From: an uncultured bacterium
GTDB taxonomy: Bacteria; Acidobacteriota; Thermoanaerobaculia; Multivoradales; JAHZIX01
NCBI GenBank assembly: GCA_965368975.1
Contig: CBDUPA010000012.1
Span: 83,540-147,539, forward strand
Length of the DNA stretch: 64,000 nucleotides
Direction: 5' to 3'
Shown: positions 1 to 64,000 of the stretch, piece after piece
Numbering within the stretch: position 1 is the stretch's first letter
Layout of the letters: every line of letters begins with the position of its first letter
Translations under genes and position numbers: made by a program
Notes under the pieces: generated by a model
Seen by the model: only the letters and a program-made list of their open reading frames with translations
Database searches by the model: none
What the model was told of the DNA's origin: nothing

Positions 1-613
1 GCAAGTACTGCAGCTGCGGCAGCTCGTGCTGCGCCGCCGCTGCCAGTCCCGGGCGGCGCAGCCGCAGCCAGACCTCGACCGCCGTAGCGTCTGTAGCGGT
101 CGCGTCCGCGAGCACGACGCCCGGGTGGAGCCTGGCGCGGTAGTCGTCGCTGCTGCGGCCACGGCGCACGGGCTCGGGGTCGAAGTCGGCGAACAGCTCG
201 GCTGCCGGACGCTGCAGCTCGCGCGCGGCTCGTTGCACGGGGTCGCTGTTCGTCGGCGGGATGGGTGTTGGTGGTAGGAGTGGCGGGGGCTCGCTCACCG
301 GAACCCGTGCGGCGCGCAGTTGCAGCACGTCGTCGATCGGCAGCACGTCGGGACGCGACCCCAGGTAGTCGGTGAACAGTTGGAAGGTAGGGCCCAGGTC
401 GCTGGCGGCGTCGATCAGGCGCTGCGCCCAGAGGCCGTCCGCGGCCTGGGAGTCGGTCGGGTTCGCGTCCGAGGAAGGTGTCGGGGCAGCCCCTCCGAAC
501 CAGCCCTGCTGCTCGAACCAGCTCGATCTTTCGAACAGGCCGTGCTGGGCCAGGCAGGCCTCGACGCGGTGACGAGCGTCGTCGCGGTGCACGCGGTGAC
601 CGGCGCGCCTCAC
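1..613 (-). CDS. ABC1/UbiB-family kinase-like protein, N-terminal part (gene runs off the window start)
   Basis: Absent from the ORF track because it is open at the window edge. Reverse-strand reading from GTG (613..611), preceded by GGAGG (complement of 620-624), gives MRRAGHRV...GPTFQLFTDYLGSRPDVLPIDDVLQLRAA.... This matches the ABC1 N-terminal 'GPTF-KLGQ-LS-R-D-LP' motif seen in the 1911..3563 paralogue. Start and stop overlap the upstream gene as GTGA. Confidence 0.55.
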   Translation of the reverse strand, partial: MRRAGHRVHRDDARHRVEACLAQHGLFERSSWFEQQGWFGGAAPTPSSDANPTDSQAADGLWAQRLIDAASDLGPTFQLFTDYLGSRPDVLPIDDVLQLRAARVPVSEPPPLLPPTPIPPTNSDPVQRAARELQRPAAELFADFDPEPVRRGRSSDDYRARLHPGVVLADATATDATAVEVWLRLRRPGLAAAAQHELPQLQYL

Positions 614-1914
614 GGTGCACCTCCGCCGACGGTTGCGTCTCGACCTGCTGGCGCGTCCCGATCTGCTGGCGCGCCTCGATATGCTGGCGTGCCGCGCTCG
701 CGGGCCGCTCGCGCCAGCTGGACCACCACCGCGCTGGCGCCCGGACCTCTGCCGCCGCTGGCGCCACCCTCGGCGTGGGCCAGCAGGGCACGCACCGGCT
801 CGATCAGCCGGACGTGCCAGGGGCTCGAGGTGACCGCTGGATGGTCGAGGAAGGCGTCGACCTCGGGGCCGGCGGGGGCCAGGCTGCGGCGCAGGAGCAG
901 GGCCGAGGCCACACCCTCGACGAAGGCGGCGTCGACCGCTTCGGGGTCGTGGCGCACGAAACGTTCGAGCACGAGAGGTCGCTCCAGGTTGACCAGGGTC
1001 GCGGCGTAGGCGATCCCGGCACTGCCGTTGTCGAGCGCCAGGCGATGCGGCGCTTCGTGCCGCAGGCGGCGCAGGGCGGCGTCGACAGTGCTGTAGCCCG
1101 GTAGCAGGTGCAGTGGCAGGAAGTAGAGCGCGCGCCCGACGCCGTGCCAGTAGACGACACTCACTGACGCTCTCGCGGCTGCCGGGTCCTGGCGCGCCAG
1201 CGCATCGCAAGCGCGGCCGAGGTCGGCGGTCAACTCGGGGAAGAAGCAGCGCACGGTGAGACCGAGGGCCTCCACCGCCGCGTCCTCGTGCGCGGTCTCG
1301 GCGTTGGCCTGGCACAGCGCCAGGAAGTCCTGCAGCACGCGGCGCGCGCCGTCGTCGTCGCCCGGCTGGAGAGCGGTGCACAGGTGTTCGGCCAGTGCCA
1401 TGCCCATGCCCAGGTGCGCCATGATCAGGGCGCCGTCGCTCAGCCGCAGGTCGTGCAGCAGACCGCGCGGTGCGGGGTCGTGGGCCAGCACGGCGGCGGC
1501 GTGGCCGTGACCGAGACCCTCGAGCAGCCAGGGCGCGTGGCTCGAGTCCAGGCCGAGAGCGTGCTCGGCGGCGACTTCGAAGACCTCGCGGCGCGCGGCC
1601 CGTTCATGAGGGCCGAGGCTGCTGCTGGCGCGGCGCACCAGGGTGTAGACCTCGAGCTTGTCGAGCAGTTCCTGGCGCACGGCGGTGCCGTCGGCGCTGG
1701 GGGCCAGGGCGCTCAGGGCGGCGTGGGTGTCGCTGGCCAGGCGCTCGCCGAAGCGGCGCCAGGTCGTCGCGGACAGGTCGCCGGGCAGCAGGTCGAACCA
1801 CTCGTTCTGGAAGTCGTCGCCGAGCCGGAAGAGGAGCTGCGGCAGCGGCGCCATGCGCCGGCGCGCGCGCAGGGAGAAGGCGTCGAGGGCGGCGGCGGCC
1901 GTGCGCAGGATCAC
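610..1914 (-). CDS. hypothetical protein (helical, Ala/His/Leu-rich; possibly DUF1702-like, not verifiable here)
   Basis: 434-aa ORF with GTG start. GTGA start/stop overlaps at both ends (1911-1914 and 610-613) tie it to the flanking ABC1-like genes. Recurrent H-G-x-G-x-A-L motifs (HLGMGMALAEHL, WHGVGRALYF). No confident family assignment by eye. Confidence 0.45.
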   Translation of the reverse strand: MILRTAAAALDAFSLRARRRMAPLPQLLFRLGDDFQNEWFDLLPGDLSATTWRRFGERLASDTHAALSALAPSADGTAVRQELLDKLEVYTLVRRASSSLGPHERAARREVFEVAAEHALGLDSSHAPWLLEGLGHGHAAAVLAHDPAPRGLLHDLRLSDGALIMAHLGMGMALAEHLCTALQPGDDDGARRVLQDFLALCQANAETAHEDAAVEALGLTVRCFFPELTADLGRACDALARQDPAAARASVSVVYWHGVGRALYFLPLHLLPGYSTVDAALRRLRHEAPHRLALDNGSAGIAYAATLVNLERPLVLERFVRHDPEAVDAAFVEGVASALLLRRSLAPAGPEVDAFLDHPAVTSSPWHVRLIEPVRALLAHAEGGASGGRGPGASAVVVQLARAARERGTPAYRGAPADRDAPAGRDATVGGGAP

Positions 1915-3563
1915 GCCAGGCTCCGCAGGTTCGCCGCCAGGGCCAGGGCGGTGGCGGTGGTGAAGGTGAGGGCGGCGGTGAGCAGGTTGAGGCCGAGCGC
2001 CGGGTCGGGCAGGGAGGCGGCGACGGCGGCGCCACCGAGGGTGGCCAGCGCCAGCTGCACGGCGCGCGTGCGCCGCTGCTTGCCGGGCTGTGACCGCAGG
2101 TGGACGCGCACCGGCACGTCACCGGTGTTCAGGCGGTCGAGCAGGCGTGCTCCGCGCGCCGGGCCGTCGTGCAGCAGCTGCGCCGAGGCGGTGGTCCAGT
2201 CGAGCAGAGAATCGCTGCTCAGCAAGCGGCCTCGGTACTGCCAGCGCAGCAGACCGGCGCAGCGCTCGGCCAGGTAGGCGCTGAGGTCGAAGTCAGGCTC
2301 GAAGCGGGTGACCAGGCCGTCGATGGCGATCGAGGAGCGGATGTACTTGATGACGTTGCGCTCGGGCATGACGTTGGTGCGCCGGGACAGGTGCAGCATT
2401 TCGGTCATCACGCGCGTGAAGTTGGCCACCAGGCGTGGCCCGTCGGGGCCGTCGGCATACCAATCCGCCGACAGCGTGTCGAGGCCGGCCCGGAAGCCCT
2501 CGAGGTCGGACCCGTCGTCCCAGATGGTGACGCGCAGGAATTGCTCGTGGAACGTGTCCATGTCGCCGCGGGCGAGCGCCAGTGTCATGCGCATCAGGTG
2601 GCGGCGGGCGTACTCGTTCATCACGCCGGTGATGCCGAAGTCGATGTAGCCGACCACGTTGCGGTCCAGAATCATCAAGTTGGCCGGGTGCAAGTCGGCG
2701 TGGTAGACGCCCAGCTCGAAAGCGTTGGCCAGGAAGTTGTCGATCACGTGGCTCGCCACCTGCCGGCGGTCGAACCCGCGGCTGGCCAGGCGGCGCGACA
2801 AGACCTCGTCGCCGTGCTCGCGGGCGCGCAGGTAGTCGAGCAGGGTGACGCCGTCCAGGAACTCGACCACCAGCGTTCGGCGCGTGGTGTAGCGGTCGTA
2901 GACGCGCGGCACGTACTGGCCCGCGCGCCCCTGGATCCGCTGGCGCAGCGTCTCGGAGCAGCGCGCTTCGTGACGGTAGTCGAGCTCTTCACGCGTCCAG
3001 TCGACGAACTCGCGCAGCGGCTCGAGTAGCCAGTACAGCGGCGCCAGGCGCAGCCCACGGATGGTGGCCATCAGCGCCAGCATCATGCGGATGTCGCTCT
3101 TGAATTCACTGTCGACGTTGGGCCGTTGCACCTTGACCGCGACCTTCTGCCCGTCGAGCCAGGCGACGTGGACCTGTCCCACCGAGGCGGTGGCCAGCGG
3201 TTCGCGCTCGATCGAGTCGAAAACCTCGTCGGGCGCGCGCCCGAGTTCTTCTTCGACGATGCGCTCGACGTCGTGCCAGCCGAACGGGTCGACCTGGTCG
3301 AGCAGCTTGAACAGGGCGTTGCAGTACGCTAGCGGCAGGATGTCCGGTTGCAGGGCCAGCATCTGTCCCAGCTTCACGAAGGTACCGCCCAGGTCTTCGA
3401 GCGCCAGCCGCAGGCGCTCGGGACCCGGCAAGGACGGCCCCCAGCGGCGCGCCGCCCAGCTGGGTCCGCGTTGATGCAGCAGGTGCCCTAGGAGATGCGC
3501 CAGTCCATGGCGCAGGGCGATGCCGGCGACATGCACGAAGCGGCGCGGGGTGGTGGCACGCAT
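1911..3563 (-). CDS. ABC1/UbiB (AarF/ADCK) family protein kinase
   Basis: 550 aa. Motifs: LEDLGGTFVKLGQMLALQPDILP, SVGQVHVAWLDGQKVAVKVQRPNV, GVYHADLHPANLMI, IDFGITG. Hydrophobic C-terminal tail. Confidence 0.85.
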   Translation of the reverse strand: MRATTPRRFVHVAGIALRHGLAHLLGHLLHQRGPSWAARRWGPSLPGPERLRLALEDLGGTFVKLGQMLALQPDILPLAYCNALFKLLDQVDPFGWHDVERIVEEELGRAPDEVFDSIEREPLATASVGQVHVAWLDGQKVAVKVQRPNVDSEFKSDIRMMLALMATIRGLRLAPLYWLLEPLREFVDWTREELDYRHEARCSETLRQRIQGRAGQYVPRVYDRYTTRRTLVVEFLDGVTLLDYLRAREHGDEVLSRRLASRGFDRRQVASHVIDNFLANAFELGVYHADLHPANLMILDRNVVGYIDFGITGVMNEYARRHLMRMTLALARGDMDTFHEQFLRVTIWDDGSDLEGFRAGLDTLSADWYADGPDGPRLVANFTRVMTEMLHLSRRTNVMPERNVIKYIRSSIAIDGLVTRFEPDFDLSAYLAERCAGLLRWQYRGRLLSSDSLLDWTTASAQLLHDGPARGARLLDRLNTGDVPVRVHLRSQPGKQRRTRAVQLALATLGGAAVAASLPDPALGLNLLTAALTFTTATALALAANLRSLA

Positions 3564-3567
3564 CGTC

Positions 3568-5250
3568 TCAGGCTCCAGCCTGGTCCAGAATGGAGCCGAA
3601 GAAGATCGACTTGCGGCGCTCCAGCATCTCGGCGATCGCGGCCTCCATGCGCTGGCGCACTTCCTGGCTCAGCTGGCGGACCAGCTCGGCGTCGTCGGCA
3701 GCGGCGGGGCCCTGCGCGTCGAAGTACTCGGCGACCGGCACGGGTTGCAGAAAGCGGGTGTGCCACTTGGAGGGCAGGGGCACGGTGCCCATGGTCGGGG
3801 TAATGGGCAGGTAGGGCCATTCGCTGAAGCGCTTGAACCAGCTCCAGTCGATGCGGCCGAAGATCGGGAAGATCTCGGCACTGCCGACGGTGACGAAGGG
3901 CACGATCGGTGCGCCGTGGCGTAGCGCCGCCTTGACGAATTCGTCGCGCCCGAAGCGCCCCAACTTGTAGGCGTCGCGGTAGGGCGTGAAGGCGCCGCGG
4001 ATGCCCTCGGGAAAGATGGCGAGGAGACCGTCGTTTTCGAGGATGCGGGCGCTGTTGTCGCGGCAGGCGTGCAGGCCGCCGCAGCGCAGCATGTAGGGCG
4101 CCAGGAAGGGAAACTTGACCAGCGTCGGATGGATCAGGAAGCGAGGGTAGCGCTGCAGCTCGCGCACCAGCAGGTGCAGCATCATGACGCCGTCCCAGGG
4201 CTGGTGGCCGCGGTGGACGCCGGCGAGCACCGCGCGCCCGCTGCGCGGCACGTGCTCCAGGCCCGCGACCTCGATGCGCCACCAGGCGTCGTGCAGGAAG
4301 CGGAAGAGCGTCTTGCCCAGGCGGCCGATGTACGCCGGGTCCATGCCGAAGTCGTCGTACCGGTTGGGCAGCGGCGACGCCGCGGAATTCTGCTGTGGGT
4401 CGCCCCGCGGCCCGGCGAAGGTGCGGGCGACCTCGGCGCTGGAGATGGCCGGTTCGACGCCCAGCTCGCGCCGCAACGTCTCGCCGCCGGCGGTCCAGCT
4501 GTGGCGCAGGTAGTCGCTGGCGTCGGCGGAGCGCGGCTGCAGCGGCGACGGCAGGCGACGGCTACCGGCGTGCCGTAGCGCCTGGCGCAGCGGTACGGCG
4601 ACCGGCGGCACGACGTGGTAGACACCGTTCTGCCCGCGCTGCACCCGGCGTTCGAGCAAGGCTTCGAGCGCGGCGGCCAGGTCGTCGAGACTGAGCAGTT
4701 GCACGGTCGGGTCGAATCCGACAGGCACGACAGCCCAGCGGCCGGGGTTTCGTCCGCTGAGCAGACGGGAGACGAGATCGTGGGCACCCGGCACCGGCGT
4801 GGGCGCCGGGCGCAGAATGGACAGGCGCGCGTCGGCGGCCGCGGCCAGTTCCGCGGCGCGCGCTTCCAAGGCCCGCCAGGCGTCGGCGATCGGATTGCGC
4901 TTGCGCGCCGCGCCGCGGTACTGCTCGCTCACCAGGCCCGCGTGGTGGTGGCTGGGAGCGTGGACGGCGGTGCTCGAGATCAGCACCAGGTGGCGCACCC
5001 CTGGTGGTAGTTCGTCGCTCGCCAGCGGTCCGCGCTGGCGCGCGGCGTCGAGCACGGCGGGGTCCCAGCACGGCGGCTGCGCCCACACGAGGGTGCTCGC
5101 CTCGGGGACCTCCTGTGTCGCTGCCGACTCGGGCGCAAACCACTGCCAGCTACCGCCCTGCCGCGCTTCCAGCGCTCGCTGCAGGTGGTCGCGCCAGGCA
5201 CCACGAGGGGCGCTGATGGCGACCGACGGACCGGCTGTGCCTTGGCTCAT
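3568..5250 (-). CDS. fusion protein: degenerate NAD-epimerase/SDR-like N-domain + lysophospholipid (PlsC/AGPAT-type) acyltransferase C-domain
   Basis: 560 aa. The C-terminal half has the acyltransferase blocks HRGHQPWD (H-x4-D) and FPEGIRG. The N-terminal half resembles the distal part of extended SDRs (LVLISSTAVH, ILRP, YHVV), but no GxxGxxG loop is visible. Confidence 0.7.
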   Translation of the reverse strand: MSQGTAGPSVAISAPRGAWRDHLQRALEARQGGSWQWFAPESAATQEVPEASTLVWAQPPCWDPAVLDAARQRGPLASDELPPGVRHLVLISSTAVHAPSHHHAGLVSEQYRGAARKRNPIADAWRALEARAAELAAAADARLSILRPAPTPVPGAHDLVSRLLSGRNPGRWAVVPVGFDPTVQLLSLDDLAAALEALLERRVQRGQNGVYHVVPPVAVPLRQALRHAGSRRLPSPLQPRSADASDYLRHSWTAGGETLRRELGVEPAISSAEVARTFAGPRGDPQQNSAASPLPNRYDDFGMDPAYIGRLGKTLFRFLHDAWWRIEVAGLEHVPRSGRAVLAGVHRGHQPWDGVMMLHLLVRELQRYPRFLIHPTLVKFPFLAPYMLRCGGLHACRDNSARILENDGLLAIFPEGIRGAFTPYRDAYKLGRFGRDEFVKAALRHGAPIVPFVTVGSAEIFPIFGRIDWSWFKRFSEWPYLPITPTMGTVPLPSKWHTRFLQPVPVAEYFDAQGPAAADDAELVRQLSQEVRQRMEAAIAEMLERRKSIFFGSILDQAGA

Positions 5251-5301
5251 GCGTCGTCTTCCTCAACTCCCCGGAAGCTGGCCACAGTCTCCAGCTCGCC
5301 G

Positions 5302-5606
5302 CTAGGCGGCGCTCTCGGCGGCCATCGCGGGTGCAGCGGCCGTCGCAGGTTCAGCAGTGGACGCCGTTCCCGCGTTCTTCAGAATCAGGTCGACGGCATC
5401 CTGGATCGTGCGCAACTGCTGCAGCCGTTCCTCCGGCAGCCCCAGCTGGAAGGCGTAGTCGATGTCGATGCCGATCTCGAGCAGCGACAGGGAGTCGAGG
5501 TCGAGATCGTCGAGAAACGAATCCTGATCGCCGATGGTTTCGGGGTCGATGCTGGTGATGCTGGCAATGATCTCTTTGACCTTGCTCCGAACTTCAGTTA
5601 CGTCCA
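5302..5606 (-). CDS. acyl carrier protein
   Basis: MDVTEVRSKVKEIIASITSIDPETIGDQDSFLDDLDLDSLSLLEI... carries the DSL phosphopantetheine-attachment motif. ATG at 5606 is preceded by GAGGAG. The track's upstream extension to 5640 is not needed. Ala/Thr-rich C-terminal tail. Confidence 0.85.
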
Positions 5607-5808
5607 TAGCAATTCTCCTCAGCCGGTTCCCGGGCCACATGGCCCACAGCGGGCACTCCGCAGAAGTCTCTTGCAGAGAAGGTGCTGAATACTACCAATT
5701 GCTGAAGGTTTGTGGTAGTCGGTTGACGGGATGACGTCGGACCAGGCGTCAGCCAGCCGGTGGACGCCAACCAGGGGACACCCGCCGCGCGCGCCGCGCG
5801 CACTGTGA

Positions 5809-6120
5809 TCACAGCTGTCTCCGGTCGAGTTGCAGGGCCACGGCTACCACCCGCACGACCAGTTGCACCCGACTATTGACCGCTAGCTTGCGGTAGATGC
5901 GTTCGAGATAGGTGTGCACGGTGTGCGGCGAGATACCCAAGTGCTGCGCGATGGTGATCTCCTTGCCATCGTCGAAGACGCCGCGCACAATCTGGAGCTC
6001 CCGCGGCGACAGCGCCAAGATCTCGGCCAACTCGTTCCACTGCGCGATGGAAAAGATCTCGTGACCCTCTGGCTCCCAAGGCTGCGATGGGTCAGGTAGG
6101 ACCCTCTGTGCCTTGGCCAT
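5809..6120 (-). CDS. LuxR/GerE-type helix-turn-helix transcriptional regulator (stand-alone, no receiver domain)
   Basis: 103 aa. LSPRELQIVRGVFDDGKEITIAQHLGISPHTVHTYLERIYRKLAV is a typical GerE HTH. GGAGGGAG Shine-Dalgarno lies upstream of the ATG. Confidence 0.8.
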   Translation of the reverse strand: MAKAQRVLPDPSQPWEPEGHEIFSIAQWNELAEILALSPRELQIVRGVFDDGKEITIAQHLGISPHTVHTYLERIYRKLAVNSRVQLVVRVVAVALQLDRRQL

Positions 6121-6441
6121 GTCTCCCTCCTCTCGATGCTGCCGACTTAGTTGAGACCAGGACCTGCCAAGGAAATAAATATCAGTCTTTCTTTAATCTT
6201 ATAGCAAGACGGATCTCTGTCGAAGTCCCCCGGCCAGACGTCGGCTCTCCAGGGGGCATTTGCATGTGGTCGCATCTACTAGATCCGAGCCCACACTGCG
6301 GTGCCGGGGGCTGCGCCCTCCGGCCCGGTCCCTCGGCGGATCGAGCGTCGCCCCCAGCGAACTGTGTGGACCACATCCCAGACCGTCTCCGCTACAATCC
6401 CCTCGACCCTTCGCCACTTTTCGCAACCGGGGGATTGCTGC

Positions 6442-9306
6442 ATGCCCGAGCCGCTGTCTGTTTTTATTTCCTACTCACAAAAAGACGAGGCCTACCGTGA
6501 GGCTTTCGTCACGCACTGCGCCACGTTGCAGCAGCAAGGCTGGATCGATGCCTGGCACGATGGCCTGATCCCAACTGGTGAGGAATGGGAAGATGCGATT
6601 CTGGGCAAGCTGCGGAGCGCTCAGTTCGTGATGTGCCTGGTGTCGGCGAACTCGCTGGCGTCGGAGTACTGCTGCAAAGAGCGCGACGATGCGTTGGCGC
6701 GCGGTAAGCAATGCCTGGTGATTCCAGTGATTCTGGACGACTGTGACTGGCAGGCTTCACCGTTCGGTCGGCTGCAAGCCTTGCCCAAGCAGGCGGCGAT
6801 TGTGCCGGTGGCACTGTGGGAGAACCAGAATAGCGGTTGGAACAGCGTCATCCAGAGTCTGCGGCAGCTGATCAGGGAATGGTTTCCCACTCGAGCGAAA
6901 CAGGCGGCCTGGCCGAAGCCCAAGGGGCAGGTTGACGTCAACATCCACCGCCTCCCCACTCCCGGCCCGACCTTCGTCGGCCGCACGGACGAACTCGCCC
7001 GCCTCGACGCTGCCTGGACGAATCCGGACGTCCGCATCTTCAGCGTCGTGGCCGCGGGTGGCTTCGGCAAGTCGGCGCTGGTGCACCGGTGGACGCAGCA
7101 GTTGCAGGCGGACGGCTGGCGGGGCGCGGAGCGGGTGTTTGCGTGGTCGTTCTACTCTCAGGGGACGGCGGAAGCCCCGCAAGCTGGAGAAAGAGGGTCT
7201 CGACGCACGGCGGCGTCGGGGGAGCCGTTCTTGATCGAGGCGTTGGAGTGGTTCGGATGGGAGGGAGGGATACCCGCTTCAGCGAACAAGAAGGGCGAAG
7301 TCCTCGCCGACCTCGTGGCATCGACACGCACGCTCCTGATCCTGGACGGCCTGGAACCACTGCAACAGAGCAGCGAACTCCCCGGCGAGGCGGGCCACCG
7401 ACTGCTCGACCCGGGGATCAAGGCGTTCTTGCGCCAGCTGGCGACGAGTAACGCCGAGGGATTGTGCGTGCTGACGACACGGCTGCAAGTTGCCGACCTG
7501 GCGTCGCGGGAGGCTTCGACGGCGCCGGTGCTGCGGTTGGAGAAGTTGGAGAAGGCGACGGGCGCGGCGTTGTTGGAGGCGGTGGGGGTGACGGGGCCTC
7601 GGAAGGAGCTGGAGCGGGTGAGCAAGGAGTTCGAGGGGCATGCGTTGACGTTGCAGCTCTTTGGGACCTACCTGGTGAGGTACCACGGCGGCGGCATCAA
7701 GCACCGGACGGAGGTGCCGTCGCTTGTGACCAAGAAGGGGTTCCAGAATCCGGTAGAACGGGTGTTCAAGGCGTACGTCGAGCAGATGACGCCGGAGCAG
7801 TTGCGGGTGTTGTTGCTGCTCGGGCTGTTCGACCGTCCCGCCGAGCCGGAGGCGGTGGAGGCGGTACGGGCGGAGCCGGCGATTGCGGGGCTGACGGAGG
7901 GGATCAGCGCGGCGGACGAGGAGGCGTGGGTGGATGCGGTTGTCGAGCTGGAAGACTTGGGGTTGTTGCGGCGGGAGGGAGGAGCCTTGGACGCTCACCC
8001 TCTGGTGCGCGAGAGCTTCGGCGCGCGGTTGCAGACGGAGCACGCGGAGGCGTGGCGACAGGGCAATCGGCGGCTGTACGAGTATTACCAGGCGTCGACG
8101 GACGAGTTCCCGGAGACGCTGGAGCAGATGCTGCCGCTGTACACGGCGGTGGTGCATGGGTGTCGGGCGGGGTTGGAGCAGGAGGCGCTGCACGAGGTGT
8201 TGTTCAAGCGCATCAAGCGGGCTAGCGAATTCTACAGCACCAAGAAGCTCGGCGCCTTCGGCTCGGAGCTGACGGCGTTAGCGGCGCTGTTCGAGCGGCC
8301 CTGGGACCGTCCCGCCGTCGCGCTGACGGCAGCGGCCCAGGCGTGGCTGCTCAACCAGGCCGCCTTCGTGCTGCGCGCCCTGGGGCGGCTGTCGGAGGCG
8401 GTGGCGCCGATGGAGGCGGCGCTGGAGCTCGGCATCAAGCAGGAGAACTGGAAAGCAGCCGCGACCCGTGCCAGCAACCTCAGCGAGCTGACGCTGACGC
8501 TGGGGCGGGTGGCGGATGCGGTCGAGTTCGGGGCGCGCGGCGTCGAGTTGGCGGATCGGAGTGGGGATGAGTTCCAACGCATGGGTAACCGCACCACCCA
8601 GGCCGACGCGCTGCACCAGGCCGGCGTAATCGAGGCCGAATCAGGCGACGCCAGCGCGGCGCGCTTCGCCGAGGCCGAAGCGCTGCAGGCGGAGCGGCAG
8701 CCGCAGTACCCGAAGCTGTACTCGGTTCAGGGCTACCAGTACTGCGACCTGCTGCTGACGCAGTGCGCGCGGGCTGTGGACGTCTCGGCCGTGGACCTCT
8801 CGGCGGGGGAGCGGGCGGAGAAGCTCGACGCGGTGCGGCAGCGGGCGGAGACGACGTTGGCGTGGTTGACCCAGGCAGGGAAAGACGTCCTATCTGTCGC
8901 CCTGGACCACCTGACGCTCGGCCGGGTCCACCTGGCCCTGGAGCAGGTGAGCGAAGCGGCCCTGGCGCTGGAGCGGGCGGTGGCGGGGCTGCGGCAGGCT
9001 GGACACGAGTGGTTTTTACCCGCTGGCCTGTTGGCCCGCGCCGCGCTGCACCGCCACACCGGCGACGGCACGTCCGCCCGCCGTGACCTCGACGAAGCGC
9101 TGGAGATCGCCGAGCGGGGATCGATGCGGCTGCACGAGGCGGATGCGCACCTGGAGTGGGCGCGGTTGTTGTTGTCGGAGGGGAAGGTCGAGGAGGCGCG
9201 GGGGCACGTGGCGGTGGCGCGGCGGATTGTGGACGAGACGGGGTATGGGCGGCGTCAGCCTGAGATTGCGGAATTAGAGGAAAGGTTGGCGGTAGGTTCT
9301 GGGTAG
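6442..9306 (+). CDS. TIR domain - STAND (NB-ARC-like) NTPase - TPR repeat protein
   Basis: N-terminus MPEPLSVFISYSQKDE...VMCLVSANSLASEYCCKE is TIR-like. Walker A is VVAAGGFGKSALV and Walker B-like is TLLILDGLEPL. The C-terminal ~450 aa is TPR-like. Start moved from 6301 to ATG 6442 so the protein begins at the TIR strand. Confidence 0.8.
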   Translation: MPEPLSVFISYSQKDEAYREAFVTHCATLQQQGWIDAWHDGLIPTGEEWEDAILGKLRSAQFVMCLVSANSLASEYCCKERDDALARGKQCLVIPVILDDCDWQASPFGRLQALPKQAAIVPVALWENQNSGWNSVIQSLRQLIREWFPTRAKQAAWPKPKGQVDVNIHRLPTPGPTFVGRTDELARLDAAWTNPDVRIFSVVAAGGFGKSALVHRWTQQLQADGWRGAERVFAWSFYSQGTAEAPQAGERGSRRTAASGEPFLIEALEWFGWEGGIPASANKKGEVLADLVASTRTLLILDGLEPLQQSSELPGEAGHRLLDPGIKAFLRQLATSNAEGLCVLTTRLQVADLASREASTAPVLRLEKLEKATGAALLEAVGVTGPRKELERVSKEFEGHALTLQLFGTYLVRYHGGGIKHRTEVPSLVTKKGFQNPVERVFKAYVEQMTPEQLRVLLLLGLFDRPAEPEAVEAVRAEPAIAGLTEGISAADEEAWVDAVVELEDLGLLRREGGALDAHPLVRESFGARLQTEHAEAWRQGNRRLYEYYQASTDEFPETLEQMLPLYTAVVHGCRAGLEQEALHEVLFKRIKRASEFYSTKKLGAFGSELTALAALFERPWDRPAVALTAAAQAWLLNQAAFVLRALGRLSEAVAPMEAALELGIKQENWKAAATRASNLSELTLTLGRVADAVEFGARGVELADRSGDEFQRMGNRTTQADALHQAGVIEAESGDASAARFAEAEALQAERQPQYPKLYSVQGYQYCDLLLTQCARAVDVSAVDLSAGERAEKLDAVRQRAETTLAWLTQAGKDVLSVALDHLTLGRVHLALEQVSEAALALERAVAGLRQAGHEWFLPAGLLARAALHRHTGDGTSARRDLDEALEIAERGSMRLHEADAHLEWARLLLSEGKVEEARGHVAVARRIVDETGYGRRQPEIAELEERLAVGSG

Positions 9307-9470
9307 GGGCGTCCCCATGTGGGCGCCCTGCGGCGGAACGCCGCATCCGGATCCGGATCCGGAGGGCGCAATGCCTTGCGCCCCTACGACCCTCCCGCCC
9401 CCCGAACGATACGCATGCGGGATGACATTACCGATGCGGACGTTCGGGGTCCCAGGTTTGACCCTCCTTC
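9303..9470. repeat. palindromic GC-rich repeat element, degenerate copy A
   Basis: Contains GGAGGGCGCAATGCCTTGCGCCCCTAC (9361-9387), identical to 18183-18209. This is followed by ...CCGAACGATACGCATGCGG...GCGGACGTTCGGGG, related to the centres of copies B and C. A degenerate GTAGGGGCG...GGCGCCCT hairpin at 9303-9329 overlaps the TIR gene stop codon. Confidence 0.7.
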
Positions 9471-9528
9471 CACCCCGGTGATAGCGTCCAAACGACCCTA
9501 CGCCCAAGGAAACCGAAGGAAAAACCCA

Positions 9529-10647
9529 GTGCCCGAATCCTCCGAATCCCTAGCCACCTCGACCGACACGCTGGACCTCACCGTCCACCGCGACAAGTCG
9601 AGCGAATTCCGCACCATGACGGGCGAGCCGGCGGTGGAGGCGAGCATCATCTTGATCGCGCATCCGGAGCACCAGCGCATGGGCACGCGCTACCGCCTGG
9701 TACCGGGGGAGATGCTGGAGGTCGGGCGGTCGTCGAAGGCGGGGGTGAGTCTGCCGGAAGTGGCGGCGTTGTCGAGGGTGCACGCGCGGCTGCAGCATCG
9801 CGGGGAGTGGGTGACGCTGGAGGATCTGGGGTCGACCAATGGCACCTACATCAACGGCCGACGCCTGCACGAACCGACGGCGCTACACAGTGGCGATCGC
9901 TTCCAGGTCTCGTCGGTGCACTTCAAGTTCCTGCACGAGAAAGACGTCGAGGCGGCGTACCACGAGGCGATTTACAACCTGGTGGCGCACGACGGGTTGA
10001 CCGAGGCCTACACCAAGCGCAAGTACGAAGAAGAAGCGGCGCGCGAGCTGGCGCGGGCGGCGCGGCACCGGCGGCCGTTGTCGTTGATCCTTCTCGACCT
10101 CGACCACTTCAAAGACACCAACGACACCCACGGCCACCTGGCCGGCGACGCGCTGCTCAAGCACTTCGCGGTGGTGGTGCGCCGGCACTTGCGGCCGGAG
10201 CAGATCTTCGCCCGCGTGGGCGGCGACGAGTTTGTGGTGCTGTCGCCCGAGATGACGGCGGCGCAGGCGGAGCGGCTGGCCGAGCGGCTGTGCCACAAGC
10301 TGGCGGCGTCGCCGCTGGAGTATGAAGACGTGCGGCTGACGATCTCGGTGTCGTGCGGGGTCGCCGAGTATGCGATGGACATGGAGCGGCCCGAGGATCT
10401 CTACGCCGCTGCCGACCGGGCGCTGTACAAGGCCAAGCTGGCCGGCCGGGGACGCGCCGTGCGGGCGGAGACGAATTCGGGCGCCATGCCGCCGCTGCCG
10501 GGCTCGGACCGCCGGTTCGAGAGCCACGGCTTCGAGGCCGGCTCCGGCAACGACGCGGAGGAGTCTTCGACCGACGTGGGCGAAGCGAAGGAAGACGCCG
10601 CCCAGGATGCGGCTGGCCGCGACCCGCAAGCGGATACGCGGGGCTGA
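9529..10647 (+). CDS. FHA domain - GGDEF domain protein (putative diguanylate cyclase)
   Basis: FHA: LEVGRSSKAGVSLPEVAALSRVHARLQHRGEWVTLEDLGSTNGTYINGRRL. GGDEF: LSLILLDLDHFKDTNDTHGHLAGDALL...ARVGGDEFVVL. Start is uncertain: GTG 9529 has GAAGGA upstream, and ATG 9616 is the alternative. The track start at 9319 would translate the repeat element. Confidence 0.8.
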   Translation: MPESSESLATSTDTLDLTVHRDKSSEFRTMTGEPAVEASIILIAHPEHQRMGTRYRLVPGEMLEVGRSSKAGVSLPEVAALSRVHARLQHRGEWVTLEDLGSTNGTYINGRRLHEPTALHSGDRFQVSSVHFKFLHEKDVEAAYHEAIYNLVAHDGLTEAYTKRKYEEEAARELARAARHRRPLSLILLDLDHFKDTNDTHGHLAGDALLKHFAVVVRRHLRPEQIFARVGGDEFVVLSPEMTAAQAERLAERLCHKLAASPLEYEDVRLTISVSCGVAEYAMDMERPEDLYAAADRALYKAKLAGRGRAVRAETNSGAMPPLPGSDRRFESHGFEAGSGNDAEESSTDVGEAKEDAAQDAAGRDPQADTRG

Positions 10648-10673
10648 CGGCGAGCTTCGCCGAGGACGTCGAC

Positions 10674-12473
10674 ATGCTGCGCGAACTCCATGTACGCAAT
10701 CTCGCCGTGCTCGCCGGAGCGGCGGTGGATTTCGCCGCCGGCTTCAATGTGCTCACCGGCGAGACCGGTGCCGGCAAGTCGATCGTCGTCGACTGCCTGG
10801 AACTGCTGGCCGGGGGCCGTGCCAGTGCCGAGCTGATCCGAACCGACGCCGACAAGCTGATGGTCTCGGGCGTCTTCGAACCGGCCGGCAACGGCTGGAA
10901 GGTGCTGCTCGAAGAGGCCGGGCTGGACGCCGACGGGCGCGAGTTGCTGATCCGCCGCGAGGTCAGCCGCGAGGGGCGCAACCGGGTGTATGTGAACGAC
11001 CAGCCGACGACGCTGCGTCTGCTCGCGGACCTGGCACCGTCGCTGCTGCGCATCCACGGCCAGCGCGACGAGCTGGGGCTGATCTCGCCCGAGCTGCAGC
11101 GCGCCTGGCTCGATCGTGCCGGCGGCGACGAGGCCGGCCCACGGCTCGACGCGGTCGCCGACGCCCACCGCGCCTGGCGCCGGCTGGCACGGCGGCTCGA
11201 GAGCCTGACGGGTGACGAGGAGCTGCGCCGCCAGCGTCTCGACTTGCTGCGCTTCCAGGCGTCCGAGATCGACGCTGCTGAGGTGCGCGCCGGTGAGGAG
11301 GACGAGCTGCGCCAGGAGCGCGACCAGCTGCGCCACCGCGAGGCGGTGGTGGCGGCGCTGTCCGAGCTGGTCGAGCGGCTGTACGAGGGCGAGACGGCGG
11401 TGGTCGACGAGCTGGCCAAGAGTGGCCACCGGCTGCAGGACATCGGCGAGTGGGAGCCCGCGGCAGCGAGCTGGACGACGGAACTCGAGGAGCTGCGCAT
11501 CCGCGCCGAGGAGGTGGCGCGCGGCGTGCGCGAGCGCCTGGACGGCATGGAGAGCGACCCGCGACGCCTCAACGCGGTGGAGGACCGGCTGTCGACGCTC
11601 GAACGCCTGTGCCGCAAGTACCATGGCACGACCGACGACATCCTGGTGCGGCGCGCCGAGATCGCCGCCGAGCTCGAAGAGCTGGAAGGCGACGCCGAGA
11701 ACGTCGAGGAGCTGGAGGCCGAGGCGGCGGCGGCGCTGGACGTCTATCGCAAGGCCGCGCTGGCGCTGTCGGCGGCGCGCGTGCGCTGGGGACAGGGGCT
11801 GGCCGAGCGCATGACCGCCGAGCTGGCCGACCTGGCGCTGGCGCAGGCGCGGCTGGAGGTGCGGCTGGAGCGCAGGCCACAGCCGAGCAGTCCGCTGCTC
11901 GTCGACGGCGTGGCGGTCGACTTCTCGGCGGCGGGTGTCGACCAGGTCGCATTCTACTTCGCGCCCAACCCCGGCGAGGCACCGCAGCCGCTGTCCAAGA
12001 TCGCTTCTGGCGGTGAGCTGTCGCGCTTGTCGCTCGCTTTGCAGCTCGCGGCGCGGGCCGAAGGCATGCAAGATCGACCGACGCTGGTGTTCGACGAGGT
12101 CGACACCGGCATCGGCGGTGCCGAGGGTGCGGCGCTGGGGGCCAAGCTGCGACGCCTGGCGCGCGGTGGCCAGATCTTTGCCGTCACCCATCTGCCGCAG
12201 GTGGCCAGCTGCGGCGACCACCACCTGAAGGTGAGCAAGGAAGTGCGTGGCGGCCGGACCTTCGCCGAGGTCGAAGCGCTGAGCGACAGTGCCCGCGTCG
12301 ACGAGGTGGCGCGCATGCTCGGCGGCGAGACGCTGACGGACCTGTCGCGCCAGCACGCGCGCGAGCTGCTGCGGGATGGCCGTGAGCTACAGCGGGAAGG
12401 CACAGAGGGCGATCCGCCCTCCAGCAGCGGCAAGAAGCGCCCACGAGCCAAGCGCGCCGCCGCCGGGAGCTGA
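10674..12473 (+). CDS. recN: DNA repair protein RecN
   Basis: MLRELHVRNLAVLAGAAVDFAAGFNVLTGETGAGKSIVVDCLELLAGGRA... (Walker A), long coiled-coil middle, and C-terminal SKIASGGELSRLSLALQLA signature with LVFDEVDTGIGG. Start set at ATG 10674; the track's extension from 10353 was dropped. Confidence 0.9.
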   Translation: MLRELHVRNLAVLAGAAVDFAAGFNVLTGETGAGKSIVVDCLELLAGGRASAELIRTDADKLMVSGVFEPAGNGWKVLLEEAGLDADGRELLIRREVSREGRNRVYVNDQPTTLRLLADLAPSLLRIHGQRDELGLISPELQRAWLDRAGGDEAGPRLDAVADAHRAWRRLARRLESLTGDEELRRQRLDLLRFQASEIDAAEVRAGEEDELRQERDQLRHREAVVAALSELVERLYEGETAVVDELAKSGHRLQDIGEWEPAAASWTTELEELRIRAEEVARGVRERLDGMESDPRRLNAVEDRLSTLERLCRKYHGTTDDILVRRAEIAAELEELEGDAENVEELEAEAAAALDVYRKAALALSAARVRWGQGLAERMTAELADLALAQARLEVRLERRPQPSSPLLVDGVAVDFSAAGVDQVAFYFAPNPGEAPQPLSKIASGGELSRLSLALQLAARAEGMQDRPTLVFDEVDTGIGGAEGAALGAKLRRLARGGQIFAVTHLPQVASCGDHHLKVSKEVRGGRTFAEVEALSDSARVDEVARMLGGETLTDLSRQHARELLRDGRELQREGTEGDPPSSSGKKRPRAKRAAAGS

Positions 12474-12474
12474 C

Positions 12475-13170
12475 GTGGCCGAGGCCGTGGCGCGCTGGAG
12501 CTGGGACCACGACCCGGCCGGGGTGCGCGCCCTGCTCGACGCCGGCGGCGTGCTGGCGATCCCCAGCGAATCGAGCTACGGCCTGGCGGTCGAGCCGACG
12601 AGCGTCGCGGGCGTCGAGGCGGTGTACCGGCTCAAGCAGCGCGACGCCGGCAAGCCGCTGCTGGTGGTGGTGGCGTCGCGGGCGCAGCTCGAAGCGCTCG
12701 GCGTCGCGGCACCCGCTCCGGCCTGGCGCGCGCTCGACGCCGCTTGGCCGGCACCCTTGACCGCCGTCTTGCCCCTGGCTCCCGAAGTCGCCGCCGGGAA
12801 CAATCTTCCTGCCGCGGCCGGTTCTTCTAGCTTGGCGGTGCGCATCCCCGATCACCCGCGGCTGCGCGCCTGGCTGGCCTGTGTCGGGCCGGTGACCGCC
12901 ACCAGCGCAAACCTCAGCGGTGAACCTCCCGTACTCAGTGCGGACGGTGCCGCCGAGTTGCTGGCCCGGCTGGCGCACAGCCCGGGGAACCACGTTCCCG
13001 TCGCAGTGATCGAAGGGGATGTGCCCGGCGGCCTCCCCTCGACGCTGATCGCCTGGGCGGGCTCTGATTCTGATCACCACGATGCCCCCGCCTGGCGCCT
13101 GCTGCGCGCCGGGCGCTACGACCTGACTGACACGGACTTCCAACCATTCATGGTACCTTCCCAGCGATGA
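12475..13170 (+). CDS. tsaC: L-threonylcarbamoyladenylate synthase (TsaC/YrdC/Sua5 family)
   Basis: GGVLAIPSESSYGLAVEP...VYRLKQRDAGKPLLVVV...LAVRIPDHP...VTATSANLSGEPP. GTG start lies 1 nt after the recN stop. Confidence 0.8.
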   Translation: MAEAVARWSWDHDPAGVRALLDAGGVLAIPSESSYGLAVEPTSVAGVEAVYRLKQRDAGKPLLVVVASRAQLEALGVAAPAPAWRALDAAWPAPLTAVLPLAPEVAAGNNLPAAAGSSSLAVRIPDHPRLRAWLACVGPVTATSANLSGEPPVLSADGAAELLARLAHSPGNHVPVAVIEGDVPGGLPSTLIAWAGSDSDHHDAPAWRLLRAGRYDLTDTDFQPFMVPSQR

Positions 13171-15275
13171 ACCAACCTCCTGCTCGTTTCCCGCGTCGAC
13201 GTCTTGCCACCTTCTTTCTCGGCCGCCGCGGTGCCGTGCTGCCGGTCTTGTGGGTCGCTGTCGTGGCCACCTTGTTGGCCCCTTCCTGGGCGACCGGATC
13301 GGCGCTGGCGCAGGACGAGCTGTCTCGCGACGAGTTGCCCGCGCAGCCACCCGTGCCGCACGACGAGATCGAAATCTTCGAACTGCACGAGGCGCGCGCC
13401 GGCCAGACGGGCTACGGCCTGTCCGTCTTCCAGGGGCGTGAGCCGCAGCGCTTCGAGGTCGAAGTGATTGGCGTCATGGAAGACTCGTCCGGCCTCGGCG
13501 ACGCCATCCTGGCGCACCTCAAGGGGCAGGGCCTGGAAGAGAGCGGCGTGCTCGGCGGCATGAGCGGCAGCCCGGTGTACATCGAGGGTCGCCTGGCCGG
13601 TGCCGTCGCCTTCAGCTGGAATTTCAGCCGCGGCGCCATCGCCGGCATCACGCCGATCCGCGACATGCGCCGCTTGCGTGTCGAGCCGGTCGCGGAAGTA
13701 CCCGCGGGCGAGATGGCGAGGTCGGACGCCTCGGTCTCGTCCTCAATCTCCACGACCACCCGGGAGGGCGCCGTGCCCGTTCCCAGCCTCGACGACCTGC
13801 TGCACCGGCGCTTCGACCAAGACCTGCTGCAGCAGCACCTCGCCGCGCTACGCCCGCCGACAGTGAGGGGTGGTGGTGGTCCCGAGGCGGCGACGTCCAA
13901 CGTTCAGTGGCTGGCCAGCGGCTTCAGTGACGGCGGCCGCCAGCTGCTGCGCTCGGCCCTCGGGCCCGTCACCTTTGGCGCGCCGATCCAGGAGCGGACC
14001 AGCGGCGCGGGACTGTTGGAAAGGGGGACACTGCTGGATCGTGGCGGCGACGATGGTGTCTCCGGCCTGCCCAGCGCGCGTCCGAACGCCCCCGATCTGA
14101 CCGCGCTCTACGAGCCCGACTTCACCGACGTTGCCAAGCCGGGCGGTGCGGTGATGGCGGCACTGGTCTTTGGCGACCTCAAGCTCGCCGCCGCTGGCAC
14201 CGTCACCGACGTCCAGGGCAACGACGTGGTCGCCTTCGGCCATCCCTTCCTGGGCGCCGGCCCGGTGCGCCTGCCGATGGCTTCGGCCGACATCGTCACC
14301 ACCGTCTCCAGCATCTTCAGCTCGTTCAAGGTCTCCAACATCGGCCGATTGGTCGGTACCGTGTGGCAGGACCGCTCCGCAGGCATCTACGGCCGCTTGG
14401 GCGAGGCGCCGCCGATCCTGCCTTTGACGGTGCGCTTGCATCCATCGGCCGGGCCGGGTGCTGACAGTGCGGAGGTCTACCAGATGTACCTGGCCGAAGC
14501 GCGCGACATCACGCCCGCTCTGCTCGGCACCGCCGCCGTCAGCATTCTCGACGTTGCCAGCCCGCGCCTGGGCGCCGGCAGCGTCGACCTGCGCGCCCGC
14601 TTCCAGATCGCTGGCCACGACGAACTGATCGTCGAGCAGAGCTTCGACGCGCCGCAGGCTGGCGTGCAAGCGATCATCACGACGCTCAGCTACGCCGCCT
14701 TCCTGATGCAGACACCGCAGGCGCCGCTCGACCTCGAAGCCATCGAGCTGGATTTCACCCTGCACCCGCGCCGCCGGCTGCAGACCCTGGTCGATGCCCA
14801 CCCGCTGCGCACCGTCGTCAAGCCCGGCGAGCGTCTGCCGGTATTCCTCGAACTCGAGTCCTACACCGGCGGTCGCCAGCGTCGCACCGTCGAGGTGCCG
14901 CTACCCGAGCATCTCGACGACGGTACCTACGTGCTGCTGGTCGCCGACGGTGCCAGCGCCGATGCGCTGCGCCTGGCGGTCGAGCCGCAAGACCCGACGT
15001 CGATCGACGACAGTCTGGCGATGCTGCGCGGCTTCCACTCCAACCGTGAAGTGCACGTCCTCGGCCTGGTGCCCGACCGCGGCCTGGTGCTCGGCGGCCA
15101 GGCCTTGCCGCGCGTGCCGGCGTCGATGCAGACCGTCTGGGGCCAGGCGCCGCCCGGCAGCACGCAGCCGCTCAATCTGGCGCTGGTCGACGAGACCAGC
15201 TGGACCTGGGACGAACCCGTCGCCGGCCTCGTTCGCATCGATTTGACGGTTCGCCGAGGAACCGGCCGTCGATGA
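13167..15275 (+). CDS. secreted serine-protease-like protein (SpoIVB/S55- or trypsin-like GMSGSP motif) with large C-terminal region
   Basis: 702 aa with an N-terminal signal-like segment (RRRLATFFLGRRGAVLPVLWVAVVATLLAPSWATGSALA). GVLGGMSGSPVYIEGRLAGAVAF resembles the catalytic-Ser block of S55/chymotrypsin-fold proteases. ATGA overlap with tsaC. Confidence 0.45.
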   Translation: MNQPPARFPRRRLATFFLGRRGAVLPVLWVAVVATLLAPSWATGSALAQDELSRDELPAQPPVPHDEIEIFELHEARAGQTGYGLSVFQGREPQRFEVEVIGVMEDSSGLGDAILAHLKGQGLEESGVLGGMSGSPVYIEGRLAGAVAFSWNFSRGAIAGITPIRDMRRLRVEPVAEVPAGEMARSDASVSSSISTTTREGAVPVPSLDDLLHRRFDQDLLQQHLAALRPPTVRGGGGPEAATSNVQWLASGFSDGGRQLLRSALGPVTFGAPIQERTSGAGLLERGTLLDRGGDDGVSGLPSARPNAPDLTALYEPDFTDVAKPGGAVMAALVFGDLKLAAAGTVTDVQGNDVVAFGHPFLGAGPVRLPMASADIVTTVSSIFSSFKVSNIGRLVGTVWQDRSAGIYGRLGEAPPILPLTVRLHPSAGPGADSAEVYQMYLAEARDITPALLGTAAVSILDVASPRLGAGSVDLRARFQIAGHDELIVEQSFDAPQAGVQAIITTLSYAAFLMQTPQAPLDLEAIELDFTLHPRRRLQTLVDAHPLRTVVKPGERLPVFLELESYTGGRQRRTVEVPLPEHLDDGTYVLLVADGASADALRLAVEPQDPTSIDDSLAMLRGFHSNREVHVLGLVPDRGLVLGGQALPRVPASMQTVWGQAPPGSTQPLNLALVDETSWTWDEPVAGLVRIDLTVRRGTGRR

Positions 15276-17671
15276 TGTCGCCGCCGATGACACTTCTTCT
15301 TTCCACCTCGACCTCGAAGCCACGGAGACCGCTCGCCGCCATGACCCACTCCCCGCGTCCCCGCCCTGCGCGCCGCGCCTCACTGGCGCCGCTCACCGCC
15401 GCTCCGCTCACGGCTGCTCTGCTCACGACCGCCTTGCTGCTGTCTCCGGCCCTGGCACCGCCCGCGAGCGCCACCGAGGTCAAGATCTTCCGCACCGCCG
15501 ACCGCGCCGGCTTCCTGGCTGGTGAGCTCGACGGCGTCAGCCTCGATCAGCTCGGCCGCCTGCGCCTGGCGGATCGCATCGAGCGCGTCAGCACCGTCGA
15601 GGAACCGTACCTGTACGCCGCCGCGGACTATCCGTCCGAGGATGGCGGCGGCTGGGTCGTCGGCACCGGTAGCGCCGGGCGTGTGTACCACGTGCGCCAG
15701 GACGGCACCTCCTCGCTGCTGTTCGAGGTCGCTGAGCCGCAGGTGCTGAGCGTGCTCAGCCACGGCGGCGCCGTCTACGTCGGCACCGGTCCGACCCCCG
15801 GCGCCGAGGCCACCGGCAAGGTCTACCGCTACACGCCGCCAGCGTCCGGCAGCGACGAAGCGACGCTCGAAGTCTTGTTCGACAGCGGCGAGACCTATGT
15901 TTGGGCGCTGGCCATGCTGAGCGATGGTCGCCTGGCGGTCGGCACCGGTACGCAGGGCAAGCTGTTCGCCCTCGACCTGAAGCAGGATCTGGCCGAGCAG
16001 GAAGCCACCCTGCTGCACGACTCCACGGACATCCACATCCGCAGCCTGCTGGCGCTTCCCGAGGACGGCGACTTCGGTGGTGGCCTGCTCGCCGGCACCG
16101 CTGGCGAAGGCCTGCTGCTACACGTCGCCGCCAACGGCACCACGCGCACGCTCTACGACGCGGCGCAGCCCGAGATCACCGCGCTGACCGCCGGCCCGGA
16201 CGCTAGCGGCTCCGGCGTGCGCGCGTATGCCGCCGCCATCGCCTCTGAAGCCTCCGGCGTCGACCTCGCACGCCGCGCCGCCCAGCAACAGCAGCAGCAA
16301 AGCCAGGAAGACCCGAGCAACGGCGACTCGCAGGCCGAGCTCGTCGCCCCGACACCCGACGGCACCGTCGGCTCGCGTCCCGGCAATTTCCGCGGCGGTC
16401 GCAGTGAGATCCTCACCATCGCCGCCGATGGCGTCGTCGAGAGCCTGTGGACGTTCCAGGAACAGACCGTCTTCAGCCTGCTCTACCTGGATGACCGCCT
16501 GTGGCTCGGCACCGGCGTCGAGGGCGAGCTGTTCAGCTTCCGCGGCGGCGACATGGTGGTCGAGAAGCAGAGCGAGGAGCGGCAGGTGATGGCGCTGCTG
16601 GCGAGCGAAGACGGCCCCGTCCTGGCCACCACCAACGGCGCCGCCGTCTACCGCGCCAGCGGTGGTCGAGAATCGGCGGGCATCTACACCAGCAGCGTCT
16701 ACGATGCCGAGGCCGTTTCGCGCTTCGGCAGCTTCCGCTGGTACGGCTCGCAGGCCGAGAAGGCTGCCAGCTTCTCCTTCCGCTCCGGCCTCTCCGCCTT
16801 CCCGGACGCCACCTGGTCCGACTGGACCGCACCCAAGAACGGCCACGAGATCGCCCTCGACACCCTGCCTGCCGGCCGCTACGTGCAGTGGCGCGCCGAG
16901 CTGAAGAATGGCGACGTGAGCCCGCGTCTCGACGCCGTCGAGCTGAGCTACCGGCAGCGCAACGCCAAGCCGCGCATCCACGAGCTGAGCGTCCTGGAAC
17001 CGGGGCAGATCCTGGTCCCCAGCACCTTCAACCCCAACGGCCAGACGTTCGAACCCGCGCACCCCAACCGCGATGGCATCTTCACCACCCTGCAGCCTGC
17101 CGCGCGCGAGGATGCCCGCCTCAAGACGCTGTGGAAGCTTGGCTACCGCTCGCTGTCCTGGAAGACCGAAGATCCCAACCAGGACGACCTCGAGTACACG
17201 CTGTCGTTCCAGCGCCAAGCGGACGTGGCGCCGGCAGACGACTGGTTGCCGATGGTCGAGAAGCTCGACGACGACCACCTCAGCTTCGACGCCACCGTGC
17301 TGCCCGATGGCATCTACCGTTTCCGTCTCGAAGCCAGCGATGCCGAGGCCAACCTGCCCGGCGAAGGCCAGAGCGCCGAGCGCGTCAGTGAGCCGGTGGT
17401 GATCGACCACAGTGTGCCGGTGCTGGTCAAAGCCGAGCGCCAGGGCAGTACCCTGCAGGTCGAAGTGCGCGACGCCTGGAACCCCCTGCGCGAAGTCGTC
17501 TACAGCGTCGATGCCGGCGAATGGCAACGCGCTCCCACCGCCGATGCCCTGGTCGACGGTCGGCGCGAAGTGCTGCAGATTCCGATCCCCGAAGGCGCCA
17601 AGCTGCTGATCCTGCGCTGCACCGACGCTGCCCACAACGTCATTACCTTCGACTTGTCCGGAGAGCTGTGA
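15272..17671 (+). CDS. secreted beta-propeller-like repeat protein, function unknown
   Basis: 799 aa with a signal-like hydrophobic N-region. Recurrent blade-like motifs: VGTGSAGRVYHV, YVGTGPTPG..GKVYRY, AVGTGTQGKLFAL, LAGTAGEGLLLHV, WLGTGVEGELFSF. The start overlaps the upstream stop; ATG 15341 is an alternative start. Confidence 0.5.
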   Translation: MMSPPMTLLLSTSTSKPRRPLAAMTHSPRPRPARRASLAPLTAAPLTAALLTTALLLSPALAPPASATEVKIFRTADRAGFLAGELDGVSLDQLGRLRLADRIERVSTVEEPYLYAAADYPSEDGGGWVVGTGSAGRVYHVRQDGTSSLLFEVAEPQVLSVLSHGGAVYVGTGPTPGAEATGKVYRYTPPASGSDEATLEVLFDSGETYVWALAMLSDGRLAVGTGTQGKLFALDLKQDLAEQEATLLHDSTDIHIRSLLALPEDGDFGGGLLAGTAGEGLLLHVAANGTTRTLYDAAQPEITALTAGPDASGSGVRAYAAAIASEASGVDLARRAAQQQQQQSQEDPSNGDSQAELVAPTPDGTVGSRPGNFRGGRSEILTIAADGVVESLWTFQEQTVFSLLYLDDRLWLGTGVEGELFSFRGGDMVVEKQSEERQVMALLASEDGPVLATTNGAAVYRASGGRESAGIYTSSVYDAEAVSRFGSFRWYGSQAEKAASFSFRSGLSAFPDATWSDWTAPKNGHEIALDTLPAGRYVQWRAELKNGDVSPRLDAVELSYRQRNAKPRIHELSVLEPGQILVPSTFNPNGQTFEPAHPNRDGIFTTLQPAAREDARLKTLWKLGYRSLSWKTEDPNQDDLEYTLSFQRQADVAPADDWLPMVEKLDDDHLSFDATVLPDGIYRFRLEASDAEANLPGEGQSAERVSEPVVIDHSVPVLVKAERQGSTLQVEVRDAWNPLREVVYSVDAGEWQRAPTADALVDGRREVLQIPIPEGAKLLILRCTDAAHNVITFDLSGEL

Positions 17672-18171
17672 TGCCCCATCGACGTCCCCCCGGAGCCCCC
17701 CTCACTGCCGTCTACCCGGGCTCCTTCGACCCCATCCATCACGGCCATCTCGACCTGATCGAGCGCTGTAGCGTGCTGTTCGACGAAGTCATCGTCGGCG
17801 TGCTGCACAACGAAGCCAAGCAGCCGCTGTTCACCAGCGCCGAGCGCGTCGAGATGATCTCCGAGCAGGTCACCCCCTTCGGCAACTGCCGCGTCGAGGC
17901 CTTCTCCGGCCTGCTCGTCGACTTCGTCGAAGGCGCCGGCGCCTCCTGCGTCATCCGCGGCCTGCGCGCCGTCGCCGACTTCGAGTACGAGTTCCAGATG
18001 GCGCTGATGAACCGGCGTCTCAACCCGAGAGTCGAGACCATGTTCATGATGCCCAAGGAGGACTACACCTTCCTGTCCAGCCGGACGGTGAAAGAAGTCT
18101 TCTTCCTCGGCGGCAACCTGGATGGCCTGGTGCCTGAGGGCGTGATCGAGCGGATGAAGGAGAAGTTGTAG
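17671..18171 (+). CDS. coaD: pantetheine-phosphate adenylyltransferase
   Basis: AVYPGSFDPIHHGHLDLIERC...VIRGLRAVADFEYEFQMALMNR...FLSSRTVKEV is a canonical CoaD. ATG 17671 overlaps the upstream TGA. Confidence 0.92.
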   Translation: MPHRRPPGAPLTAVYPGSFDPIHHGHLDLIERCSVLFDEVIVGVLHNEAKQPLFTSAERVEMISEQVTPFGNCRVEAFSGLLVDFVEGAGASCVIRGLRAVADFEYEFQMALMNRRLNPRVETMFMMPKEDYTFLSSRTVKEVFFLGGNLDGLVPEGVIERMKEKL

Positions 18172-18182
18172 GGGTTCCAGGG

Positions 18183-18328
18183 GGAGGGCGCAATGCCTTG
18201 CGCCCCTACGACCCGCGCCCCCGCCCGAACGTTACGCATTCGGGAGATCCACCAGGCCGCGGAGTTCGTGCCGTGCGTAGCGTTCGGGGGAAGGGTGGTT
18301 CCGTAGGGGCGCAGGGGTCTGCGCCCTC
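18183..18328. repeat. palindromic GC-rich repeat element, copy B (~146 bp)
   Basis: Terminal hairpins are GGAGGGCGCAATGCCTTGCGCCCCTAC (18183-18209) and GTAGGGGCGCAGGGGTCTGCGCCCTC (18303-18328). The interior arms are ...CGCCCGAACGTTACGCA / TGCGTAGCGTTCGGGGG.... The whole unit is an imperfect long inverted repeat. Confidence 0.8.
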
Positions 18329-18333
18329 TGGTG

Positions 18334-19353
18334 TCACAACATTCCCCGCAGCCACGCTCTCAGCCACAGAGGCCACCGCTTCCACCGCCCCGCCTCGACC
18401 GCCAGCTCCGCCGCCTCGACGCACAGGCGACGCCGCCAGTGCTCGCGCACCGCGTCGAACGTGTAGTCCTTCGCCCGCTCGCGCCCGTTCTCGACCATCG
18501 CCCGGTACAGCCCTGGCTCGGTGCGCAAGCGTCGGATCGCCGCTTTGGCGTCGTCCAGGCCCTCCACCTCGATGTAGTCCAGCTCCGAGCGGCGCAACTC
18601 GCGGTACGCCGCTTCCGGTCCCAGCAGCGCCGGAACCCCGGCGTGCCAGGCATTGACCAGCTTGGTGGCGGGCTTCTTCGAGTGCAACCGGCGATCCGGC
18701 GGACGGACGGCGAGGACGAGGTCGACGTCGCGGTAGTCGGGCCAGTGTGTCTCGGGCATCTCTTCCTTCTGGAAGGCGACCGAGTCGAGGTCCCAGGTCA
18801 TGTCCTGGTCGTGCAGGAAGGTCGGCCACGAAGGGTCGTGGAACGCGGGGTGCAGGTTGCCGTGGAAGCCCTTGTACGCCAGGTGCTCGACACGCGTGCC
18901 GCGCTGCGGATCGCGCGCTTGCAGTCCTGCCTGCGGCCAGTGCGGCACGTGCACGCGTCGCTGACCCGCATGCAGTGAGTCGTCGGCATAGACCCCGTTC
19001 TGCAGGATCTCGAGATCCGCCAGCCGTGCCGGCTTGAGGTCGCCGCGCACGCCGACCAGGACGAGATCGGCGTCTGTACCGCGACGCTGCAACTCCTTGC
19101 GCAGCGTGTGGCGGTGCTTGCTGTGGAAGACGACAACCTTGCTCTCCGGTGACACCGCGGGCAGCGCGTCCACCAGTTCCGCGTCCACCGGCGGCGACTG
19201 GCCCGCTCGCCGCAAGCGCAGGCAGGTTTGCAGGATCCAGGCATGCTCGCCGCGTCGGAAGGCGGTCCAGTCGCGGTCGGGGTCGAGGTGGAGGAGGGAG
19301 GGGAGCCCACTATGGGAAGACTCGTCTTGGTGGGGGAGGTAGAAGAGGATCAT
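18334..19353 (-). CDS. hypothetical protein, glycosyltransferase-like (GT-B C-terminal-like)
   Basis: 339 aa. The C-terminal segment KLVNAWHAGVPALLGPEAAYRELRRSELDYIEVEGLDDAKAAIRRLRTEPGLYRAMVENGRERAKDYTFD resembles GT1-type C-terminal lobes. Bracketed by repeat copies B and C. Confidence 0.4.
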   Translation of the reverse strand: MILFYLPHQDESSHSGLPSLLHLDPDRDWTAFRRGEHAWILQTCLRLRRAGQSPPVDAELVDALPAVSPESKVVVFHSKHRHTLRKELQRRGTDADLVLVGVRGDLKPARLADLEILQNGVYADDSLHAGQRRVHVPHWPQAGLQARDPQRGTRVEHLAYKGFHGNLHPAFHDPSWPTFLHDQDMTWDLDSVAFQKEEMPETHWPDYRDVDLVLAVRPPDRRLHSKKPATKLVNAWHAGVPALLGPEAAYRELRRSELDYIEVEGLDDAKAAIRRLRTEPGLYRAMVENGRERAKDYTFDAVREHWRRRLCVEAAELAVEAGRWKRWPLWLRAWLRGML

Positions 19354-19373
19354 GGGGAGCCCTCATCCGCCCC

Positions 19374-19503
19374 GGAGGGCGCAGACCCCTGCGCCCCTAC
19401 AGACCCGCGCCGCCGCCCGAACGTTACGTGGTCCGAATCGTTCATGCCGTGCGTTCCGTTCGGGGGTTGGGGTGGGTCGTAGGGGCGCAAGGCATTGCGC
19501 CCT
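19374..19503. repeat. palindromic GC-rich repeat element, copy C (~130 bp)
   Basis: GGAGGGCGCAGACCCCTGCGCCCCTAC (19374-19400) and GTAGGGGCGCAAGGCATTGCGCCCT (19479-19503). These are the exact reverse complements of copy B's two terminal hairpins, and the interior is related to copy B. The element overlaps the 3' end of dusA. Confidence 0.8.
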
Positions 19504-20509
19504 GGGTGGTGGTTGGCTCCGCCACCTTCCCCGCCGCCGCCACCAACACCTCGACGCCCGCACCGTCGAGATGCGCCTTCTCGCTCAGGTACCGTCGCCA
19601 TGCACGCGCCCCTGGCTGGCCGGCGAAGAGCCCCAGCAGGTGACGGCTGATCCGCTTCAGCGGCACCCCCGCCGCCAGCTGGCGCTCGACGTACGGAAAG
19701 AGCCCTTCGACGACCGCGCGGCGTGTTGGCACTTCACCGTCGTCGCCAAAGATCGCCGTGTCCACCGACGCGAGGAAGTACGGATCTTCGTACGCAGCCC
19801 GCCCGATCATGCAGGCGTCGACGTGACGCAGGTGCTCCTGGATCGCGTCCAGCGTGCGGATACCGCCGTTGATCTCGATGTGCAGGTGCGGGAACTCCCG
19901 CTTGAGCCGATACACGTCGTCATAGCGCAGCGGCGGAATCGTCCGGTTCTCCTTCGGGCTCAGCCCCGACAACCACGCCTTGCGCGCGTGCACCGTGAAC
20001 CGATCCGCCCCGGCGCGCGCCACCACCTCCACGAAGCGCGCCATGTCCTCATAGCGGTCCAGGTCGTCAATGCCGATGCGATGCTTCACCGTCACCGGCA
20101 ACGCTACCGCCCCGCGCATCGCCTCCACCGCCCGCGCCACCTTCTCCGGCTCGGCCATCAAGCAGGCGCCAAAGCTCCCTTTCTGCACCCGGTCGCTCGG
20201 GCAGCCGACGTTCAGGTTCACCTCGTCATAGCCCAGATCCGCCGCGATGCGCGCGCACTCGCTCAGCTCCGCCGGATCGTCGCCCCCCAGTTGCAGCGCC
20301 AGCGGATGCTCCACCTCGTCATAGCCGAGCAAGGCGTCGCGGTTCCCATGCAACACCGCTCCCGTCGTCACCATCTCCGTGTACAGCAGTGAGTGTCGTG
20401 TCAGCTGGCGCTGGAAGACGCGGAAGTGCCGGTCGCTGTGATCCATCATCGGGGCGATGGAGACGGACGGCGTCGAGGTGCGGGGAGTGGGGAGCGGCGT
20501 GGGCGTCAT
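19442..20509 (-). CDS. dusA: tRNA-dihydrouridine synthase A
   Basis: VSIAPMMDHSDRHFRVFQRQLTRHSLLYTEMVTTGAV...LQLGGDDP...VNLNVGCPSDRVQKGSFGACLM...TVKHRIGIDD is DusA-like throughout. The last ~20 codons read into repeat copy C. Confidence 0.9.
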   Translation of the reverse strand: MTPTPLPTPRTSTPSVSIAPMMDHSDRHFRVFQRQLTRHSLLYTEMVTTGAVLHGNRDALLGYDEVEHPLALQLGGDDPAELSECARIAADLGYDEVNLNVGCPSDRVQKGSFGACLMAEPEKVARAVEAMRGAVALPVTVKHRIGIDDLDRYEDMARFVEVVARAGADRFTVHARKAWLSGLSPKENRTIPPLRYDDVYRLKREFPHLHIEINGGIRTLDAIQEHLRHVDACMIGRAAYEDPYFLASVDTAIFGDDGEVPTRRAVVEGLFPYVERQLAAGVPLKRISRHLLGLFAGQPGARAWRRYLSEKAHLDGAGVEVLVAAAGKVAEPTTTQGAMPCAPTTHPNPRTERTA

Positions 20510-20570
20510 GGCGGGGGTATTCTACCGAGGTGGGGAGATGGGGGCGATGTGGTGCTTCCGAGGGGCCGGG

Positions 20571-21881
20571 TCAGAGCCGCCAGTAGAGGTGGTAGACGGG
20601 GAAGGGACGGCCGCCGGCTCGCTCGGCGCGCAGGACCTCGTGCAGCACCAGGCGGAGGTCCTGCAGCGTGAGATGTCCGCCAGAGGCTTGATTGCCGAAC
20701 AGGCGTAGGGCGAGGGCGGCTTGGGGGCTGCACGTGAGATGGTCGGCGAGGGCGGCGATACGACGTGCCAGGTCGAGGTCGACAGCTTGCTCGCCTTGGT
20801 GCCCCGCCCTGGCATCGGCCTTGCGGCTCAGCTTGCGGCCGGTCTTGCGAGCGGGTGCCAGTCGCAGCTGCAAGCCGTGGCTGAGAACGAGGACCGCTTC
20901 CAGCGCTCGACGGACCTGGACGAATTCGTCAGCCAGGTCGATCCAGGGGCGCGGGTCGGTGGCGTCGTCGACGTCGAGATCCCGGCCAGCGAAAGGGGAG
21001 CGCACGCCCAGGTCGTCGCCGTGCAGCAGGCACAGCCAGCGCAGGTGCGGCGGTGACGTGTCGAAGCCGGCGGTGTCGGCGGCACGCAGGCCTTCTTCGA
21101 TCACTTCGCGGGCCCGCTCCCGGTGGCCGTGGTAGAGCAAGGCTCGTGCGGCCGCGGCGTGGGCGCTGTCGTCGACCAGGGACGGGGCGCTCAGGGCTTC
21201 CAGGTCACGCAGTAGGTTCCGCCGGCGCAGGCGATCTTGCCGCAGGTCGAGCATCATGCGTCCGAACAGTGCGCTGTGCCGCAGCGGGAAGGGGTCGGGC
21301 AGGCTGGCGGCAGGGTCGGAGTCTTCGGCTCTCCCCGTAAGCGCTATGGGTAGCCGGAAGGCCAGGTCGACGGCGGTCTCGACGTGGTCACGGGCGGCCG
21401 GCAGGTAGCCTTGCCAGCTGTTGTAACTGGCCAGGGCCCAGTGGATCAGCGTGCGGGTCGCGGGGTGCAGGGGCTGCTGGTCGGTGCTCAGGTCGAGCGC
21501 TTGGTGCAGTCGTCGATAGCCTTGGAGATGGTAGCCGGTGTAGCTGAGGAAGCGGCCCAACTGGGCCAGTGCCAGCGCGTGCAGTTCGCGCGCGTCGCCG
21601 GCGAAGTGACGCGTCTGCCGCAGCTGCGCCGTGATCTCGACGGCAAGCCGGGTCAGCTGCGACGCCGCGGCGGGGCTCTCGCGCACCACGGCCTCGGCGG
21701 CGGTGAACAGCATCGCGACGCTGCCGCTGGTGTGGTAACGGCTGTCCTTGCGTACGATGTCCACGCGCCGCTGGGGCGTCTCGCGCAGCAACCGGGCGAG
21801 CAGCGGCCGCACCTCGGCGATTTCGGGGCGTTGTAGGAGTTCTTGCAGGCTGGGTTCTTTGGATCTGCTGTCCTGAGGCAT
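20571..21881 (-). CDS. TPR-like helical-repeat protein, function unknown
   Basis: 436 aa, helical repeats. The N-terminal third has the same layout as the 23625..24902 protein. Compare RYHTSGSVAMLFTAAEAVVRESPAAASQLTRLAVEI here with ASWVVNWCLVRLLLRENLRITPQDVHEGGRLARLALML there. Confidence 0.45.
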   Translation of the reverse strand: MPQDSRSKEPSLQELLQRPEIAEVRPLLARLLRETPQRRVDIVRKDSRYHTSGSVAMLFTAAEAVVRESPAAASQLTRLAVEITAQLRQTRHFAGDARELHALALAQLGRFLSYTGYHLQGYRRLHQALDLSTDQQPLHPATRTLIHWALASYNSWQGYLPAARDHVETAVDLAFRLPIALTGRAEDSDPAASLPDPFPLRHSALFGRMMLDLRQDRLRRRNLLRDLEALSAPSLVDDSAHAAAARALLYHGHRERAREVIEEGLRAADTAGFDTSPPHLRWLCLLHGDDLGVRSPFAGRDLDVDDATDPRPWIDLADEFVQVRRALEAVLVLSHGLQLRLAPARKTGRKLSRKADARAGHQGEQAVDLDLARRIAALADHLTCSPQAALALRLFGNQASGGHLTLQDLRLVLHEVLRAERAGGRPFPVYHLYWRL

Positions 21882-22081
21882 GAGAGGGCTCCTCGTAGGC
21901 TGGAGAGACAGGATGCGGGCGGCAAACGACGGCGGCGGGAGGCGTCGAGGCTGCTGGCATCGACCCCGCCCGTCGCCCGTGGGGTCACGGTGGGTGGCTG
22001 TGTCGAGGCACCGTCAGCGCTGGCGAACCGGTGCGGGCCGCCTCGACTCGAGGGGGGCTCCTGAGCTCCAGGAGTGGCGGC

Positions 22082-22630
22082 CTACAGGGCTTCCGGCAGC
22101 GCGAGGCTGCGATCGACCCCCTCGAGACCAGCGGCCAGGTCGAGATCGAGACCGGTGACGCCGCGGCGCACAGCTGGGCTCGCCACCTCGACGCGGAGGC
22201 TCGGGCCGTCGATGCTCAGCCGCGGTGGGTGACGCAGCTTGCGAGCCACCGCGGCGATGGCGTTGGCGAAGGCGCAGGCGGCGGTGAAGTCCGGGAAGCG
22301 GTACTGCTTCTGCAACCCGCGTTCGCCTTCCTGCCAGCCCGGCAGGCGCTGTAGTTCGAGCGCCAGCTGCGCCGTCTCGACTTCGCCGACCTTGGTGTGC
22401 CCGGTACGGCTGGCTGTGGACAGTCGGCTGCAGCCACCGGTGGCGTCGACGGTGGTGCTGTCGGCTTGCCGCTCCGCATCGCTACCGATGCGTTCTGCTT
22501 TGAGCTTGTCGACGCTGCCGAGGCTTTCGATAGGGGGGCCTACACGCGCGGAGTCTGCGCTCGGGGAGCCCGCGCCGCGGCGAGTGTCGGTCGAGCGAGG
22601 GGAGCGTTGTCGTGCATGGGTTTTACTCAT
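22082..22630 (-). CDS. pterin-4a-carbinolamine dehydratase (PCD/DCoH)-like protein with disordered N-terminal extension
   Basis: C-terminal ~95 aa: LQRLPGWQEGERGLQKQYRFPDFTAACAFANAIAAVARKLRHPPRLSIDGPSLRVEVASP..GVTGLDLDLA. This follows the PCD pattern, with RHPP in place of HHPD. Start set at ATG 22630 (MSKTHARQ...). Confidence 0.6.
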   Translation of the reverse strand: MSKTHARQRSPRSTDTRRGAGSPSADSARVGPPIESLGSVDKLKAERIGSDAERQADSTTVDATGGCSRLSTASRTGHTKVGEVETAQLALELQRLPGWQEGERGLQKQYRFPDFTAACAFANAIAAVARKLRHPPRLSIDGPSLRVEVASPAVRRGVTGLDLDLAAGLEGVDRSLALPEAL

Positions 22631-23252
22631 GGTCGTGTCATCCTTGATGAAGTGGGTTCGAGGTGAGTTTCGGCGGTAGCGCGCATGAATTCCTGCTGCA
22701 ATCTCCTTGGATTCGCGCTCATTGCAATGAAATTCATGCGCGATCTGGGGGCAGCTTAGGGATGCGATGCTGGCTTTGTCAAGTCTTAGGCAACGCAAAG
22801 GCATAGATTTTTATGCGGCTGATGCCGATCTGGACTGGAGGAAGCGTGTTCAGGCGAGTTCCGAAGGGCACGGCGAATCGCACCTCGGCAAGGAGGTGGG
22901 GAGGGAGCGGTCTGGGTACTGCAGAGTTGCCTCAGATCAAAGGGAATATTTCTTCTGCAAGATCAAATGTTCGCAGGAAGGGGGGGTGGCCCTGGGTTGT
23001 CGCCGCTGTGCGAGAGGCGTAGGATGGCCGTTTCGAGAAGCTGAGGAAGGGCGTAAGTAGTGCTAGAGGAACGAGTTGCGGGAGGAGGTCTACCGTCTCG
23101 GTGGCTGCTGGAGCAGCCCGCAAGAACGCCTGCGATAGTCTCTCTGGAGGCGACGGCTTGCTGAATGGGGCAAGTCGGCCTGAGTGTCTATATACATCTC
23201 AGTGGTATCCGTCATGAGGGCGGTGCCAAACATGGTGAAAAGGAGATGCGAA

Positions 23253-23351
23253 ATGCTGAAGTATGGTGAGGCGAAGAAGGCTGTCTACAGAGGATCGCTT
23301 ATCGACCCGATCGGGTTTGATAGAGGGTCATTGATCGATCCCATCGGATAG
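23253..23351 (+). CDS. small ORF (32 aa) with tandem RGSLIDPIG repeat
   Basis: Below the ORF-track length cutoff. AAAGGAG lies 8 nt upstream of ATG 23253. Product: MLKYGEAKKAVYRGSLIDPIGFDRGSLIDPIG*. In-frame alternative starts at 23232, 23214, 23202 and 23184 would give up to 55 aa. A perfect 9-bp hairpin follows at 23415-23439. Confidence 0.35.
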   Translation: MLKYGEAKKAVYRGSLIDPIGFDRGSLIDPIG

Positions 23352-23414
23352 CCCCGCTGTCTCGGTCCTTCCGAGTCTAAACTGCTGAATCCCCCCCATC
23401 GTACTTCCCCATAT

Positions 23415-23439
23415 GGCCCCGGGTGGCAGGCCCGGGGCC
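23415..23439 (+). terminator. GC hairpin downstream of the small ORF (possible terminator or attenuator; no U-tract)
   Basis: GGCCCCGGG-TGGCAGG-CCCGGGGCC: perfect 9-bp stem and 7-nt loop. Not followed by a T-run. Confidence 0.3.
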
Positions 23440-23624
23440 TCGACTTGCGTCAGTTACCGACCTCGACTACACTTTCGTCGATCCAGTAATATCTTTCCCG
23501 CAACCGGCTTGAATTCTGTCTTTCATGGATCACCGAATACTGGAAACGCCCGTGCGCTGTGATCCGCAGGGCGACTGTTGACGCATTGGCACCATGCTAC
23601 AGTGACCTAGGAGGACGAGACACC

Positions 23625-24902
23625 ATGACGGCATCCCATCCGGAACCGCTGCCGCTGACCTTGATTGCCGAGTATCTTGACGGATCCGCCGACGCCAACT
23701 CATTCTGGGACGATTGGGTGTCGGTTCTGCTGGAGAACCCGCGGTTCGCGGCCAGTTTCCACCGCCTCTTGGGGCTGAGCGAAGAGTTCAGCTTGCCGCA
23801 GCTGAGCCGGGTCGCCTACGAGGGCCCGGAGGCACGCGAGCTATTGCAGCGTCTGCGCTGCTTGCCGCCAGCGAGGCAGTGGCGCGAGGCACGCAATGCC
23901 AGTTGGGTGGTCAATTGGTGTTTGGTGCGCCTCTTGCTGCGAGAGAATCTCCGCATCACTCCGCAGGACGTGCACGAGGGCGGCCGCCTGGCGCGTTTGG
24001 CCCTGATGCTGGTGCGACGCTTGCCGGCTGCAGTCTACGGCACTGAGCGCTTGGCCGAACTGAGGGCACTGGCCTGGGCCAATCTGGCCAATGTCTATCG
24101 CGTGCGCGGTGATCTCAAGCAGGCCGACGCTCTCATGCAGCGTGCACTGCGTCGCCTCGGAGGAGAGCCGCTGCAAGAGCCCGGTCTGCGAGCGGATCTG
24201 CACCTGATTCAGGGTTCCATGCTCTACGATCAGCGGCAACTCGGTGCCGCCCGGATGGCCTTCGAGCAAGGCTTGAATCTCTGTCAGCACCCGCTTCGGC
24301 AAGAAACGGCCGCTATGCTTCAGATGCGGCTGGCCGCTCTGGACTACGAGGTGGCACACCTAGACAGTGCAATTGAGAGGACCGAGGCGGCCCTACGACT
24401 CATCGGCAAGTCTGGGGCTACGCGGCTCTTTGTGCAAGCGAGCTTCAATCTTGCGGATCTGTTTGCCCGAGCGGGCCGCTTCGACGAGGCGATGGCGCAG
24501 CTGTCTCAGCATCGGCAAGCCCTGCAAGTCTATGGGACGCCGAGTGATCAGTGCCGCGCCAACTGGTGCGAGGGGATCATCCACCAGGGGCTTGGCGAAT
24601 TTGGCGCGGCAGTGAAATGCTACGCGCGCGCAAAAAAAGCTTTCCTTTCTCTGGATTTGTGGTACGATGCAGCCATTGTCACGCTGGAGTTGGCTAGCTT
24701 ACTGCTCGAACACGGCAAAACAGCTGAAGTCAAGCAACTAGCGCTCGACACGCACAAGCTCTTTGAAATCCAGGACGTCGACCGCGAAGCTCTTGCAGCG
24801 CTAGAGCTCTTCCGCGAGGCAGCGACGCAGGAAGCCTTGTCGATCGAGATGCTGCAACGCATCGAAGCCGACTTCCGGCAAGCCTGCCGTGTCTCCGCTT
24901 AG
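23625..24902 (+). CDS. TPR repeat protein, function unknown
   Basis: 425 aa from ATG 23625, with AGGAGG 8 nt upstream. TPR-like repeats: LRALAWANLANVYRVRGDLKQADALMQRAL, QGSMLYDQRQLGAARMAFEQGL, NLADLFARAGRFDEAMAQL, GIIHQGLGEFGAAVKCYARA. Confidence 0.6.
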   Translation: MTASHPEPLPLTLIAEYLDGSADANSFWDDWVSVLLENPRFAASFHRLLGLSEEFSLPQLSRVAYEGPEARELLQRLRCLPPARQWREARNASWVVNWCLVRLLLRENLRITPQDVHEGGRLARLALMLVRRLPAAVYGTERLAELRALAWANLANVYRVRGDLKQADALMQRALRRLGGEPLQEPGLRADLHLIQGSMLYDQRQLGAARMAFEQGLNLCQHPLRQETAAMLQMRLAALDYEVAHLDSAIERTEAALRLIGKSGATRLFVQASFNLADLFARAGRFDEAMAQLSQHRQALQVYGTPSDQCRANWCEGIIHQGLGEFGAAVKCYARAKKAFLSLDLWYDAAIVTLELASLLLEHGKTAEVKQLALDTHKLFEIQDVDREALAALELFREAATQEALSIEMLQRIEADFRQACRVSA

Positions 24903-25028
24903 GCCTTGCGCCTGGGCGTTGGAGATCGCCGCGACATTTCTGGATATCTACACTTGGTGCACCAGCCTGGCGACCATCAGTAGCCTGATGGCCATCCTTC
25001 TGGTAGCTGGAACCTAAGAAATCGAGTT

Positions 25029-25107
25029 GGCCGGTGTAGGCGAACGGTCGGAGTTAAACCAGACTTCCGCCAAGTTTCCCGTTCGTCTACACCGGCCTTT
25101 AGTTTTT
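25029..25107. terminator. long hairpin + T-run between convergent genes (putative bidirectional terminator)
   Basis: GGCCGGTGTAGGCGAACGG (25029-25047) pairs with CCGTTCGTCTACACCGGCC (25079-25097). That is 18 Watson-Crick pairs plus one G.U pair. It is followed by TTTAGTTTTT. Confidence 0.55.
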
Positions 25108-25163
25108 GGGGCCTCGAGTTCTTAGGGCCCTCGGCTATTGAGCCCTTCAGTTCTGGGGAGAGC

Positions 25164-25721
25164 CTAGCGGAAGCAGGGGCGCTCCGGCCACGGGACGCGT
25201 TGCGGTAGATCTTGCGGTTCGGGAGTGGCCTGCAACTGACCCTGCAGAGCTGCCTCGACGGTCACACCGTCCGGCGCCAGCGGGTGATCCGGCAGCAGCT
25301 CGGCCAGGGGAAGCAGGGCGAACAGGCGTTGCTGGAGCCGTGGATGCGGCAGGGTGAGTTCCGGGCGCTGCAGGTGGGTGCTGCCGTAGAGCAGCAGATC
25401 GATGTCGAGAAGGCGCGCTGCGTTGCGCTGGCGCCGACGCCGGCCGGCGGCCAGCTCCAGCGCCTGGGTGACGGCCAGGACGGCCGTGGCCGGCAGTCGA
25501 CAGTCGCCGGTCAGCACGGCGTTGAGGTAGGGAGGCTGGGTTGCAGTCAGGGGCTGGGCTGTGTCCGTGGACTCGGACTGGGGCAGCCACAGGGGGCTAC
25601 GATAGAGGCCGGAGAGACGGGCGTGGCGCAGGCGCAGGCGATGCTGCAGAACGCGGGCAGCCTGCGCCAGGGTCGTTGCGACGTTGCCCAGGTTGGCACC
25701 CAGGCCCAGGGCCAGGACGAC
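25164..25721 (-). CDS. folK: 2-amino-4-hydroxy-6-hydroxymethyldihydropteridine diphosphokinase (HPPK); start codon unresolved
   Basis: Reverse frame reads (A)VVLALGLGANLGNVATTLAQAARVLQ...LYRSPLW...QPPYLNAVLTGDC...RLLDIDLLLYG...LTLPHPRLQQRLFALLPLAEL, which is HPPK over its full length. The track only lists the part from the internal GTG (25517). Confidence 0.75.
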   Translation of the reverse strand, partial: VVLALGLGANLGNVATTLAQAARVLQHRLRLRHARLSGLYRSPLWLPQSESTDTAQPLTATQPPYLNAVLTGDCRLPATAVLAVTQALELAAGRRRRQRNAARLLDIDLLLYGSTHLQRPELTLPHPRLQQRLFALLPLAELLPDHPLAPDGVTVEAALQGQLQATPEPQDLPQRVPWPERPCFR

Positions 25722-25731
25722 GGCCGGGGAA

Positions 25732-26070
25732 TCAGTCGTCGTCGTCCTCGTCGTCGCTGTCGTCGTCGTCGCTCAGGTCGGCACCTTCGAGTTCGCTCTC
25801 GAGGTCGTCATCCTCGAGATCGTCGTCGTCCTCGTCGTCATCTTTGGCGCCGTCCTCGAGCAGGTCCGAGTTGTCCTTCTTCGGCGCCTTCTCTTTCTCG
25901 GTCTTGACGGCGACGGGCGGTGGCGGTGCCGCGGCAGGCTTGCTCTTGCCGCTCGCCGGCGCTACCGGGGTGGCGCACTTGGGACAGGCGGGTTGCGGTC
26001 GGCCCAGGTCGTAAAACTTGGTGCTGCACTCACTGCAGGTGTGCTTGGTGCCCAGCTTGTTTTCAGCCAT
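25732..26070 (-). CDS. FYDLN-acid family zinc-ribbon protein (TIGR02300-like)
   Basis: MAENKLGTKHTCSECSTKFYDLGRPQPACPKCATPV... followed by a poly-Asp/Glu tail. ATG at 26070; the track extension to 26292 was dropped. Confidence 0.6.
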   Translation of the reverse strand: MAENKLGTKHTCSECSTKFYDLGRPQPACPKCATPVAPASGKSKPAAAPPPPVAVKTEKEKAPKKDNSDLLEDGAKDDDEDDDDLEDDDLESELEGADLSDDDDSDDEDDDD

Positions 26071-26236
26071 GATGAAAATCAGCCCCGTAGATCGGTTCAG
26101 CCGTTGGATTCGTCCCACATGGGAATCTGTCGACGTGCCGCGAAGAGCGCTTGCCCCCGGCGCGGCGGGAAGATACCATGCCGCAGGTCCGCGCTGGGAC
26201 CAGTTCGGCTGGAAGCAGCGCTTCTTATACCCCAAG

Positions 26237-27052
26237 ATGCGAATGTCGACAACGATTTCTACTGCAAGTTCCCTGACGTCGTGGCTGGCCAATGTCGCCC
26301 GCTACGGGGCGATCGCGCTGCTGGCGCTGCTTCTGGCAGCTTCGCTGCTGGCGCCTGCGTTGATCGCTCAGGCGTCCGATGTACCCGATCCTTCCGAGCC
26401 CGGGCTGAGCGCTGACGAGCAACTGCGCCGGCTGCTGGCTCGTGTTCAGTACGAGCAGCGCAACACGCGCACGCTGCACGCCGACTTCCGGCTGCTGCAG
26501 CAGAGTGAGCTGCTGCTCGAGCCGCAAGAGTCGTCCGGCGAGCTGTTCTACCGTGCACCGGACGAGGTGCGCTGGGAGTACAGTTCCCCTGAACCGATGA
26601 CGGTGGTCATTCGCGAGGATCGTATGCTCACCTGGTACCGCGATCTGCATCGAGCCGAGCGGGCGCAGGTGGGCAGTTATTCCGAGCGGGTGATGAAGTA
26701 TCTCAACGCTGCCAACTCCTTGGACGCGTTGCTCGAATACTTCGACGCCCGGGTCAGCTTCGCGCAGCTCGACCAGCCCTACCAGGTCAAGCTGGAGGCC
26801 AACAGCCCGCGCGTGGCGCGGCGTCTGAGTGGCATGACGCTGTGGATCGACCGCGAGCTGTACCGGCCGGTGAAGATCATCGTCGAATCGGCGGACGGCG
26901 ACGTGACGGAGTTCCAGTTCGAGAACTTCCGGGTCAACGGTGAGTTGCCCGAGGGCGTGTTCGACGTCGAGCTACCACCGGACGTCGAAGTGCGCGACGT
27001 CGAGCTGGGTAGTTCCAGCTCTGGAGCCGCCGCGAGCGGCGGTCACTTCTGA
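26237..27052 (+). CDS. LolA-like outer-membrane lipoprotein carrier/sorting protein
   Basis: Signal peptide: ARYGAIALLALLLAASLLAPALIAQA. LolA-like body: LHADFRLLQQSELLLEPQESSGELFYRAPDEVRWEY...MTLWIDRELYRPVKIIVESADGDVTEFQFENFRVNGELPEGVF. Confidence 0.6.
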   Translation: MRMSTTISTASSLTSWLANVARYGAIALLALLLAASLLAPALIAQASDVPDPSEPGLSADEQLRRLLARVQYEQRNTRTLHADFRLLQQSELLLEPQESSGELFYRAPDEVRWEYSSPEPMTVVIREDRMLTWYRDLHRAERAQVGSYSERVMKYLNAANSLDALLEYFDARVSFAQLDQPYQVKLEANSPRVARRLSGMTLWIDRELYRPVKIIVESADGDVTEFQFENFRVNGELPEGVFDVELPPDVEVRDVELGSSSSGAAASGGHF

Positions 27053-27080
27053 GCCCTGGCCGCGAGCGGGGGGAGCTGCG

Positions 27081-28733
27081 ATGAGCGACGACCAGTTCAA
27101 GTGGCCGGTCTCGGACACGCCGCCTCCCAGGAGCATGCCGACGGGGAGCCGGCCGCCGGGTGGTTTCGACTTCCCGTCGCGCCGCGGCTTCCTGGGCCGA
27201 CCGGGGGGCCGCTACCGTGCTGGCGTTTTCGCCTGTGGTGGCGGCGGGCTCGGCCCGATCCGTTTCGATCTCCTGCCGCCGGAGGAGGACGTCAAGGAGC
27301 CGCCGGAGTTCGCCACCTTCATCGGCCAGCGCTTCATGGGCATTCCGGTGGAGTGGGAGCAGACGCATCTGCCGACCCACATGCGCGAGCCACCGCGCGA
27401 GCTCGAGGAGAGCCCGAGTGCGGTTGCCGTGCGCGAAGGACGGCTGGAGCGGCGCGGTCGTCTGGGCCGCCTGGTGACGCCGCACGGTGCCATCTTCACG
27501 CCCGCCTTCATGCCGGTGGGCACGCTCGGTGCGGTCAAAGGCTTGCCGTCCTGGGAGCTCGAAGCCCTGGGCGCCAACGTCATGCTGAGCAACTTCTACC
27601 ACCTGGCGGTGCGGCCCGGTCTCGAGCAGATCATCGCTGCCGGTGGTGTGCACGACTTCACCGGCTGGCGTGGCCCGATTCTCACCGACAGCGGCGGCTA
27701 CCAGATCTGGAGCCTGCCGGATCTGCGCAAGATCGACGACGACGGCGTCAGCTTCCGCAACCATGTTGACGGCTCGCCGATGCGCCTGACGCCCGAGTCG
27801 GTGGTCGACGGCCAGTACTGGATCGGCGTCGACATCGCCATGGTGCTGGACGAATGCCCGCCGGCCGGCGGTAGCTACGAGGAAGTAGCGGCGTCCTGGA
27901 AGCGCACGCTGGCGTGGGCCGGCCGGGCGCGCGACGCCTGGGCGCGCCACGACGCCGAGGCCGGGCTGTTCGGCATCGTCCAGGGCGGTGTCTACGATGA
28001 CCTGCGTCGGCGCGCGGCACGCGATCTCGAAGACCTCGACTTCGACGGCTACGCCATCGGTGGTGTCAGCGTCGGTGAGCCGGAGGCCGACCGCCGCCGC
28101 GTCGTCGAGGTGACGGCACCCGAGTTGCCCTTCGACAAACCGCGCTACCTGATGGGGGTCGGCTATCCGCTCGACATCGGTCACGCCGTGCTGCACGGTG
28201 TCGACCTGTTCGACTGCGTGCTGCCGTCGCGCAATGCTCGCCATGGCTTGCTGTTCCAGCGCGGCGGGGGTGTCGTCAAGATCAAGAACTCCCGCTACCA
28301 GCATGCCCACGGCCCGATCGACGCCGCCTGCGCCTGCCCGGTGTGCCAGCAACACACGCTGGCCTTCGTGCACCATCTCTTCCGCTGTGGCGACATCACA
28401 GGCCAGGTCTTGGCGACGGTGCACAATGTCTACCATTACCTTGACTTTATGTCGGAGCTTCGGCAAGCTATCGCGACCGGTGTGCTGGTGGAAACCATCG
28501 CCGACTGGTGTGGTGTCGATCCGGCTGAGCTGAACGTCAGCGAAGAAGAAGCCGAACTCGCCCGCCAGGGTGTGGCGCTTCGGGAGCGGGAACGCGAACG
28601 GTTCGAAGAAGAATCGATTCGCCCGACTGCCGAGGAGTGGGCCGCGTCGAAACGGTTGGCGACACAAGCGGCGCAATACGCCGACGCCACAACCGCTCCG
28701 GCGCCCGCTCACAAGCCGAAGAGAAGGTCGTAG
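27081..28733 (+). CDS. tgt: tRNA-guanine transglycosylase (queuine tRNA-ribosyltransferase) with N- and C-terminal extensions
   Basis: Core: GRLVTPHGAIFTPAFMPVGTLGAVKG...ILTDSGGYQIWSL...YAIGGVSVGEP...YLMGVGYP...CACPVCQQHTLAFVHHL (zinc site). About 110 aa of Pro/Arg/Gly-rich N-extension and about 70 aa of C-extension. Confidence 0.9.
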   Translation: MSDDQFKWPVSDTPPPRSMPTGSRPPGGFDFPSRRGFLGRPGGRYRAGVFACGGGGLGPIRFDLLPPEEDVKEPPEFATFIGQRFMGIPVEWEQTHLPTHMREPPRELEESPSAVAVREGRLERRGRLGRLVTPHGAIFTPAFMPVGTLGAVKGLPSWELEALGANVMLSNFYHLAVRPGLEQIIAAGGVHDFTGWRGPILTDSGGYQIWSLPDLRKIDDDGVSFRNHVDGSPMRLTPESVVDGQYWIGVDIAMVLDECPPAGGSYEEVAASWKRTLAWAGRARDAWARHDAEAGLFGIVQGGVYDDLRRRAARDLEDLDFDGYAIGGVSVGEPEADRRRVVEVTAPELPFDKPRYLMGVGYPLDIGHAVLHGVDLFDCVLPSRNARHGLLFQRGGGVVKIKNSRYQHAHGPIDAACACPVCQQHTLAFVHHLFRCGDITGQVLATVHNVYHYLDFMSELRQAIATGVLVETIADWCGVDPAELNVSEEEAELARQGVALRERERERFEEESIRPTAEEWAASKRLATQAAQYADATTAPAPAHKPKRRS

Positions 28734-28932
28734 CCAAGATCTCGTGACGAGCTTCGTGACGGAGCGCGCTACGACAAGCCACAGACTGCCCTCCGCCGGC
28801 AACGTCCGCCGCTAGGAGCGAAACAACCCCCGAGTCAGAAGAATCCGCGAGCCGAGCGGTCACGGTCCGTTTCGGGACCGTCGGAGAAGCGTCGCCTCGG
28901 TGCCCGCGGGGCAAAGTTTTCAGGAGCACAAC

Positions 28933-29334
28933 ATGTCGATTTCATGGCTGCCCACGTGGATTGGGCCGCTCGCCACGGATGCTTTGGCTGGTCCTTTCAG
29001 CACGTTGGAAGGGCTGGGTAGGTTCTTGGCGCAGGCCGGCGGAGCGGGTGCAAGCGCGTTCGGTCAGCTGGCGCCGATCATCATCATCGTCGTCATCTTC
29101 TACATCATCGTCTTCCTGCCGCTGCGCAAGCAGCGCAAGCAGCACGCCACGATGTTGGAAGAACTACAGAAGGGCGACAAGGTGGTGACCAACGGCGGCC
29201 TTTACGCCGAAATCGTGTCGGTGGACGCGGACACCGTGATCGTCAAGGTGGCCGACAACGTCAAGCTCCGCATGATGAAGTCCGCGGTGGCGGGCAAGCA
29301 GGGTGAGGAACTCACCGGGAGCACGCAACAATGA
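28933..29334 (+). CDS. yajC: preprotein translocase subunit YajC
   Basis: APIIIIVVIFYIIVFLPLRKQRKQHATMLEELQKGDKVVTNGGLYAEIVSVDADTVIVKV. AGGAG lies 6 nt upstream of ATG 28933. Confidence 0.85.
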   Translation: MSISWLPTWIGPLATDALAGPFSTLEGLGRFLAQAGGAGASAFGQLAPIIIIVVIFYIIVFLPLRKQRKQHATMLEELQKGDKVVTNGGLYAEIVSVDADTVIVKVADNVKLRMMKSAVAGKQGEELTGSTQQ

Positions 29335-30914
29335 ACAACAGTCTAGTGATTCGCGCCCTGGTGATCTTGGGCGTCTTGGTGTGGGCGGCGTTCTCCGCTT
29401 ACCCGCCGCAGGAGAGCATCAACCTCGGCCTCGACCTGCGCGGCGGCATGCACTTGGTGCTGGAGGTCGAGACCAACGACGCTCTGCGCGCCGAGACCGA
29501 CCAGGACATGGACACGATGCGGGGCCAGCTGGCCGAAGAGGGCATCACCGGTGTGGTGCTCGAACGCAGTGCCCCGGCGGCCGACGGTAGCGTCTTCGCT
29601 TTCACCCTCAGCGGTGTGCCCGCTGGCGAGGACGACACGGTCGATCAGATCCACACGGATTACCTCGGCGACGATTGGGACATGAGCCGCAGCGGTGACA
29701 CCTACCGCTTCAGCCTGACCGAGAGTGCCAAGCGCGACCTGCGCAGCCGCACCGTCGACCAGGCGCGGCGCACCATCGAGCGGCGTGTCGACGCGTACGG
29801 CGTCGCCGAGCCGGCGATCCAGCGTCAAGGTTTCGGCGACAGCGAGCGGCTGGTCGTCCAGCTCCCCGGTGTCGACGACCCGGAGCGCGTCAAGGACCTG
29901 ATTCAGGACACCGCTTTCCTCGAGTTCCGCCTGCTCGATGAGCGCACTCCCAACGGCGCCGGCACGCGCGAGCAACTGCTGTCTCAGTTCGGCGGTACCC
30001 TGCCGGCCGACGTCGAGATCTTCCCCAGCGTGCTGGGACCCGAAGAGAGCGGCGAGCAGTTCTACGCCGTACAGGCCTCCAGCGTGCTCACCGGTCGCGA
30101 CCTGCGCAACGCGTCGGTAGGAGCCGGCGAGTTCAACGAGCCGGTGGTGAACTTCCGTCTCAGCTACGAGAAGGGCACCCAGTTCGGCGAGATGACCTCG
30201 TCCAACATCGGTCGCCGCATGGCCATCATCCTCGACGGCCAGGTGCTGTCGGCGCCCTCGATCAACGGTCGCATCAATGATCGCGGCATGATCGAAGGTG
30301 GCTTCGACCAGGCCGAGGCGCTCGACCTGTCGCTGGCCCTCAAGTCCGGTGCGCTGCCCGCCGGCATCACCACCCTGGAAGAGCGCACCGTTGGCCCGTC
30401 GCTGGGCCAGGACTCGATCGACCAGGGCCTCGAGGCTGGCCTCTACGGCGCCGGCTTGGTGGTGGTGCTGATGTTGGTCGTCTACCTGCTGTCGGGCATG
30501 AACGCCATCTTCGTGCTGGCGATGAACGTGGTGCTGGTGTTCGGCGCTCTGGCATCGCTCGGCGCCACGCTGACGCTGCCCGGTATCGCCGGCATCATCC
30601 TGACCATCGGCATGGCGGTCGACGCCAACGTGCTGATCTTCGAGCGCATCCGCGAAGAGCTGCGGATCAAGCCGGTGAAGGCGGCGGTCAAGGCCGGCTT
30701 CGAGAAGGCTTTCTCGTCGATCCTGGACGCCAACGTCACCACCCTGATCGCGGCGATCTTCCTGTTCCAGTTTGGCACCGGCCCGATCCGCGGCTTCGCC
30801 GTCACGCTCAGCGTCGGCATCTTCGCTTCGGTGTTCACCGCGGTCTTCGTGAGCCGCTTCCTCTTTGACCTGTGGCTCTCCCGCTCGACGGCGGTGGAAT
30901 CGATCTCGATTTGA
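29331..30914 (+). CDS. secD: protein translocase subunit SecD
   Basis: NLGLDLRGGMHLVLEV..., P1 domain, and C-terminal 6-TM block ...GIAGIILTIGMAVDANVLIFERIREE.... ATGA overlap with yajC. Confidence 0.92.
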   Translation: MNNSLVIRALVILGVLVWAAFSAYPPQESINLGLDLRGGMHLVLEVETNDALRAETDQDMDTMRGQLAEEGITGVVLERSAPAADGSVFAFTLSGVPAGEDDTVDQIHTDYLGDDWDMSRSGDTYRFSLTESAKRDLRSRTVDQARRTIERRVDAYGVAEPAIQRQGFGDSERLVVQLPGVDDPERVKDLIQDTAFLEFRLLDERTPNGAGTREQLLSQFGGTLPADVEIFPSVLGPEESGEQFYAVQASSVLTGRDLRNASVGAGEFNEPVVNFRLSYEKGTQFGEMTSSNIGRRMAIILDGQVLSAPSINGRINDRGMIEGGFDQAEALDLSLALKSGALPAGITTLEERTVGPSLGQDSIDQGLEAGLYGAGLVVVLMLVVYLLSGMNAIFVLAMNVVLVFGALASLGATLTLPGIAGIILTIGMAVDANVLIFERIREELRIKPVKAAVKAGFEKAFSSILDANVTTLIAAIFLFQFGTGPIRGFAVTLSVGIFASVFTAVFVSRFLFDLWLSRSTAVESISI

Positions 30915-30931
30915 CGGAGGCGTAGCCTGAT

Positions 30932-32116
30932 ATGCGATTTCTCACCGATCCGAAAATCGACTTCATGGGCATGCGAAAGGGCTTCATTGTCCTTTCCGTC
31001 GTGCTGGTGTTGTCGTCCCTGTCCTACCTTGTCTACGCCTACAGCAACGACGAGCTGAACGTCGGCATTGACTTTGCCGGCGGTACGCAGATCACCCTGC
31101 AATTCGGGGACACGCCCGATATCGATCAACTGCGCACGATCCTCAACGACGCCGGCATCGCCAAGCCGCAGATCCAGCGCTTCGGCCTCGCTGAGCGCAA
31201 CGAGCTGTTGATTCGCACCGCCACCGTCGAAGGCAGTGAAGAAGGCGCTTCCGACGCCCTCTTCGCCGCGCTCGACGGCGCTTACAACCCCGGTTCCGGC
31301 GCCGGTGACGACCTCAACCGCATGGGCCCCGATGCCGTTGCCCGCCTGCTCACCGCGTCCAACCCGCTCGGGCTGGATCTCATCCCCGGTGCTGTACCCG
31401 ATGAGTACCGGCAGATCGGTGAAGCCGTCATCGCGCAGCGTCGCGACGTCGGCCTACTGGCCAGTTGGGACGACCTGGCGAACATCGACGGCATGAGTCC
31501 CGAGAAGCTGACGGCCCTGCAGGACTCCACGCACCTGGGTGCCTTCTCGCTGCTCAGCGTCGAGAACGTCGGTCCGCAGATCGGCAGCGAGCTGAAGTCC
31601 AAGGGTATCTGGGCGGTCGTCTTCTCGCTCGTCGGCATGCTGGCCTACATCGCCTTCCGTTTCCAGCTGCGCTTCGGTATCGGCGCCGTGGTCGCCATCT
31701 TCCACGACGTCCTGATCACGCTCGGCATCTATGCCTTCCTCGGCTTCGAGTTCAACCTCACCCTGATCGCCGCCTTCCTGACGCTGGTCGGGTACTCGGT
31801 GAACGATACGGTGGTGGTTTTCGACCGTGTGCGTGAGAACATGCAACGCTTGCGCCGGGAGCCGTTGGTCGAGACGCTCAACAAGTCGCTCAACCAGACC
31901 CTCAGCCGTACGGTGATGACGTCCATGACCACCTTCCTGGTCGTGCTGACGCTCTTCGTCTTCGGTGGCCAGGTGATCCGCGGCTTCGCCTTCGTGCTCA
32001 CCGCCGGTGTCGTGGTCGGCACTTACTCCTCCGTCTTCGTCGCCTCGCCGGTGGTGCTGGCGTGGGAAGCCCGCTTCAGCAAGGAAGCACGGACGCGGCG
32101 TAGAGAAAGCAAGTAG
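30932..32116 (+). CDS. secF: protein translocase subunit SecF
   Basis: IDFMGMRKGFIVLSVVL..., GIDFAGGTQITLQF, ...FHDVLITLGIYAFLGFEFNLTLIAAFLTLVGYSVNDTVVVFDRVREN. Confidence 0.92.
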   Translation: MRFLTDPKIDFMGMRKGFIVLSVVLVLSSLSYLVYAYSNDELNVGIDFAGGTQITLQFGDTPDIDQLRTILNDAGIAKPQIQRFGLAERNELLIRTATVEGSEEGASDALFAALDGAYNPGSGAGDDLNRMGPDAVARLLTASNPLGLDLIPGAVPDEYRQIGEAVIAQRRDVGLLASWDDLANIDGMSPEKLTALQDSTHLGAFSLLSVENVGPQIGSELKSKGIWAVVFSLVGMLAYIAFRFQLRFGIGAVVAIFHDVLITLGIYAFLGFEFNLTLIAAFLTLVGYSVNDTVVVFDRVRENMQRLRREPLVETLNKSLNQTLSRTVMTSMTTFLVVLTLFVFGGQVIRGFAFVLTAGVVVGTYSSVFVASPVVLAWEARFSKEARTRRRESK

Positions 32117-32185
32117 GACGTACGTCGTTCCGTCCGAAATCCGGGTAGGGGCCGCCCTGCCGCGTCGCCACATCCCTGGATGCAT

Positions 32186-32218
32186 CAACCCCCGCCTCTT
32201 GGCGGGGGTTGGTGTTTG
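32186..32218 (+). terminator. rho-independent terminator after secF
   Basis: CAACCCCCGCC-TCTT-GGCGGGGGTTG followed by GTGTTTG. Confidence 0.7.
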
Positions 32219-32420
32219 CGGGCAAATTCCGTCGCTGTACCGGGATTCCCGGCAGGCAAGAAATGCGCGCCGCGCCGTGCCAGGATTGGCGCAAAAAGTT
32301 CCTCTGTCGTAGGACAAGCCCGGGATCACTTGTGCTCCGAGGCACGGCCGGCCGCCGTCGCCAAATCACAGAGTAAAAAGGGCTTGCGTCGATCCAGGGC
32401 GTGTTCTAGAATTGGAACTA

Positions 32421-33248
32421 ATGCTCTCTCGAATCGCGCGCCACCGCTTCGTGGAATTGATCCGCTCCCTGGACGCCAGAACCGACCTCGCCGAGGTTGC
32501 TTTGGTCGTGGCGGCCGAGACCACGCCCGGTCTGGATATCGAGGCCTACCTGCATCGTCTCGACTCCATGGCCGAAGAAGCGGATCGACGCACGCGTGCC
32601 GCCGAAGAGCCCCACCAGCGCATCGAGACGCTGAACCGCTACCTGTTCGAAGATCTCGGCTTCATCGGCGACGATGACGACTACTACAACCCGCGCAACA
32701 GCTTCCTCAACGAGGTTCTCGACCGCCGCTCCGGCATTCCCGTGACGCTGGCCCTGGTCTACCTCAGCCTCACTCGCCGCCTCGGCTGGCCGGTGGTCGG
32801 TGTCGGTTTCCCGGCGCACTTCCTGGTCAAGTACACGCGGCCGCAGATCCTCGTCGACCCTTTCACCGGCGAAGTGATCAACAAGCGCGAGTGTCGCCGC
32901 CGCTTGCGCATCGCCTTGGGCGACAACGCCGAGTGGCGCGACGACTACCTCGATCCCGCCGCGCCCGTAGACATCGTCCTGCGTTTGCTCACCAACCTCA
33001 AGCACATCTACATCCAGAGCCAGCGTCACGAACTAGCGCTCAGCTGCTGCGAACGCCTACTCCTGCTGCTACCGGACTCGCCCAAAGAGCTGCGGGATCG
33101 CGGGCTGGTACTGCTCGAACTGGAATGCCGCGAGGAGGCCTACGCCGACTTCGAACGCTTCCTCGAACTGGCCCCCGAAGACCCCGCCGCCGAAGCCGTG
33201 CGCGATGTGCTGTCGATGGCACGGCAGCAGATTCCCCTGGTCAACTGA
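32421..33248 (+). CDS. SirB1-like transglutaminase-fold/TPR protein (UPF0162 family)
   Basis: YYNPRNSFLNEVLDRRSGIPVTLALVYLSLTRRLGWPVVGVGFPAHFLVKY plus a C-terminal TPR-like segment. Confidence 0.6.
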   Translation: MLSRIARHRFVELIRSLDARTDLAEVALVVAAETTPGLDIEAYLHRLDSMAEEADRRTRAAEEPHQRIETLNRYLFEDLGFIGDDDDYYNPRNSFLNEVLDRRSGIPVTLALVYLSLTRRLGWPVVGVGFPAHFLVKYTRPQILVDPFTGEVINKRECRRRLRIALGDNAEWRDDYLDPAAPVDIVLRLLTNLKHIYIQSQRHELALSCCERLLLLLPDSPKELRDRGLVLLELECREEAYADFERFLELAPEDPAAEAVRDVLSMARQQIPLVN

Positions 33249-33279
33249 GCCTCCTCCTCCGCCTCTGCCTGCGCCGGAA

Positions 33280-33291
33280 CTGAATATTCAG
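33280..33291. promoter_or_regulatory. perfect 12-bp palindrome upstream of the RiPP promoter (candidate operator)
   Basis: CTGAATATTCAG, located in an AT-rich patch 34 bp upstream of the -35 box. Confidence 0.3.
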
Positions 33292-33324
33292 AGAGATAAT
33301 AAATCTTTGCAGCTAAGAGCTTAT

Positions 33325-33353
33325 TTGACAGCGGCTGCAAGCCTGGTTACGAT
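33325..33353 (+). promoter_or_regulatory. sigma70-like promoter for the precursor-peptide gene
   Basis: TTGACA (33325-33330), a 17-nt spacer, then TACGAT (33348-33353). It sits ~110 nt upstream of ATG 33463 in a locally AT-rich stretch. Confidence 0.45.
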
Positions 33354-33462
33354 TTCCCCATATTCTCCTATTGCGGGTCCTCTTCTCGAAGCCATTCGAA
33401 TCACGGTCATCCGGAGCCCCAGCGGTTCCTTATCTCACCACGTGACCTTTGGAGGACACATC

Positions 33463-33585
33463 ATGAACAAGAGCAAGAAGCCCGTCTCGCTGAACCTCGA
33501 ACTCGAAACCGTCGAGTCCCGCTGCAAGCCGGGCTGTGGCAGCTCCACCACGCTGCCGCTGTGCACCTGTCCCATTTCTTGCTGA
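33463..33585 (+). CDS. RiPP precursor peptide (lanthipeptide/thiopeptide-like), 40 aa
   Basis: GGAGG lies 7 nt upstream of the ATG. Product: MNKSKKPVSLNLELETVESR-CKPGCGSSTTLPLCTCPISC*. The leader has an LNLELE segment reminiscent of the class I F(N/D)LD box. The C-terminal 20 aa hold 5 Cys and 6 Ser/Thr. It sits immediately upstream of the split LanB genes. Confidence 0.75.
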   Translation: MNKSKKPVSLNLELETVESRCKPGCGSSTTLPLCTCPISC

Positions 33586-33591
33586 GGCGAT

Positions 33592-34695
33592 TTGGCTACC
33601 GGATCGGACCGTGAATCCGGTCCGGTAGCGGTACTCCTGAGCACCGTTTTCGCCCCATCGCCTGGGCAGCCCCCTGCCCCGGTATACACTAGAGGCGTGA
33701 AACAACCCGAGTCTCCGGAATCTGAGCATCCGGACCGTGATCCGGTCCCCGTACCGCCGGCTTCTCTGCAGGCTACTGCCGAGACGGAAGGCAACTACCC
33801 CGACCTGTACCTGGTTGCCGAGTGCGGCGAGCAGGATCAAGAGAAATTGGTGCGCGAACTGGTGGCCCCGATCGTGGCCGAGATCCGGGATCATCCGGAA
33901 CTCGAGTCGCTGTTCTTCGTGCGCATGAGCAAGCCTACCTGGCAAGTCCGCCTGCGTGTCGTCGGAGACTTGGAGTGGTTGCAGAACCGCTGCAGGCGCG
34001 TGATGTGCCTGCGTCTCGACGCCTTGCGCGGCCGGCGGGCGGTGCACGACTTCAGCCTGGGGCACTACGGGCGTGAGCTCGAGCGCTACGGCGGTGAAGG
34101 CGGCATGCGCATCGCCGAACAGCTGTACCACCACGACTCGCTCGCCTGCTTGGACCTGATCACCGCCGAGGCCCGCGGCCTGCTCGAACGTTCGCGGCGT
34201 GAGCTGGCGCTGCTCTACAGCGAGCGGCTGGCCAATCGGTTGGGCCTGCATGGCGAAGACCGCTCGCGCTTTTACCGCTACGGCTACCAGTGGACCTTCC
34301 AGACCGAGACCTGGGACCAGAGCGATGCCGACGCACTAGAAGAACGGTTCGAGCAACTGGAGGCCGGGCTGCGCTCCCTCTTTCCGCTGGGTGGCAAGGC
34401 ACCGCCCGAGACGGATCTCTGGGGCGGAGACGAGCCGGCGCGCGTTGGTGCCGGCCTGGCAGCGTCGCAAGAACCAGCGCTGGCACGGCTGCTCAAGGGG
34501 CACAGGGCGGGGCGCATCGGCGGTGATCTGGCCTACCTCGGCTGGTCCTACTGCCACCTCTTCTGCAACCGCCTGGGCATCGACCCGTCCGGCGAGGCGG
34601 TACAGCGCTACCTGATGCACCTGTACCACTACCGCGTCCGTGCCCAGGGCTCGCTGCCGGGGCCCTTGCTCACCGAAGCGGCCAGCGACACCTGA
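33592..34695 (+). CDS. LanB C-terminal (glutamate-elimination, SpaB_C / thiopeptide-type bacteriocin biosynthesis) domain protein
   Basis: LYLVAECGEQDQEKLVRELVAPIVAEIRDHPELESLFFVRMSKPTWQVRLRV... and LGHYGRELERYGGEGGMRIAEQLYHHDS fit the family pattern (FF-RY...H-RLR; Y-PE-ERYGG...AE-F--DS). The TTG start is uncertain; the N-terminal ~60 aa are Pro-rich. Confidence 0.7.
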   Translation: MATGSDRESGPVAVLLSTVFAPSPGQPPAPVYTRGVKQPESPESEHPDRDPVPVPPASLQATAETEGNYPDLYLVAECGEQDQEKLVRELVAPIVAEIRDHPELESLFFVRMSKPTWQVRLRVVGDLEWLQNRCRRVMCLRLDALRGRRAVHDFSLGHYGRELERYGGEGGMRIAEQLYHHDSLACLDLITAEARGLLERSRRELALLYSERLANRLGLHGEDRSRFYRYGYQWTFQTETWDQSDADALEERFEQLEAGLRSLFPLGGKAPPETDLWGGDEPARVGAGLAASQEPALARLLKGHRAGRIGGDLAYLGWSYCHLFCNRLGIDPSGEAVQRYLMHLYHYRVRAQGSLPGPLLTEAASDT

Positions 34696-34698
34696 ACG

Positions 34699-37464
34699 AT
34701 GGGGGACGGCTACCCCCGAGAGGCGGACTGCTGGCAGAGAGGGCCCCGCATCGCCCTCCTACGACTGGCGTTGCAACCCTGGCAGCGTCTGCAGGCTCTG
34801 CGCGCCGACGCGACCGTCGGGCACCTGGCCGTGGCCCGCCAGGCACAGGCCGAGCTCGACGCCCTCGTGCCGACGCTCGAGGCCGCACTGTTCACCGCCG
34901 CCGGTCCCAAGCGTCCCGCCGCCGGTCCCGTGGAGGCAGCGCGACGCCTGGCGTGCGTCGCGCTACGGCGGGCGGTGCACAATGGTCGGGAGTTGGACGC
35001 CTCGACACTCGGGAGCAGTGACCGCGACGGTGATCTGCAAGGGCAGCTGCAGCGATATAGCGAGCTGAAGGCTACTGTCGAGCGTGCCCGTGCCGCGGCG
35101 TTGCAGGCCTGCCAGGCCGAGTTGCCGCGGGCACGTCAGCACGTTCTCGACGCCAGCGCTGAACCGCTCCAGGCGGCGGCGCTAGCACTGGTCAGCCGAT
35201 CGCTGTTCCGCCGGCTGCAGCGTCTGCAGGCCGCAGCCGCACCCCATACTCAGGCCCGCGACGCCCAGACCCACGATACGCGTCACACCGTCGCCAAACT
35301 GCTCGCCTACCTCGACCGTGCCGCCAGCAAGACCAGCCCCAACGGCCTTTTCTGCGCCACCGCCGTCGCAACCTGGGGCGAGCGCCTGAACGTCCACCGC
35401 CTCGCTACGCCGCCGCGTGTCGATCTGCGCCTCAACGTCACCGAAGCGCGCAAACTCACCGCCCACCTCGGCTTCGGCCCGCAGATGGATGCCCTCGTGC
35501 GACCCCGTGTCACCACGACGCTGCATCGCCAATCCGCGGAGTCCGGCGAAGTCCTGACCTTCTGGCGCACAGCCTCGCTGCGTCGACCTGAGGACGACGA
35601 AGCTCTCCAGCGCCTGGGCGCACAGCCGATCGTCGACCTCTTCGTGCAACTGGCGGATGGTCGTCGCTCCGTTCCCGAACTCCTCCTGGCCGTCGCCAGC
35701 GCGGCGGCAGAGCACGGCATGGAAGTCAGCGTCGAGCAATTGGAGCCCTTCTTCCGCCAGCTCGTCGACGCCGGCCTGCTGCACGCCGAGATCGAGCTGC
35801 CGTACGGCTGCGGCCGCCCCCTGCGCGCGTTTGCGCATCGAGTTGAGGAACCGGCTGTCGACGGGGCCCCAAGGATTGCCGAGCTCGAAGCCATCGAAGC
35901 CGACCTCGACGCCGTCAACGCCACGCCCATCGAGGCCGCCGCTGCCGTCCGTCTGCCCGCCATCCTCGACGACCTGGCACGGCGTCTCGACGCCCAGGCA
36001 GCCACCCTGCCCGAACTGGCCCGGCCGCTCGTGCGCGATGAACTCTTCCGTCTCGACGCGGCCCTCGACGCGGCACCCGGTCGGCAAACCACCCTGCCGT
36101 GTCCCTGGCGCGACGCCCTGCAGCCCACCGTCGACGGCTACGCGCGCCTGTTCGCCTCGATGTACCCGTCGTCAAACTATCGTCAGCGCCTGGCGTCCGC
36201 CTTCCTGGAGCACTGGCCCGCGGACACCGACATCCCCCTGCTCGACCTCTACCATCACTTCCAACCACCACCCCCGGATTCCCGCGTACTCGACTTCCCG
36301 TGCCCGAGCAGCGATGTCGATAGCCAGCCGTACCAAGCCTGGCAGCAAGCCCGCGCCCTGCTCGTCGAGCTGGCCAGACAGGCCAGGGCGGCCGGGGAGC
36401 ACGAAGTCCGTCTCGACGACACCGCCTGGCATGCCTTGACGCATCCGCTTTCCGACCCAACCGGTCCTTCTGAGACGCTGAAGTGGACCGCCGGCGTTCT
36501 CTTCCAGCCCGTGCTCGCCAGTTCCGCGAACCGAAAGCAGCAGAACCGGCTCGTCCTCAACGCCCTCTTCTCGGGCACCGGCGTTGCCTTCGCCCGCTTT
36601 GCCGACCTGCACCCCGAAGTCGAGCCTGAGCTGCGCCGGCAACTCCGTGCCTCGGACTCTGCCGAAACCGCCCAAGTCCCCATCGTCGCCGAGCTGACCT
36701 ACAACCACTGGGGCCGCACCGCCAACGCCGGCCTGCGTCCACGACTCCACGAGTGGGAACTCGAACTCCCCGGTGACCGCGCCTCCGATGCTGGCTACGC
36801 CGCTGGCAAGGTCCTCACCCTCGCCGACCTCACCCTGCGCTACGACTCCACCGAGCAGCGCTTCCACCTGCGTCGCATCCAAGACGGTCGCCAGGTCCTC
36901 CCCGTTCTGTCGAGCGGCGTCAGCCCCGAAGGCCTGGTGGCGCTGCTGGTGGCGATCGGGCGTCAAGAGCAGCAGCCCCTTGGTCTGCTCCCCGGCTTCG
37001 CCTGGCCGGAAGAAGAGCTGGAACAAGACTTCCCAGACGGCGTTGAGACCTGGCCCCGCTTCGTCCGAGCTGTTTCTTCGGAGGCAGGCACTGACGAGAT
37101 CGACCTCGAAATCGTCCTCTGGCGCCGCCGCTGGCGCTTCCCCCGCGCCACCATTCCCAAACCCCCAAAGTCCCGCCCCGGCGACGACGCTGACCTCCAC
37201 CTCGCTACCTACTTCGCAGCCGTCGACACCTGGCGCCACCACCACCTCCTTCCTCGCCACATCTACCTCCACACCGCCACCGTCCGCAAGCCCACCCACG
37301 TCGATCTCGAATCCCCCCTCCACGTCGAGCTGCTGCGTCGACGCCTGGCGTCAGAGAAGGGAGATGTCTACGTCACCGAAGCGCTGCCGGGGCCAGAGGG
37401 TCTGTGGTGGGGCGGTGGAGACGAGCGCTCGAACGTCGAGGTGCTGGTGCAGTTGGGGGTGTGA
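34699..37464 (+). CDS. lantibiotic dehydratase (LanB) N-terminal glutamylation-domain protein
   Basis: 921 aa. VAKLLAYLDRAASKTSPNGLFCATAVATWGE matches the conserved LanB '...R-TPFGLFAGV..G' block. PELLLAVASAAAEHGMEVSVEQLEPFFRQLVDAGLLHAEIELP matches the typical winged-helix-like leader-binding region pattern. Confidence 0.75.
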   Translation: MGDGYPREADCWQRGPRIALLRLALQPWQRLQALRADATVGHLAVARQAQAELDALVPTLEAALFTAAGPKRPAAGPVEAARRLACVALRRAVHNGRELDASTLGSSDRDGDLQGQLQRYSELKATVERARAAALQACQAELPRARQHVLDASAEPLQAAALALVSRSLFRRLQRLQAAAAPHTQARDAQTHDTRHTVAKLLAYLDRAASKTSPNGLFCATAVATWGERLNVHRLATPPRVDLRLNVTEARKLTAHLGFGPQMDALVRPRVTTTLHRQSAESGEVLTFWRTASLRRPEDDEALQRLGAQPIVDLFVQLADGRRSVPELLLAVASAAAEHGMEVSVEQLEPFFRQLVDAGLLHAEIELPYGCGRPLRAFAHRVEEPAVDGAPRIAELEAIEADLDAVNATPIEAAAAVRLPAILDDLARRLDAQAATLPELARPLVRDELFRLDAALDAAPGRQTTLPCPWRDALQPTVDGYARLFASMYPSSNYRQRLASAFLEHWPADTDIPLLDLYHHFQPPPPDSRVLDFPCPSSDVDSQPYQAWQQARALLVELARQARAAGEHEVRLDDTAWHALTHPLSDPTGPSETLKWTAGVLFQPVLASSANRKQQNRLVLNALFSGTGVAFARFADLHPEVEPELRRQLRASDSAETAQVPIVAELTYNHWGRTANAGLRPRLHEWELELPGDRASDAGYAAGKVLTLADLTLRYDSTEQRFHLRRIQDGRQVLPVLSSGVSPEGLVALLVAIGRQEQQPLGLLPGFAWPEEELEQDFPDGVETWPRFVRAVSSEAGTDEIDLEIVLWRRRWRFPRATIPKPPKSRPGDDADLHLATYFAAVDTWRHHHLLPRHIYLHTATVRKPTHVDLESPLHVELLRRRLASEKGDVYVTEALPGPEGLWWGGGDERSNVEVLVQLGV

Positions 37465-37638
37465 GGGGGAGGTAGTTGCAGTCCAGGGCACTCGAGTCCT
37501 TGGTCTGCTTGACTGCGGTTTGCCGCGTACTAGATCAAGGGTTTCTTGTCTCTTTCGTAGTTGGGTAACGAGTGTCGCCGTCAATGAGTGACAGGGCAGC
37601 TCGAGTCACGAACCAGGTGACAAAAAGGGGATTGCATC

Positions 37639-40362
37639 GTGGTCGTATGTCTCTTGGAGACAGTCGTTCGAAGAGCAGTGACAGCTGCTGCGATTCTGAC
37701 GCTTGTCGTGGGACTGGGCTTACAGGCACAGTCAGGGTCTGCTAACGCCCCGAAAGGGGCCCAGTTTGTCTTCGTGATCGATGATTCTGGCAGCATGGGG
37801 CAGCCGGAACACGGGCTTACAGACCCCGATCGGCTGGCTGTGTTCGCGGTGCGTGCTCTACTGGGTGTGCTCGACGACCGGGACTGGGCGACAGTTGTTC
37901 GTCTCAATGGCCCTCGCGAGGGTGAAGATCCGCTATCGCTGGCGCCTTTGGGAGATGCGCACCGAACCCGGCTGATGGAGGTTCTGCAGCTGGACGCGGA
38001 ACTGGCGCGATATGAGGGGGAGTACACGCCTTGCCGAAGGGCTCTACAGGCCGTCAAGCGGATGCTCGAAGGGTCGGATAGGCAGAACATTTCCCAAGTC
38101 GTGATCTTCCTTTCGGATGGCAAGTGCACACCGGTAACGCAAGGGGAAGATCGTGTCCTTGACTTTGCTGAAGGTTTGCGCTCGGCTCAGGGAGAGAATC
38201 CGCGCCTTCAGTTCTACTTTCTGCGATTCGAAGGGCAAGAGTACACTCCGGGGCTGGAGCAGCTGGCCGAGAACACCGGAGGTTCGGCGATCGAGGTCCG
38301 ACAGGGGGATCCGACGCGGATCCTCTACACCTTTGCGCAAGCGCTGGCCCGCTCGCAGGGCTACGAACCTCTGATCCTCAGTCCGAGCGTGCGGCAGCTG
38401 CCGGCCTACCGGGGGGCCAACCGAGTCCGCTTGCTGGCAATTGCGCGCGGCGATCAGGGAGAGCCGTTGGCGGTGCGCGTCCGGCGTCGTCAAGGGGGCG
38501 GAGTCGATACGGTGCCGATCGAGCAGGGCACCCACAGATTCCCGGGGCAACAGGGGTATCGCTTCGCTTCGGTGCAGTATCGGCCGGTCGAGCAGCCGGT
38601 GGAGGTGGAGGTGGTCGGAGCCGGCGAGGATTGGGAGGTCGTTGCCTTGCCGGAATATCACCTGGCGGTCAACCTGGCCTTGCGTCGTGGTGGCTGTGAG
38701 GAGGAAGGCGAGACCCTGGGTGGCGTCACGCCAGCCGGAAGCGGATTGTGTGCGGTGATCGAGCTAGTCAATGAGGAAGGGCGCGTGGTGGGCAAGGAGG
38801 TGACCACCGGGCAGTTACAGGCTTCCTTGCGTCAGACAGTCCCGGGTGGTTCCGAGCCTCGGCTGATTTCGGCAACGGAAGCTTCCTCGGATCTCGCCAG
38901 CTTCCGCTTGGATATACAAGGGCTCGAGAGCGGTCACCACGAGTTTCAGGGGCAGGTCCAGTTGGGGACCCAGGTTGACGATCCCCGAGTTCTGACGGGC
39001 ACTGCGCGAACACTGCAAGCAGTAGATCTGGCGATCCGGCCGGTTCCGAGTGAGCTGCGACTCGATCCAATCCAGCCCGGTGAGGTCAGCCGTCAGAGCC
39101 TGGAGATCCATGGCAACTTCGCGCCGTCGGAAGCCGTGGTCTCCTTGGAAGAGGGAGAGAATCTGCCGAGCTGCGTGACCTTAAGCTTTGACGGCAAGGA
39201 GCTTGGAGAGACCATCTCGATTCGTCCAAAGCAGGGCTACTGGGTCGAATTTCGGGCGGCCAAAGCCTGCGGCGAGACGCAAGGTCGACAGGTCGATGCG
39301 CGCCTGCGCCTGGAGCTTGCGGGACTCGATTCGATTGCCATACCGGTAACCTTTCGCTTGGAGAACAACGCCCAACGCCGAGATCCGACAACAGTGGAAT
39401 TGCGGGCAGGTACGACGAGAGAGGTCGATGTAGCAATCCCCGCGGCCTGGAATTCTTTCGACGTACAAGCAACCGCCGCCGAGAATGCGCAGGGCGAAAC
39501 CTATGAGTTGCTGCGCGCTGAGATTCTGAGCGAGCCTCCGATTCCCTCTGAAGACGGTGAAGCCTCAGGTCGCCAGCGAGTCGAGGGATTGACCGCTGAA
39601 CAGGGACTGTCTCTGCAACTCGTAGCTTCGGGCTGTTGCAGGTCCGGGACCTACGCCCTCGATGTCTACCTGTGGCCCAAGGTCGGTGCCACGACCATCG
39701 TACCGCTGGTCGTCGAAGTCGAGGCCAGCTGGTGGACCTGCTACGGCTCTTGGGTGCTCGCGGGGACCATCGGTCTCTTGGCTGGCTTGCTGGTGTTCTA
39801 TGTCCTGAGCATGTTCAGTCATACCACCTTGCTCGACCGAGACCAGCTGAGCGCTCGTCTAGTGCCCTTACGCTGGCCTCGCCATCGCGGCGCACCGCAA
39901 CCCGCCAGCAATCGCAGTAGTGACCGAGAAGAGGTCGAAGACATTGTGCACAGTGAAGTCTCTAGCCTGCAGCGGGTGCGGAGCTGGCTACGAGCCAATC
40001 CCCTGGTCTTTGGCTCGCCTGGGCGAGAGTACAGAGAGACGGCCGAACTCTTTTTGACCACTGATCTCGGGCTAACCTCGATTTCCCTGGTATTGGAGCG
40101 GGATGTCGTCGACCGACTCCGGACGAGCGAGGAGATCGACACTTGGGAAGAGGGGAGGCTCTTCGCGCGCGCCGGCAATCCCGTCTCCTTCTTTGTCGTG
40201 CGCGGTCCGAGCAAGAAAGTTCAGCAGATGACTCCGGAAGGCTGGTTCGGCAAGGTCGATGACCTGACTGTCGAGCAGGTTTCCAAAGGACAAAGATTCA
40301 TTCGTCAGCTTTCCATCAAAGAGCGCAAAGAAGGCGCTGTGGCCGGGTGGGTTCTGGAATAG
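37639..40362 (+). CDS. exported von Willebrand factor A (vWA) domain protein with single C-proximal TM helix and cytoplasmic tail
   Basis: Signal/anchor: RRAVTAAAILTLVVGLGLQAQS. vWA with MIDAS: FVFVIDDSGSMGQ...; VVIFLSDGKCTP. About 500 aa of beta-rich repeats follow. TM helix: WWTCYGSWVLAGTIGLLAGLLVFYVLSMF. The tail is ~200 aa. Confidence 0.75.
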   Translation: MVVCLLETVVRRAVTAAAILTLVVGLGLQAQSGSANAPKGAQFVFVIDDSGSMGQPEHGLTDPDRLAVFAVRALLGVLDDRDWATVVRLNGPREGEDPLSLAPLGDAHRTRLMEVLQLDAELARYEGEYTPCRRALQAVKRMLEGSDRQNISQVVIFLSDGKCTPVTQGEDRVLDFAEGLRSAQGENPRLQFYFLRFEGQEYTPGLEQLAENTGGSAIEVRQGDPTRILYTFAQALARSQGYEPLILSPSVRQLPAYRGANRVRLLAIARGDQGEPLAVRVRRRQGGGVDTVPIEQGTHRFPGQQGYRFASVQYRPVEQPVEVEVVGAGEDWEVVALPEYHLAVNLALRRGGCEEEGETLGGVTPAGSGLCAVIELVNEEGRVVGKEVTTGQLQASLRQTVPGGSEPRLISATEASSDLASFRLDIQGLESGHHEFQGQVQLGTQVDDPRVLTGTARTLQAVDLAIRPVPSELRLDPIQPGEVSRQSLEIHGNFAPSEAVVSLEEGENLPSCVTLSFDGKELGETISIRPKQGYWVEFRAAKACGETQGRQVDARLRLELAGLDSIAIPVTFRLENNAQRRDPTTVELRAGTTREVDVAIPAAWNSFDVQATAAENAQGETYELLRAEILSEPPIPSEDGEASGRQRVEGLTAEQGLSLQLVASGCCRSGTYALDVYLWPKVGATTIVPLVVEVEASWWTCYGSWVLAGTIGLLAGLLVFYVLSMFSHTTLLDRDQLSARLVPLRWPRHRGAPQPASNRSSDREEVEDIVHSEVSSLQRVRSWLRANPLVFGSPGREYRETAELFLTTDLGLTSISLVLERDVVDRLRTSEEIDTWEEGRLFARAGNPVSFFVVRGPSKKVQQMTPEGWFGKVDDLTVEQVSKGQRFIRQLSIKERKEGAVAGWVLE

Positions 40363-40408
40363 AGCTCGAGGCCGGTCCGAAAACAAAAGCAAAATTGCGA
40401 GGTTGAAC

Positions 40409-43400
40409 ATGGCCAGAGATCGTAAGTTGATCGTCGAAGAACTCCTGACCAAGCCCAGCGGCGTGTGTCCGATGCTGTTCGTTGGTATGGGAGGAGCGGG
40501 TTGCAGGATGGTGGAGCGGATCGCCGGTCATCTCCGAGGTCGACCGGATTATAAAGAACGCTTCAAAGATCTGGTCAAGTTCGCCATGATCGACAGCAAT
40601 GTCAATGATCTGGAAGGGTATCGAGAAGTGGCCAATGCAACCTTCCTGATCAGTGACTTCGAGAAGGAGGAGTACGCCAATCTGGCCTCTGGCAAGAAGT
40701 TCCTGGAACCGCAGCAGTACTTTACACAGTGGGTGCCGTCGGACTATCGCTTCCGCTCCGGAGATACCTCGGGGGCTGGCCAGATTCGCATCGAATCTCG
40801 TCTGGGTGTTTACTACCAGATGAAGCACAAACAATTCGTGCCCAGATTCCGCAGTCTCTTGGAGAGTCTGAAGTCGCACGAGAACGGACATCGGAGGTTG
40901 GACTCCGACGAGATCCGGATCGTACTCTGCTATTCCGTCGCCGGCGGAACCGGCTCCGGTTGTCATCTGCCAGTGGCCTATATGTTGCGGGATCAGGCCG
41001 ACGACCTGGGCAAGCCGACTTTGATCGGTGTTGCGGTGTTGCCGGCGGTCTTCGAGGACAAGGTCGGCGTCAATAAGGATGGTGTTTTTGCCAACGGTTA
41101 TGCAGCTCTGAAGGAAACCGAGCATTTGATGAAGCTCGGTGCCCCGGATTCTCGGTTCTTTCCCGAGAAGGGGATCGAGTTTCACTACAACCCCGCCGAT
41201 GAATCGAAGCGAACGGTTCACGCGCGTCCCTTCGACTTCCTTTATCTGATCGACAAACCCGAGTCGTTCAGCGTTCCCGAGCCGGTGGATGCTGCGGCGG
41301 ACGGACTCTATCTGCAGTTCTTCTCGCCCCTCTACGGGGCCCAGCTCTCCGACTACGACAACTACACGCAGTACCAGAGGTTCTTGGTACCGGAAGACTT
41401 CGAAGAGGGAGGCATTCCGGGCTTCTCGACCTTCTATGGCTCCTACGGTTGCGCAGTGCTCCTGGTGCCGGTTCCCGGCCTGGTGGAGTATTGCAGCCAG
41501 GCTGCCGCCCTGGCGTTGATTCGGGCCAGCTTCATGGGGGATATCCCAGCGGATCCGATGTACGAGCCCTTGCGCATCGACAGCGACCGCTTCTATGAAG
41601 TCAAGGAGCGCGACGACGAGGATGCGCAGCTCTTCCAGGCTGCGGATATCCCCAGTCAGCCTCAGAAAGAGCGTCGCCGAAGGTTGTTCGATCGGCTTTT
41701 TGCCAAGCGGGTGCGCCTGCTGGCGGCGTGTGAGTACCGGGCTGACCGCGACGGCCGGTTCCGCGGCATCTTCCGGCACGGCCACTATCTCGGAACCATC
41801 CCGAAGCTCGACGGTAGCGCCGTCATGGACATGGAGCGGTTCGACGAAGAGGCCGAGCGCGAGCGCGAGCTGGTCGGTGGCAAGCTCAGCGTTTCGATCG
41901 GCGGCATCATCCTGCCCGCCTTGGTCGGACTGCCGGGGGACGACCCCGGACTCCTGCAACGGGCGCACCAAGCGATCAAGAACTTCAAGGTCGACAAGCC
42001 GCGTCGTGACATGCGGGTCAACGAACTACGAGCGCGCGGCGACGCGTGGCGGACGATGTTGAGGGATGAGGGGCGTCAACGCCTGCGCGATGGCTACAGC
42101 GATGGCACGGTGCAGGTGCCTGGCATGGAGAGCCTGGTGCAAATGGACTTCCTGCGCCGGGAGGCGGGAGAGGTCGAGCTGGCGGCCAAGCGCTACGCGG
42201 TGCTCTCTCTGCTCGACGCGGTGGATTGGGAACAAGCGCCGGAAGACGAGGCCGAGTCCAACTTCGATGTCCAGGAGAAGAAGCCCACGGCCAAGGCCGA
42301 CGATGCCTTGATCGAGCACGTAATCAACCAGGCTCGGGATCTGGCCTTCCGCGACATCCGCCGCGAGTTCCTGTCCCAATTGGGCGAGTTGCGCGAGGCG
42401 CTGGAGAGCATCGCCGACGAGATGCGGGAGCTGGAGCAGGGGTCGACCAACCTGGAGCGCGAGTACGGTCGTCGCCTGGAGCGCCTGCAGTTCCAGGGCG
42501 AGGAGTCGGCCAATCAGTACATCCTGGACGCCGAGGCGTTGCAAGGGGAAGACAATCGACGCTTCTGGGACTTCTACTTCGAGGACAAAATCGCAGCTCT
42601 GCCCGAGTTGTCGCTGAGCAATGCTCGCGTGCAACAAATCCTGAGTGACACCGTCATCGAGCTATCGCAGCGTACGGGCCGCAGCACGAGCACGTCACGC
42701 CTGGAGAAACTGTTCACCGCGTTGCGCAAGTATGCCCAGGACTTCCTCGACAAGCGGATCGGCGGTGATCGTCACTCACCGGACCTGGAACGTCGCGAAG
42801 GGTTGACGCTGTCGGATGCGCTGGAGCTGGAGATCACCTACCGAGCGCTCTATCGCAGCTACGCCGAAGCGATCCAGGGGCAGGGGGACAAGGTCATTCG
42901 TCGCATTCTCTCCGAATACCGCGCCCTGCCCGACGAGAAGCAGATCGATTTCGCGGAGCCCAAGCACCAGGACTATCTGCGCGACAAGATCAAGCGGGTA
43001 GTGCAGGAGAAGGCATCCCTGCTCTGTGTCTACAACCACTCACGCGATCAGCATGGTGGCGTGCGGCCAAACCATATCTTCCTGGCCGCGATTGATGAGA
43101 ACTTCAAGAACAGCAACATCGAACAGGCGCTGAAAGATGCCGACATCGATGATCTCAAGTGGGTGTCCGGCAGCTGGCACAACGCCAAAGAGATCGTCTT
43201 CTACCGCGCGGTGTTGAATGTTCCGCTTTACACCTTCGGTCGGCTCGACCAGATGAAGCACCACTATGAAAGCTTCCGCAGTCTGAGGCGGCGCTCGAAG
43301 GTGCTGCACATCGACAAGAACTGGGAGGGTGACCAGCTCTGTGACCTGGATCCGGGCACGCTCAAAGAAGTGCATCGTCAACTAACCGTGCGCGACCAGA

Positions 43401-44278
43401 TCATCAACTTCACCTCGCTGCTGAGCAGCAAGCATCCGCGCATCGATGAGAAGGGGGCTACCTGCATCTTGCGTCGGCGCGGGCGCTACTATCTGCTGGA
43501 TCCGACCCTCAGCAAGATACCCGATGAGCACGATCCTGGTTCGACCTTGTTGGGCGACGCCCTGGCCCGAGCCATCGAACGCTTGCCCGAGGTGCTCGAT
43601 GCCGAGCGCGTGAACTTCAGCGAGTACCGGGATTCGCTGCACGGTGTACGCAATGGCATGGCCCCGTGGCTGCTGGGCAAGATCTGCAGGTTACCTTTCC
43701 AGTGGCGCCTGCAATACGAAGATTTGAGCAACCACTATGGGCATCAGCGTTCGATCGAGCAGCAAGAGATTCTGCGTGATCTGAAAAACTCCTACGAGAA
43801 GCTCAATGAAGCGCTGGACTCTCTGCTCGCGGAACTGCGCAATCGTCGACTCGAGAGTCGGACCCGCAAGGAGGACTTCACGGTCTACGCTCGCCGCTTG
43901 ACCGCCCAGCAGGCCAAGGATGCACTGGATCAGAGCATCAAGGTGCTGGCCAACTACAGCGAGGCCTGGAGCAAGGTCGAGGACAGCTCGCAGGTCCCGG
44001 ATACCCCCGAGTCGTTCGTGGATCTCTTCCAGCCTCTGGACCATGGCAAGTTGCAGAGCATGCTCGACAAGTTGCACAAGCCGATCCTTGATGACGATGA
44101 TGACGATGAGGAAGGCGATGGCCCCGGCCCAGCCAAGCCCCCAGCGGAGCCGGTCAAGCGCCCAGCGGAGCCAGACAAGCCCTCAGCGGAGCCAGACAAA
44201 GACTCGGCGGAGCCAGACGAAGACTCTGCCACTGAAGAGCCTTCGGAACCAGATCCCACTGAAACCGAAGGGTCATGA
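40409..44278 (+). CDS. giant tubulin/FtsZ-superfamily GTPase (Tubulin_2 / FtsZl-1-like) with long coiled-coil region and acidic repeat tail
   Basis: MLFVGMGGAGCRMVERI (G-box/T1-like), GDTSGAGQIRIESRLG (T3-like), and IRIVLCYSVAGGTGSGCHLPVAYML with the tubulin signature AGGTGSG at nt 40940-40960. GAGG lies 6 nt upstream of ATG 40409. The C-terminal ~800 aa are helical or charged. Confidence 0.7.
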   Translation: MARDRKLIVEELLTKPSGVCPMLFVGMGGAGCRMVERIAGHLRGRPDYKERFKDLVKFAMIDSNVNDLEGYREVANATFLISDFEKEEYANLASGKKFLEPQQYFTQWVPSDYRFRSGDTSGAGQIRIESRLGVYYQMKHKQFVPRFRSLLESLKSHENGHRRLDSDEIRIVLCYSVAGGTGSGCHLPVAYMLRDQADDLGKPTLIGVAVLPAVFEDKVGVNKDGVFANGYAALKETEHLMKLGAPDSRFFPEKGIEFHYNPADESKRTVHARPFDFLYLIDKPESFSVPEPVDAAADGLYLQFFSPLYGAQLSDYDNYTQYQRFLVPEDFEEGGIPGFSTFYGSYGCAVLLVPVPGLVEYCSQAAALALIRASFMGDIPADPMYEPLRIDSDRFYEVKERDDEDAQLFQAADIPSQPQKERRRRLFDRLFAKRVRLLAACEYRADRDGRFRGIFRHGHYLGTIPKLDGSAVMDMERFDEEAERERELVGGKLSVSIGGIILPALVGLPGDDPGLLQRAHQAIKNFKVDKPRRDMRVNELRARGDAWRTMLRDEGRQRLRDGYSDGTVQVPGMESLVQMDFLRREAGEVELAAKRYAVLSLLDAVDWEQAPEDEAESNFDVQEKKPTAKADDALIEHVINQARDLAFRDIRREFLSQLGELREALESIADEMRELEQGSTNLEREYGRRLERLQFQGEESANQYILDAEALQGEDNRRFWDFYFEDKIAALPELSLSNARVQQILSDTVIELSQRTGRSTSTSRLEKLFTALRKYAQDFLDKRIGGDRHSPDLERREGLTLSDALELEITYRALYRSYAEAIQGQGDKVIRRILSEYRALPDEKQIDFAEPKHQDYLRDKIKRVVQEKASLLCVYNHSRDQHGGVRPNHIFLAAIDENFKNSNIEQALKDADIDDLKWVSGSWHNAKEIVFYRAVLNVPLYTFGRLDQMKHHYESFRSLRRRSKVLHIDKNWEGDQLCDLDPGTLKEVHRQLTVRDQIINFTSLLSSKHPRIDEKGATCILRRRGRYYLLDPTLSKIPDEHDPGSTLLGDALARAIERLPEVLDAERVNFSEYRDSLHGVRNGMAPWLLGKICRLPFQWRLQYEDLSNHYGHQRSIEQQEILRDLKNSYEKLNEALDSLLAELRNRRLESRTRKEDFTVYARRLTAQQAKDALDQSIKVLANYSEAWSKVEDSSQVPDTPESFVDLFQPLDHGKLQSMLDKLHKPILDDDDDDEEGDGPGPAKPPAEPVKRPAEPDKPSAEPDKDSAEPDEDSATEEPSEPDPTETEGS
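44141..44224 (+). repeat. 4 x 21-bp in-frame tandem repeat (PAEPVKR/PAEPDKP/SAEPDKD/SAEPDED) inside the tubulin-like gene
   Basis: CCAGCGGAGCCGGTCAAGCGC / CCAGCGGAGCCAGACAAGCCC / TCAGCGGAGCCAGACAAAGAC / TCGGCGGAGCCAGACGAAGAC. Confidence 0.85.
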
Positions 44279-53649: not shown

Positions 53650-53801
53650 AGATCTGTAGATTTCTGTGCTGGATTTCCGGGAATGGCTCCACTAAGAAGA
53701 AACGCGAGAACACGTCGATTCCCGGACCAACGGCTGTACTCAATCTCGGCGGAAAAATTCAGCTTGGCTTTCTGAGTGGCTTAGATCATGAAGACGGGCC
53801 C

Positions 53802-55967
53802 TCAAACCCGCGACGCCACCCACTCGCTGATCCTCCCGTGCGCAGTCACCAGCGCCGACTTGCGGGCACGCGTCAGCGCGACGTAGAGGAGGGCGCGTTC
53901 CATGAGTTCGGTTTCGCGCTGGATGGCTCGGTCTTTGGAGTAGCGCACGCGGGTGCGCCAGGGCATGTTGTCGTCGCTCAGGCCGGCGACGATCATGTGG
54001 TCGTACTCTAGGCCTTTGACGCGGTGCATGGTGGCGACGCGTAGGCCGGGTTTGTCGGCGTCGTCGCTGGTGTCGCGGCCCAGACGCAGGGTGGGGACGC
54101 CTCGGTCTTCTAGGGCTTCGGCGTAGCGGTCGGCGAGGGCGTTGGTGCGGGCGACGAGGCAGGCGTGGGTGGTCTCGCGGTCGGTGAGCCATTGGGCGAT
54201 GGCTTCGACTTCGTCGTCGAAGGTGGGTAGTTCGAGGGTTTGGGGGACCGCGCCGTGGGTGAGGGAGCGGTAGCCTTGACGCGAGTCGGCGGTGCCGTCG
54301 AGGTCGTCGAATTCTTGGTTCTCGAGCACGGCGACGGCGTAGCGGCGGATTTCGTCGGTGGTGCGGTAGTTGATGCGCAGGCGGCGGCCGCGACCGCGGA
54401 TGTTGACGCCAGCGTGGGAGAGCACGACGCGCTTACGGTAGATGCGCTGGTGGCCATCGCCGACCAGGAAGAGGTCGTCCGGCTTTTCGGGGACGGCGGC
54501 GCGCAGCAGGCGGAAGGCGTTGGTGCTCATGTCTTGCGCTTCGTCGACGACGATGGAGCGTAGCGCCAGCTGTACGCGGCCGGCTTCGAGCAGCACGCAG
54601 GCGTCGAGCAGGGCGTCTTCGGGTTCGCGCAGGCCGTGCTTGTCGAGCTGGTGGCGGTATTCTTCGAATACCGGCCAGATCGCCTTGCGCTGGGCGCGAC
54701 TGAGGCGCTCACCGCGACCGGCGCGGCTGGCTCGCTTGTAGTCTTTCCAGCTCTGGCAGCCTTGCGCCTGCACCACGGCTTCCCACTCGTCGCGGTAGAA
54801 GGACTCGGAGACTTCGAGGTGGGTTGCGGGATCGGATGCGCTGCTGGGCGCCAGCGTGAGGGCGGAGTCCCAGGAGTCCTTCAGCGGGCCACGGCTCGGA
54901 TCCCAGTACTTGATCCGGTATTCGTAGCCGGCGCGCAGCAGCAGGTCACGCACCCATTTGTCGATGTTGACGACATCGATGCGTCGCAGCGCTTCGGGTG
55001 GGCACAGGCGCGCCAGGTTGGCGCGGATGTCGTTGGCCAGGTTCTTGGTGAAGGTGGTGAAGAGGATGCGATCGCCGGGGGCGACGAAGACGTTCTGCGC
55101 CAGGTAGGCGGCGCGATGCATGGCGACGACGGTCTTGCCGGTACCGGCGCCGCCGAGCACGCGCACGGGACCGTTCCAGCTACGCTCGACCAGTTTGCGC
55201 TGGCTCGGGTGCAGGAAGGTGCGCCACTTTTCGAGCGGCGCGTCGAGCATCGCCTGCAGGCTGGCGTCGTCCTCGACGACCACGAAACGCCGCTTGGTGG
55301 CGTCGCGTTCGAGGGCGCGGTCGATGTCCGAGGTGTCGATGTCGGGCTCGGCGGACACCGCCATGGCCTGTTCGACTTCTTCCAGCGACTCGCCCTCGCT
55401 GAGCCAGTAGAGGGCTTCGAAAGCCTCGGGCGGCAGCTGCGCGGAAAGGGCCTCCAGTTCGTGGGCCCTGCGCAGCGCGCGCACCTCGTCGAGCTGGGGC
55501 TCGGGGACGCCGAGGCGCAGGAGTTCGCGGTCGCGGATGGCGTCGAAGAGGCGCGTTTCGACGGTGCCGGCACTTGCTGCCGGCGTCTCTGCCCCGTCCC
55601 GGGGCGACGCCGTCGCTTGGCGGCTGAAGACCTGCAGGGCGCCGGTTTCCGGGTGCACCGAGACGCTCTTGTGCTCGGCCCAGCGCATGGCTTTGTCGTG
55701 GTGGTCGATCCACAACAGCAGGTAGGTGTTGCCCTTCTCGGGCTGACGTACGATGGCTCGGTACTCCAGGTCGATGCGCACGGTGCGTAGACGCGGATCG
55801 GAGAAGGTGCTGATGGGCTCGTAGTTGATGCTGGACTGCGTGGGGTCCTGACGGAATTTGCGCAGGAACTTGCTCACCTTCTTCTGCTGTGCGCGCGGGA
55901 TGAGCGCGAAGGCATCGAAGAATTCCTCGTAGATCGCGACTTTGAAGGTTTGCTCGTAGGCCATCAC
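53802..55967 (-). CDS. UvrD/Rep-family SF1 helicase with RelE/ParE-fold-like N-terminal domain
   Basis: 721 aa. Walker A: VRVLGGAGTGKTVVAMHRAAYL. Walker B: SIVVDEAQDMS. C-terminal motifs: RVATMHRVKGLEYDHMIV, LLYVALTRARK. The N-terminal ~100 aa (KVSKFLRKFRQDPTQSSINYEPI...RTVRIDLEYRAIVRQPEKGNTYLLLWIDHHDKAM) follow the RelE/ParE toxin pattern. ATGA overlap with the upstream gene. Confidence 0.8.
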   Translation of the reverse strand: MMAYEQTFKVAIYEEFFDAFALIPRAQQKKVSKFLRKFRQDPTQSSINYEPISTFSDPRLRTVRIDLEYRAIVRQPEKGNTYLLLWIDHHDKAMRWAEHKSVSVHPETGALQVFSRQATASPRDGAETPAASAGTVETRLFDAIRDRELLRLGVPEPQLDEVRALRRAHELEALSAQLPPEAFEALYWLSEGESLEEVEQAMAVSAEPDIDTSDIDRALERDATKRRFVVVEDDASLQAMLDAPLEKWRTFLHPSQRKLVERSWNGPVRVLGGAGTGKTVVAMHRAAYLAQNVFVAPGDRILFTTFTKNLANDIRANLARLCPPEALRRIDVVNIDKWVRDLLLRAGYEYRIKYWDPSRGPLKDSWDSALTLAPSSASDPATHLEVSESFYRDEWEAVVQAQGCQSWKDYKRASRAGRGERLSRAQRKAIWPVFEEYRHQLDKHGLREPEDALLDACVLLEAGRVQLALRSIVVDEAQDMSTNAFRLLRAAVPEKPDDLFLVGDGHQRIYRKRVVLSHAGVNIRGRGRRLRINYRTTDEIRRYAVAVLENQEFDDLDGTADSRQGYRSLTHGAVPQTLELPTFDDEVEAIAQWLTDRETTHACLVARTNALADRYAEALEDRGVPTLRLGRDTSDDADKPGLRVATMHRVKGLEYDHMIVAGLSDDNMPWRTRVRYSKDRAIQRETELMERALLYVALTRARKSALVTAHGRISEWVASRV

Positions 55968-58900
55968 TCAGTCTCCTCTGCTAGCGCCTCTGCTAGTACC
56001 TCGGCCAGCGGCGAGACGTCGACCGTCCCGTCGGGCTCGAGCGCCAGGTCTTCCAGGTAGAAAAGTCTCCAGTCCGCCGCCGGCTCGCCGACGGCCCAGG
56101 CGCTGTCGGCGTACGAGGTGAGCGCGACGCGCGCGGTGTGCCACACCAGTTCGGCCTCGCTCCACACGGTATCGCGCTGGTTCGGTATGTCGTCACCGAC
56201 CACCGGCTCCACGATGCCCGCGGCGATCATGGCCTCGGCGGCGCCTCGGTAGGCGTCCTCGATCTCGTCGAGCTGTGTCCAGATTGCATCCTCGCCTTCC
56301 GGGCCGTGCTCGGCGAGGCTGCGCAGCTGAGCGATGCCGCTGTAGTCGCCGACGTCCGATGTGGTGACGAAGACGATGTCGTCGATCGCGCGCAGCCACT
56401 GGAAGAGACGCAGGAAGCCACGCCACGCCCGGTGCATCTGCGGCAGTTCGCGCCGATCTTCGCGGTCGTCGAGTTCGCGGTCGTCGAGGCGGGCGAGCAC
56501 GGTCACTCGCTGACCATCGTGGGCGGCCATCCACTCGATCTGCCGCGGCTCGCCCCAGGTGCCGCTGGCGAGGGCGCGGGGCCTCGTCGCGGCGAGCTGG
56601 TCGCGTAGGGCTTCCGGTGCCGCTTGCCGCGCGAACTCGGTCCAGGCGCGTTGCTGACTCGGCAGCGTGGCTTCGAGTCGAGGTACCAGCGCCGCCGCCG
56701 CCAGGTCGCGCCACGGCAAGCCGTTGGCATCTTGGAGGTCCTGCAAGAGCCAGCGGAAGGTCGACTGTTGCGGCAGGTCGGTGAACTGGGTGAGGCCCAG
56801 CTGCTGGAGAGCCTTCTTGAAGTCACCCAGGTCGAGCGCCGCCAGTTCGGGCGCGGGCTCGACCTCGGTGGATCTCGTCAGCTCGGCTTCCAGATCGTCC
56901 CAGGTGAAGGTCCACACGTCCCAGCCCGCGGCCAGCAGTGCCTGGCGCTGGCGCAGGTCCTGCCCCAAGCGATCTTGGTGGAACTGCCAGCCGTCGAGGA
57001 AGATGGCCAGACGACGATCGGTGGCGGCGCTGGCCGGTCGCAGCACGAAGTCGATCGAGACGCCGATGCCGCCGGTCTCGGCCCTCGGCGGTTCGACCTG
57101 CGGCTCGATACGCCATTGGGCGTCGCCCAGCGTCCACAGCCAAGCATCTTTGATGCCGATCGGGATCCGCTTCAGCTGGGCTGGGTGCTGTTCGTTGCCG
57201 GCGCGTAGTAGGGCTTCGAGGAAGCGGGCTTCGAGGGCACTGTCGAGCAGGCCGGAGTGGCTGATGTCGCCCAGGCGTTCGATTTCCTGCACGCTGTCGG
57301 CGCGCGCCAGGATGCGGCGCAGGATCTCGGAGGCCGTGCGCGCCGAGGTGTCGCGCATCTCGCGACTGTTGCGGTAGCCGAAGAGGCAGCGATAGCAGCC
57401 TTCCACCAGCTTGCCGGCTCGGTTCGTGGTGCCCCAGCAGGCGCAGCCCTCGATCCGTTGCAGGCTCGCCTCGAGAGCTCGGAACAGGGGTATCGTGGCA
57501 TCGGCATCGGGCGTGACCAGCTGTTTCAGAAAGCCGGTGCCGCCGGGCACGGAGTCGAAGAGCACCAGGTACTGGCGGCGCAGCGTGCTGTCGGGAGTCG
57601 GTTCGGAGTAGACGGTGGTGCGCAGGTGGTCGACGCTGCCGGCGAAGTAGCTCTCCAGCCCCAGCTGCAGGGCGGCGGTGAACGAGTTGAGCTGGCGCGT
57701 GCCGGCGAAGTCGGTGATCGGCAGCAGCAGGCGCAGGGCCTCGGACTCGAGCTGGCGGTAGAGATAGACGCAGGACTCGATCTGCTCGTCCGTGTCCTTG
57801 CGTCGCGACGGGCAGGACAGCAGGTGGTCGGTCTTCTCACCCTTGCGCGTCGCCTGCACCTTGCCGCAGCGTGCGCACAGCTCGAAACCCTGGCGCACCA
57901 TGGCTCGGCCGGCGATGGTGTTGCGCGCGCCCAGGTCGGAGGGTTCGCCGAAGTTGATGTCGCGAAAGGTCACCCGTGCGCAGTACTCGAAGCCGAAGGG
58001 GTGACGGTCGTCGTCCAGCCGCCAGGCGCGCGAGGAACTGCGAGTGTCGAAGGTGGGCAGGATGTCGCGCTCGAAGAAGCGCGGCTGGCGTTCGTCGCGA
58101 TCGTCGCGAATCCGGGAGTTGCGGTCGGATTCTCTGGCGAATACTTGCTCCAGCTTCAGCAGGCGCTGGGTCTGGCCGCTGTCGCGCCAGTCGGCGGCGC
58201 CGCAAACCGGGCAGGCCGTGTGCGCATCGCCGGTGTCGATCGACTCGGCGTGGCTGCACTCGGGGCAGAAGCGCCAGGTCTCGAGCTTGGAGGACGAGAG
58301 ATCGACGGCGTCGATGCCCACGCGTCGTCCCGAAGCGTAGAACTCGGCGCCAGGCGCCAGCTCGGCCAGGGCGCTCGACGGCGAGCGCTTGTACTCGTAG
58401 GTCCAGGTTTCGTAAGGACTCCCCTGGGCTGGAGGGTGCTTCTTGCGCCGCCAGATCACCGAGCGCAGTCGCACCGCCGACTCCGGGAAGGCGTAGTTGG
58501 GCAGCAGGCCCTGGTCGGTGAGGAATTCGAGCGTCGAGCGCTGGTTGATCGCCTTGATCAGGCCGATCAGGGCCTCTTTCTCGGCTTCGCGCTCGTCGAT
58601 CTGCTCCTGGTGGTCCTTGTCGCGGGCCTCGGTGGCGCGTAGCACTTTGAGTTGCTTGCGCAGGGTCTCTACGTTGGCGCGGTGTGCTTCGCGCTGCTTG
58701 CGTTCCTTGTGCAGGGTGTCGAGCAGGCGGCTTTCGAGGGTCGCCTCGATGTGGTGCAGGGCATCTCGAGCTTGCGCCTTCTCGGGCTGCTCGCTGTCGA
58801 GTTCAGCTTTGGCCTCCGCGCCGAGCAGGAAGCGCTCCAGGTGGGCGGCGGTGGGCGGTCCGATCTCGTCCTCGAACATCTCGAGGAATTCTCGCAGCAG

Positions 58901-61900
58901 GCGCGGACGCTCCTGCTTCACGAAGGCGAGCAGGTTGCTCGGGAACCGCTCGACGTCCGGCTGGTTGCCTTGGTTGAGCACGCTGCGCAGCTGCGGCGGT
59001 AACTCGGCACGGTCACCCTCGACGCCGACCCAGCGATCGATGCAGAAGGCGGTGAGCTGGCGTTCGAGCACGGCTCCGGTGTCGAGAAAGACACCGGGCG
59101 GCGGCACGTCACCGGCGATCATCTCGTGCGGCTGGGCGAAGAAGTAGAGGTCGTGCGGCTTCGCCGCGGCGACGGTGAGCACGAAGGCGTTGCCATCGCG
59201 CCGGCCGGCGCGGCCGATGCGCTGCAGGTAGCTGGCCTGGCCGGGTGGTACCGAGCACAGGATGGCGCTCGACAGGTCGCCGATGTCGATGCCCATCTCC
59301 AGCGTCGGCGTGCAAGAGAGCAGGTTCGGGTACCACGGCCGCCGCGCCTCGGGATCGTCCAGCTCCGGCGACGGTTCGAATGCTTTGAACTCGATCTCGA
59401 TGCGCTCGCGCTCGGCGCGCTCCAGCAGGCCGGTATGCTCCTGGGCAAAGATGCGCTGCAGGTGACCGCTGCGGTAGAGATGGCCGAAGTAGTCGTGTGC
59501 CGGCGCGGCGTCCGGACGGTAGACGCCGGCACAGCCCGTGCGCAGGCAGGGTACGCCGTGCCAGCGTTCGGCCAGCGCGCGGCTGGCGTGGGTGCGGTGA
59601 CCGCAGACGTGGCAAGCCAAGGCTGCACTGTGCGGGCTGATGACCAGCGCTTCTTCGCGCAGACCCCAGATCTGCTCACCCTTGGATGCACTGCGCTCGT
59701 CGAGCAGGCCGACTCGCACCAGCGCGCTCAGCACCACCGGGTACAGCGAGCCGGCGTCGGCGACCAGGCCGGGGCCACCCAGGAAGCAGGCATCGGCCCA
59801 GCGTGCATACCAGGATTCCCCGCCCCGTCCGGTGCGGCTCCAGGTGTCGAAGCGACGGCCGGTGCGGTCGGTCAGGAAGCTGGGCAGGCGCGAGCTGCTC
59901 TTGTAGCCGGGCAACGCCGGTTGCCGGGAGAAGGCATGGACATCCTTGCCGCAGCTCTCGATATAGGCGCCCGGCAGGCTGCGTGCCAGGATGCCGCCGC
60001 GCAGGCGCAGGTGTTGTAGCAGTCCGAGCACGAACGCCTCGACGCGCCGCGCTTCGACCTGGCGCAGGCCGGGCACCTCGTTGCGCACCACCTCCACCAA
60101 GGCCGCCACCGCGGTCTCTACATCGCCCGGCCGCAGGTCGGCGACGGCGCAGCCGGTGCGGGTCAGTGAGCGGCCGATCTCCGCCTGCAGCGAGAACTCG
60201 GTCAGCACCTCGAAGGCCAGGCGCTGGTCGATGAGGTCCGGCAGGTCGGAGGCGCGCGGTAGCTCGCCGTCGCGACGCAAGGCGTCCCAATCGTGCAGCC
60301 AGGCCATGTTGGGCGCCAGGAAGGTGGCGACGAAGGTCGCCTCGTCGTGCGCCTGCCGAGCCCACGGGCCGAGCCCGTCGGCCAGCTCGCGCAGCGTGGT
60401 TTCGCCCAGGGGCTCGAGCGCTTGCAGCATCGCGATGCGCAGGTTGGTACGCCAGGTGCGAGCGGCAAAGAAGCCGGCCCGGTGCGCCGCGTCTTGCACG
60501 CTGTCGGAGAAGGTGAGCAGCTTCTTGTCGTCGTTGAAGCGCGAGGCGAAGAGCTGGTCGATGTGCACGCTGGTCAGCGTGGCGGCGCGGAAGCCGACGA
60601 TGGCCAGGCTCTCGCGTGCGCGGCAGAAGGGGCAGTCGCGCACCAGGGCTTGCCGGCTGGCGGTGGACTGAGCTTCGAAGATTTCGATCACCCGCAGCGT
60701 CTCGTCGGCGTGCTCCGCGTCGACCTTGATCAGGTTCTTCACGTCGAGCTCGAAGGCGCTGTGCTGGAGCCGGTCGTCGGCGGGCCAGGCGTTGGCGGGG
60801 AACAGGAAGCGTACGCGGCTGCTGCGCCCGAAGTAGGCGTCGTAGAAGCGCCGCGGCAGGCAGCGATAGAGGTACGGCCGATCGCGTTCCACCACAGTGC
60901 CCCAGCCCAGGGCGCCGCATTCGCGGCAGTGGATCATCGGCAGGTGGCGGTCTTGCTCCTCCTCGTCGAGGTCGTCGGAGTGCCGCAGGTGCGGCTGCGG
61001 TCCAACGTTGGCGACCAGGCGTCGCAGCTCGCGTTGCCACAGCTGCACGCGCACCTCCAGCAGCGGCGCCGCCGGTCTCGGTCGCCCCTCGGCGCGCCGC
61101 CGCTCGGCCACTTCGGGCAACTCGTGACGCCAGGCGCGAGCCTCGGAGACCAGGCCCAGCAGGCTGAGCACGGCGAGGCGGGCGAACTGGGCGTCCCGGT
61201 GCCAAGCGTCGCGCCTGCGCCGCATCTCGTGCACGGCGTCGTCCAGCGTCGTGGCCTGGCCATCGAGGGCGCGCAGCAGGTCGTGGAAGGCGGCATGGTG
61301 GCGCAACTGCCGCCCCAACTCGACGCTGCGCTCGAACGATTCAGGCCCAGTGAGTTCGCCCTCACCGTCGGCGCCGATCGTCGCCGCTACGTCTGCCGGG
61401 AACCACAGGGCGAGCTGCGCCGCCAGCCAGGCGTGCGGGTCCGGGGCCTGCGCCGCGTCGAGTCGCTCCAGGTCTTCAGCGTCCGGTTCCTCGGTGTAGC
61501 GGATCTCGCAGCCGTGCAAGAACTGCTCCACACTCTGCCGCGTCTCGCCGATGATGGCGTCGGCGTCGAAGGGTTCGCCGAAGACCTTACGCGCATAGTC
61601 CCGCAGCTGTTCTCGCGCCGCCTCGCCGCCCAGCGTGGCGCTGGTGCCGATGCAGGCCAGCGAGCCGTCGTCCACGTCGAGACGCCGCTTGAGGCGTCGC
61701 AGCAGGCAGGCCAGGTCGGTGCCCTGGGCGCCGTCGAAGGTGTGGATCTCGTCGACCACCAGGAAGCGCAGCGTGCCCTTCACGTTGTGCTGCCAGATGC
61801 GCTGATCGCGTGGACGCAGCAGCAGGTAGTCGAGCATCTTGTAGTTGGTGAGCAGGATGTCCGGCGGCGCTTCTTGCAGGGTGGCGCGATCGGTGATCAC

Positions 61901-62461
61901 GTGGTCCGCCCCCATGCGCGTCTCGCCGTGTGCCGACCCACGACGCTTGCCCTTGCCACCGCTACCCCCGTCCCCCACGTAGAGCCCCGCCGTCACGCGG
62001 CCGCGCAGCTTGTGGTTGTCATAGATCCGCCGCGCGATGCGCGCCGCCTGGTCGCTGGCCAGCGCGTTCATGGGGTAGATCAAGATCGCCTTGACGCCCG
62101 GCTCGTGCGCCGTCTGCAGGCAGTGGTCGAGAATCGGAAGCAGGAAGCTCTCGGTCTTGCCGGAGCCGGTGCCGGTGGCCAGCAGGGTGCTCTGCTTGCG
62201 TCGACCGCCGAGGCGGGCGAACACTTGTTCCTGGTGGTGATGGGGAGGAAACCCGAGCGGTACGTCGGGGAAGACGTCTGGGGTCTCGCCGCTCAGGAAG
62301 GGCATCTTGACGGAGAGGTAGGGCCCCTTGAACAGCATGCCGTCGTCCGCGAGCAGGTGTTCGACGACGTTCTCCATGCCCGGCGTGGAGGACCAGAAGG
62401 AGAAGCGCAGGAAGTCTTGCAAGCCCTGTTCGAGCTGGCGGTGGATGGCGGAGGGGATCAA
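55964..62461 (-). CDS. 2165-aa DExH-box helicase with DUF1998 zinc-ribbon domain and C-terminal Vsr/DUF559-like domain (DrmA+DrmB-fusion-like / DruE-like)
   Basis: Motif I: LLATGTGSGKTESFLLPIL. Motif II: LRFLVVDEIHTFDG. Motif III: IGTSATL. Motif VI: YLQRIGRAGRRDG. Zinc ribbons: CPECSH...CPVCG, CARCGK, CYRCL. DUF1998 core: YLVLFDSVPGGTGFLKQL. Near the C-terminus, IDFVLRP...RLAIFLDGWQFH...RQALLAAGWDVWTFTWDDL resembles the DUF559/Vsr endonuclease fold. Confidence 0.8.
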   Translation of the reverse strand: MIPSAIHRQLEQGLQDFLRFSFWSSTPGMENVVEHLLADDGMLFKGPYLSVKMPFLSGETPDVFPDVPLGFPPHHHQEQVFARLGGRRKQSTLLATGTGSGKTESFLLPILDHCLQTAHEPGVKAILIYPMNALASDQAARIARRIYDNHKLRGRVTAGLYVGDGGSGGKGKRRGSAHGETRMGADHVITDRATLQEAPPDILLTNYKMLDYLLLRPRDQRIWQHNVKGTLRFLVVDEIHTFDGAQGTDLACLLRRLKRRLDVDDGSLACIGTSATLGGEAAREQLRDYARKVFGEPFDADAIIGETRQSVEQFLHGCEIRYTEEPDAEDLERLDAAQAPDPHAWLAAQLALWFPADVAATIGADGEGELTGPESFERSVELGRQLRHHAAFHDLLRALDGQATTLDDAVHEMRRRRDAWHRDAQFARLAVLSLLGLVSEARAWRHELPEVAERRRAEGRPRPAAPLLEVRVQLWQRELRRLVANVGPQPHLRHSDDLDEEEQDRHLPMIHCRECGALGWGTVVERDRPYLYRCLPRRFYDAYFGRSSRVRFLFPANAWPADDRLQHSAFELDVKNLIKVDAEHADETLRVIEIFEAQSTASRQALVRDCPFCRARESLAIVGFRAATLTSVHIDQLFASRFNDDKKLLTFSDSVQDAAHRAGFFAARTWRTNLRIAMLQALEPLGETTLRELADGLGPWARQAHDEATFVATFLAPNMAWLHDWDALRRDGELPRASDLPDLIDQRLAFEVLTEFSLQAEIGRSLTRTGCAVADLRPGDVETAVAALVEVVRNEVPGLRQVEARRVEAFVLGLLQHLRLRGGILARSLPGAYIESCGKDVHAFSRQPALPGYKSSSRLPSFLTDRTGRRFDTWSRTGRGGESWYARWADACFLGGPGLVADAGSLYPVVLSALVRVGLLDERSASKGEQIWGLREEALVISPHSAALACHVCGHRTHASRALAERWHGVPCLRTGCAGVYRPDAAPAHDYFGHLYRSGHLQRIFAQEHTGLLERAERERIEIEFKAFEPSPELDDPEARRPWYPNLLSCTPTLEMGIDIGDLSSAILCSVPPGQASYLQRIGRAGRRDGNAFVLTVAAAKPHDLYFFAQPHEMIAGDVPPPGVFLDTGAVLERQLTAFCIDRWVGVEGDRAELPPQLRSVLNQGNQPDVERFPSNLLAFVKQERPRLLREFLEMFEDEIGPPTAAHLERFLLGAEAKAELDSEQPEKAQARDALHHIEATLESRLLDTLHKERKQREAHRANVETLRKQLKVLRATEARDKDHQEQIDEREAEKEALIGLIKAINQRSTLEFLTDQGLLPNYAFPESAVRLRSVIWRRKKHPPAQGSPYETWTYEYKRSPSSALAELAPGAEFYASGRRVGIDAVDLSSSKLETWRFCPECSHAESIDTGDAHTACPVCGAADWRDSGQTQRLLKLEQVFARESDRNSRIRDDRDERQPRFFERDILPTFDTRSSSRAWRLDDDRHPFGFEYCARVTFRDINFGEPSDLGARNTIAGRAMVRQGFELCARCGKVQATRKGEKTDHLLSCPSRRKDTDEQIESCVYLYRQLESEALRLLLPITDFAGTRQLNSFTAALQLGLESYFAGSVDHLRTTVYSEPTPDSTLRRQYLVLFDSVPGGTGFLKQLVTPDADATIPLFRALEASLQRIEGCACWGTTNRAGKLVEGCYRCLFGYRNSREMRDTSARTASEILRRILARADSVQEIERLGDISHSGLLDSALEARFLEALLRAGNEQHPAQLKRIPIGIKDAWLWTLGDAQWRIEPQVEPPRAETGGIGVSIDFVLRPASAATDRRLAIFLDGWQFHQDRLGQDLRQRQALLAAGWDVWTFTWDDLEAELTRSTEVEPAPELAALDLGDFKKALQQLGLTQFTDLPQQSTFRWLLQDLQDANGLPWRDLAAAALVPRLEATLPSQQRAWTEFARQAAPEALRDQLAATRPRALASGTWGEPRQIEWMAAHDGQRVTVLARLDDRELDDREDRRELPQMHRAWRGFLRLFQWLRAIDDIVFVTTSDVGDYSGIAQLRSLAEHGPEGEDAIWTQLDEIEDAYRGAAEAMIAAGIVEPVVGDDIPNQRDTVWSEAELVWHTARVALTSYADSAWAVGEPAADWRLFYLEDLALEPDGTVDVSPLAEVLAEALAEETE

Positions 62462-64000
62462 GCGCGGTCCTTCCCGTCAGCGAGCGGACGGCCTTGTTCG
62501 GCGAATCTTTTGGTGAAATGTTCCCAGGCGACCGCGTAGTCCTTCTCGCGGTCGCAGCGCACCCACGGCGCCTGGTACACGATCGTCTTCTCGCGCGGGC
62601 CGCCGGGCAGAGTGTCGTCCATCACGACCTGGGTCACGGTCTCGTTGCCGGTGTAGCCGGCTTCTTCGGACATGTGTTGGACGTCGTTCCAGCAGGGGTT
62701 CGGATCTTTCTTGCTGGTGGTGCGGTTCAGGCCGACACCCACCAGGCCGCGCGAGTTGGTGAAGACGATGCGGCCGTTGCGGTCGTACCAGGTGTCGGCT
62801 TCGTAGGAGCGCAGGACGGGGAATTGGACGCGGTAGATGGTCTGGAGTTGTTCGAGGGTGAGGCCGAGGGCCATGGAGATCAGGACGTCGATTTCTACCA
62901 GCACGGCGCGGCGGGCGGCGTCGGGGCGGATGGCGGAGTCGCGGGTCCAAGACTGGTCGCTCGATGCGAAGGGCTGTTCCAGGAATTGAGAGAGGAAAGG
63001 TGTCGCTTCTGTACTCCACTCCCGCCTGGATCGGCGATTCCAGAGATCTGCGAAGTGGGTGGTGAGGCAAACGAGGCTACAGACTCGGGCGACGAGAGCT
63101 TCCTGGATCTTGGACTCGGGGATGATCGGTAGGCGCCGCGCCAGGTTTGGTCGGAAGTCTCCAGAGCCGCTCGATTTGATCAGGAAGTCAATCGGTAAAG
63201 ACATCCACGTCCCAGCTACAGCTACAGCCTGAGTCTCATTCGAAAAACAATAACTGTAGACACCGTCGATGTGCGCTGTGCCTGGTGGTGAGATGGCCGG
63301 TTGCAGTGTGCGCTCACTTGTCGGGCCCAGACCTCTGTTCACCACGAGTCGAAAGTAGTCCAGTACCGCGTTCGGGGCATCATCCGAGGCCCAAGGGACT
63401 TTGGGCGATCGCGTCCGATAGTCTGAGGGCTCGGCATTGGGCAGATAGATCGAGCGCGGCAGATAGTCTTCTGGTAGCTCCGTCAGGTCCAGTACGTCAT
63501 AGCAGCTGTTGTTCGTGACCTCTGCGCGCGGAGTCTTGTAGAACGGATTACCGACGTGGAAGTGCGGTCCGGAAATAATCCATTCGTGTACATCTTGCGG
63601 GAACCTCACCTCCTTTCGGATGGTTCCATCCCGCTGAGACCGGGACTCGTGCCACATTTCTGCCGACTTGTAGCAGTCTGCCGGCAGATCGCCCAGTTTC
63701 AATGGACTGACAGCGAACGCTTCGAGCGCCTGAAGCAAGGTCGCAGAATGGAGCGCCGGAAGCTTGGCCTCCGTTGCCGGAGTGTCCGGTTCGTCATAGA
63801 GACGAGCAAAGAGTTCCAGCTCCGTCTCCGTGATGCGCAGAATCCGATCACGATGACCGCGCGTCTCCCAGCTGTTCTCGTCGTCCTTGATCCCGGGCAC
63901 CGGGCCGTAGCCATCGTGGGCATGACACTCGTCGATGGTTGCGGGGACGAAGAGATTTGCCAGGTGCGTGAAGTCCGGAGTGCTTCTTTGGGCTCCATAG
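62458..64000 (-). CDS. C-terminal part of a large MmeI/Eco57I/PglX-like DNA methyltransferase-type protein (5' end outside the window)
   Basis: The frame stays open upstream of the track's GTG (63900) to the window edge (...NLFVPATIDECHAHDGYGPVPGIKDD...). ERTLQPAISPPGTAHIDGVYSYCFSNETQAVAVAGTWMSLPIDFLIKSSGSGDFRPNLARRLPI resembles the target-recognition domain of type IIG/IIL enzymes. No catalytic NPPY/DPPY motif is visible in the in-window part. ATGA-type overlap with the helicase gene. Confidence 0.4.
   Translation of the reverse strand, partial: YGAQRSTPDFTHLANLFVPATIDECHAHDGYGPVPGIKDDENSWETRGHRDRILRITETELELFARLYDEPDTPATEAKLPALHSATLLQALEAFAVSPLKLGDLPADCYKSAEMWHESRSQRDGTIRKEVRFPQDVHEWIISGPHFHVGNPFYKTPRAEVTNNSCYDVLDLTELPEDYLPRSIYLPNAEPSDYRTRSPKVPWASDDAPNAVLDYFRLVVNRGLGPTSERTLQPAISPPGTAHIDGVYSYCFSNETQAVAVAGTWMSLPIDFLIKSSGSGDFRPNLARRLPIIPESKIQEALVARVCSLVCLTTHFADLWNRRSRREWSTEATPFLSQFLEQPFASSDQSWTRDSAIRPDAARRAVLVEIDVLISMALGLTLEQLQTIYRVQFPVLRSYEADTWYDRNGRIVFTNSRGLVGVGLNRTTSKKDPNPCWNDVQHMSEEAGYTGNETVTQVVMDDTLPGGPREKTIVYQAPWVRCDREKDYAVAWEHFTKRFAEQGRPLADGKDRA

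Follow-up and report, generated by a model that had tools for sequence, protein, structure and literature searches.

The 1289-aa product of gene 2 in the 64,000-nucleotide stretch of DNA analyzed here (the window) almost certainly belongs to the FtsZl1 family (Pfam Tubulin_2), which among known branches of the tubulin/FtsZ superfamily is the most divergent. The FtsZl1 gene is the second in a conserved operon of four translationally coupled genes, and this cassette most likely forms a membrane-bound, GTP-regulated tubulin/pseudotubulin assembly. To the explanation as a whole, i.e. the identity of FtsZl1, the cassette, the assembly and its role, we assign a probability of about 0.8.

Domain organization and family identity of FtsZl1

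40409..44278, + strand: gene 2, FtsZl1/Pfam Tubulin_2 member, 1289 aa (open reading frame and profile match)
40466..41533, + strand: tubulin/FtsZ-fold GTPase domain, aa ~20-375, from S1-T1 to S7-H9
40472..40513, + strand: T1 G-box strand and loop MLFVGMGGAGCRMV, aa 22-35 (family consensus Ptlf.GlGG.G)
40760..40807, + strand: T3 loop GDTSGAGQIRIESRLG, aa 118-133 (GAGQiR.esRl in at least 80% of 108 diverse members)
40940..40960, + strand: T4 signature AGGTGSG, aa 178-184 (invariant in homologues; PF00091 match)
41345..41365, + strand: candidate T7 synergy loop LSDYDNY, aa 313-319, directly 3' of an H7-like helix (aa 292-305)
41666..44008, + strand: conserved C-terminal region, aa ~420-1200, mostly helical (AlphaFold secondary structure, invariant residues)
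44089..44218, + strand: disordered acidic tail, comprising poly-Asp (44089-44109) and a 21-nt x 4.3 repeat (44129-44218) (Tandem Repeats Finder)

In the ORF listing the frame (40403..44278) opens at TTG. The ATG at 40409, located 8-9 nt 3' of a GAGG Shine-Dalgarno-like element, gives a product of 1289 aa, equal in length to the public protein P0001, and the size claimed in the original prediction is thereby confirmed. The three motifs quoted in that prediction are indeed present in the order given there, at residues 22-35 (MLFVGMGGAGCRMV), 118-133 (GDTSGAGQIRIESRLG) and 174-191 (CYSVAGGTGSGCHLPVAY), and the tubulin/FtsZ signature that it located at nt 40940-40960 is AGGTGSG, residues 178-184.

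The Pfam profile search matched PF13809 (Tubulin_2) to gene 2 with E = 8.8e-41 and 140.8 bits (cutoff 27), the match spanning aa 23-371 and profile positions 1-355 of 356. This significant match supports the tubulin/FtsZ homology originally read from the motifs, for which the lack of any significant profile match together with a different fold had been named as the refuting outcome. A match to PF00091 was restricted to aa 170-218 (E = 3.6e-4) and its 21.3 bits fell below the gathering score of 33, and no FtsZ_C or Tubulin_C domain was matched in FtsZl1 by the Pfam search. When the six-frame translation was searched with the signature as a regular expression, 2 matches were obtained vs 0.08 expected from shuffles; the second one, at 33741-33761 on the minus strand, falls in an antisense frame of 119 codons and arose by chance. 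The presence of such a meaningless match could suggest that the motif in gene 2 is also a chance resemblance in a GC-rich ORF, but this reading has a negligible probability and was rejected because the Tubulin_2 match is full-length and has so low an E value.

More than 120 full-length homologues of FtsZl1 were found with identities of 51-81%, several of them named "tubulin-like domain-containing protein", which is already the NCBI name for the close homologues. A library of representatives of clusters formed at 50% identity contained 1,931 relatives at E <= 1e-3, mostly of 1,050-1,300 aa. The FtsZl1 family was described in 2010 by Makarova & Koonin as an FtsZ-like domain, then a coiled coil, then a C-terminal helical domain, encoded in operons shared with a vWA protein (PMC2875224); PF13809 has been equated with FtsZl1, and the Tubulin_2 clade is the outgroup in FtsZ/tubulin phylogenies (PMC9871819). 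Size and architecture are therefore defining, already known traits of FtsZl1 (PMC2875224, PMC9871819), and the novelty implied by comparing the size of the protein with those of FtsZ, TubZ, BtubA/B and CetZ is lost. No published experiments on any FtsZl1 protein were found in the literature searched.

The five motifs T1-T5 occupy aa 22-35, 58-68, 118-133, 174-191 and 205-217 in canonical order, they are intact (T1 GGxG, T2 D-S/T-N, T3 GAGQ, T4 AGGTGSG and T5 LPxxFxD), and they are kept family-wide in 108 diverse relatives. An hhalign comparison with FtsZ aligned T1-T5/H5 with E = 1.3e-3 and placed T1 MLFVGMGGAGCRMV opposite FtsZ VIGVGGGGGNAV, a result that is supporting only. A check of the fold on the predicted structure gave the same answer, the best two Foldseek matches of the FtsZl1 model being FtsZ and CetZ. 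Residues ~20-375 thus form a tubulin/FtsZ-fold domain in which all the nucleotide-contacting loops are intact, and therefore FtsZl1 is expected, as judged from its sequence, to bind GTP; we infer that it also hydrolyzes GTP and polymerizes. Residues D315, Y316, D317 and N318 of the candidate T7 loop, which lies where such a loop would be expected, are invariant among close homologues, and D317-N318 are kept in at least 80% of the 108 diverse members. The placement of this loop is inferred, because hhalign is unreliable past H5 and the pLDDT of the model is below 50 at aa 307-348; Makarova & Koonin likewise found the FtsZ alignment to be reliable only up to H5 (PMC2875224).

The remaining ~850 aa constitute a conserved and mostly helical domain, which takes the place of the FtsZ/tubulin C-terminal domain past S7-H9. 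The earlier description of this region as a charged, coiled-coil-like extension was correct as to its helical nature (62% helix over aa 421-1200 in the AlphaFold model) but not as to a simple coiled coil, since the region combines helical bundles and a 65-residue helix (632-696) with a mixed alpha/beta segment (871-1050, kept among homologues but poorly modeled), and many of its W/Y/G/P/R positions are invariant across homologues. Residues ~420-1200 gave no Pfam or PDB match. The poly-Asp stretch and the acidic tandem repeat proposed at the C-terminal end were both recovered by Tandem Repeats Finder, the repeat having 4.3 copies of 21 nt with 84% matches and encoding PAEPDKx units. The tail and its repeat are specific to the present orthologue or lineage rather than a feature of the FtsZl1 family, because the final 70 aa contain 26 D+E residues here, whereas the median for 120 homologues is 11.

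That FtsZl1 is instead a conventional cytoskeletal paralogue with a long tail, either a cell-division FtsZ or a DNA-segregation motor of the TubZ/PhuZ type, we consider very improbable, because both its domains and its gene neighborhood speak against it: unlike FtsZ, CetZ and TubZ, FtsZl1 lacks FtsZ_C, the conserved C-terminal peptide and a division or segregation gene context, and its T6-T7 region is not alignable by sequence; Tubulin_C is also absent, the PF00091 score is subthreshold (21.3 vs 33 bits), no dcw-cluster, TubR/tubC, phage or plasmid context is present, the neighbors are vWA, g4 and g5, with SecDF and TGT farther upstream, and the protein falls in the separate Tubulin_2 clade (PMC9871819).

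The four-gene cassette and its membrane proteins

37639..40362, + strand: gene 1, 907-aa vWA protein (Pfam VWA_2 1.4e-5, VWA 1.1e-3)
44275..48330, + strand: gene 3 (g4), 1351 aa, "hypothetical" in all annotations; its start overlaps the FtsZl1 stop (ATGA)
44275..46524, + strand: degenerate tubulin/FtsZ-fold region of g4, aa ~1-750 (predicted structure, weak profile matches)
47098..47235, + strand: predicted transmembrane hairpin of g4, aa 942-987 (Kyte-Doolittle scan)
48311..52258, + strand: gene 4 (g5), 1315 aa, overlapping g4 by 20 nt

The order vWA-FtsZl1-g4-g5 is the same in eight loci on 7 distinct contigs (L001-L005 and L007-L009), and the flanking genes vary. The vWA gene lies directly 5' of FtsZl1 at every locus examined, at a distance of 46 nt in the window, where FtsZl1 and g4 overlap by 4 nt. 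Identities across the loci are 52-80% for FtsZl1, 35-48% for the vWA protein and 33-53% for g5, the latter two being the fastest diverging. The four genes contain no small GTPase, Ser/Thr kinase or OmpA domain; such partners are frequent in the FtsZl1 family, yet they do not define it, and a Ser/Thr kinase-TPR gene flanks the cassette at one locus only (L005).

FtsZl1 is the one soluble product of the cassette. Gene 1 encodes a membrane-anchored vWA protein whose MIDAS site is extracytoplasmic. Its predicted layout comprises an N-terminal signal-like hydrophobic segment, ~650 extracytoplasmic residues, a transmembrane helix (aa 706-724) and a cytoplasmic tail of ~180 aa; the MIDAS motif consists of DDSGS (aa 48-52) plus conserved T and D residues, and the pattern DxSxS...T...D is kept in 8 of the 8 loci. 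The g5 product is a polytopic-membrane DEAD-like P-loop NTPase, in which five predicted N-terminal transmembrane helices (aa 29-315) precede a DEAD-like domain (aa 446-583) with a Walker A motif, APEGSGKT, and a Walker B-like motif, VVVDDVE. Pfam DEAD matched g5 with 2.7e-7 and 30.9 bits (cutoff 26), and it matched all eight g5 orthologues tested.

The N-terminal region of g4 is predicted, from its modeled structure, to have the tubulin/FtsZ fold and a degenerate GTP site, and the hairpin is predicted to tether the protein to the membrane. The T1 loop reads GVGRFG, VVGDMSEPF (aa 561-569) takes the place of the T4 signature, an insertion of ~480 aa separates the N-terminal strands from S4, and a T7-like stretch, LSRDDWL, is located at aa 691-697. 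The profile matches behind this fold of g4 were weak (E = 7e-4, 0.02 and 0.07), the family-level hhalign comparison of A1 with A2, which bears on this fold, was not significant, and no bridging sequences were found.

The cassette agrees with the published FtsZl1 family (PMC2875224) in having a divergent N-terminal FtsZ-like domain with GGTGSG that can be aligned with FtsZ only to H5 and lacks FtsZ_C/Tubulin_C, a long coiled-coil/helical region plus a C-terminal domain of alpha-helices in a protein of ~1,050-1,300 aa, and an operon with a vWA protein, often membrane-associated and with an intact MIDAS, together with other membrane-associated partners. It differs in the fixed four-gene composition of the present subfamily (Acidobacteriota/Thermoanaerobaculia, Bradymonadales and other Myxococcota), in the g4 and g5 partner types, which are absent from the 2010 supplement list (A1-A2/B1-B9/GTPase/OmpA/PK), and in being devoid of a small GTPase, an OmpA protein and a fused kinase.

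Proposed assembly

FtsZl1 probably interacts with g4. On the cytoplasmic side of the inner membrane, the two proteins would form a head-to-tail assembly comparable to that of alpha/beta-tubulin or BtubA/B, in which one subunit would bind and hydrolyze GTP and the other would give the membrane anchor and possibly an activating T7-like acidic loop. Binding of an external ligand by the vWA/MIDAS domain might be coupled to the assembly state, which might in turn be coupled to the ATPase as well. The comparison with alpha/beta-tubulin, BtubA/B and the Asgard AtubA/B has clear bounds: identity is only 9-15%, FtsZl1 and g4 are each ~3 times larger, the C-terminal domain is not only truncated but also replaced, g4 is an integral membrane protein with its ~480-aa insertion, and the pairing is putative.

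A non-polymerizing GTP switch, in which the tubulin-like domain would act as a conformational switch or dimerizer within a membrane complex of fixed stoichiometry and would form no filaments, is a somewhat unlikely alternative to such an assembly. It is consistent with the T6-H7-T7 region and C-terminal domain not being reliably alignable (hhalign; PMC2875224), with the possibility that the 850-aa extension prevents longitudinal contacts, with the statement in a review that the family may form no filaments (PMC3160578), and with the dead nucleotide site of g4, which fits a 1:1 heterodimer.

Biological role of the cassette

A conflict module acting in defense or sensing, of the kind described by Kaur et al. 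2020, is the role toward which we tentatively lean, at slightly less than even odds, because of the low GC of the cassette (0.57-0.64 vs 0.68-0.70 in the flanks), its variable flanks, the nearby defense genes, the fast divergence of vWA and g5, and the precedent of related tubulin plus vWA neighborhoods that have been read as conflict systems (PMC7159879). Immediately downstream in the window are Druantia DruE (3.6e-99), a GajB-like UvrD helicase and a Type IIG restriction-modification fragment, and upstream are LanB-like genes, SecDF and TGT; in L002, SoFic (1e-115) is immediately upstream of the cassette. Clear defense genes adjoin the cassette at only 2 of 7 independent loci. The PADLOC-DB v2 models gave no convincing match to the four cassette proteins, only marginal and partial ones (PD-Lambda-5_A, 0.005; LeoBC, 3.8e-5, in the coiled/transmembrane region of g4; RTasNERD-Hel, 5.6e-4, in the P-loop), and no recognizable toxic effector domain was found in these proteins.

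The DO-GTPase/GAP1-N2 systems of Kaur, Burroughs, Iyer & Aravind 2020 (eLife; PMC7159879) resemble the cassette in combining a tubulin domain with a C-terminal coiled-coil/alpha-helical region, in having a vWA protein with transmembrane helices and an extracellular vWA domain, in their predicted action near the membrane and, in the firmicute versions, in having two tubulin-domain genes. In contrast, the cassette has no detectable TRAFAC DO-GTPase: DEAD-like g5 is its only P-loop protein and carries its sole Walker A, and no GTPase combining Walker A with NKxD is present. Neither FNIII-repeat nor GAP1 components were detected in the cassette (GAP1 without a profile search), and the published systems come from Firmicutes and Actinobacteria.

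A housekeeping role in membrane or envelope remodeling, in which anchored FtsZl1 filaments would deform or organize the cytoplasmic membrane (vesicles, envelope structures), appears less probable than a conflict role and on the whole unlikely. This was the prediction made in 2010 for vWA/FtsZl1 operons by Makarova & Koonin (PMC2875224), and it is in agreement with the predicted membrane anchoring of 3 of the 4 cassette proteins, with the tubulin/FtsZ fold of the central one and with the ordinary metabolic or transport genes that flank most homologous loci. However, the patchy distribution, flanks that are different in every genome and a GC content below that of the surroundings are unusual for a housekeeping machine, the DEAD-like NTPase partner has no obvious role there, and most of the C-terminal domain through which FtsZ makes its filament contacts is missing from FtsZl1.

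What is new here is that the gene next to FtsZl1 is predicted to encode a hidden, degenerate, membrane-anchored tubulin-fold protein. At its furthest, and as a doubtful proposal, the cassette might be an undescribed transmembrane tubulin/pseudotubulin system for anti-phage or anti-competitor immunity, with FtsZl1 as the GTP-competent subunit, g4 as a nucleotide-dead anchor and GTPase activator (through LSRDDWL), the extracellular MIDAS-vWA receptor as trigger of a GTP-dependent assembly on the membrane and the membrane DEAD-like ATPase as readout. If this were true, the division of labor between alpha- and beta-tubulin would have been reinvented independently.

The gene 2 protein and the FtsZl1 family

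The ORF listing gave the second gene of the cassette as 40403..44278 (+), starting at TTG, and the ATG at 40409, behind a GAGG Shine-Dalgarno-like element, yields the 1289-aa protein, which is identical to the public protein P0001 of equal length. The three tubulin motifs of the original prediction were found in the order claimed (aa 22-35, 118-133 and 174-191), with AGGTGSG encoded at nt 40940-40960, and the poly-Asp-encoding stretch (44089-44109) and the terminal repeat (a 21-nt unit, 4.3 copies, 44129-44218; Tandem Repeats Finder) were located as well. A regular expression for the signature matched the six-frame translation of the window twice, against 0.08 matches expected; the second match (AGGTGTG, 33741-33761, minus strand) lies in GC-rich sequence, in a 119-codon frame on the strand opposite to Lant_dehydr_C, and was attributed to chance.

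Residues 23-371 aligned with positions 1-355 of the 356-position Pfam profile Tubulin_2 (PF13809; E = 8.8e-41, 140.8 bits, cutoff 27), whereas the classical Tubulin/FtsZ profile (PF00091) matched the signature region only and under threshold, and neither an FtsZ_C nor a Tubulin_C domain was detected by the Pfam search. Neither the single protein nor the family profile retrieved an FtsZ or tubulin chain when searched against PDB sequences; because the subfamily profile is too narrow for such a search, superfamily membership was taken from Pfam, hhalign and fold comparison. When the AlphaFold2 model of residues 1-1200 (58 homologues, mean pLDDT 73.5) was compared with the PDB by Foldseek, FtsZ (1fsz) and CetZ (3zid) ranked first, each with probability 1.00 and weak E-values (0.006-0.01). 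The Tubulin_2 profile match and these top fold matches support homology rather than a coincidental motif in a different fold.

The 'FtsZ-like' group of Makarova & Koonin is the one captured by PF13809 (PMC9871819), and the FtsZl1 family was described in 2010 as alignable to FtsZ no further than helix H5 and as encoded in operons with vWA-domain proteins (PMC2875224). The gene 2 protein is FtsZl1 as described there, so that the prediction is a rediscovery of a family published in 2010 and carried by Pfam ever since, and is ordinary on that count. The family is known, curated and widely distributed. When 1.84 billion cluster representatives were searched exhaustively by phmmer with the first 440 aa of the protein, 1,931 relatives reached E <= 1e-3. 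Acidobacteriota/Thermoanaerobaculia, Bradymonadales and other Myxococcota contain over 120 close homologues (identity 51-81%, coverage 94-100%), several of them named 'tubulin-like domain-containing protein' by NCBI. The closest cassette relatives, with 88% identity over the N-terminal domain, are from Thermoanaerobaculia MAGs. The size that had stood out in the original prediction is the family norm, since most full-length relatives measure 1,050-1,300 aa. Within the tubulin/FtsZ superfamily FtsZl1 branches deepest, and it is functionally uncharacterised; literature searches found no experimental work on it.

Conserved blocks derived from 108 diverse FtsZl1 family members (T, S and H: loops, strands and helices of the tubulin/FtsZ fold)
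T1: Ptlf.GlGG.G
T2: f...DT...dl
T3: GAGQiR.esRl
T4: AGGTGSG
T5: lp..f
H5: aNgYAaLkE
S6/T6-like: Pf...yl.D.p
H7-like: a.ad..ylq.fsp
After H7-like: s..DNy
S7: yg..G.a.L..P

The GTP-contacting loops are intact in FtsZl1. In hhalign comparisons with FtsZ sequences, which count as supporting evidence only, T1-T5/H5 aligned (E = 1.3e-3 and 0.014) and the alignment became unreliable past H5, which reproduces the 2010 result. Placing T7 by this alignment, which is indicative only, was rejected on the same ground. A conserved LSDYDNY block (aa 313-319) stands exactly at the position where T7 follows H7 in FtsZ, and its D315, Y316, D317 and N318 are invariant among close homologues; the model has a pLDDT below 50 in the region that holds it (aa 307-348). 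LSDYDNY is a plausible candidate for the T7 loop of FtsZl1.

The extension had been described as coiled-coil-like. It is indeed mostly helical (62%, with one 65-residue helix at 632-696), but residues 871-1050 form a conserved segment of mixed alpha/beta structure, and positions with an invariant aromatic, Gly, Pro or Arg residue are spread over its entire length. It consists of several conserved domains and is not simply a coiled coil. No relatives of the extension were found by sequence in Pfam or the PDB, and apart from tubulin-type folds the whole model matched generic helical bundles only. Of the last 70 residues 26 are D or E, where 120 homologues have a median of 11; the acidic tail and the 7-aa repeat are specific to the window orthologue.

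The four-gene cassette and its surroundings

FtsZl1 is encoded second in a compact cassette of four plus-strand genes, in which genes 1 and 2 are 46 nt apart, genes 2 and 3 overlap at ATGA, and genes 3 and 4 share 20 nt:

37639-40362, plus: gene 1, vWA protein, 907 aa; signal-like N-terminus, complete MIDAS (DxSxS...T...D) in 8/8 loci, TM helix at aa 706-724
40409-44278, plus: gene 2, FtsZl1, 1289 aa; no convincing predicted TM helices
44275-48330, plus: gene 3, g4, 1351 aa; without a Pfam domain and annotated 'hypothetical' in all databases, TM hairpin predicted at aa 942-987
48311-52258, plus: gene 4, g5, 1315 aa; five TM helices predicted in the N-terminal part, DEAD-like P-loop domain with Pfam DEAD above threshold in 8/8 orthologues

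The TM helix of the vWA protein places its vWA domain outside the cytoplasm. The public NCBI/ENA version of this protein has 795 aa and starts about 112 codons later; that start is probably mis-called, because it would cost the protein its signal-like segment and its MIDAS DDSGS, both conserved in the homologous loci. NCBIfam and PADLOC gave no meaningful match for any cassette protein, and PDB sequence searches with g5 and the vWA protein gave nothing useful besides a weak P-loop match to Brr2.

Eight loci on seven distinct contigs, from Persicimonas caeni and from MAGs, were fetched for comparison; all keep the gene order, and the flanking genes differ each time. The cassette is fixed at four genes and is also found in cultured Bradymonadales (Persicimonas, Lujinxingia and Bradymonas). 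In P. caeni (locus L001, 18068-23753) and an acidobacterial MAG (locus L002, 17846-23747) the g5 orthologue carries a C-terminal extension of about 260-300 aa (1574-1621 aa in total), and an additional gene, at least 380-411 aa long and without a Pfam hit, follows it on the same strand; neither the extension nor this fifth gene is present in the window.

The cassette is surrounded by the following genes:

26940-33248, plus: tRNA-guanine transglycosylase, SecD, SecF and a transglutaminase-like/TPR protein
33592-34695, plus: Lant_dehydr_C (3.3e-33)
34699-37464, plus: Lant_dehydr_N (1.4e-46)
52263-53174, minus: 303-aa ORF
53802-55967, minus: UvrD/GajB-like helicase
55964-62461, minus: Druantia DruE-like helicase, 2165 aa (PADLOC DruE1, 3.6e-99; Pfam DEAD, Helicase_C, MZB/DUF1998 and REase_MTES_1575)
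62458-63900, minus: ORF matching the C-terminal part of Type IIG restriction-methyltransferases (3.9e-76)

The ordinary chromosomal genes upstream indicated that the window is chromosomal and not phage or plasmid. The split LanB-like pair (33592-37464) has an unusual C-then-N order; it was rejected as part of the cassette, being absent from all homologous loci and differing in GC content (0.69 against about 0.61). Directly downstream of the cassette lies a minus-strand defence island (52263-63900), whose first ORF, between the cassette and the defence genes, has a GC content of 0.53 against a window mean of 0.66 and no Pfam or PADLOC match.

A candidate tubulin-fold partner

By eye, the strand-loop pattern of g4 echoes the tubulin-like domain, with GIVVGVGRFG at the T1 position, RLTVFVVGDMSEPF at the place of FtsZl1 IRIVLCYSVAGGTGSG, and DDYFASFACCEIEFP corresponding to FtsZl1 STFYGSYGCAVLLVP; an acidic LSRDDWL stretch is kept at a T7-like position. 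Pfam Tubulin_2 matched g4 weakly (E = 0.022, aa 664-739), and a broader Tubulin_2 profile aligned with it, also weakly, by hhalign over S7-H9 (E = 7.3e-4). BLASTP and family-level hhalign between FtsZl1 and g4 were not significant (N-terminal strand only, E = 0.07), a g4-family profile search found no sequences bridging to PF13809, and the g4 family is closed, with about 124 clusters all annotated 'hypothetical'. The proposed paralogy of g4 and FtsZl1 thus leans mainly on the predicted fold, according to which g4 most likely carries a domain of tubulin/FtsZ fold in which the signature loop is destroyed and about 480 aa are inserted.

Whereas the firmicute systems of Kaur et al. (PMC7159879) have two recognisable tubulin genes, the second one of the cassette would be cryptic and membrane-anchored. 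The literature searched makes no mention of such a partner, and the 2010 supplements on FtsZl1 partners list no helicase-type partner and no Acidobacteria. The cassette points, as a testable hypothesis, to a degenerate tubulin-fold partner missed by sequence annotation.

Family membership, predicted fold, the intact GTP-contacting loops, conserved operon and membrane topology of the partners are directly supported. Beyond these, FtsZl1 would bind GTP and, by analogy with alpha/beta-tubulin and BtubA/B, may pair or co-polymerise with a nucleotide-dead, membrane-anchored g4 at the inner membrane face; both the MIDAS-vWA protein on the outside and the DEAD-like NTPase in the membrane might be coupled to this assembly.

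Possible roles of the cassette

Two roles have been published, membrane remodelling (2010, PMC2875224) and NTP-dependent conflict systems (2020, PMC7159879). We tentatively prefer a conflict role (probability roughly 0.45) because of the mobile-island behaviour of the cassette, the adjacent defence genes and the faster evolution of the vWA protein and g5 relative to FtsZl1. The cassette has variable flanks and a GC content of 0.57-0.64 against 0.68-0.70 in its flanks in the window, and it adjoins Druantia DruE, the GajB-like UvrD helicase and the Type IIG restriction-modification fragment in the window, and SoFic in one other genome. Doubt comes from the absence of a convincing PADLOC match for all cassette proteins and of a recognisable effector domain in the cassette, and from neighbours that are unremarkable at most homologous loci. 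Membrane remodelling, as proposed in 2010, is rated somewhat less likely than a conflict role.

What remains of interest at the locus is the compactness of its four-gene cassette and the prediction that a tubulin pairs with a pseudotubulin, and since the cassette is shared with cultured Bradymonadales, it offers a tractable example of an FtsZl1 system. If the pair is real, it would provide a concrete route to the assembly of giant tubulin-like proteins at membranes and a prokaryotic counterpart of active/inactive tubulin heterodimers.

Follow-up and report, generated by a model that had tools for sequence, protein, structure and literature searches.

A high-GC locus carrying armC, armD and the 3' part of armB of a probable ARMADA type II anti-phage system

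Gene layout and the methyltransferase fragment

The locus occupies positions 53802-64000 of the window, the 64,000-nucleotide stretch of DNA analysed here, and carries three co-directional, translationally coupled genes on the minus strand, a layout that the first-pass annotation had proposed and that the ORF calls bear out. The first gene, the 3' part of armB (62458..64000), has the end of its stop codon at 62458 and runs from 63999 through 513 stop-free codons, staying open to the window edge and continuing beyond it. Directly downstream on the same strand lies armC (55964..62461), encoding a 2165-aa YprA-family DExH helicase-nuclease, followed by armD (53802..55964), encoding a 720-aa GajB/UvrD-like SF1 helicase. 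The names follow the ARMADA type II genes of E. coli, whose armABCD locus (L086) served as reference and shares its residue numbering with the validated NCTC 12900 system. A vWA/FtsZl1 cluster adjoins the three genes within the window.

Both gene junctions consist of overlapping start and stop codons. The first reads TTGA, with the TTG start of armC at 62461-62459 and the TGA stop of armB at 62460-62458; the TTG start is supported because the similarity with E. coli ArmC extends from residue 1 onwards. The second reads GTGATG and offers two starts for armD. A GTG start at 55967, which extends the ORF to 53802-55967, gives a 4-nt overlap, and an ATG start at 55964-55962, with GGAG 8 nt upstream, overlaps the armC stop by 1 nt and fits the N-terminus of E. 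coli ArmD better. The two 4-nt overlaps originally reported thus fare differently, with the one at 62458-62461 confirmed and the one at 55964-55967 holding for the GTG start, whereas the ATG start shortens it to a single nucleotide. Coupling of armC and armD holds for either start.

ArmB is a PglX/Eco57I-type DNA methyltransferase, read here from its C-terminal 513 aa, in agreement with the methyltransferase family first named for this gene product, whose in-window part was then likened to a target-recognition region. Its catalytic domain, with the SAM-binding GxG and NPPW motifs, would be encoded past position 64000. The fragment matches the PADLOC model REase_MTase_IIG PDLC03614 at 1.3e-79 (model positions 1110-1577 of 1584) and is 44% identical to residues 1120-1638 of the 1643-residue E. 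coli ArmB, a level that, judged from sequence, appears rather conserved for a specificity domain. A homologue search with the fragment returned fragments only, none of them 100% identical, and a sequence search found no relative of solved structure for it.

The type IIG match would also suit a stand-alone type IIG restriction-modification enzyme lying beside two unrelated helicase genes, yet the overlapping codons at both junctions and the same gene order in many phyla make this extremely improbable. In 45 of 53 related loci the helicase gene has the methyltransferase gene upstream on its own strand, and in 63 of 64 a UvrD-like gene follows it. An SNF2 gene stands further upstream in 39 of the 45 loci, with most of the others limited by flank length. 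The E. coli system also argues against independent genes, since it provides direct, non-abortive phage defence for which all four genes are needed (PMC12458937).

Domain architecture of ArmC and ArmD

ArmC gives Pfam matches to DEAD (2.1e-19), Helicase_C (3.3e-07) and MZB/DUF1998 (8.3e-11), and its homologues include 120 full-length proteins of about 2100 aa. All features described below lie on the minus strand. The RecA1/DEAD domain (aa 73-285; 61607..62245) contains an intact Walker A motif, GSGKT (aa 99-103; 62153-62167), and an intact DExH motif, DEIH (aa 237-240; 61742-61753). Within these motifs, K102 and D237 align with K110 and D234 of E. coli ArmC, residues at which mutation abolished defence (PMC12458937). 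The RecA2/Helicase_C motifs (aa 1045-1140; 59042..59329) follow a long insertion bearing the invariant cysteine pairs C512/C515 and C610/C613, and the MZB/DUF1998 zinc-binding domain (aa 1595-1693; 57383..57679) has C1673, C1675, C1689 and C1692 invariant in 15 homologues. The protein was therefore correctly recognised at the outset as a DExH helicase of 2165 aa that carries a DUF1998 Cys4 module.

The CxxC pairs C1399/C1402, C1417/C1420 and C1529/C1532 are likewise invariant. In the published description of ARMADA II helicases, RecA1 is followed by a BrxA-like helical insertion, and both the RecA2 insertion and the OB region hold Zn-binding modules (PMC12458937); the invariant pairs, as far as their positions suggest, are consistent with those modules. 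A putative coiled-coil segment, read directly from the residues encoded at 58532..58819, may correspond to the coiled-coil finger described for ARMADA (PMC12458937).

ArmC is thus a YprA-family DExH helicase with the DUF1998 module fused to it, unlike the split arrangement of DISARM. The first-pass annotation had proposed a DISARM/Druantia-like operon; the likeness is real, as ARMADA type II has been called a 'missing link' between DISARM and Druantia (PMC12458937), but the locus is a member of neither and belongs with ARMADA type II. A class 1 DISARM variant (DrmD, DrmMI, DrmA, DrmB, DrmC) in which DrmA and DrmB were fused and DrmC replaced would share the logic of a DUF1998 helicase placed after an adenine methyltransferase, with SNF2 upstream in related loci, and would agree with a weak PADLOC DrmA match (1.6e-15). 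This match, however, is confined to aa 1047-1113, the Helicase_C motif alone, and for NCBIfam DISARM_DrmAL the score of 18 bits falls short of the cut-off of 999. Moreover, there is no separate DrmB gene, since helicase and DUF1998 share one 2165-aa protein; no PLD (DrmC) domain occurs in the three proteins or their neighbours; and the helicase is a full-length ArmC orthologue from a family placed closer to Druantia than to DISARM (PMC12458937). A DISARM variant is accordingly highly improbable.

ARMADA type II and class 1 DISARM each combine an adenine methyltransferase with two helicases, one of the SNF2 type and one of the YprA family that comes with a DUF1998 module, and methylation is presumed to let both systems tell self from non-self. 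In DISARM, DUF1998 is encoded separately rather than fused to the helicase as in armC, the nuclease is the PLD protein DrmC rather than a Vsr domain, and ArmD is absent.

The C-terminal nuclease domain of ArmC (aa 1740-1866; 56864..57244) is of the PD-(D/E)xK type with a Vsr-like fold and has D1804, D1823 and H1828 as putative catalytic residues. Its aa 1798-1855 give a sub-threshold match to REase_MTES_1575, and when PDB sequences were searched with a profile of the Vsr-like block, no Vsr came up. Nuclease activity had been doubted at first; this doubt is unsupported because homologues of 25-65% identity all retain D1804, D1823 (followed by an equally invariant G1824) and H1828. By comparison with E. 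coli Vsr (FTHGCFWH), the hydrophobic residue two positions ahead of the DG aspartate in ArmC is best read as the Vsr-type state and not as a lost DUF559 glutamate, and the nuclease is predicted to be active.

Beyond the nuclease lies a C-terminal extension (aa 1875-2165; 55967..56839) that is confidently modelled as two further alpha/beta domains. This extension of ~290 aa is kept in about 110 of the 120 homologues. Foldseek against the PDB gave no significant match for the last ~290 aa, leaving an EEP-like domain unconfirmed there. At the equivalent position, ARMADA II helicases frequently, though not obligatorily, carry inactivated EEP and Vsr domains (PMC12458937).

Directly downstream of armC, armD encodes a GajB-like UvrD helicase whose N-terminus bears a RelE-like fusion. 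The helicase part matches Pfam UvrD-helicase (1.1e-24), Pfam UvrD_C (2.6e-18) and PADLOC GajB (3.3e-27), with a Walker A motif (GTGKT) at aa 274 and VDEAQD at aa 473. Identity to E. coli ArmD reaches 48% over 712 aa, the N-terminal domain included. This domain (aa 1-115; 55620..55964) has a RelE/YoeB toxin fold with invariant E49, R63, Y68, R69, H89 and D90, and Pfam gave no match to the RelE/ParE family in it at E-values up to 10. The original assignment as a UvrD-like helicase is upheld by Pfam, but it had missed the N-terminal fold of ~115 aa.

Placement among ARMADA, Druantia and BREX

Bell et al. gave ARMADA type II its name in 2025 and tested the system in E. coli (PMC12458937; bioRxiv 10.1101/2025.09.22.677730); it is known from E. 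coli NCTC 12900, ATCC 8739 and EDL933 (PMC12458937). The visible genes match its published definition gene for gene and domain for domain (PMC12458937), indicating with a probability of about 0.88 that the region comprises armC, armD and the 3' part of armB of such a system. The B-C-D gene order and translational coupling are the same in E. coli. There, ArmC shares the architecture seen here, with a DExH core, Cys-rich insertions, a coiled-coil segment, DUF1998, a Vsr-like nuclease and a C-terminal extension, and ArmD likewise combines RelE-like and UvrD/GajB parts. The Vsr domain and the UvrD helicase, both present as first noted but then taken for extras, are canonical parts of ARMADA type II (PMC12458937). 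Defence in E. coli requires the ATPase motifs of ArmA, ArmC and ArmD together with the NPPW motif of ArmB (PMC12458937), and the catalytic residues tested there are conserved here.

Several differences set this locus apart from its E. coli counterpart. The host is high-GC, the proteins are just 36-48% identical, and armA is not seen within the window. The E. coli system sits with Druantia III and Zorya II by tRNA-Phe and an integrase, whereas the neighbour here is the vWA/FtsZl1 cluster; no tRNA gene was found in the window, and the window ORFs that were scanned include no integrase. ARMADA type I differs from the present order of methyltransferase, helicase and ArmD, as its helicase gene is usually first and it has no RelE-GajB-like ArmD.

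PADLOC models, which the first-pass annotation had suggested applying, match the helicase best as DruE1 (3.6e-99) and DruE3 (1.6e-91). Neither of the two findings that would have spoken against the initial reading was made: the upstream gene does encode a methyltransferase, and the helicase does match profiles of the kind named there. The DruE matches could point to a new Druantia subtype built around DruE, but PADLOC-DB 2.0.0, a release from 2023, lacks ARMADA models, and its DruE models match ArmC in parts only. Direct comparison favours ArmC: the protein scores 1251 bits at 36% identity over its full length against E. coli ArmC, versus 110 bits, over helicase motifs only, against the genuine type III DruE encoded next to it. 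Among PDB chains the highest score, 137 bits, goes to 9tu7_Y, a DEAD/DEAH box helicase of 2108 aa and presumably a DruE, and a plasmid megablast gave short helicase-motif matches only. With no adjacent DruA-D, DruM/F/G or DruH genes, a C-terminal nuclease that is Vsr-like rather than PLD, and methyltransferase and UvrD genes as conserved flanking partners, a Druantia subtype is very unlikely.

DruE is nevertheless the nearest biochemically characterised helicase, acting on single-stranded or forked DNA. Type III DruE and ArmC share a YprA-family helicase, DUF1998 (MZB) and a fused C-terminal nuclease; in DruE, the nuclease domains are PLD, not Vsr. Druantia type III has DruH as its partner and contains no methyltransferase, SNF2 or UvrD gene.

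BREX was also considered and rejected, as no PglZ, BrxC, BrxA or BrxB occurs among the window ORFs scanned (33592-64000). PglZ and BrxC are likewise missing among the called genes of the related loci L001 and L003, the latter a Magnetococcus locus that is preceded by a BrxR-like gene. BREX, in its type 3 form with BrxHII, resembles ARMADA II in having BrxR-type regulators, a helicase of the BrxHII kind and a PglX-like methyltransferase on which defence itself depends. Unlike in BREX, a helicase-nuclease is the effector in this locus.

With ARMADA type II as the preferred identity, armA, the gene for an SNF2/BrxHII-like helicase, should lie a short way past position 64000. Since neither armA nor the 5' two-thirds of armB can be seen in the window, the genes could instead be an incomplete or decayed remnant that has lost armA or carries a truncated armB and no longer defends its host. 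Such decay seems unlikely, however, because armC and armD are full-length and keep their catalytic motifs and invariant residues intact, no stop interrupts armB in its 513 in-window codons, and the coupled junctions are preserved.

Proposed mechanism and significance

ARMADA is described in the literature as still to be characterised in detail, and the mechanistic steps proposed here are drawn by analogy to BREX, DISARM and Druantia III. ArmB would mark host DNA by N6-adenine methylation and may also be an integral component of the restriction complex, in the way known for PglX in BREX; the word 'methylation' is absent from the main texts of both ARMADA papers. ArmC, possibly delivered or remodelled by ArmA, would load onto unmodified phage genomes, whether invading or replicating, at single-stranded or junction DNA, then translocate, and nick or cleave with its Vsr-type domain. 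ArmD may assist unwinding or sense stalled complexes.

A more speculative and unlikely proposal gives ARMADA II two arms. While ArmC attacks DNA, the RelE/YoeB-fold domain of ArmD, through the invariant E49, R63, R69 and H89, would act as a helicase-gated RNase that is set free once the DNA arm stalls or a phage inhibits it. If this were true, ArmD would be a built-in second, RNA-directed effector and not an accessory motor.

ARMADA type II has already been described, so the novelty of this orthologue set is low, and the finding alone opens no new question. It does demonstrate that a real multi-gene defence system can be recognised by a reader from raw sequence. Additionally, the locus extends ARMADA II with a high-GC orthologue whose proteins are 36-48% identical to those of E. 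coli. Residues that stay invariant over this distance, namely D1804, D1823 and H1828 in ArmC and E49, R63, R69 and H89 in ArmD, offer targets for mutagenesis.

Operon anatomy and assignment

Three minus-strand ORFs fill positions 53802-64000, as the first-pass annotation had correctly observed, within a window whose GC content is 0.62-0.74 over most of its length and 0.53 at 52-54 kb. Gene 1, the 3' part of a methyltransferase gene, runs from its stop at 62458 to the window edge at 64000, and its frame holds 513 codons and no stop before that edge, so the gene extends past position 64000. Gene 2 (55964-62461) encodes a helicase of 2165 aa, and gene 3 (53802-55967) a UvrD-like helicase of 720-721 aa. 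The junction of genes 1 and 2 reads TTGA, in which the TTG start of gene 2 overlaps the TGA stop of gene 1; this unusual start is supported by homology to E. coli ArmC from residue 1 onwards. At the junction of genes 2 and 3, GTGATG, either a GTG start or the ATG at 55964 is possible. The overlap from the GTG proposed earlier is thus allowed by the sequence, but the ATG, preceded by a GGAG at a distance of 8 nt, is more probably the start of gene 3. Judged from this arrangement, genes 2 and 3 are translationally coupled with either codon.

Profile searches describe the three products unevenly. The gene 1 fragment has no Pfam match and matches the type IIG REase-MTase model of PADLOC-DB (version 2.0.0, dated 2023) at 1.3e-79, over model positions 1110-1577 of 1584. 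Gene 2 carries the Pfam domains DEAD (2.1e-19), Helicase_C and MZB/DUF1998 (8.3e-11), together with a sub-threshold REase_MTES_1575 match at aa 1798-1855. Its top PADLOC matches are DruE models (3.6e-99); DrmA matches are weak, and the NCBIfam DISARM DrmA model gives 18 bits, below its cut-off of 999. Gene 3 belongs to the UvrD/GajB-like SF1 helicases.

Exactly this arrangement has been described as ARMADA type II, an anti-phage system with strict gene order (Bell et al., bioRxiv 2025, PMC12458937). It comprises ArmA, a BrxHII/RapA-like helicase; ArmB, a PglX-like methyltransferase; ArmC, a YprA-like helicase whose C-terminal Vsr nuclease is predicted to be active and frequently precedes EEP and Vsr domains that have been inactivated; and ArmD, a GajB-like helicase with a fused N-terminal RelE-like domain (PMC12458937). 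In E. coli NCTC 12900 the system protects from 13 of the 80 phages tested and shows no sign of abortive infection; it depends on all four genes, on the Walker motifs of both ArmA and ArmC, on Walker A in ArmD and on the ArmB NPPW motif (PMC12458937). Similar conclusions came from a second study, on EHEC EDL933.

We located the E. coli armABCD reference locus beside druE, tRNA-Phe and an integrase, and its numbering agrees with the published mutants (ArmC K110 and D234; ArmD K266 and D454; ArmB N971). The window helicase aligns over its whole length with E. coli ArmC (1251 bits, 36% identity), whereas its alignment with the neighbouring DruE (110 bits) is limited to the helicase motifs. The best PDB chain is 9tu7_Y, a 2108-aa DEAD/DEAH box helicase that we take to be a DruE, at 137 bits. 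Gene 3 is 48% identical to E. coli ArmD, starting at residue 6, and the gene 1 fragment shares 44% identity with residues 1120-1638 of ArmB. On these sequence comparisons, the operon is an ordinary ARMADA type II member, seen in the window as the 3' part of armB, armC and armD. The earlier DISARM/Druantia-like reading was right in kind, and ARMADA type II is the precise name. An incomplete system is a less likely alternative: armA and the ArmB catalytic domain lie outside the window, but motifs are intact and the junctions are still coupled, which speaks against decay.

Related loci and neighbouring genes

The gene 2 helicase has more than 100 full-length homologues (~2100 aa, 40-66% identity) in many phyla. 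The same four-gene operon occurs in a metagenome contig and in Magnetococcus marinus MC-1, in the order SNF2 helicase (~950-1020 aa), Eco57I-type methyltransferase (~1580-1630 aa), gene 2-type helicase (~2100 aa) and UvrD-like helicase (~710 aa). At least 80 further loci from one-genome-per-species contigs were scanned by tblastn. Among the matches listed, 53 loci have 8 kb or more of sequence upstream of the helicase; 45 of them carry the methyltransferase there, on the strand of the helicase, and in 39 of these 45 SNF2 follows further upstream. A UvrD-like gene lies downstream of the helicase in 63 of 64.

In about 25 of those 45 methyltransferase-bearing loci, again among the matches listed, an insert of 1-6 kb separates armB from armC, which overlap in the window. 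One related locus (L036, 6086-9994) holds a 440-aa gene without known family, a GmrSD type IV restriction enzyme and a PIN toxin; another (L053, 5784-9798) holds XisH, two XisI genes and an HTH gene. The armB/armC boundary has the look of a hotspot where defence or toxin-antitoxin cargo becomes embedded, and this fits oddly with the published 'strict gene order'.

Among 5426 complete E. coli genomes, 526 carry close homologues of an enterobacterial armC, at 533 places (15 on plasmids). The reference operon (L086) sits between druE and an IS1 element, integrase and tRNA-Phe, agreeing with the published location. A 144-aa JGI metagenome protein (P0317), annotated there as 'mRNA-degrading endonuclease RelE', shares 63% identity with the N-terminal domain of ArmD. 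Because the last 40 residues of P0317 are of low complexity, it probably derives from a frameshifted armD rather than from a free-standing toxin gene.

Adjoining and converging on the ARMADA operon is a plus-strand cluster (37639-52258) of four overlapping or closely spaced genes, encoding a vWA protein (907 aa), an FtsZl1/Tubulin_2 protein (1291 aa; Pfam 8.8e-41), a 1351-aa protein without family and a 1315-aa DEAD/AAA-like ATPase with, by inspection, apparent N-terminal hydrophobic segments. The cluster matched no PADLOC system. A 2010 description of vWA/FtsZl1 operons treats them as uncharacterised machinery that may remodel membranes (PMC2875224). The setting of the present cluster, next to ARMADA and in an island of lower GC, suggests that it acts in conflict or defence. 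Directly downstream of armD, in the 0.53-GC patch, two minus-strand ORFs (52263-53649) follow a weak terminator-like site (53724-53701). The 184-aa product has, by inspection, hydrophobic ends and a charged helical middle, with a sub-threshold DUF5345 match; neither it nor the 303-aa product has a convincing family match, or a relative beside armD in 85 related loci among the matches listed. Elsewhere on the plus strand, the gene at 6301-9306 may be another of immune type: its 1001-aa product combines TPR repeats with a TIR domain (1.1e-16) at the N-terminus. Adjacent genes with Lant_dehydr_C (3.3e-33) and Lant_dehydr_N (1.4e-46) at 33592-37464 look like a split LanB-type dehydratase and suggest that a gene cluster for lanthipeptide or thiopeptide biosynthesis lies immediately upstream of the island.

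The Vsr-like domain of ArmC

Modelling of ArmC aa 1715-2165 by AlphaFold2 with 25 homologues gave a mean pLDDT of 89. REase_MTES_1575 matched 12 of 23 homologous segments, all under the gathering score. Across 15 homologues (41-63% identity), D1804 (IDFVL), D1823-G1824 (FLDG) and H1828 (QFH) are invariant, as are D1835, Q1838, R1839, W1850, W1854 and D1856; the core Vsr-like residues stay invariant in a wider homologue set. E. coli Vsr reads PDFVV ... FTHGCFWH, from which we take its D51, H64 and H69 to correspond to D1804, D1823 and H1828. Vsr F62 presumably has its counterpart in the hydrophobic residue that stands two places ahead of the aspartate of DG, so this residue is not a lost DUF559 glutamate. 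The earlier doubt about nuclease activity, raised over this position, finds no support in the invariant residues, whose Vsr-type pattern marks the domain as a putative nuclease. The last ~290 aa form two more alpha/beta domains, confidently modelled and conserved in most homologues, with no significant fold match in a Foldseek search of the PDB.

A possible mechanism

The literature on the system contains no published ARMADA mechanism, and the present analysis establishes anatomy and orthology alone. In the EHEC study, arm deletion mutants, including armB, showed no growth difference without phage. A methyltransferase whose NPPW motif is needed for defence and whose deletion leaves growth unaffected resembles PglX in BREX. 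In the account we prefer, every step of which we infer, ArmB would methylate host DNA and also form part of the restriction machinery. DrmAB and DruE have been shown to act on single-stranded or junction DNA; by analogy, ArmC would engage such DNA, translocate and then cut through its Vsr domain, with ArmA and ArmD as possible auxiliary motors.

The system has already been described recently, and novelty is low. The remaining interest lies in the ARMADA mechanism and in the residues conserved over this evolutionary distance.
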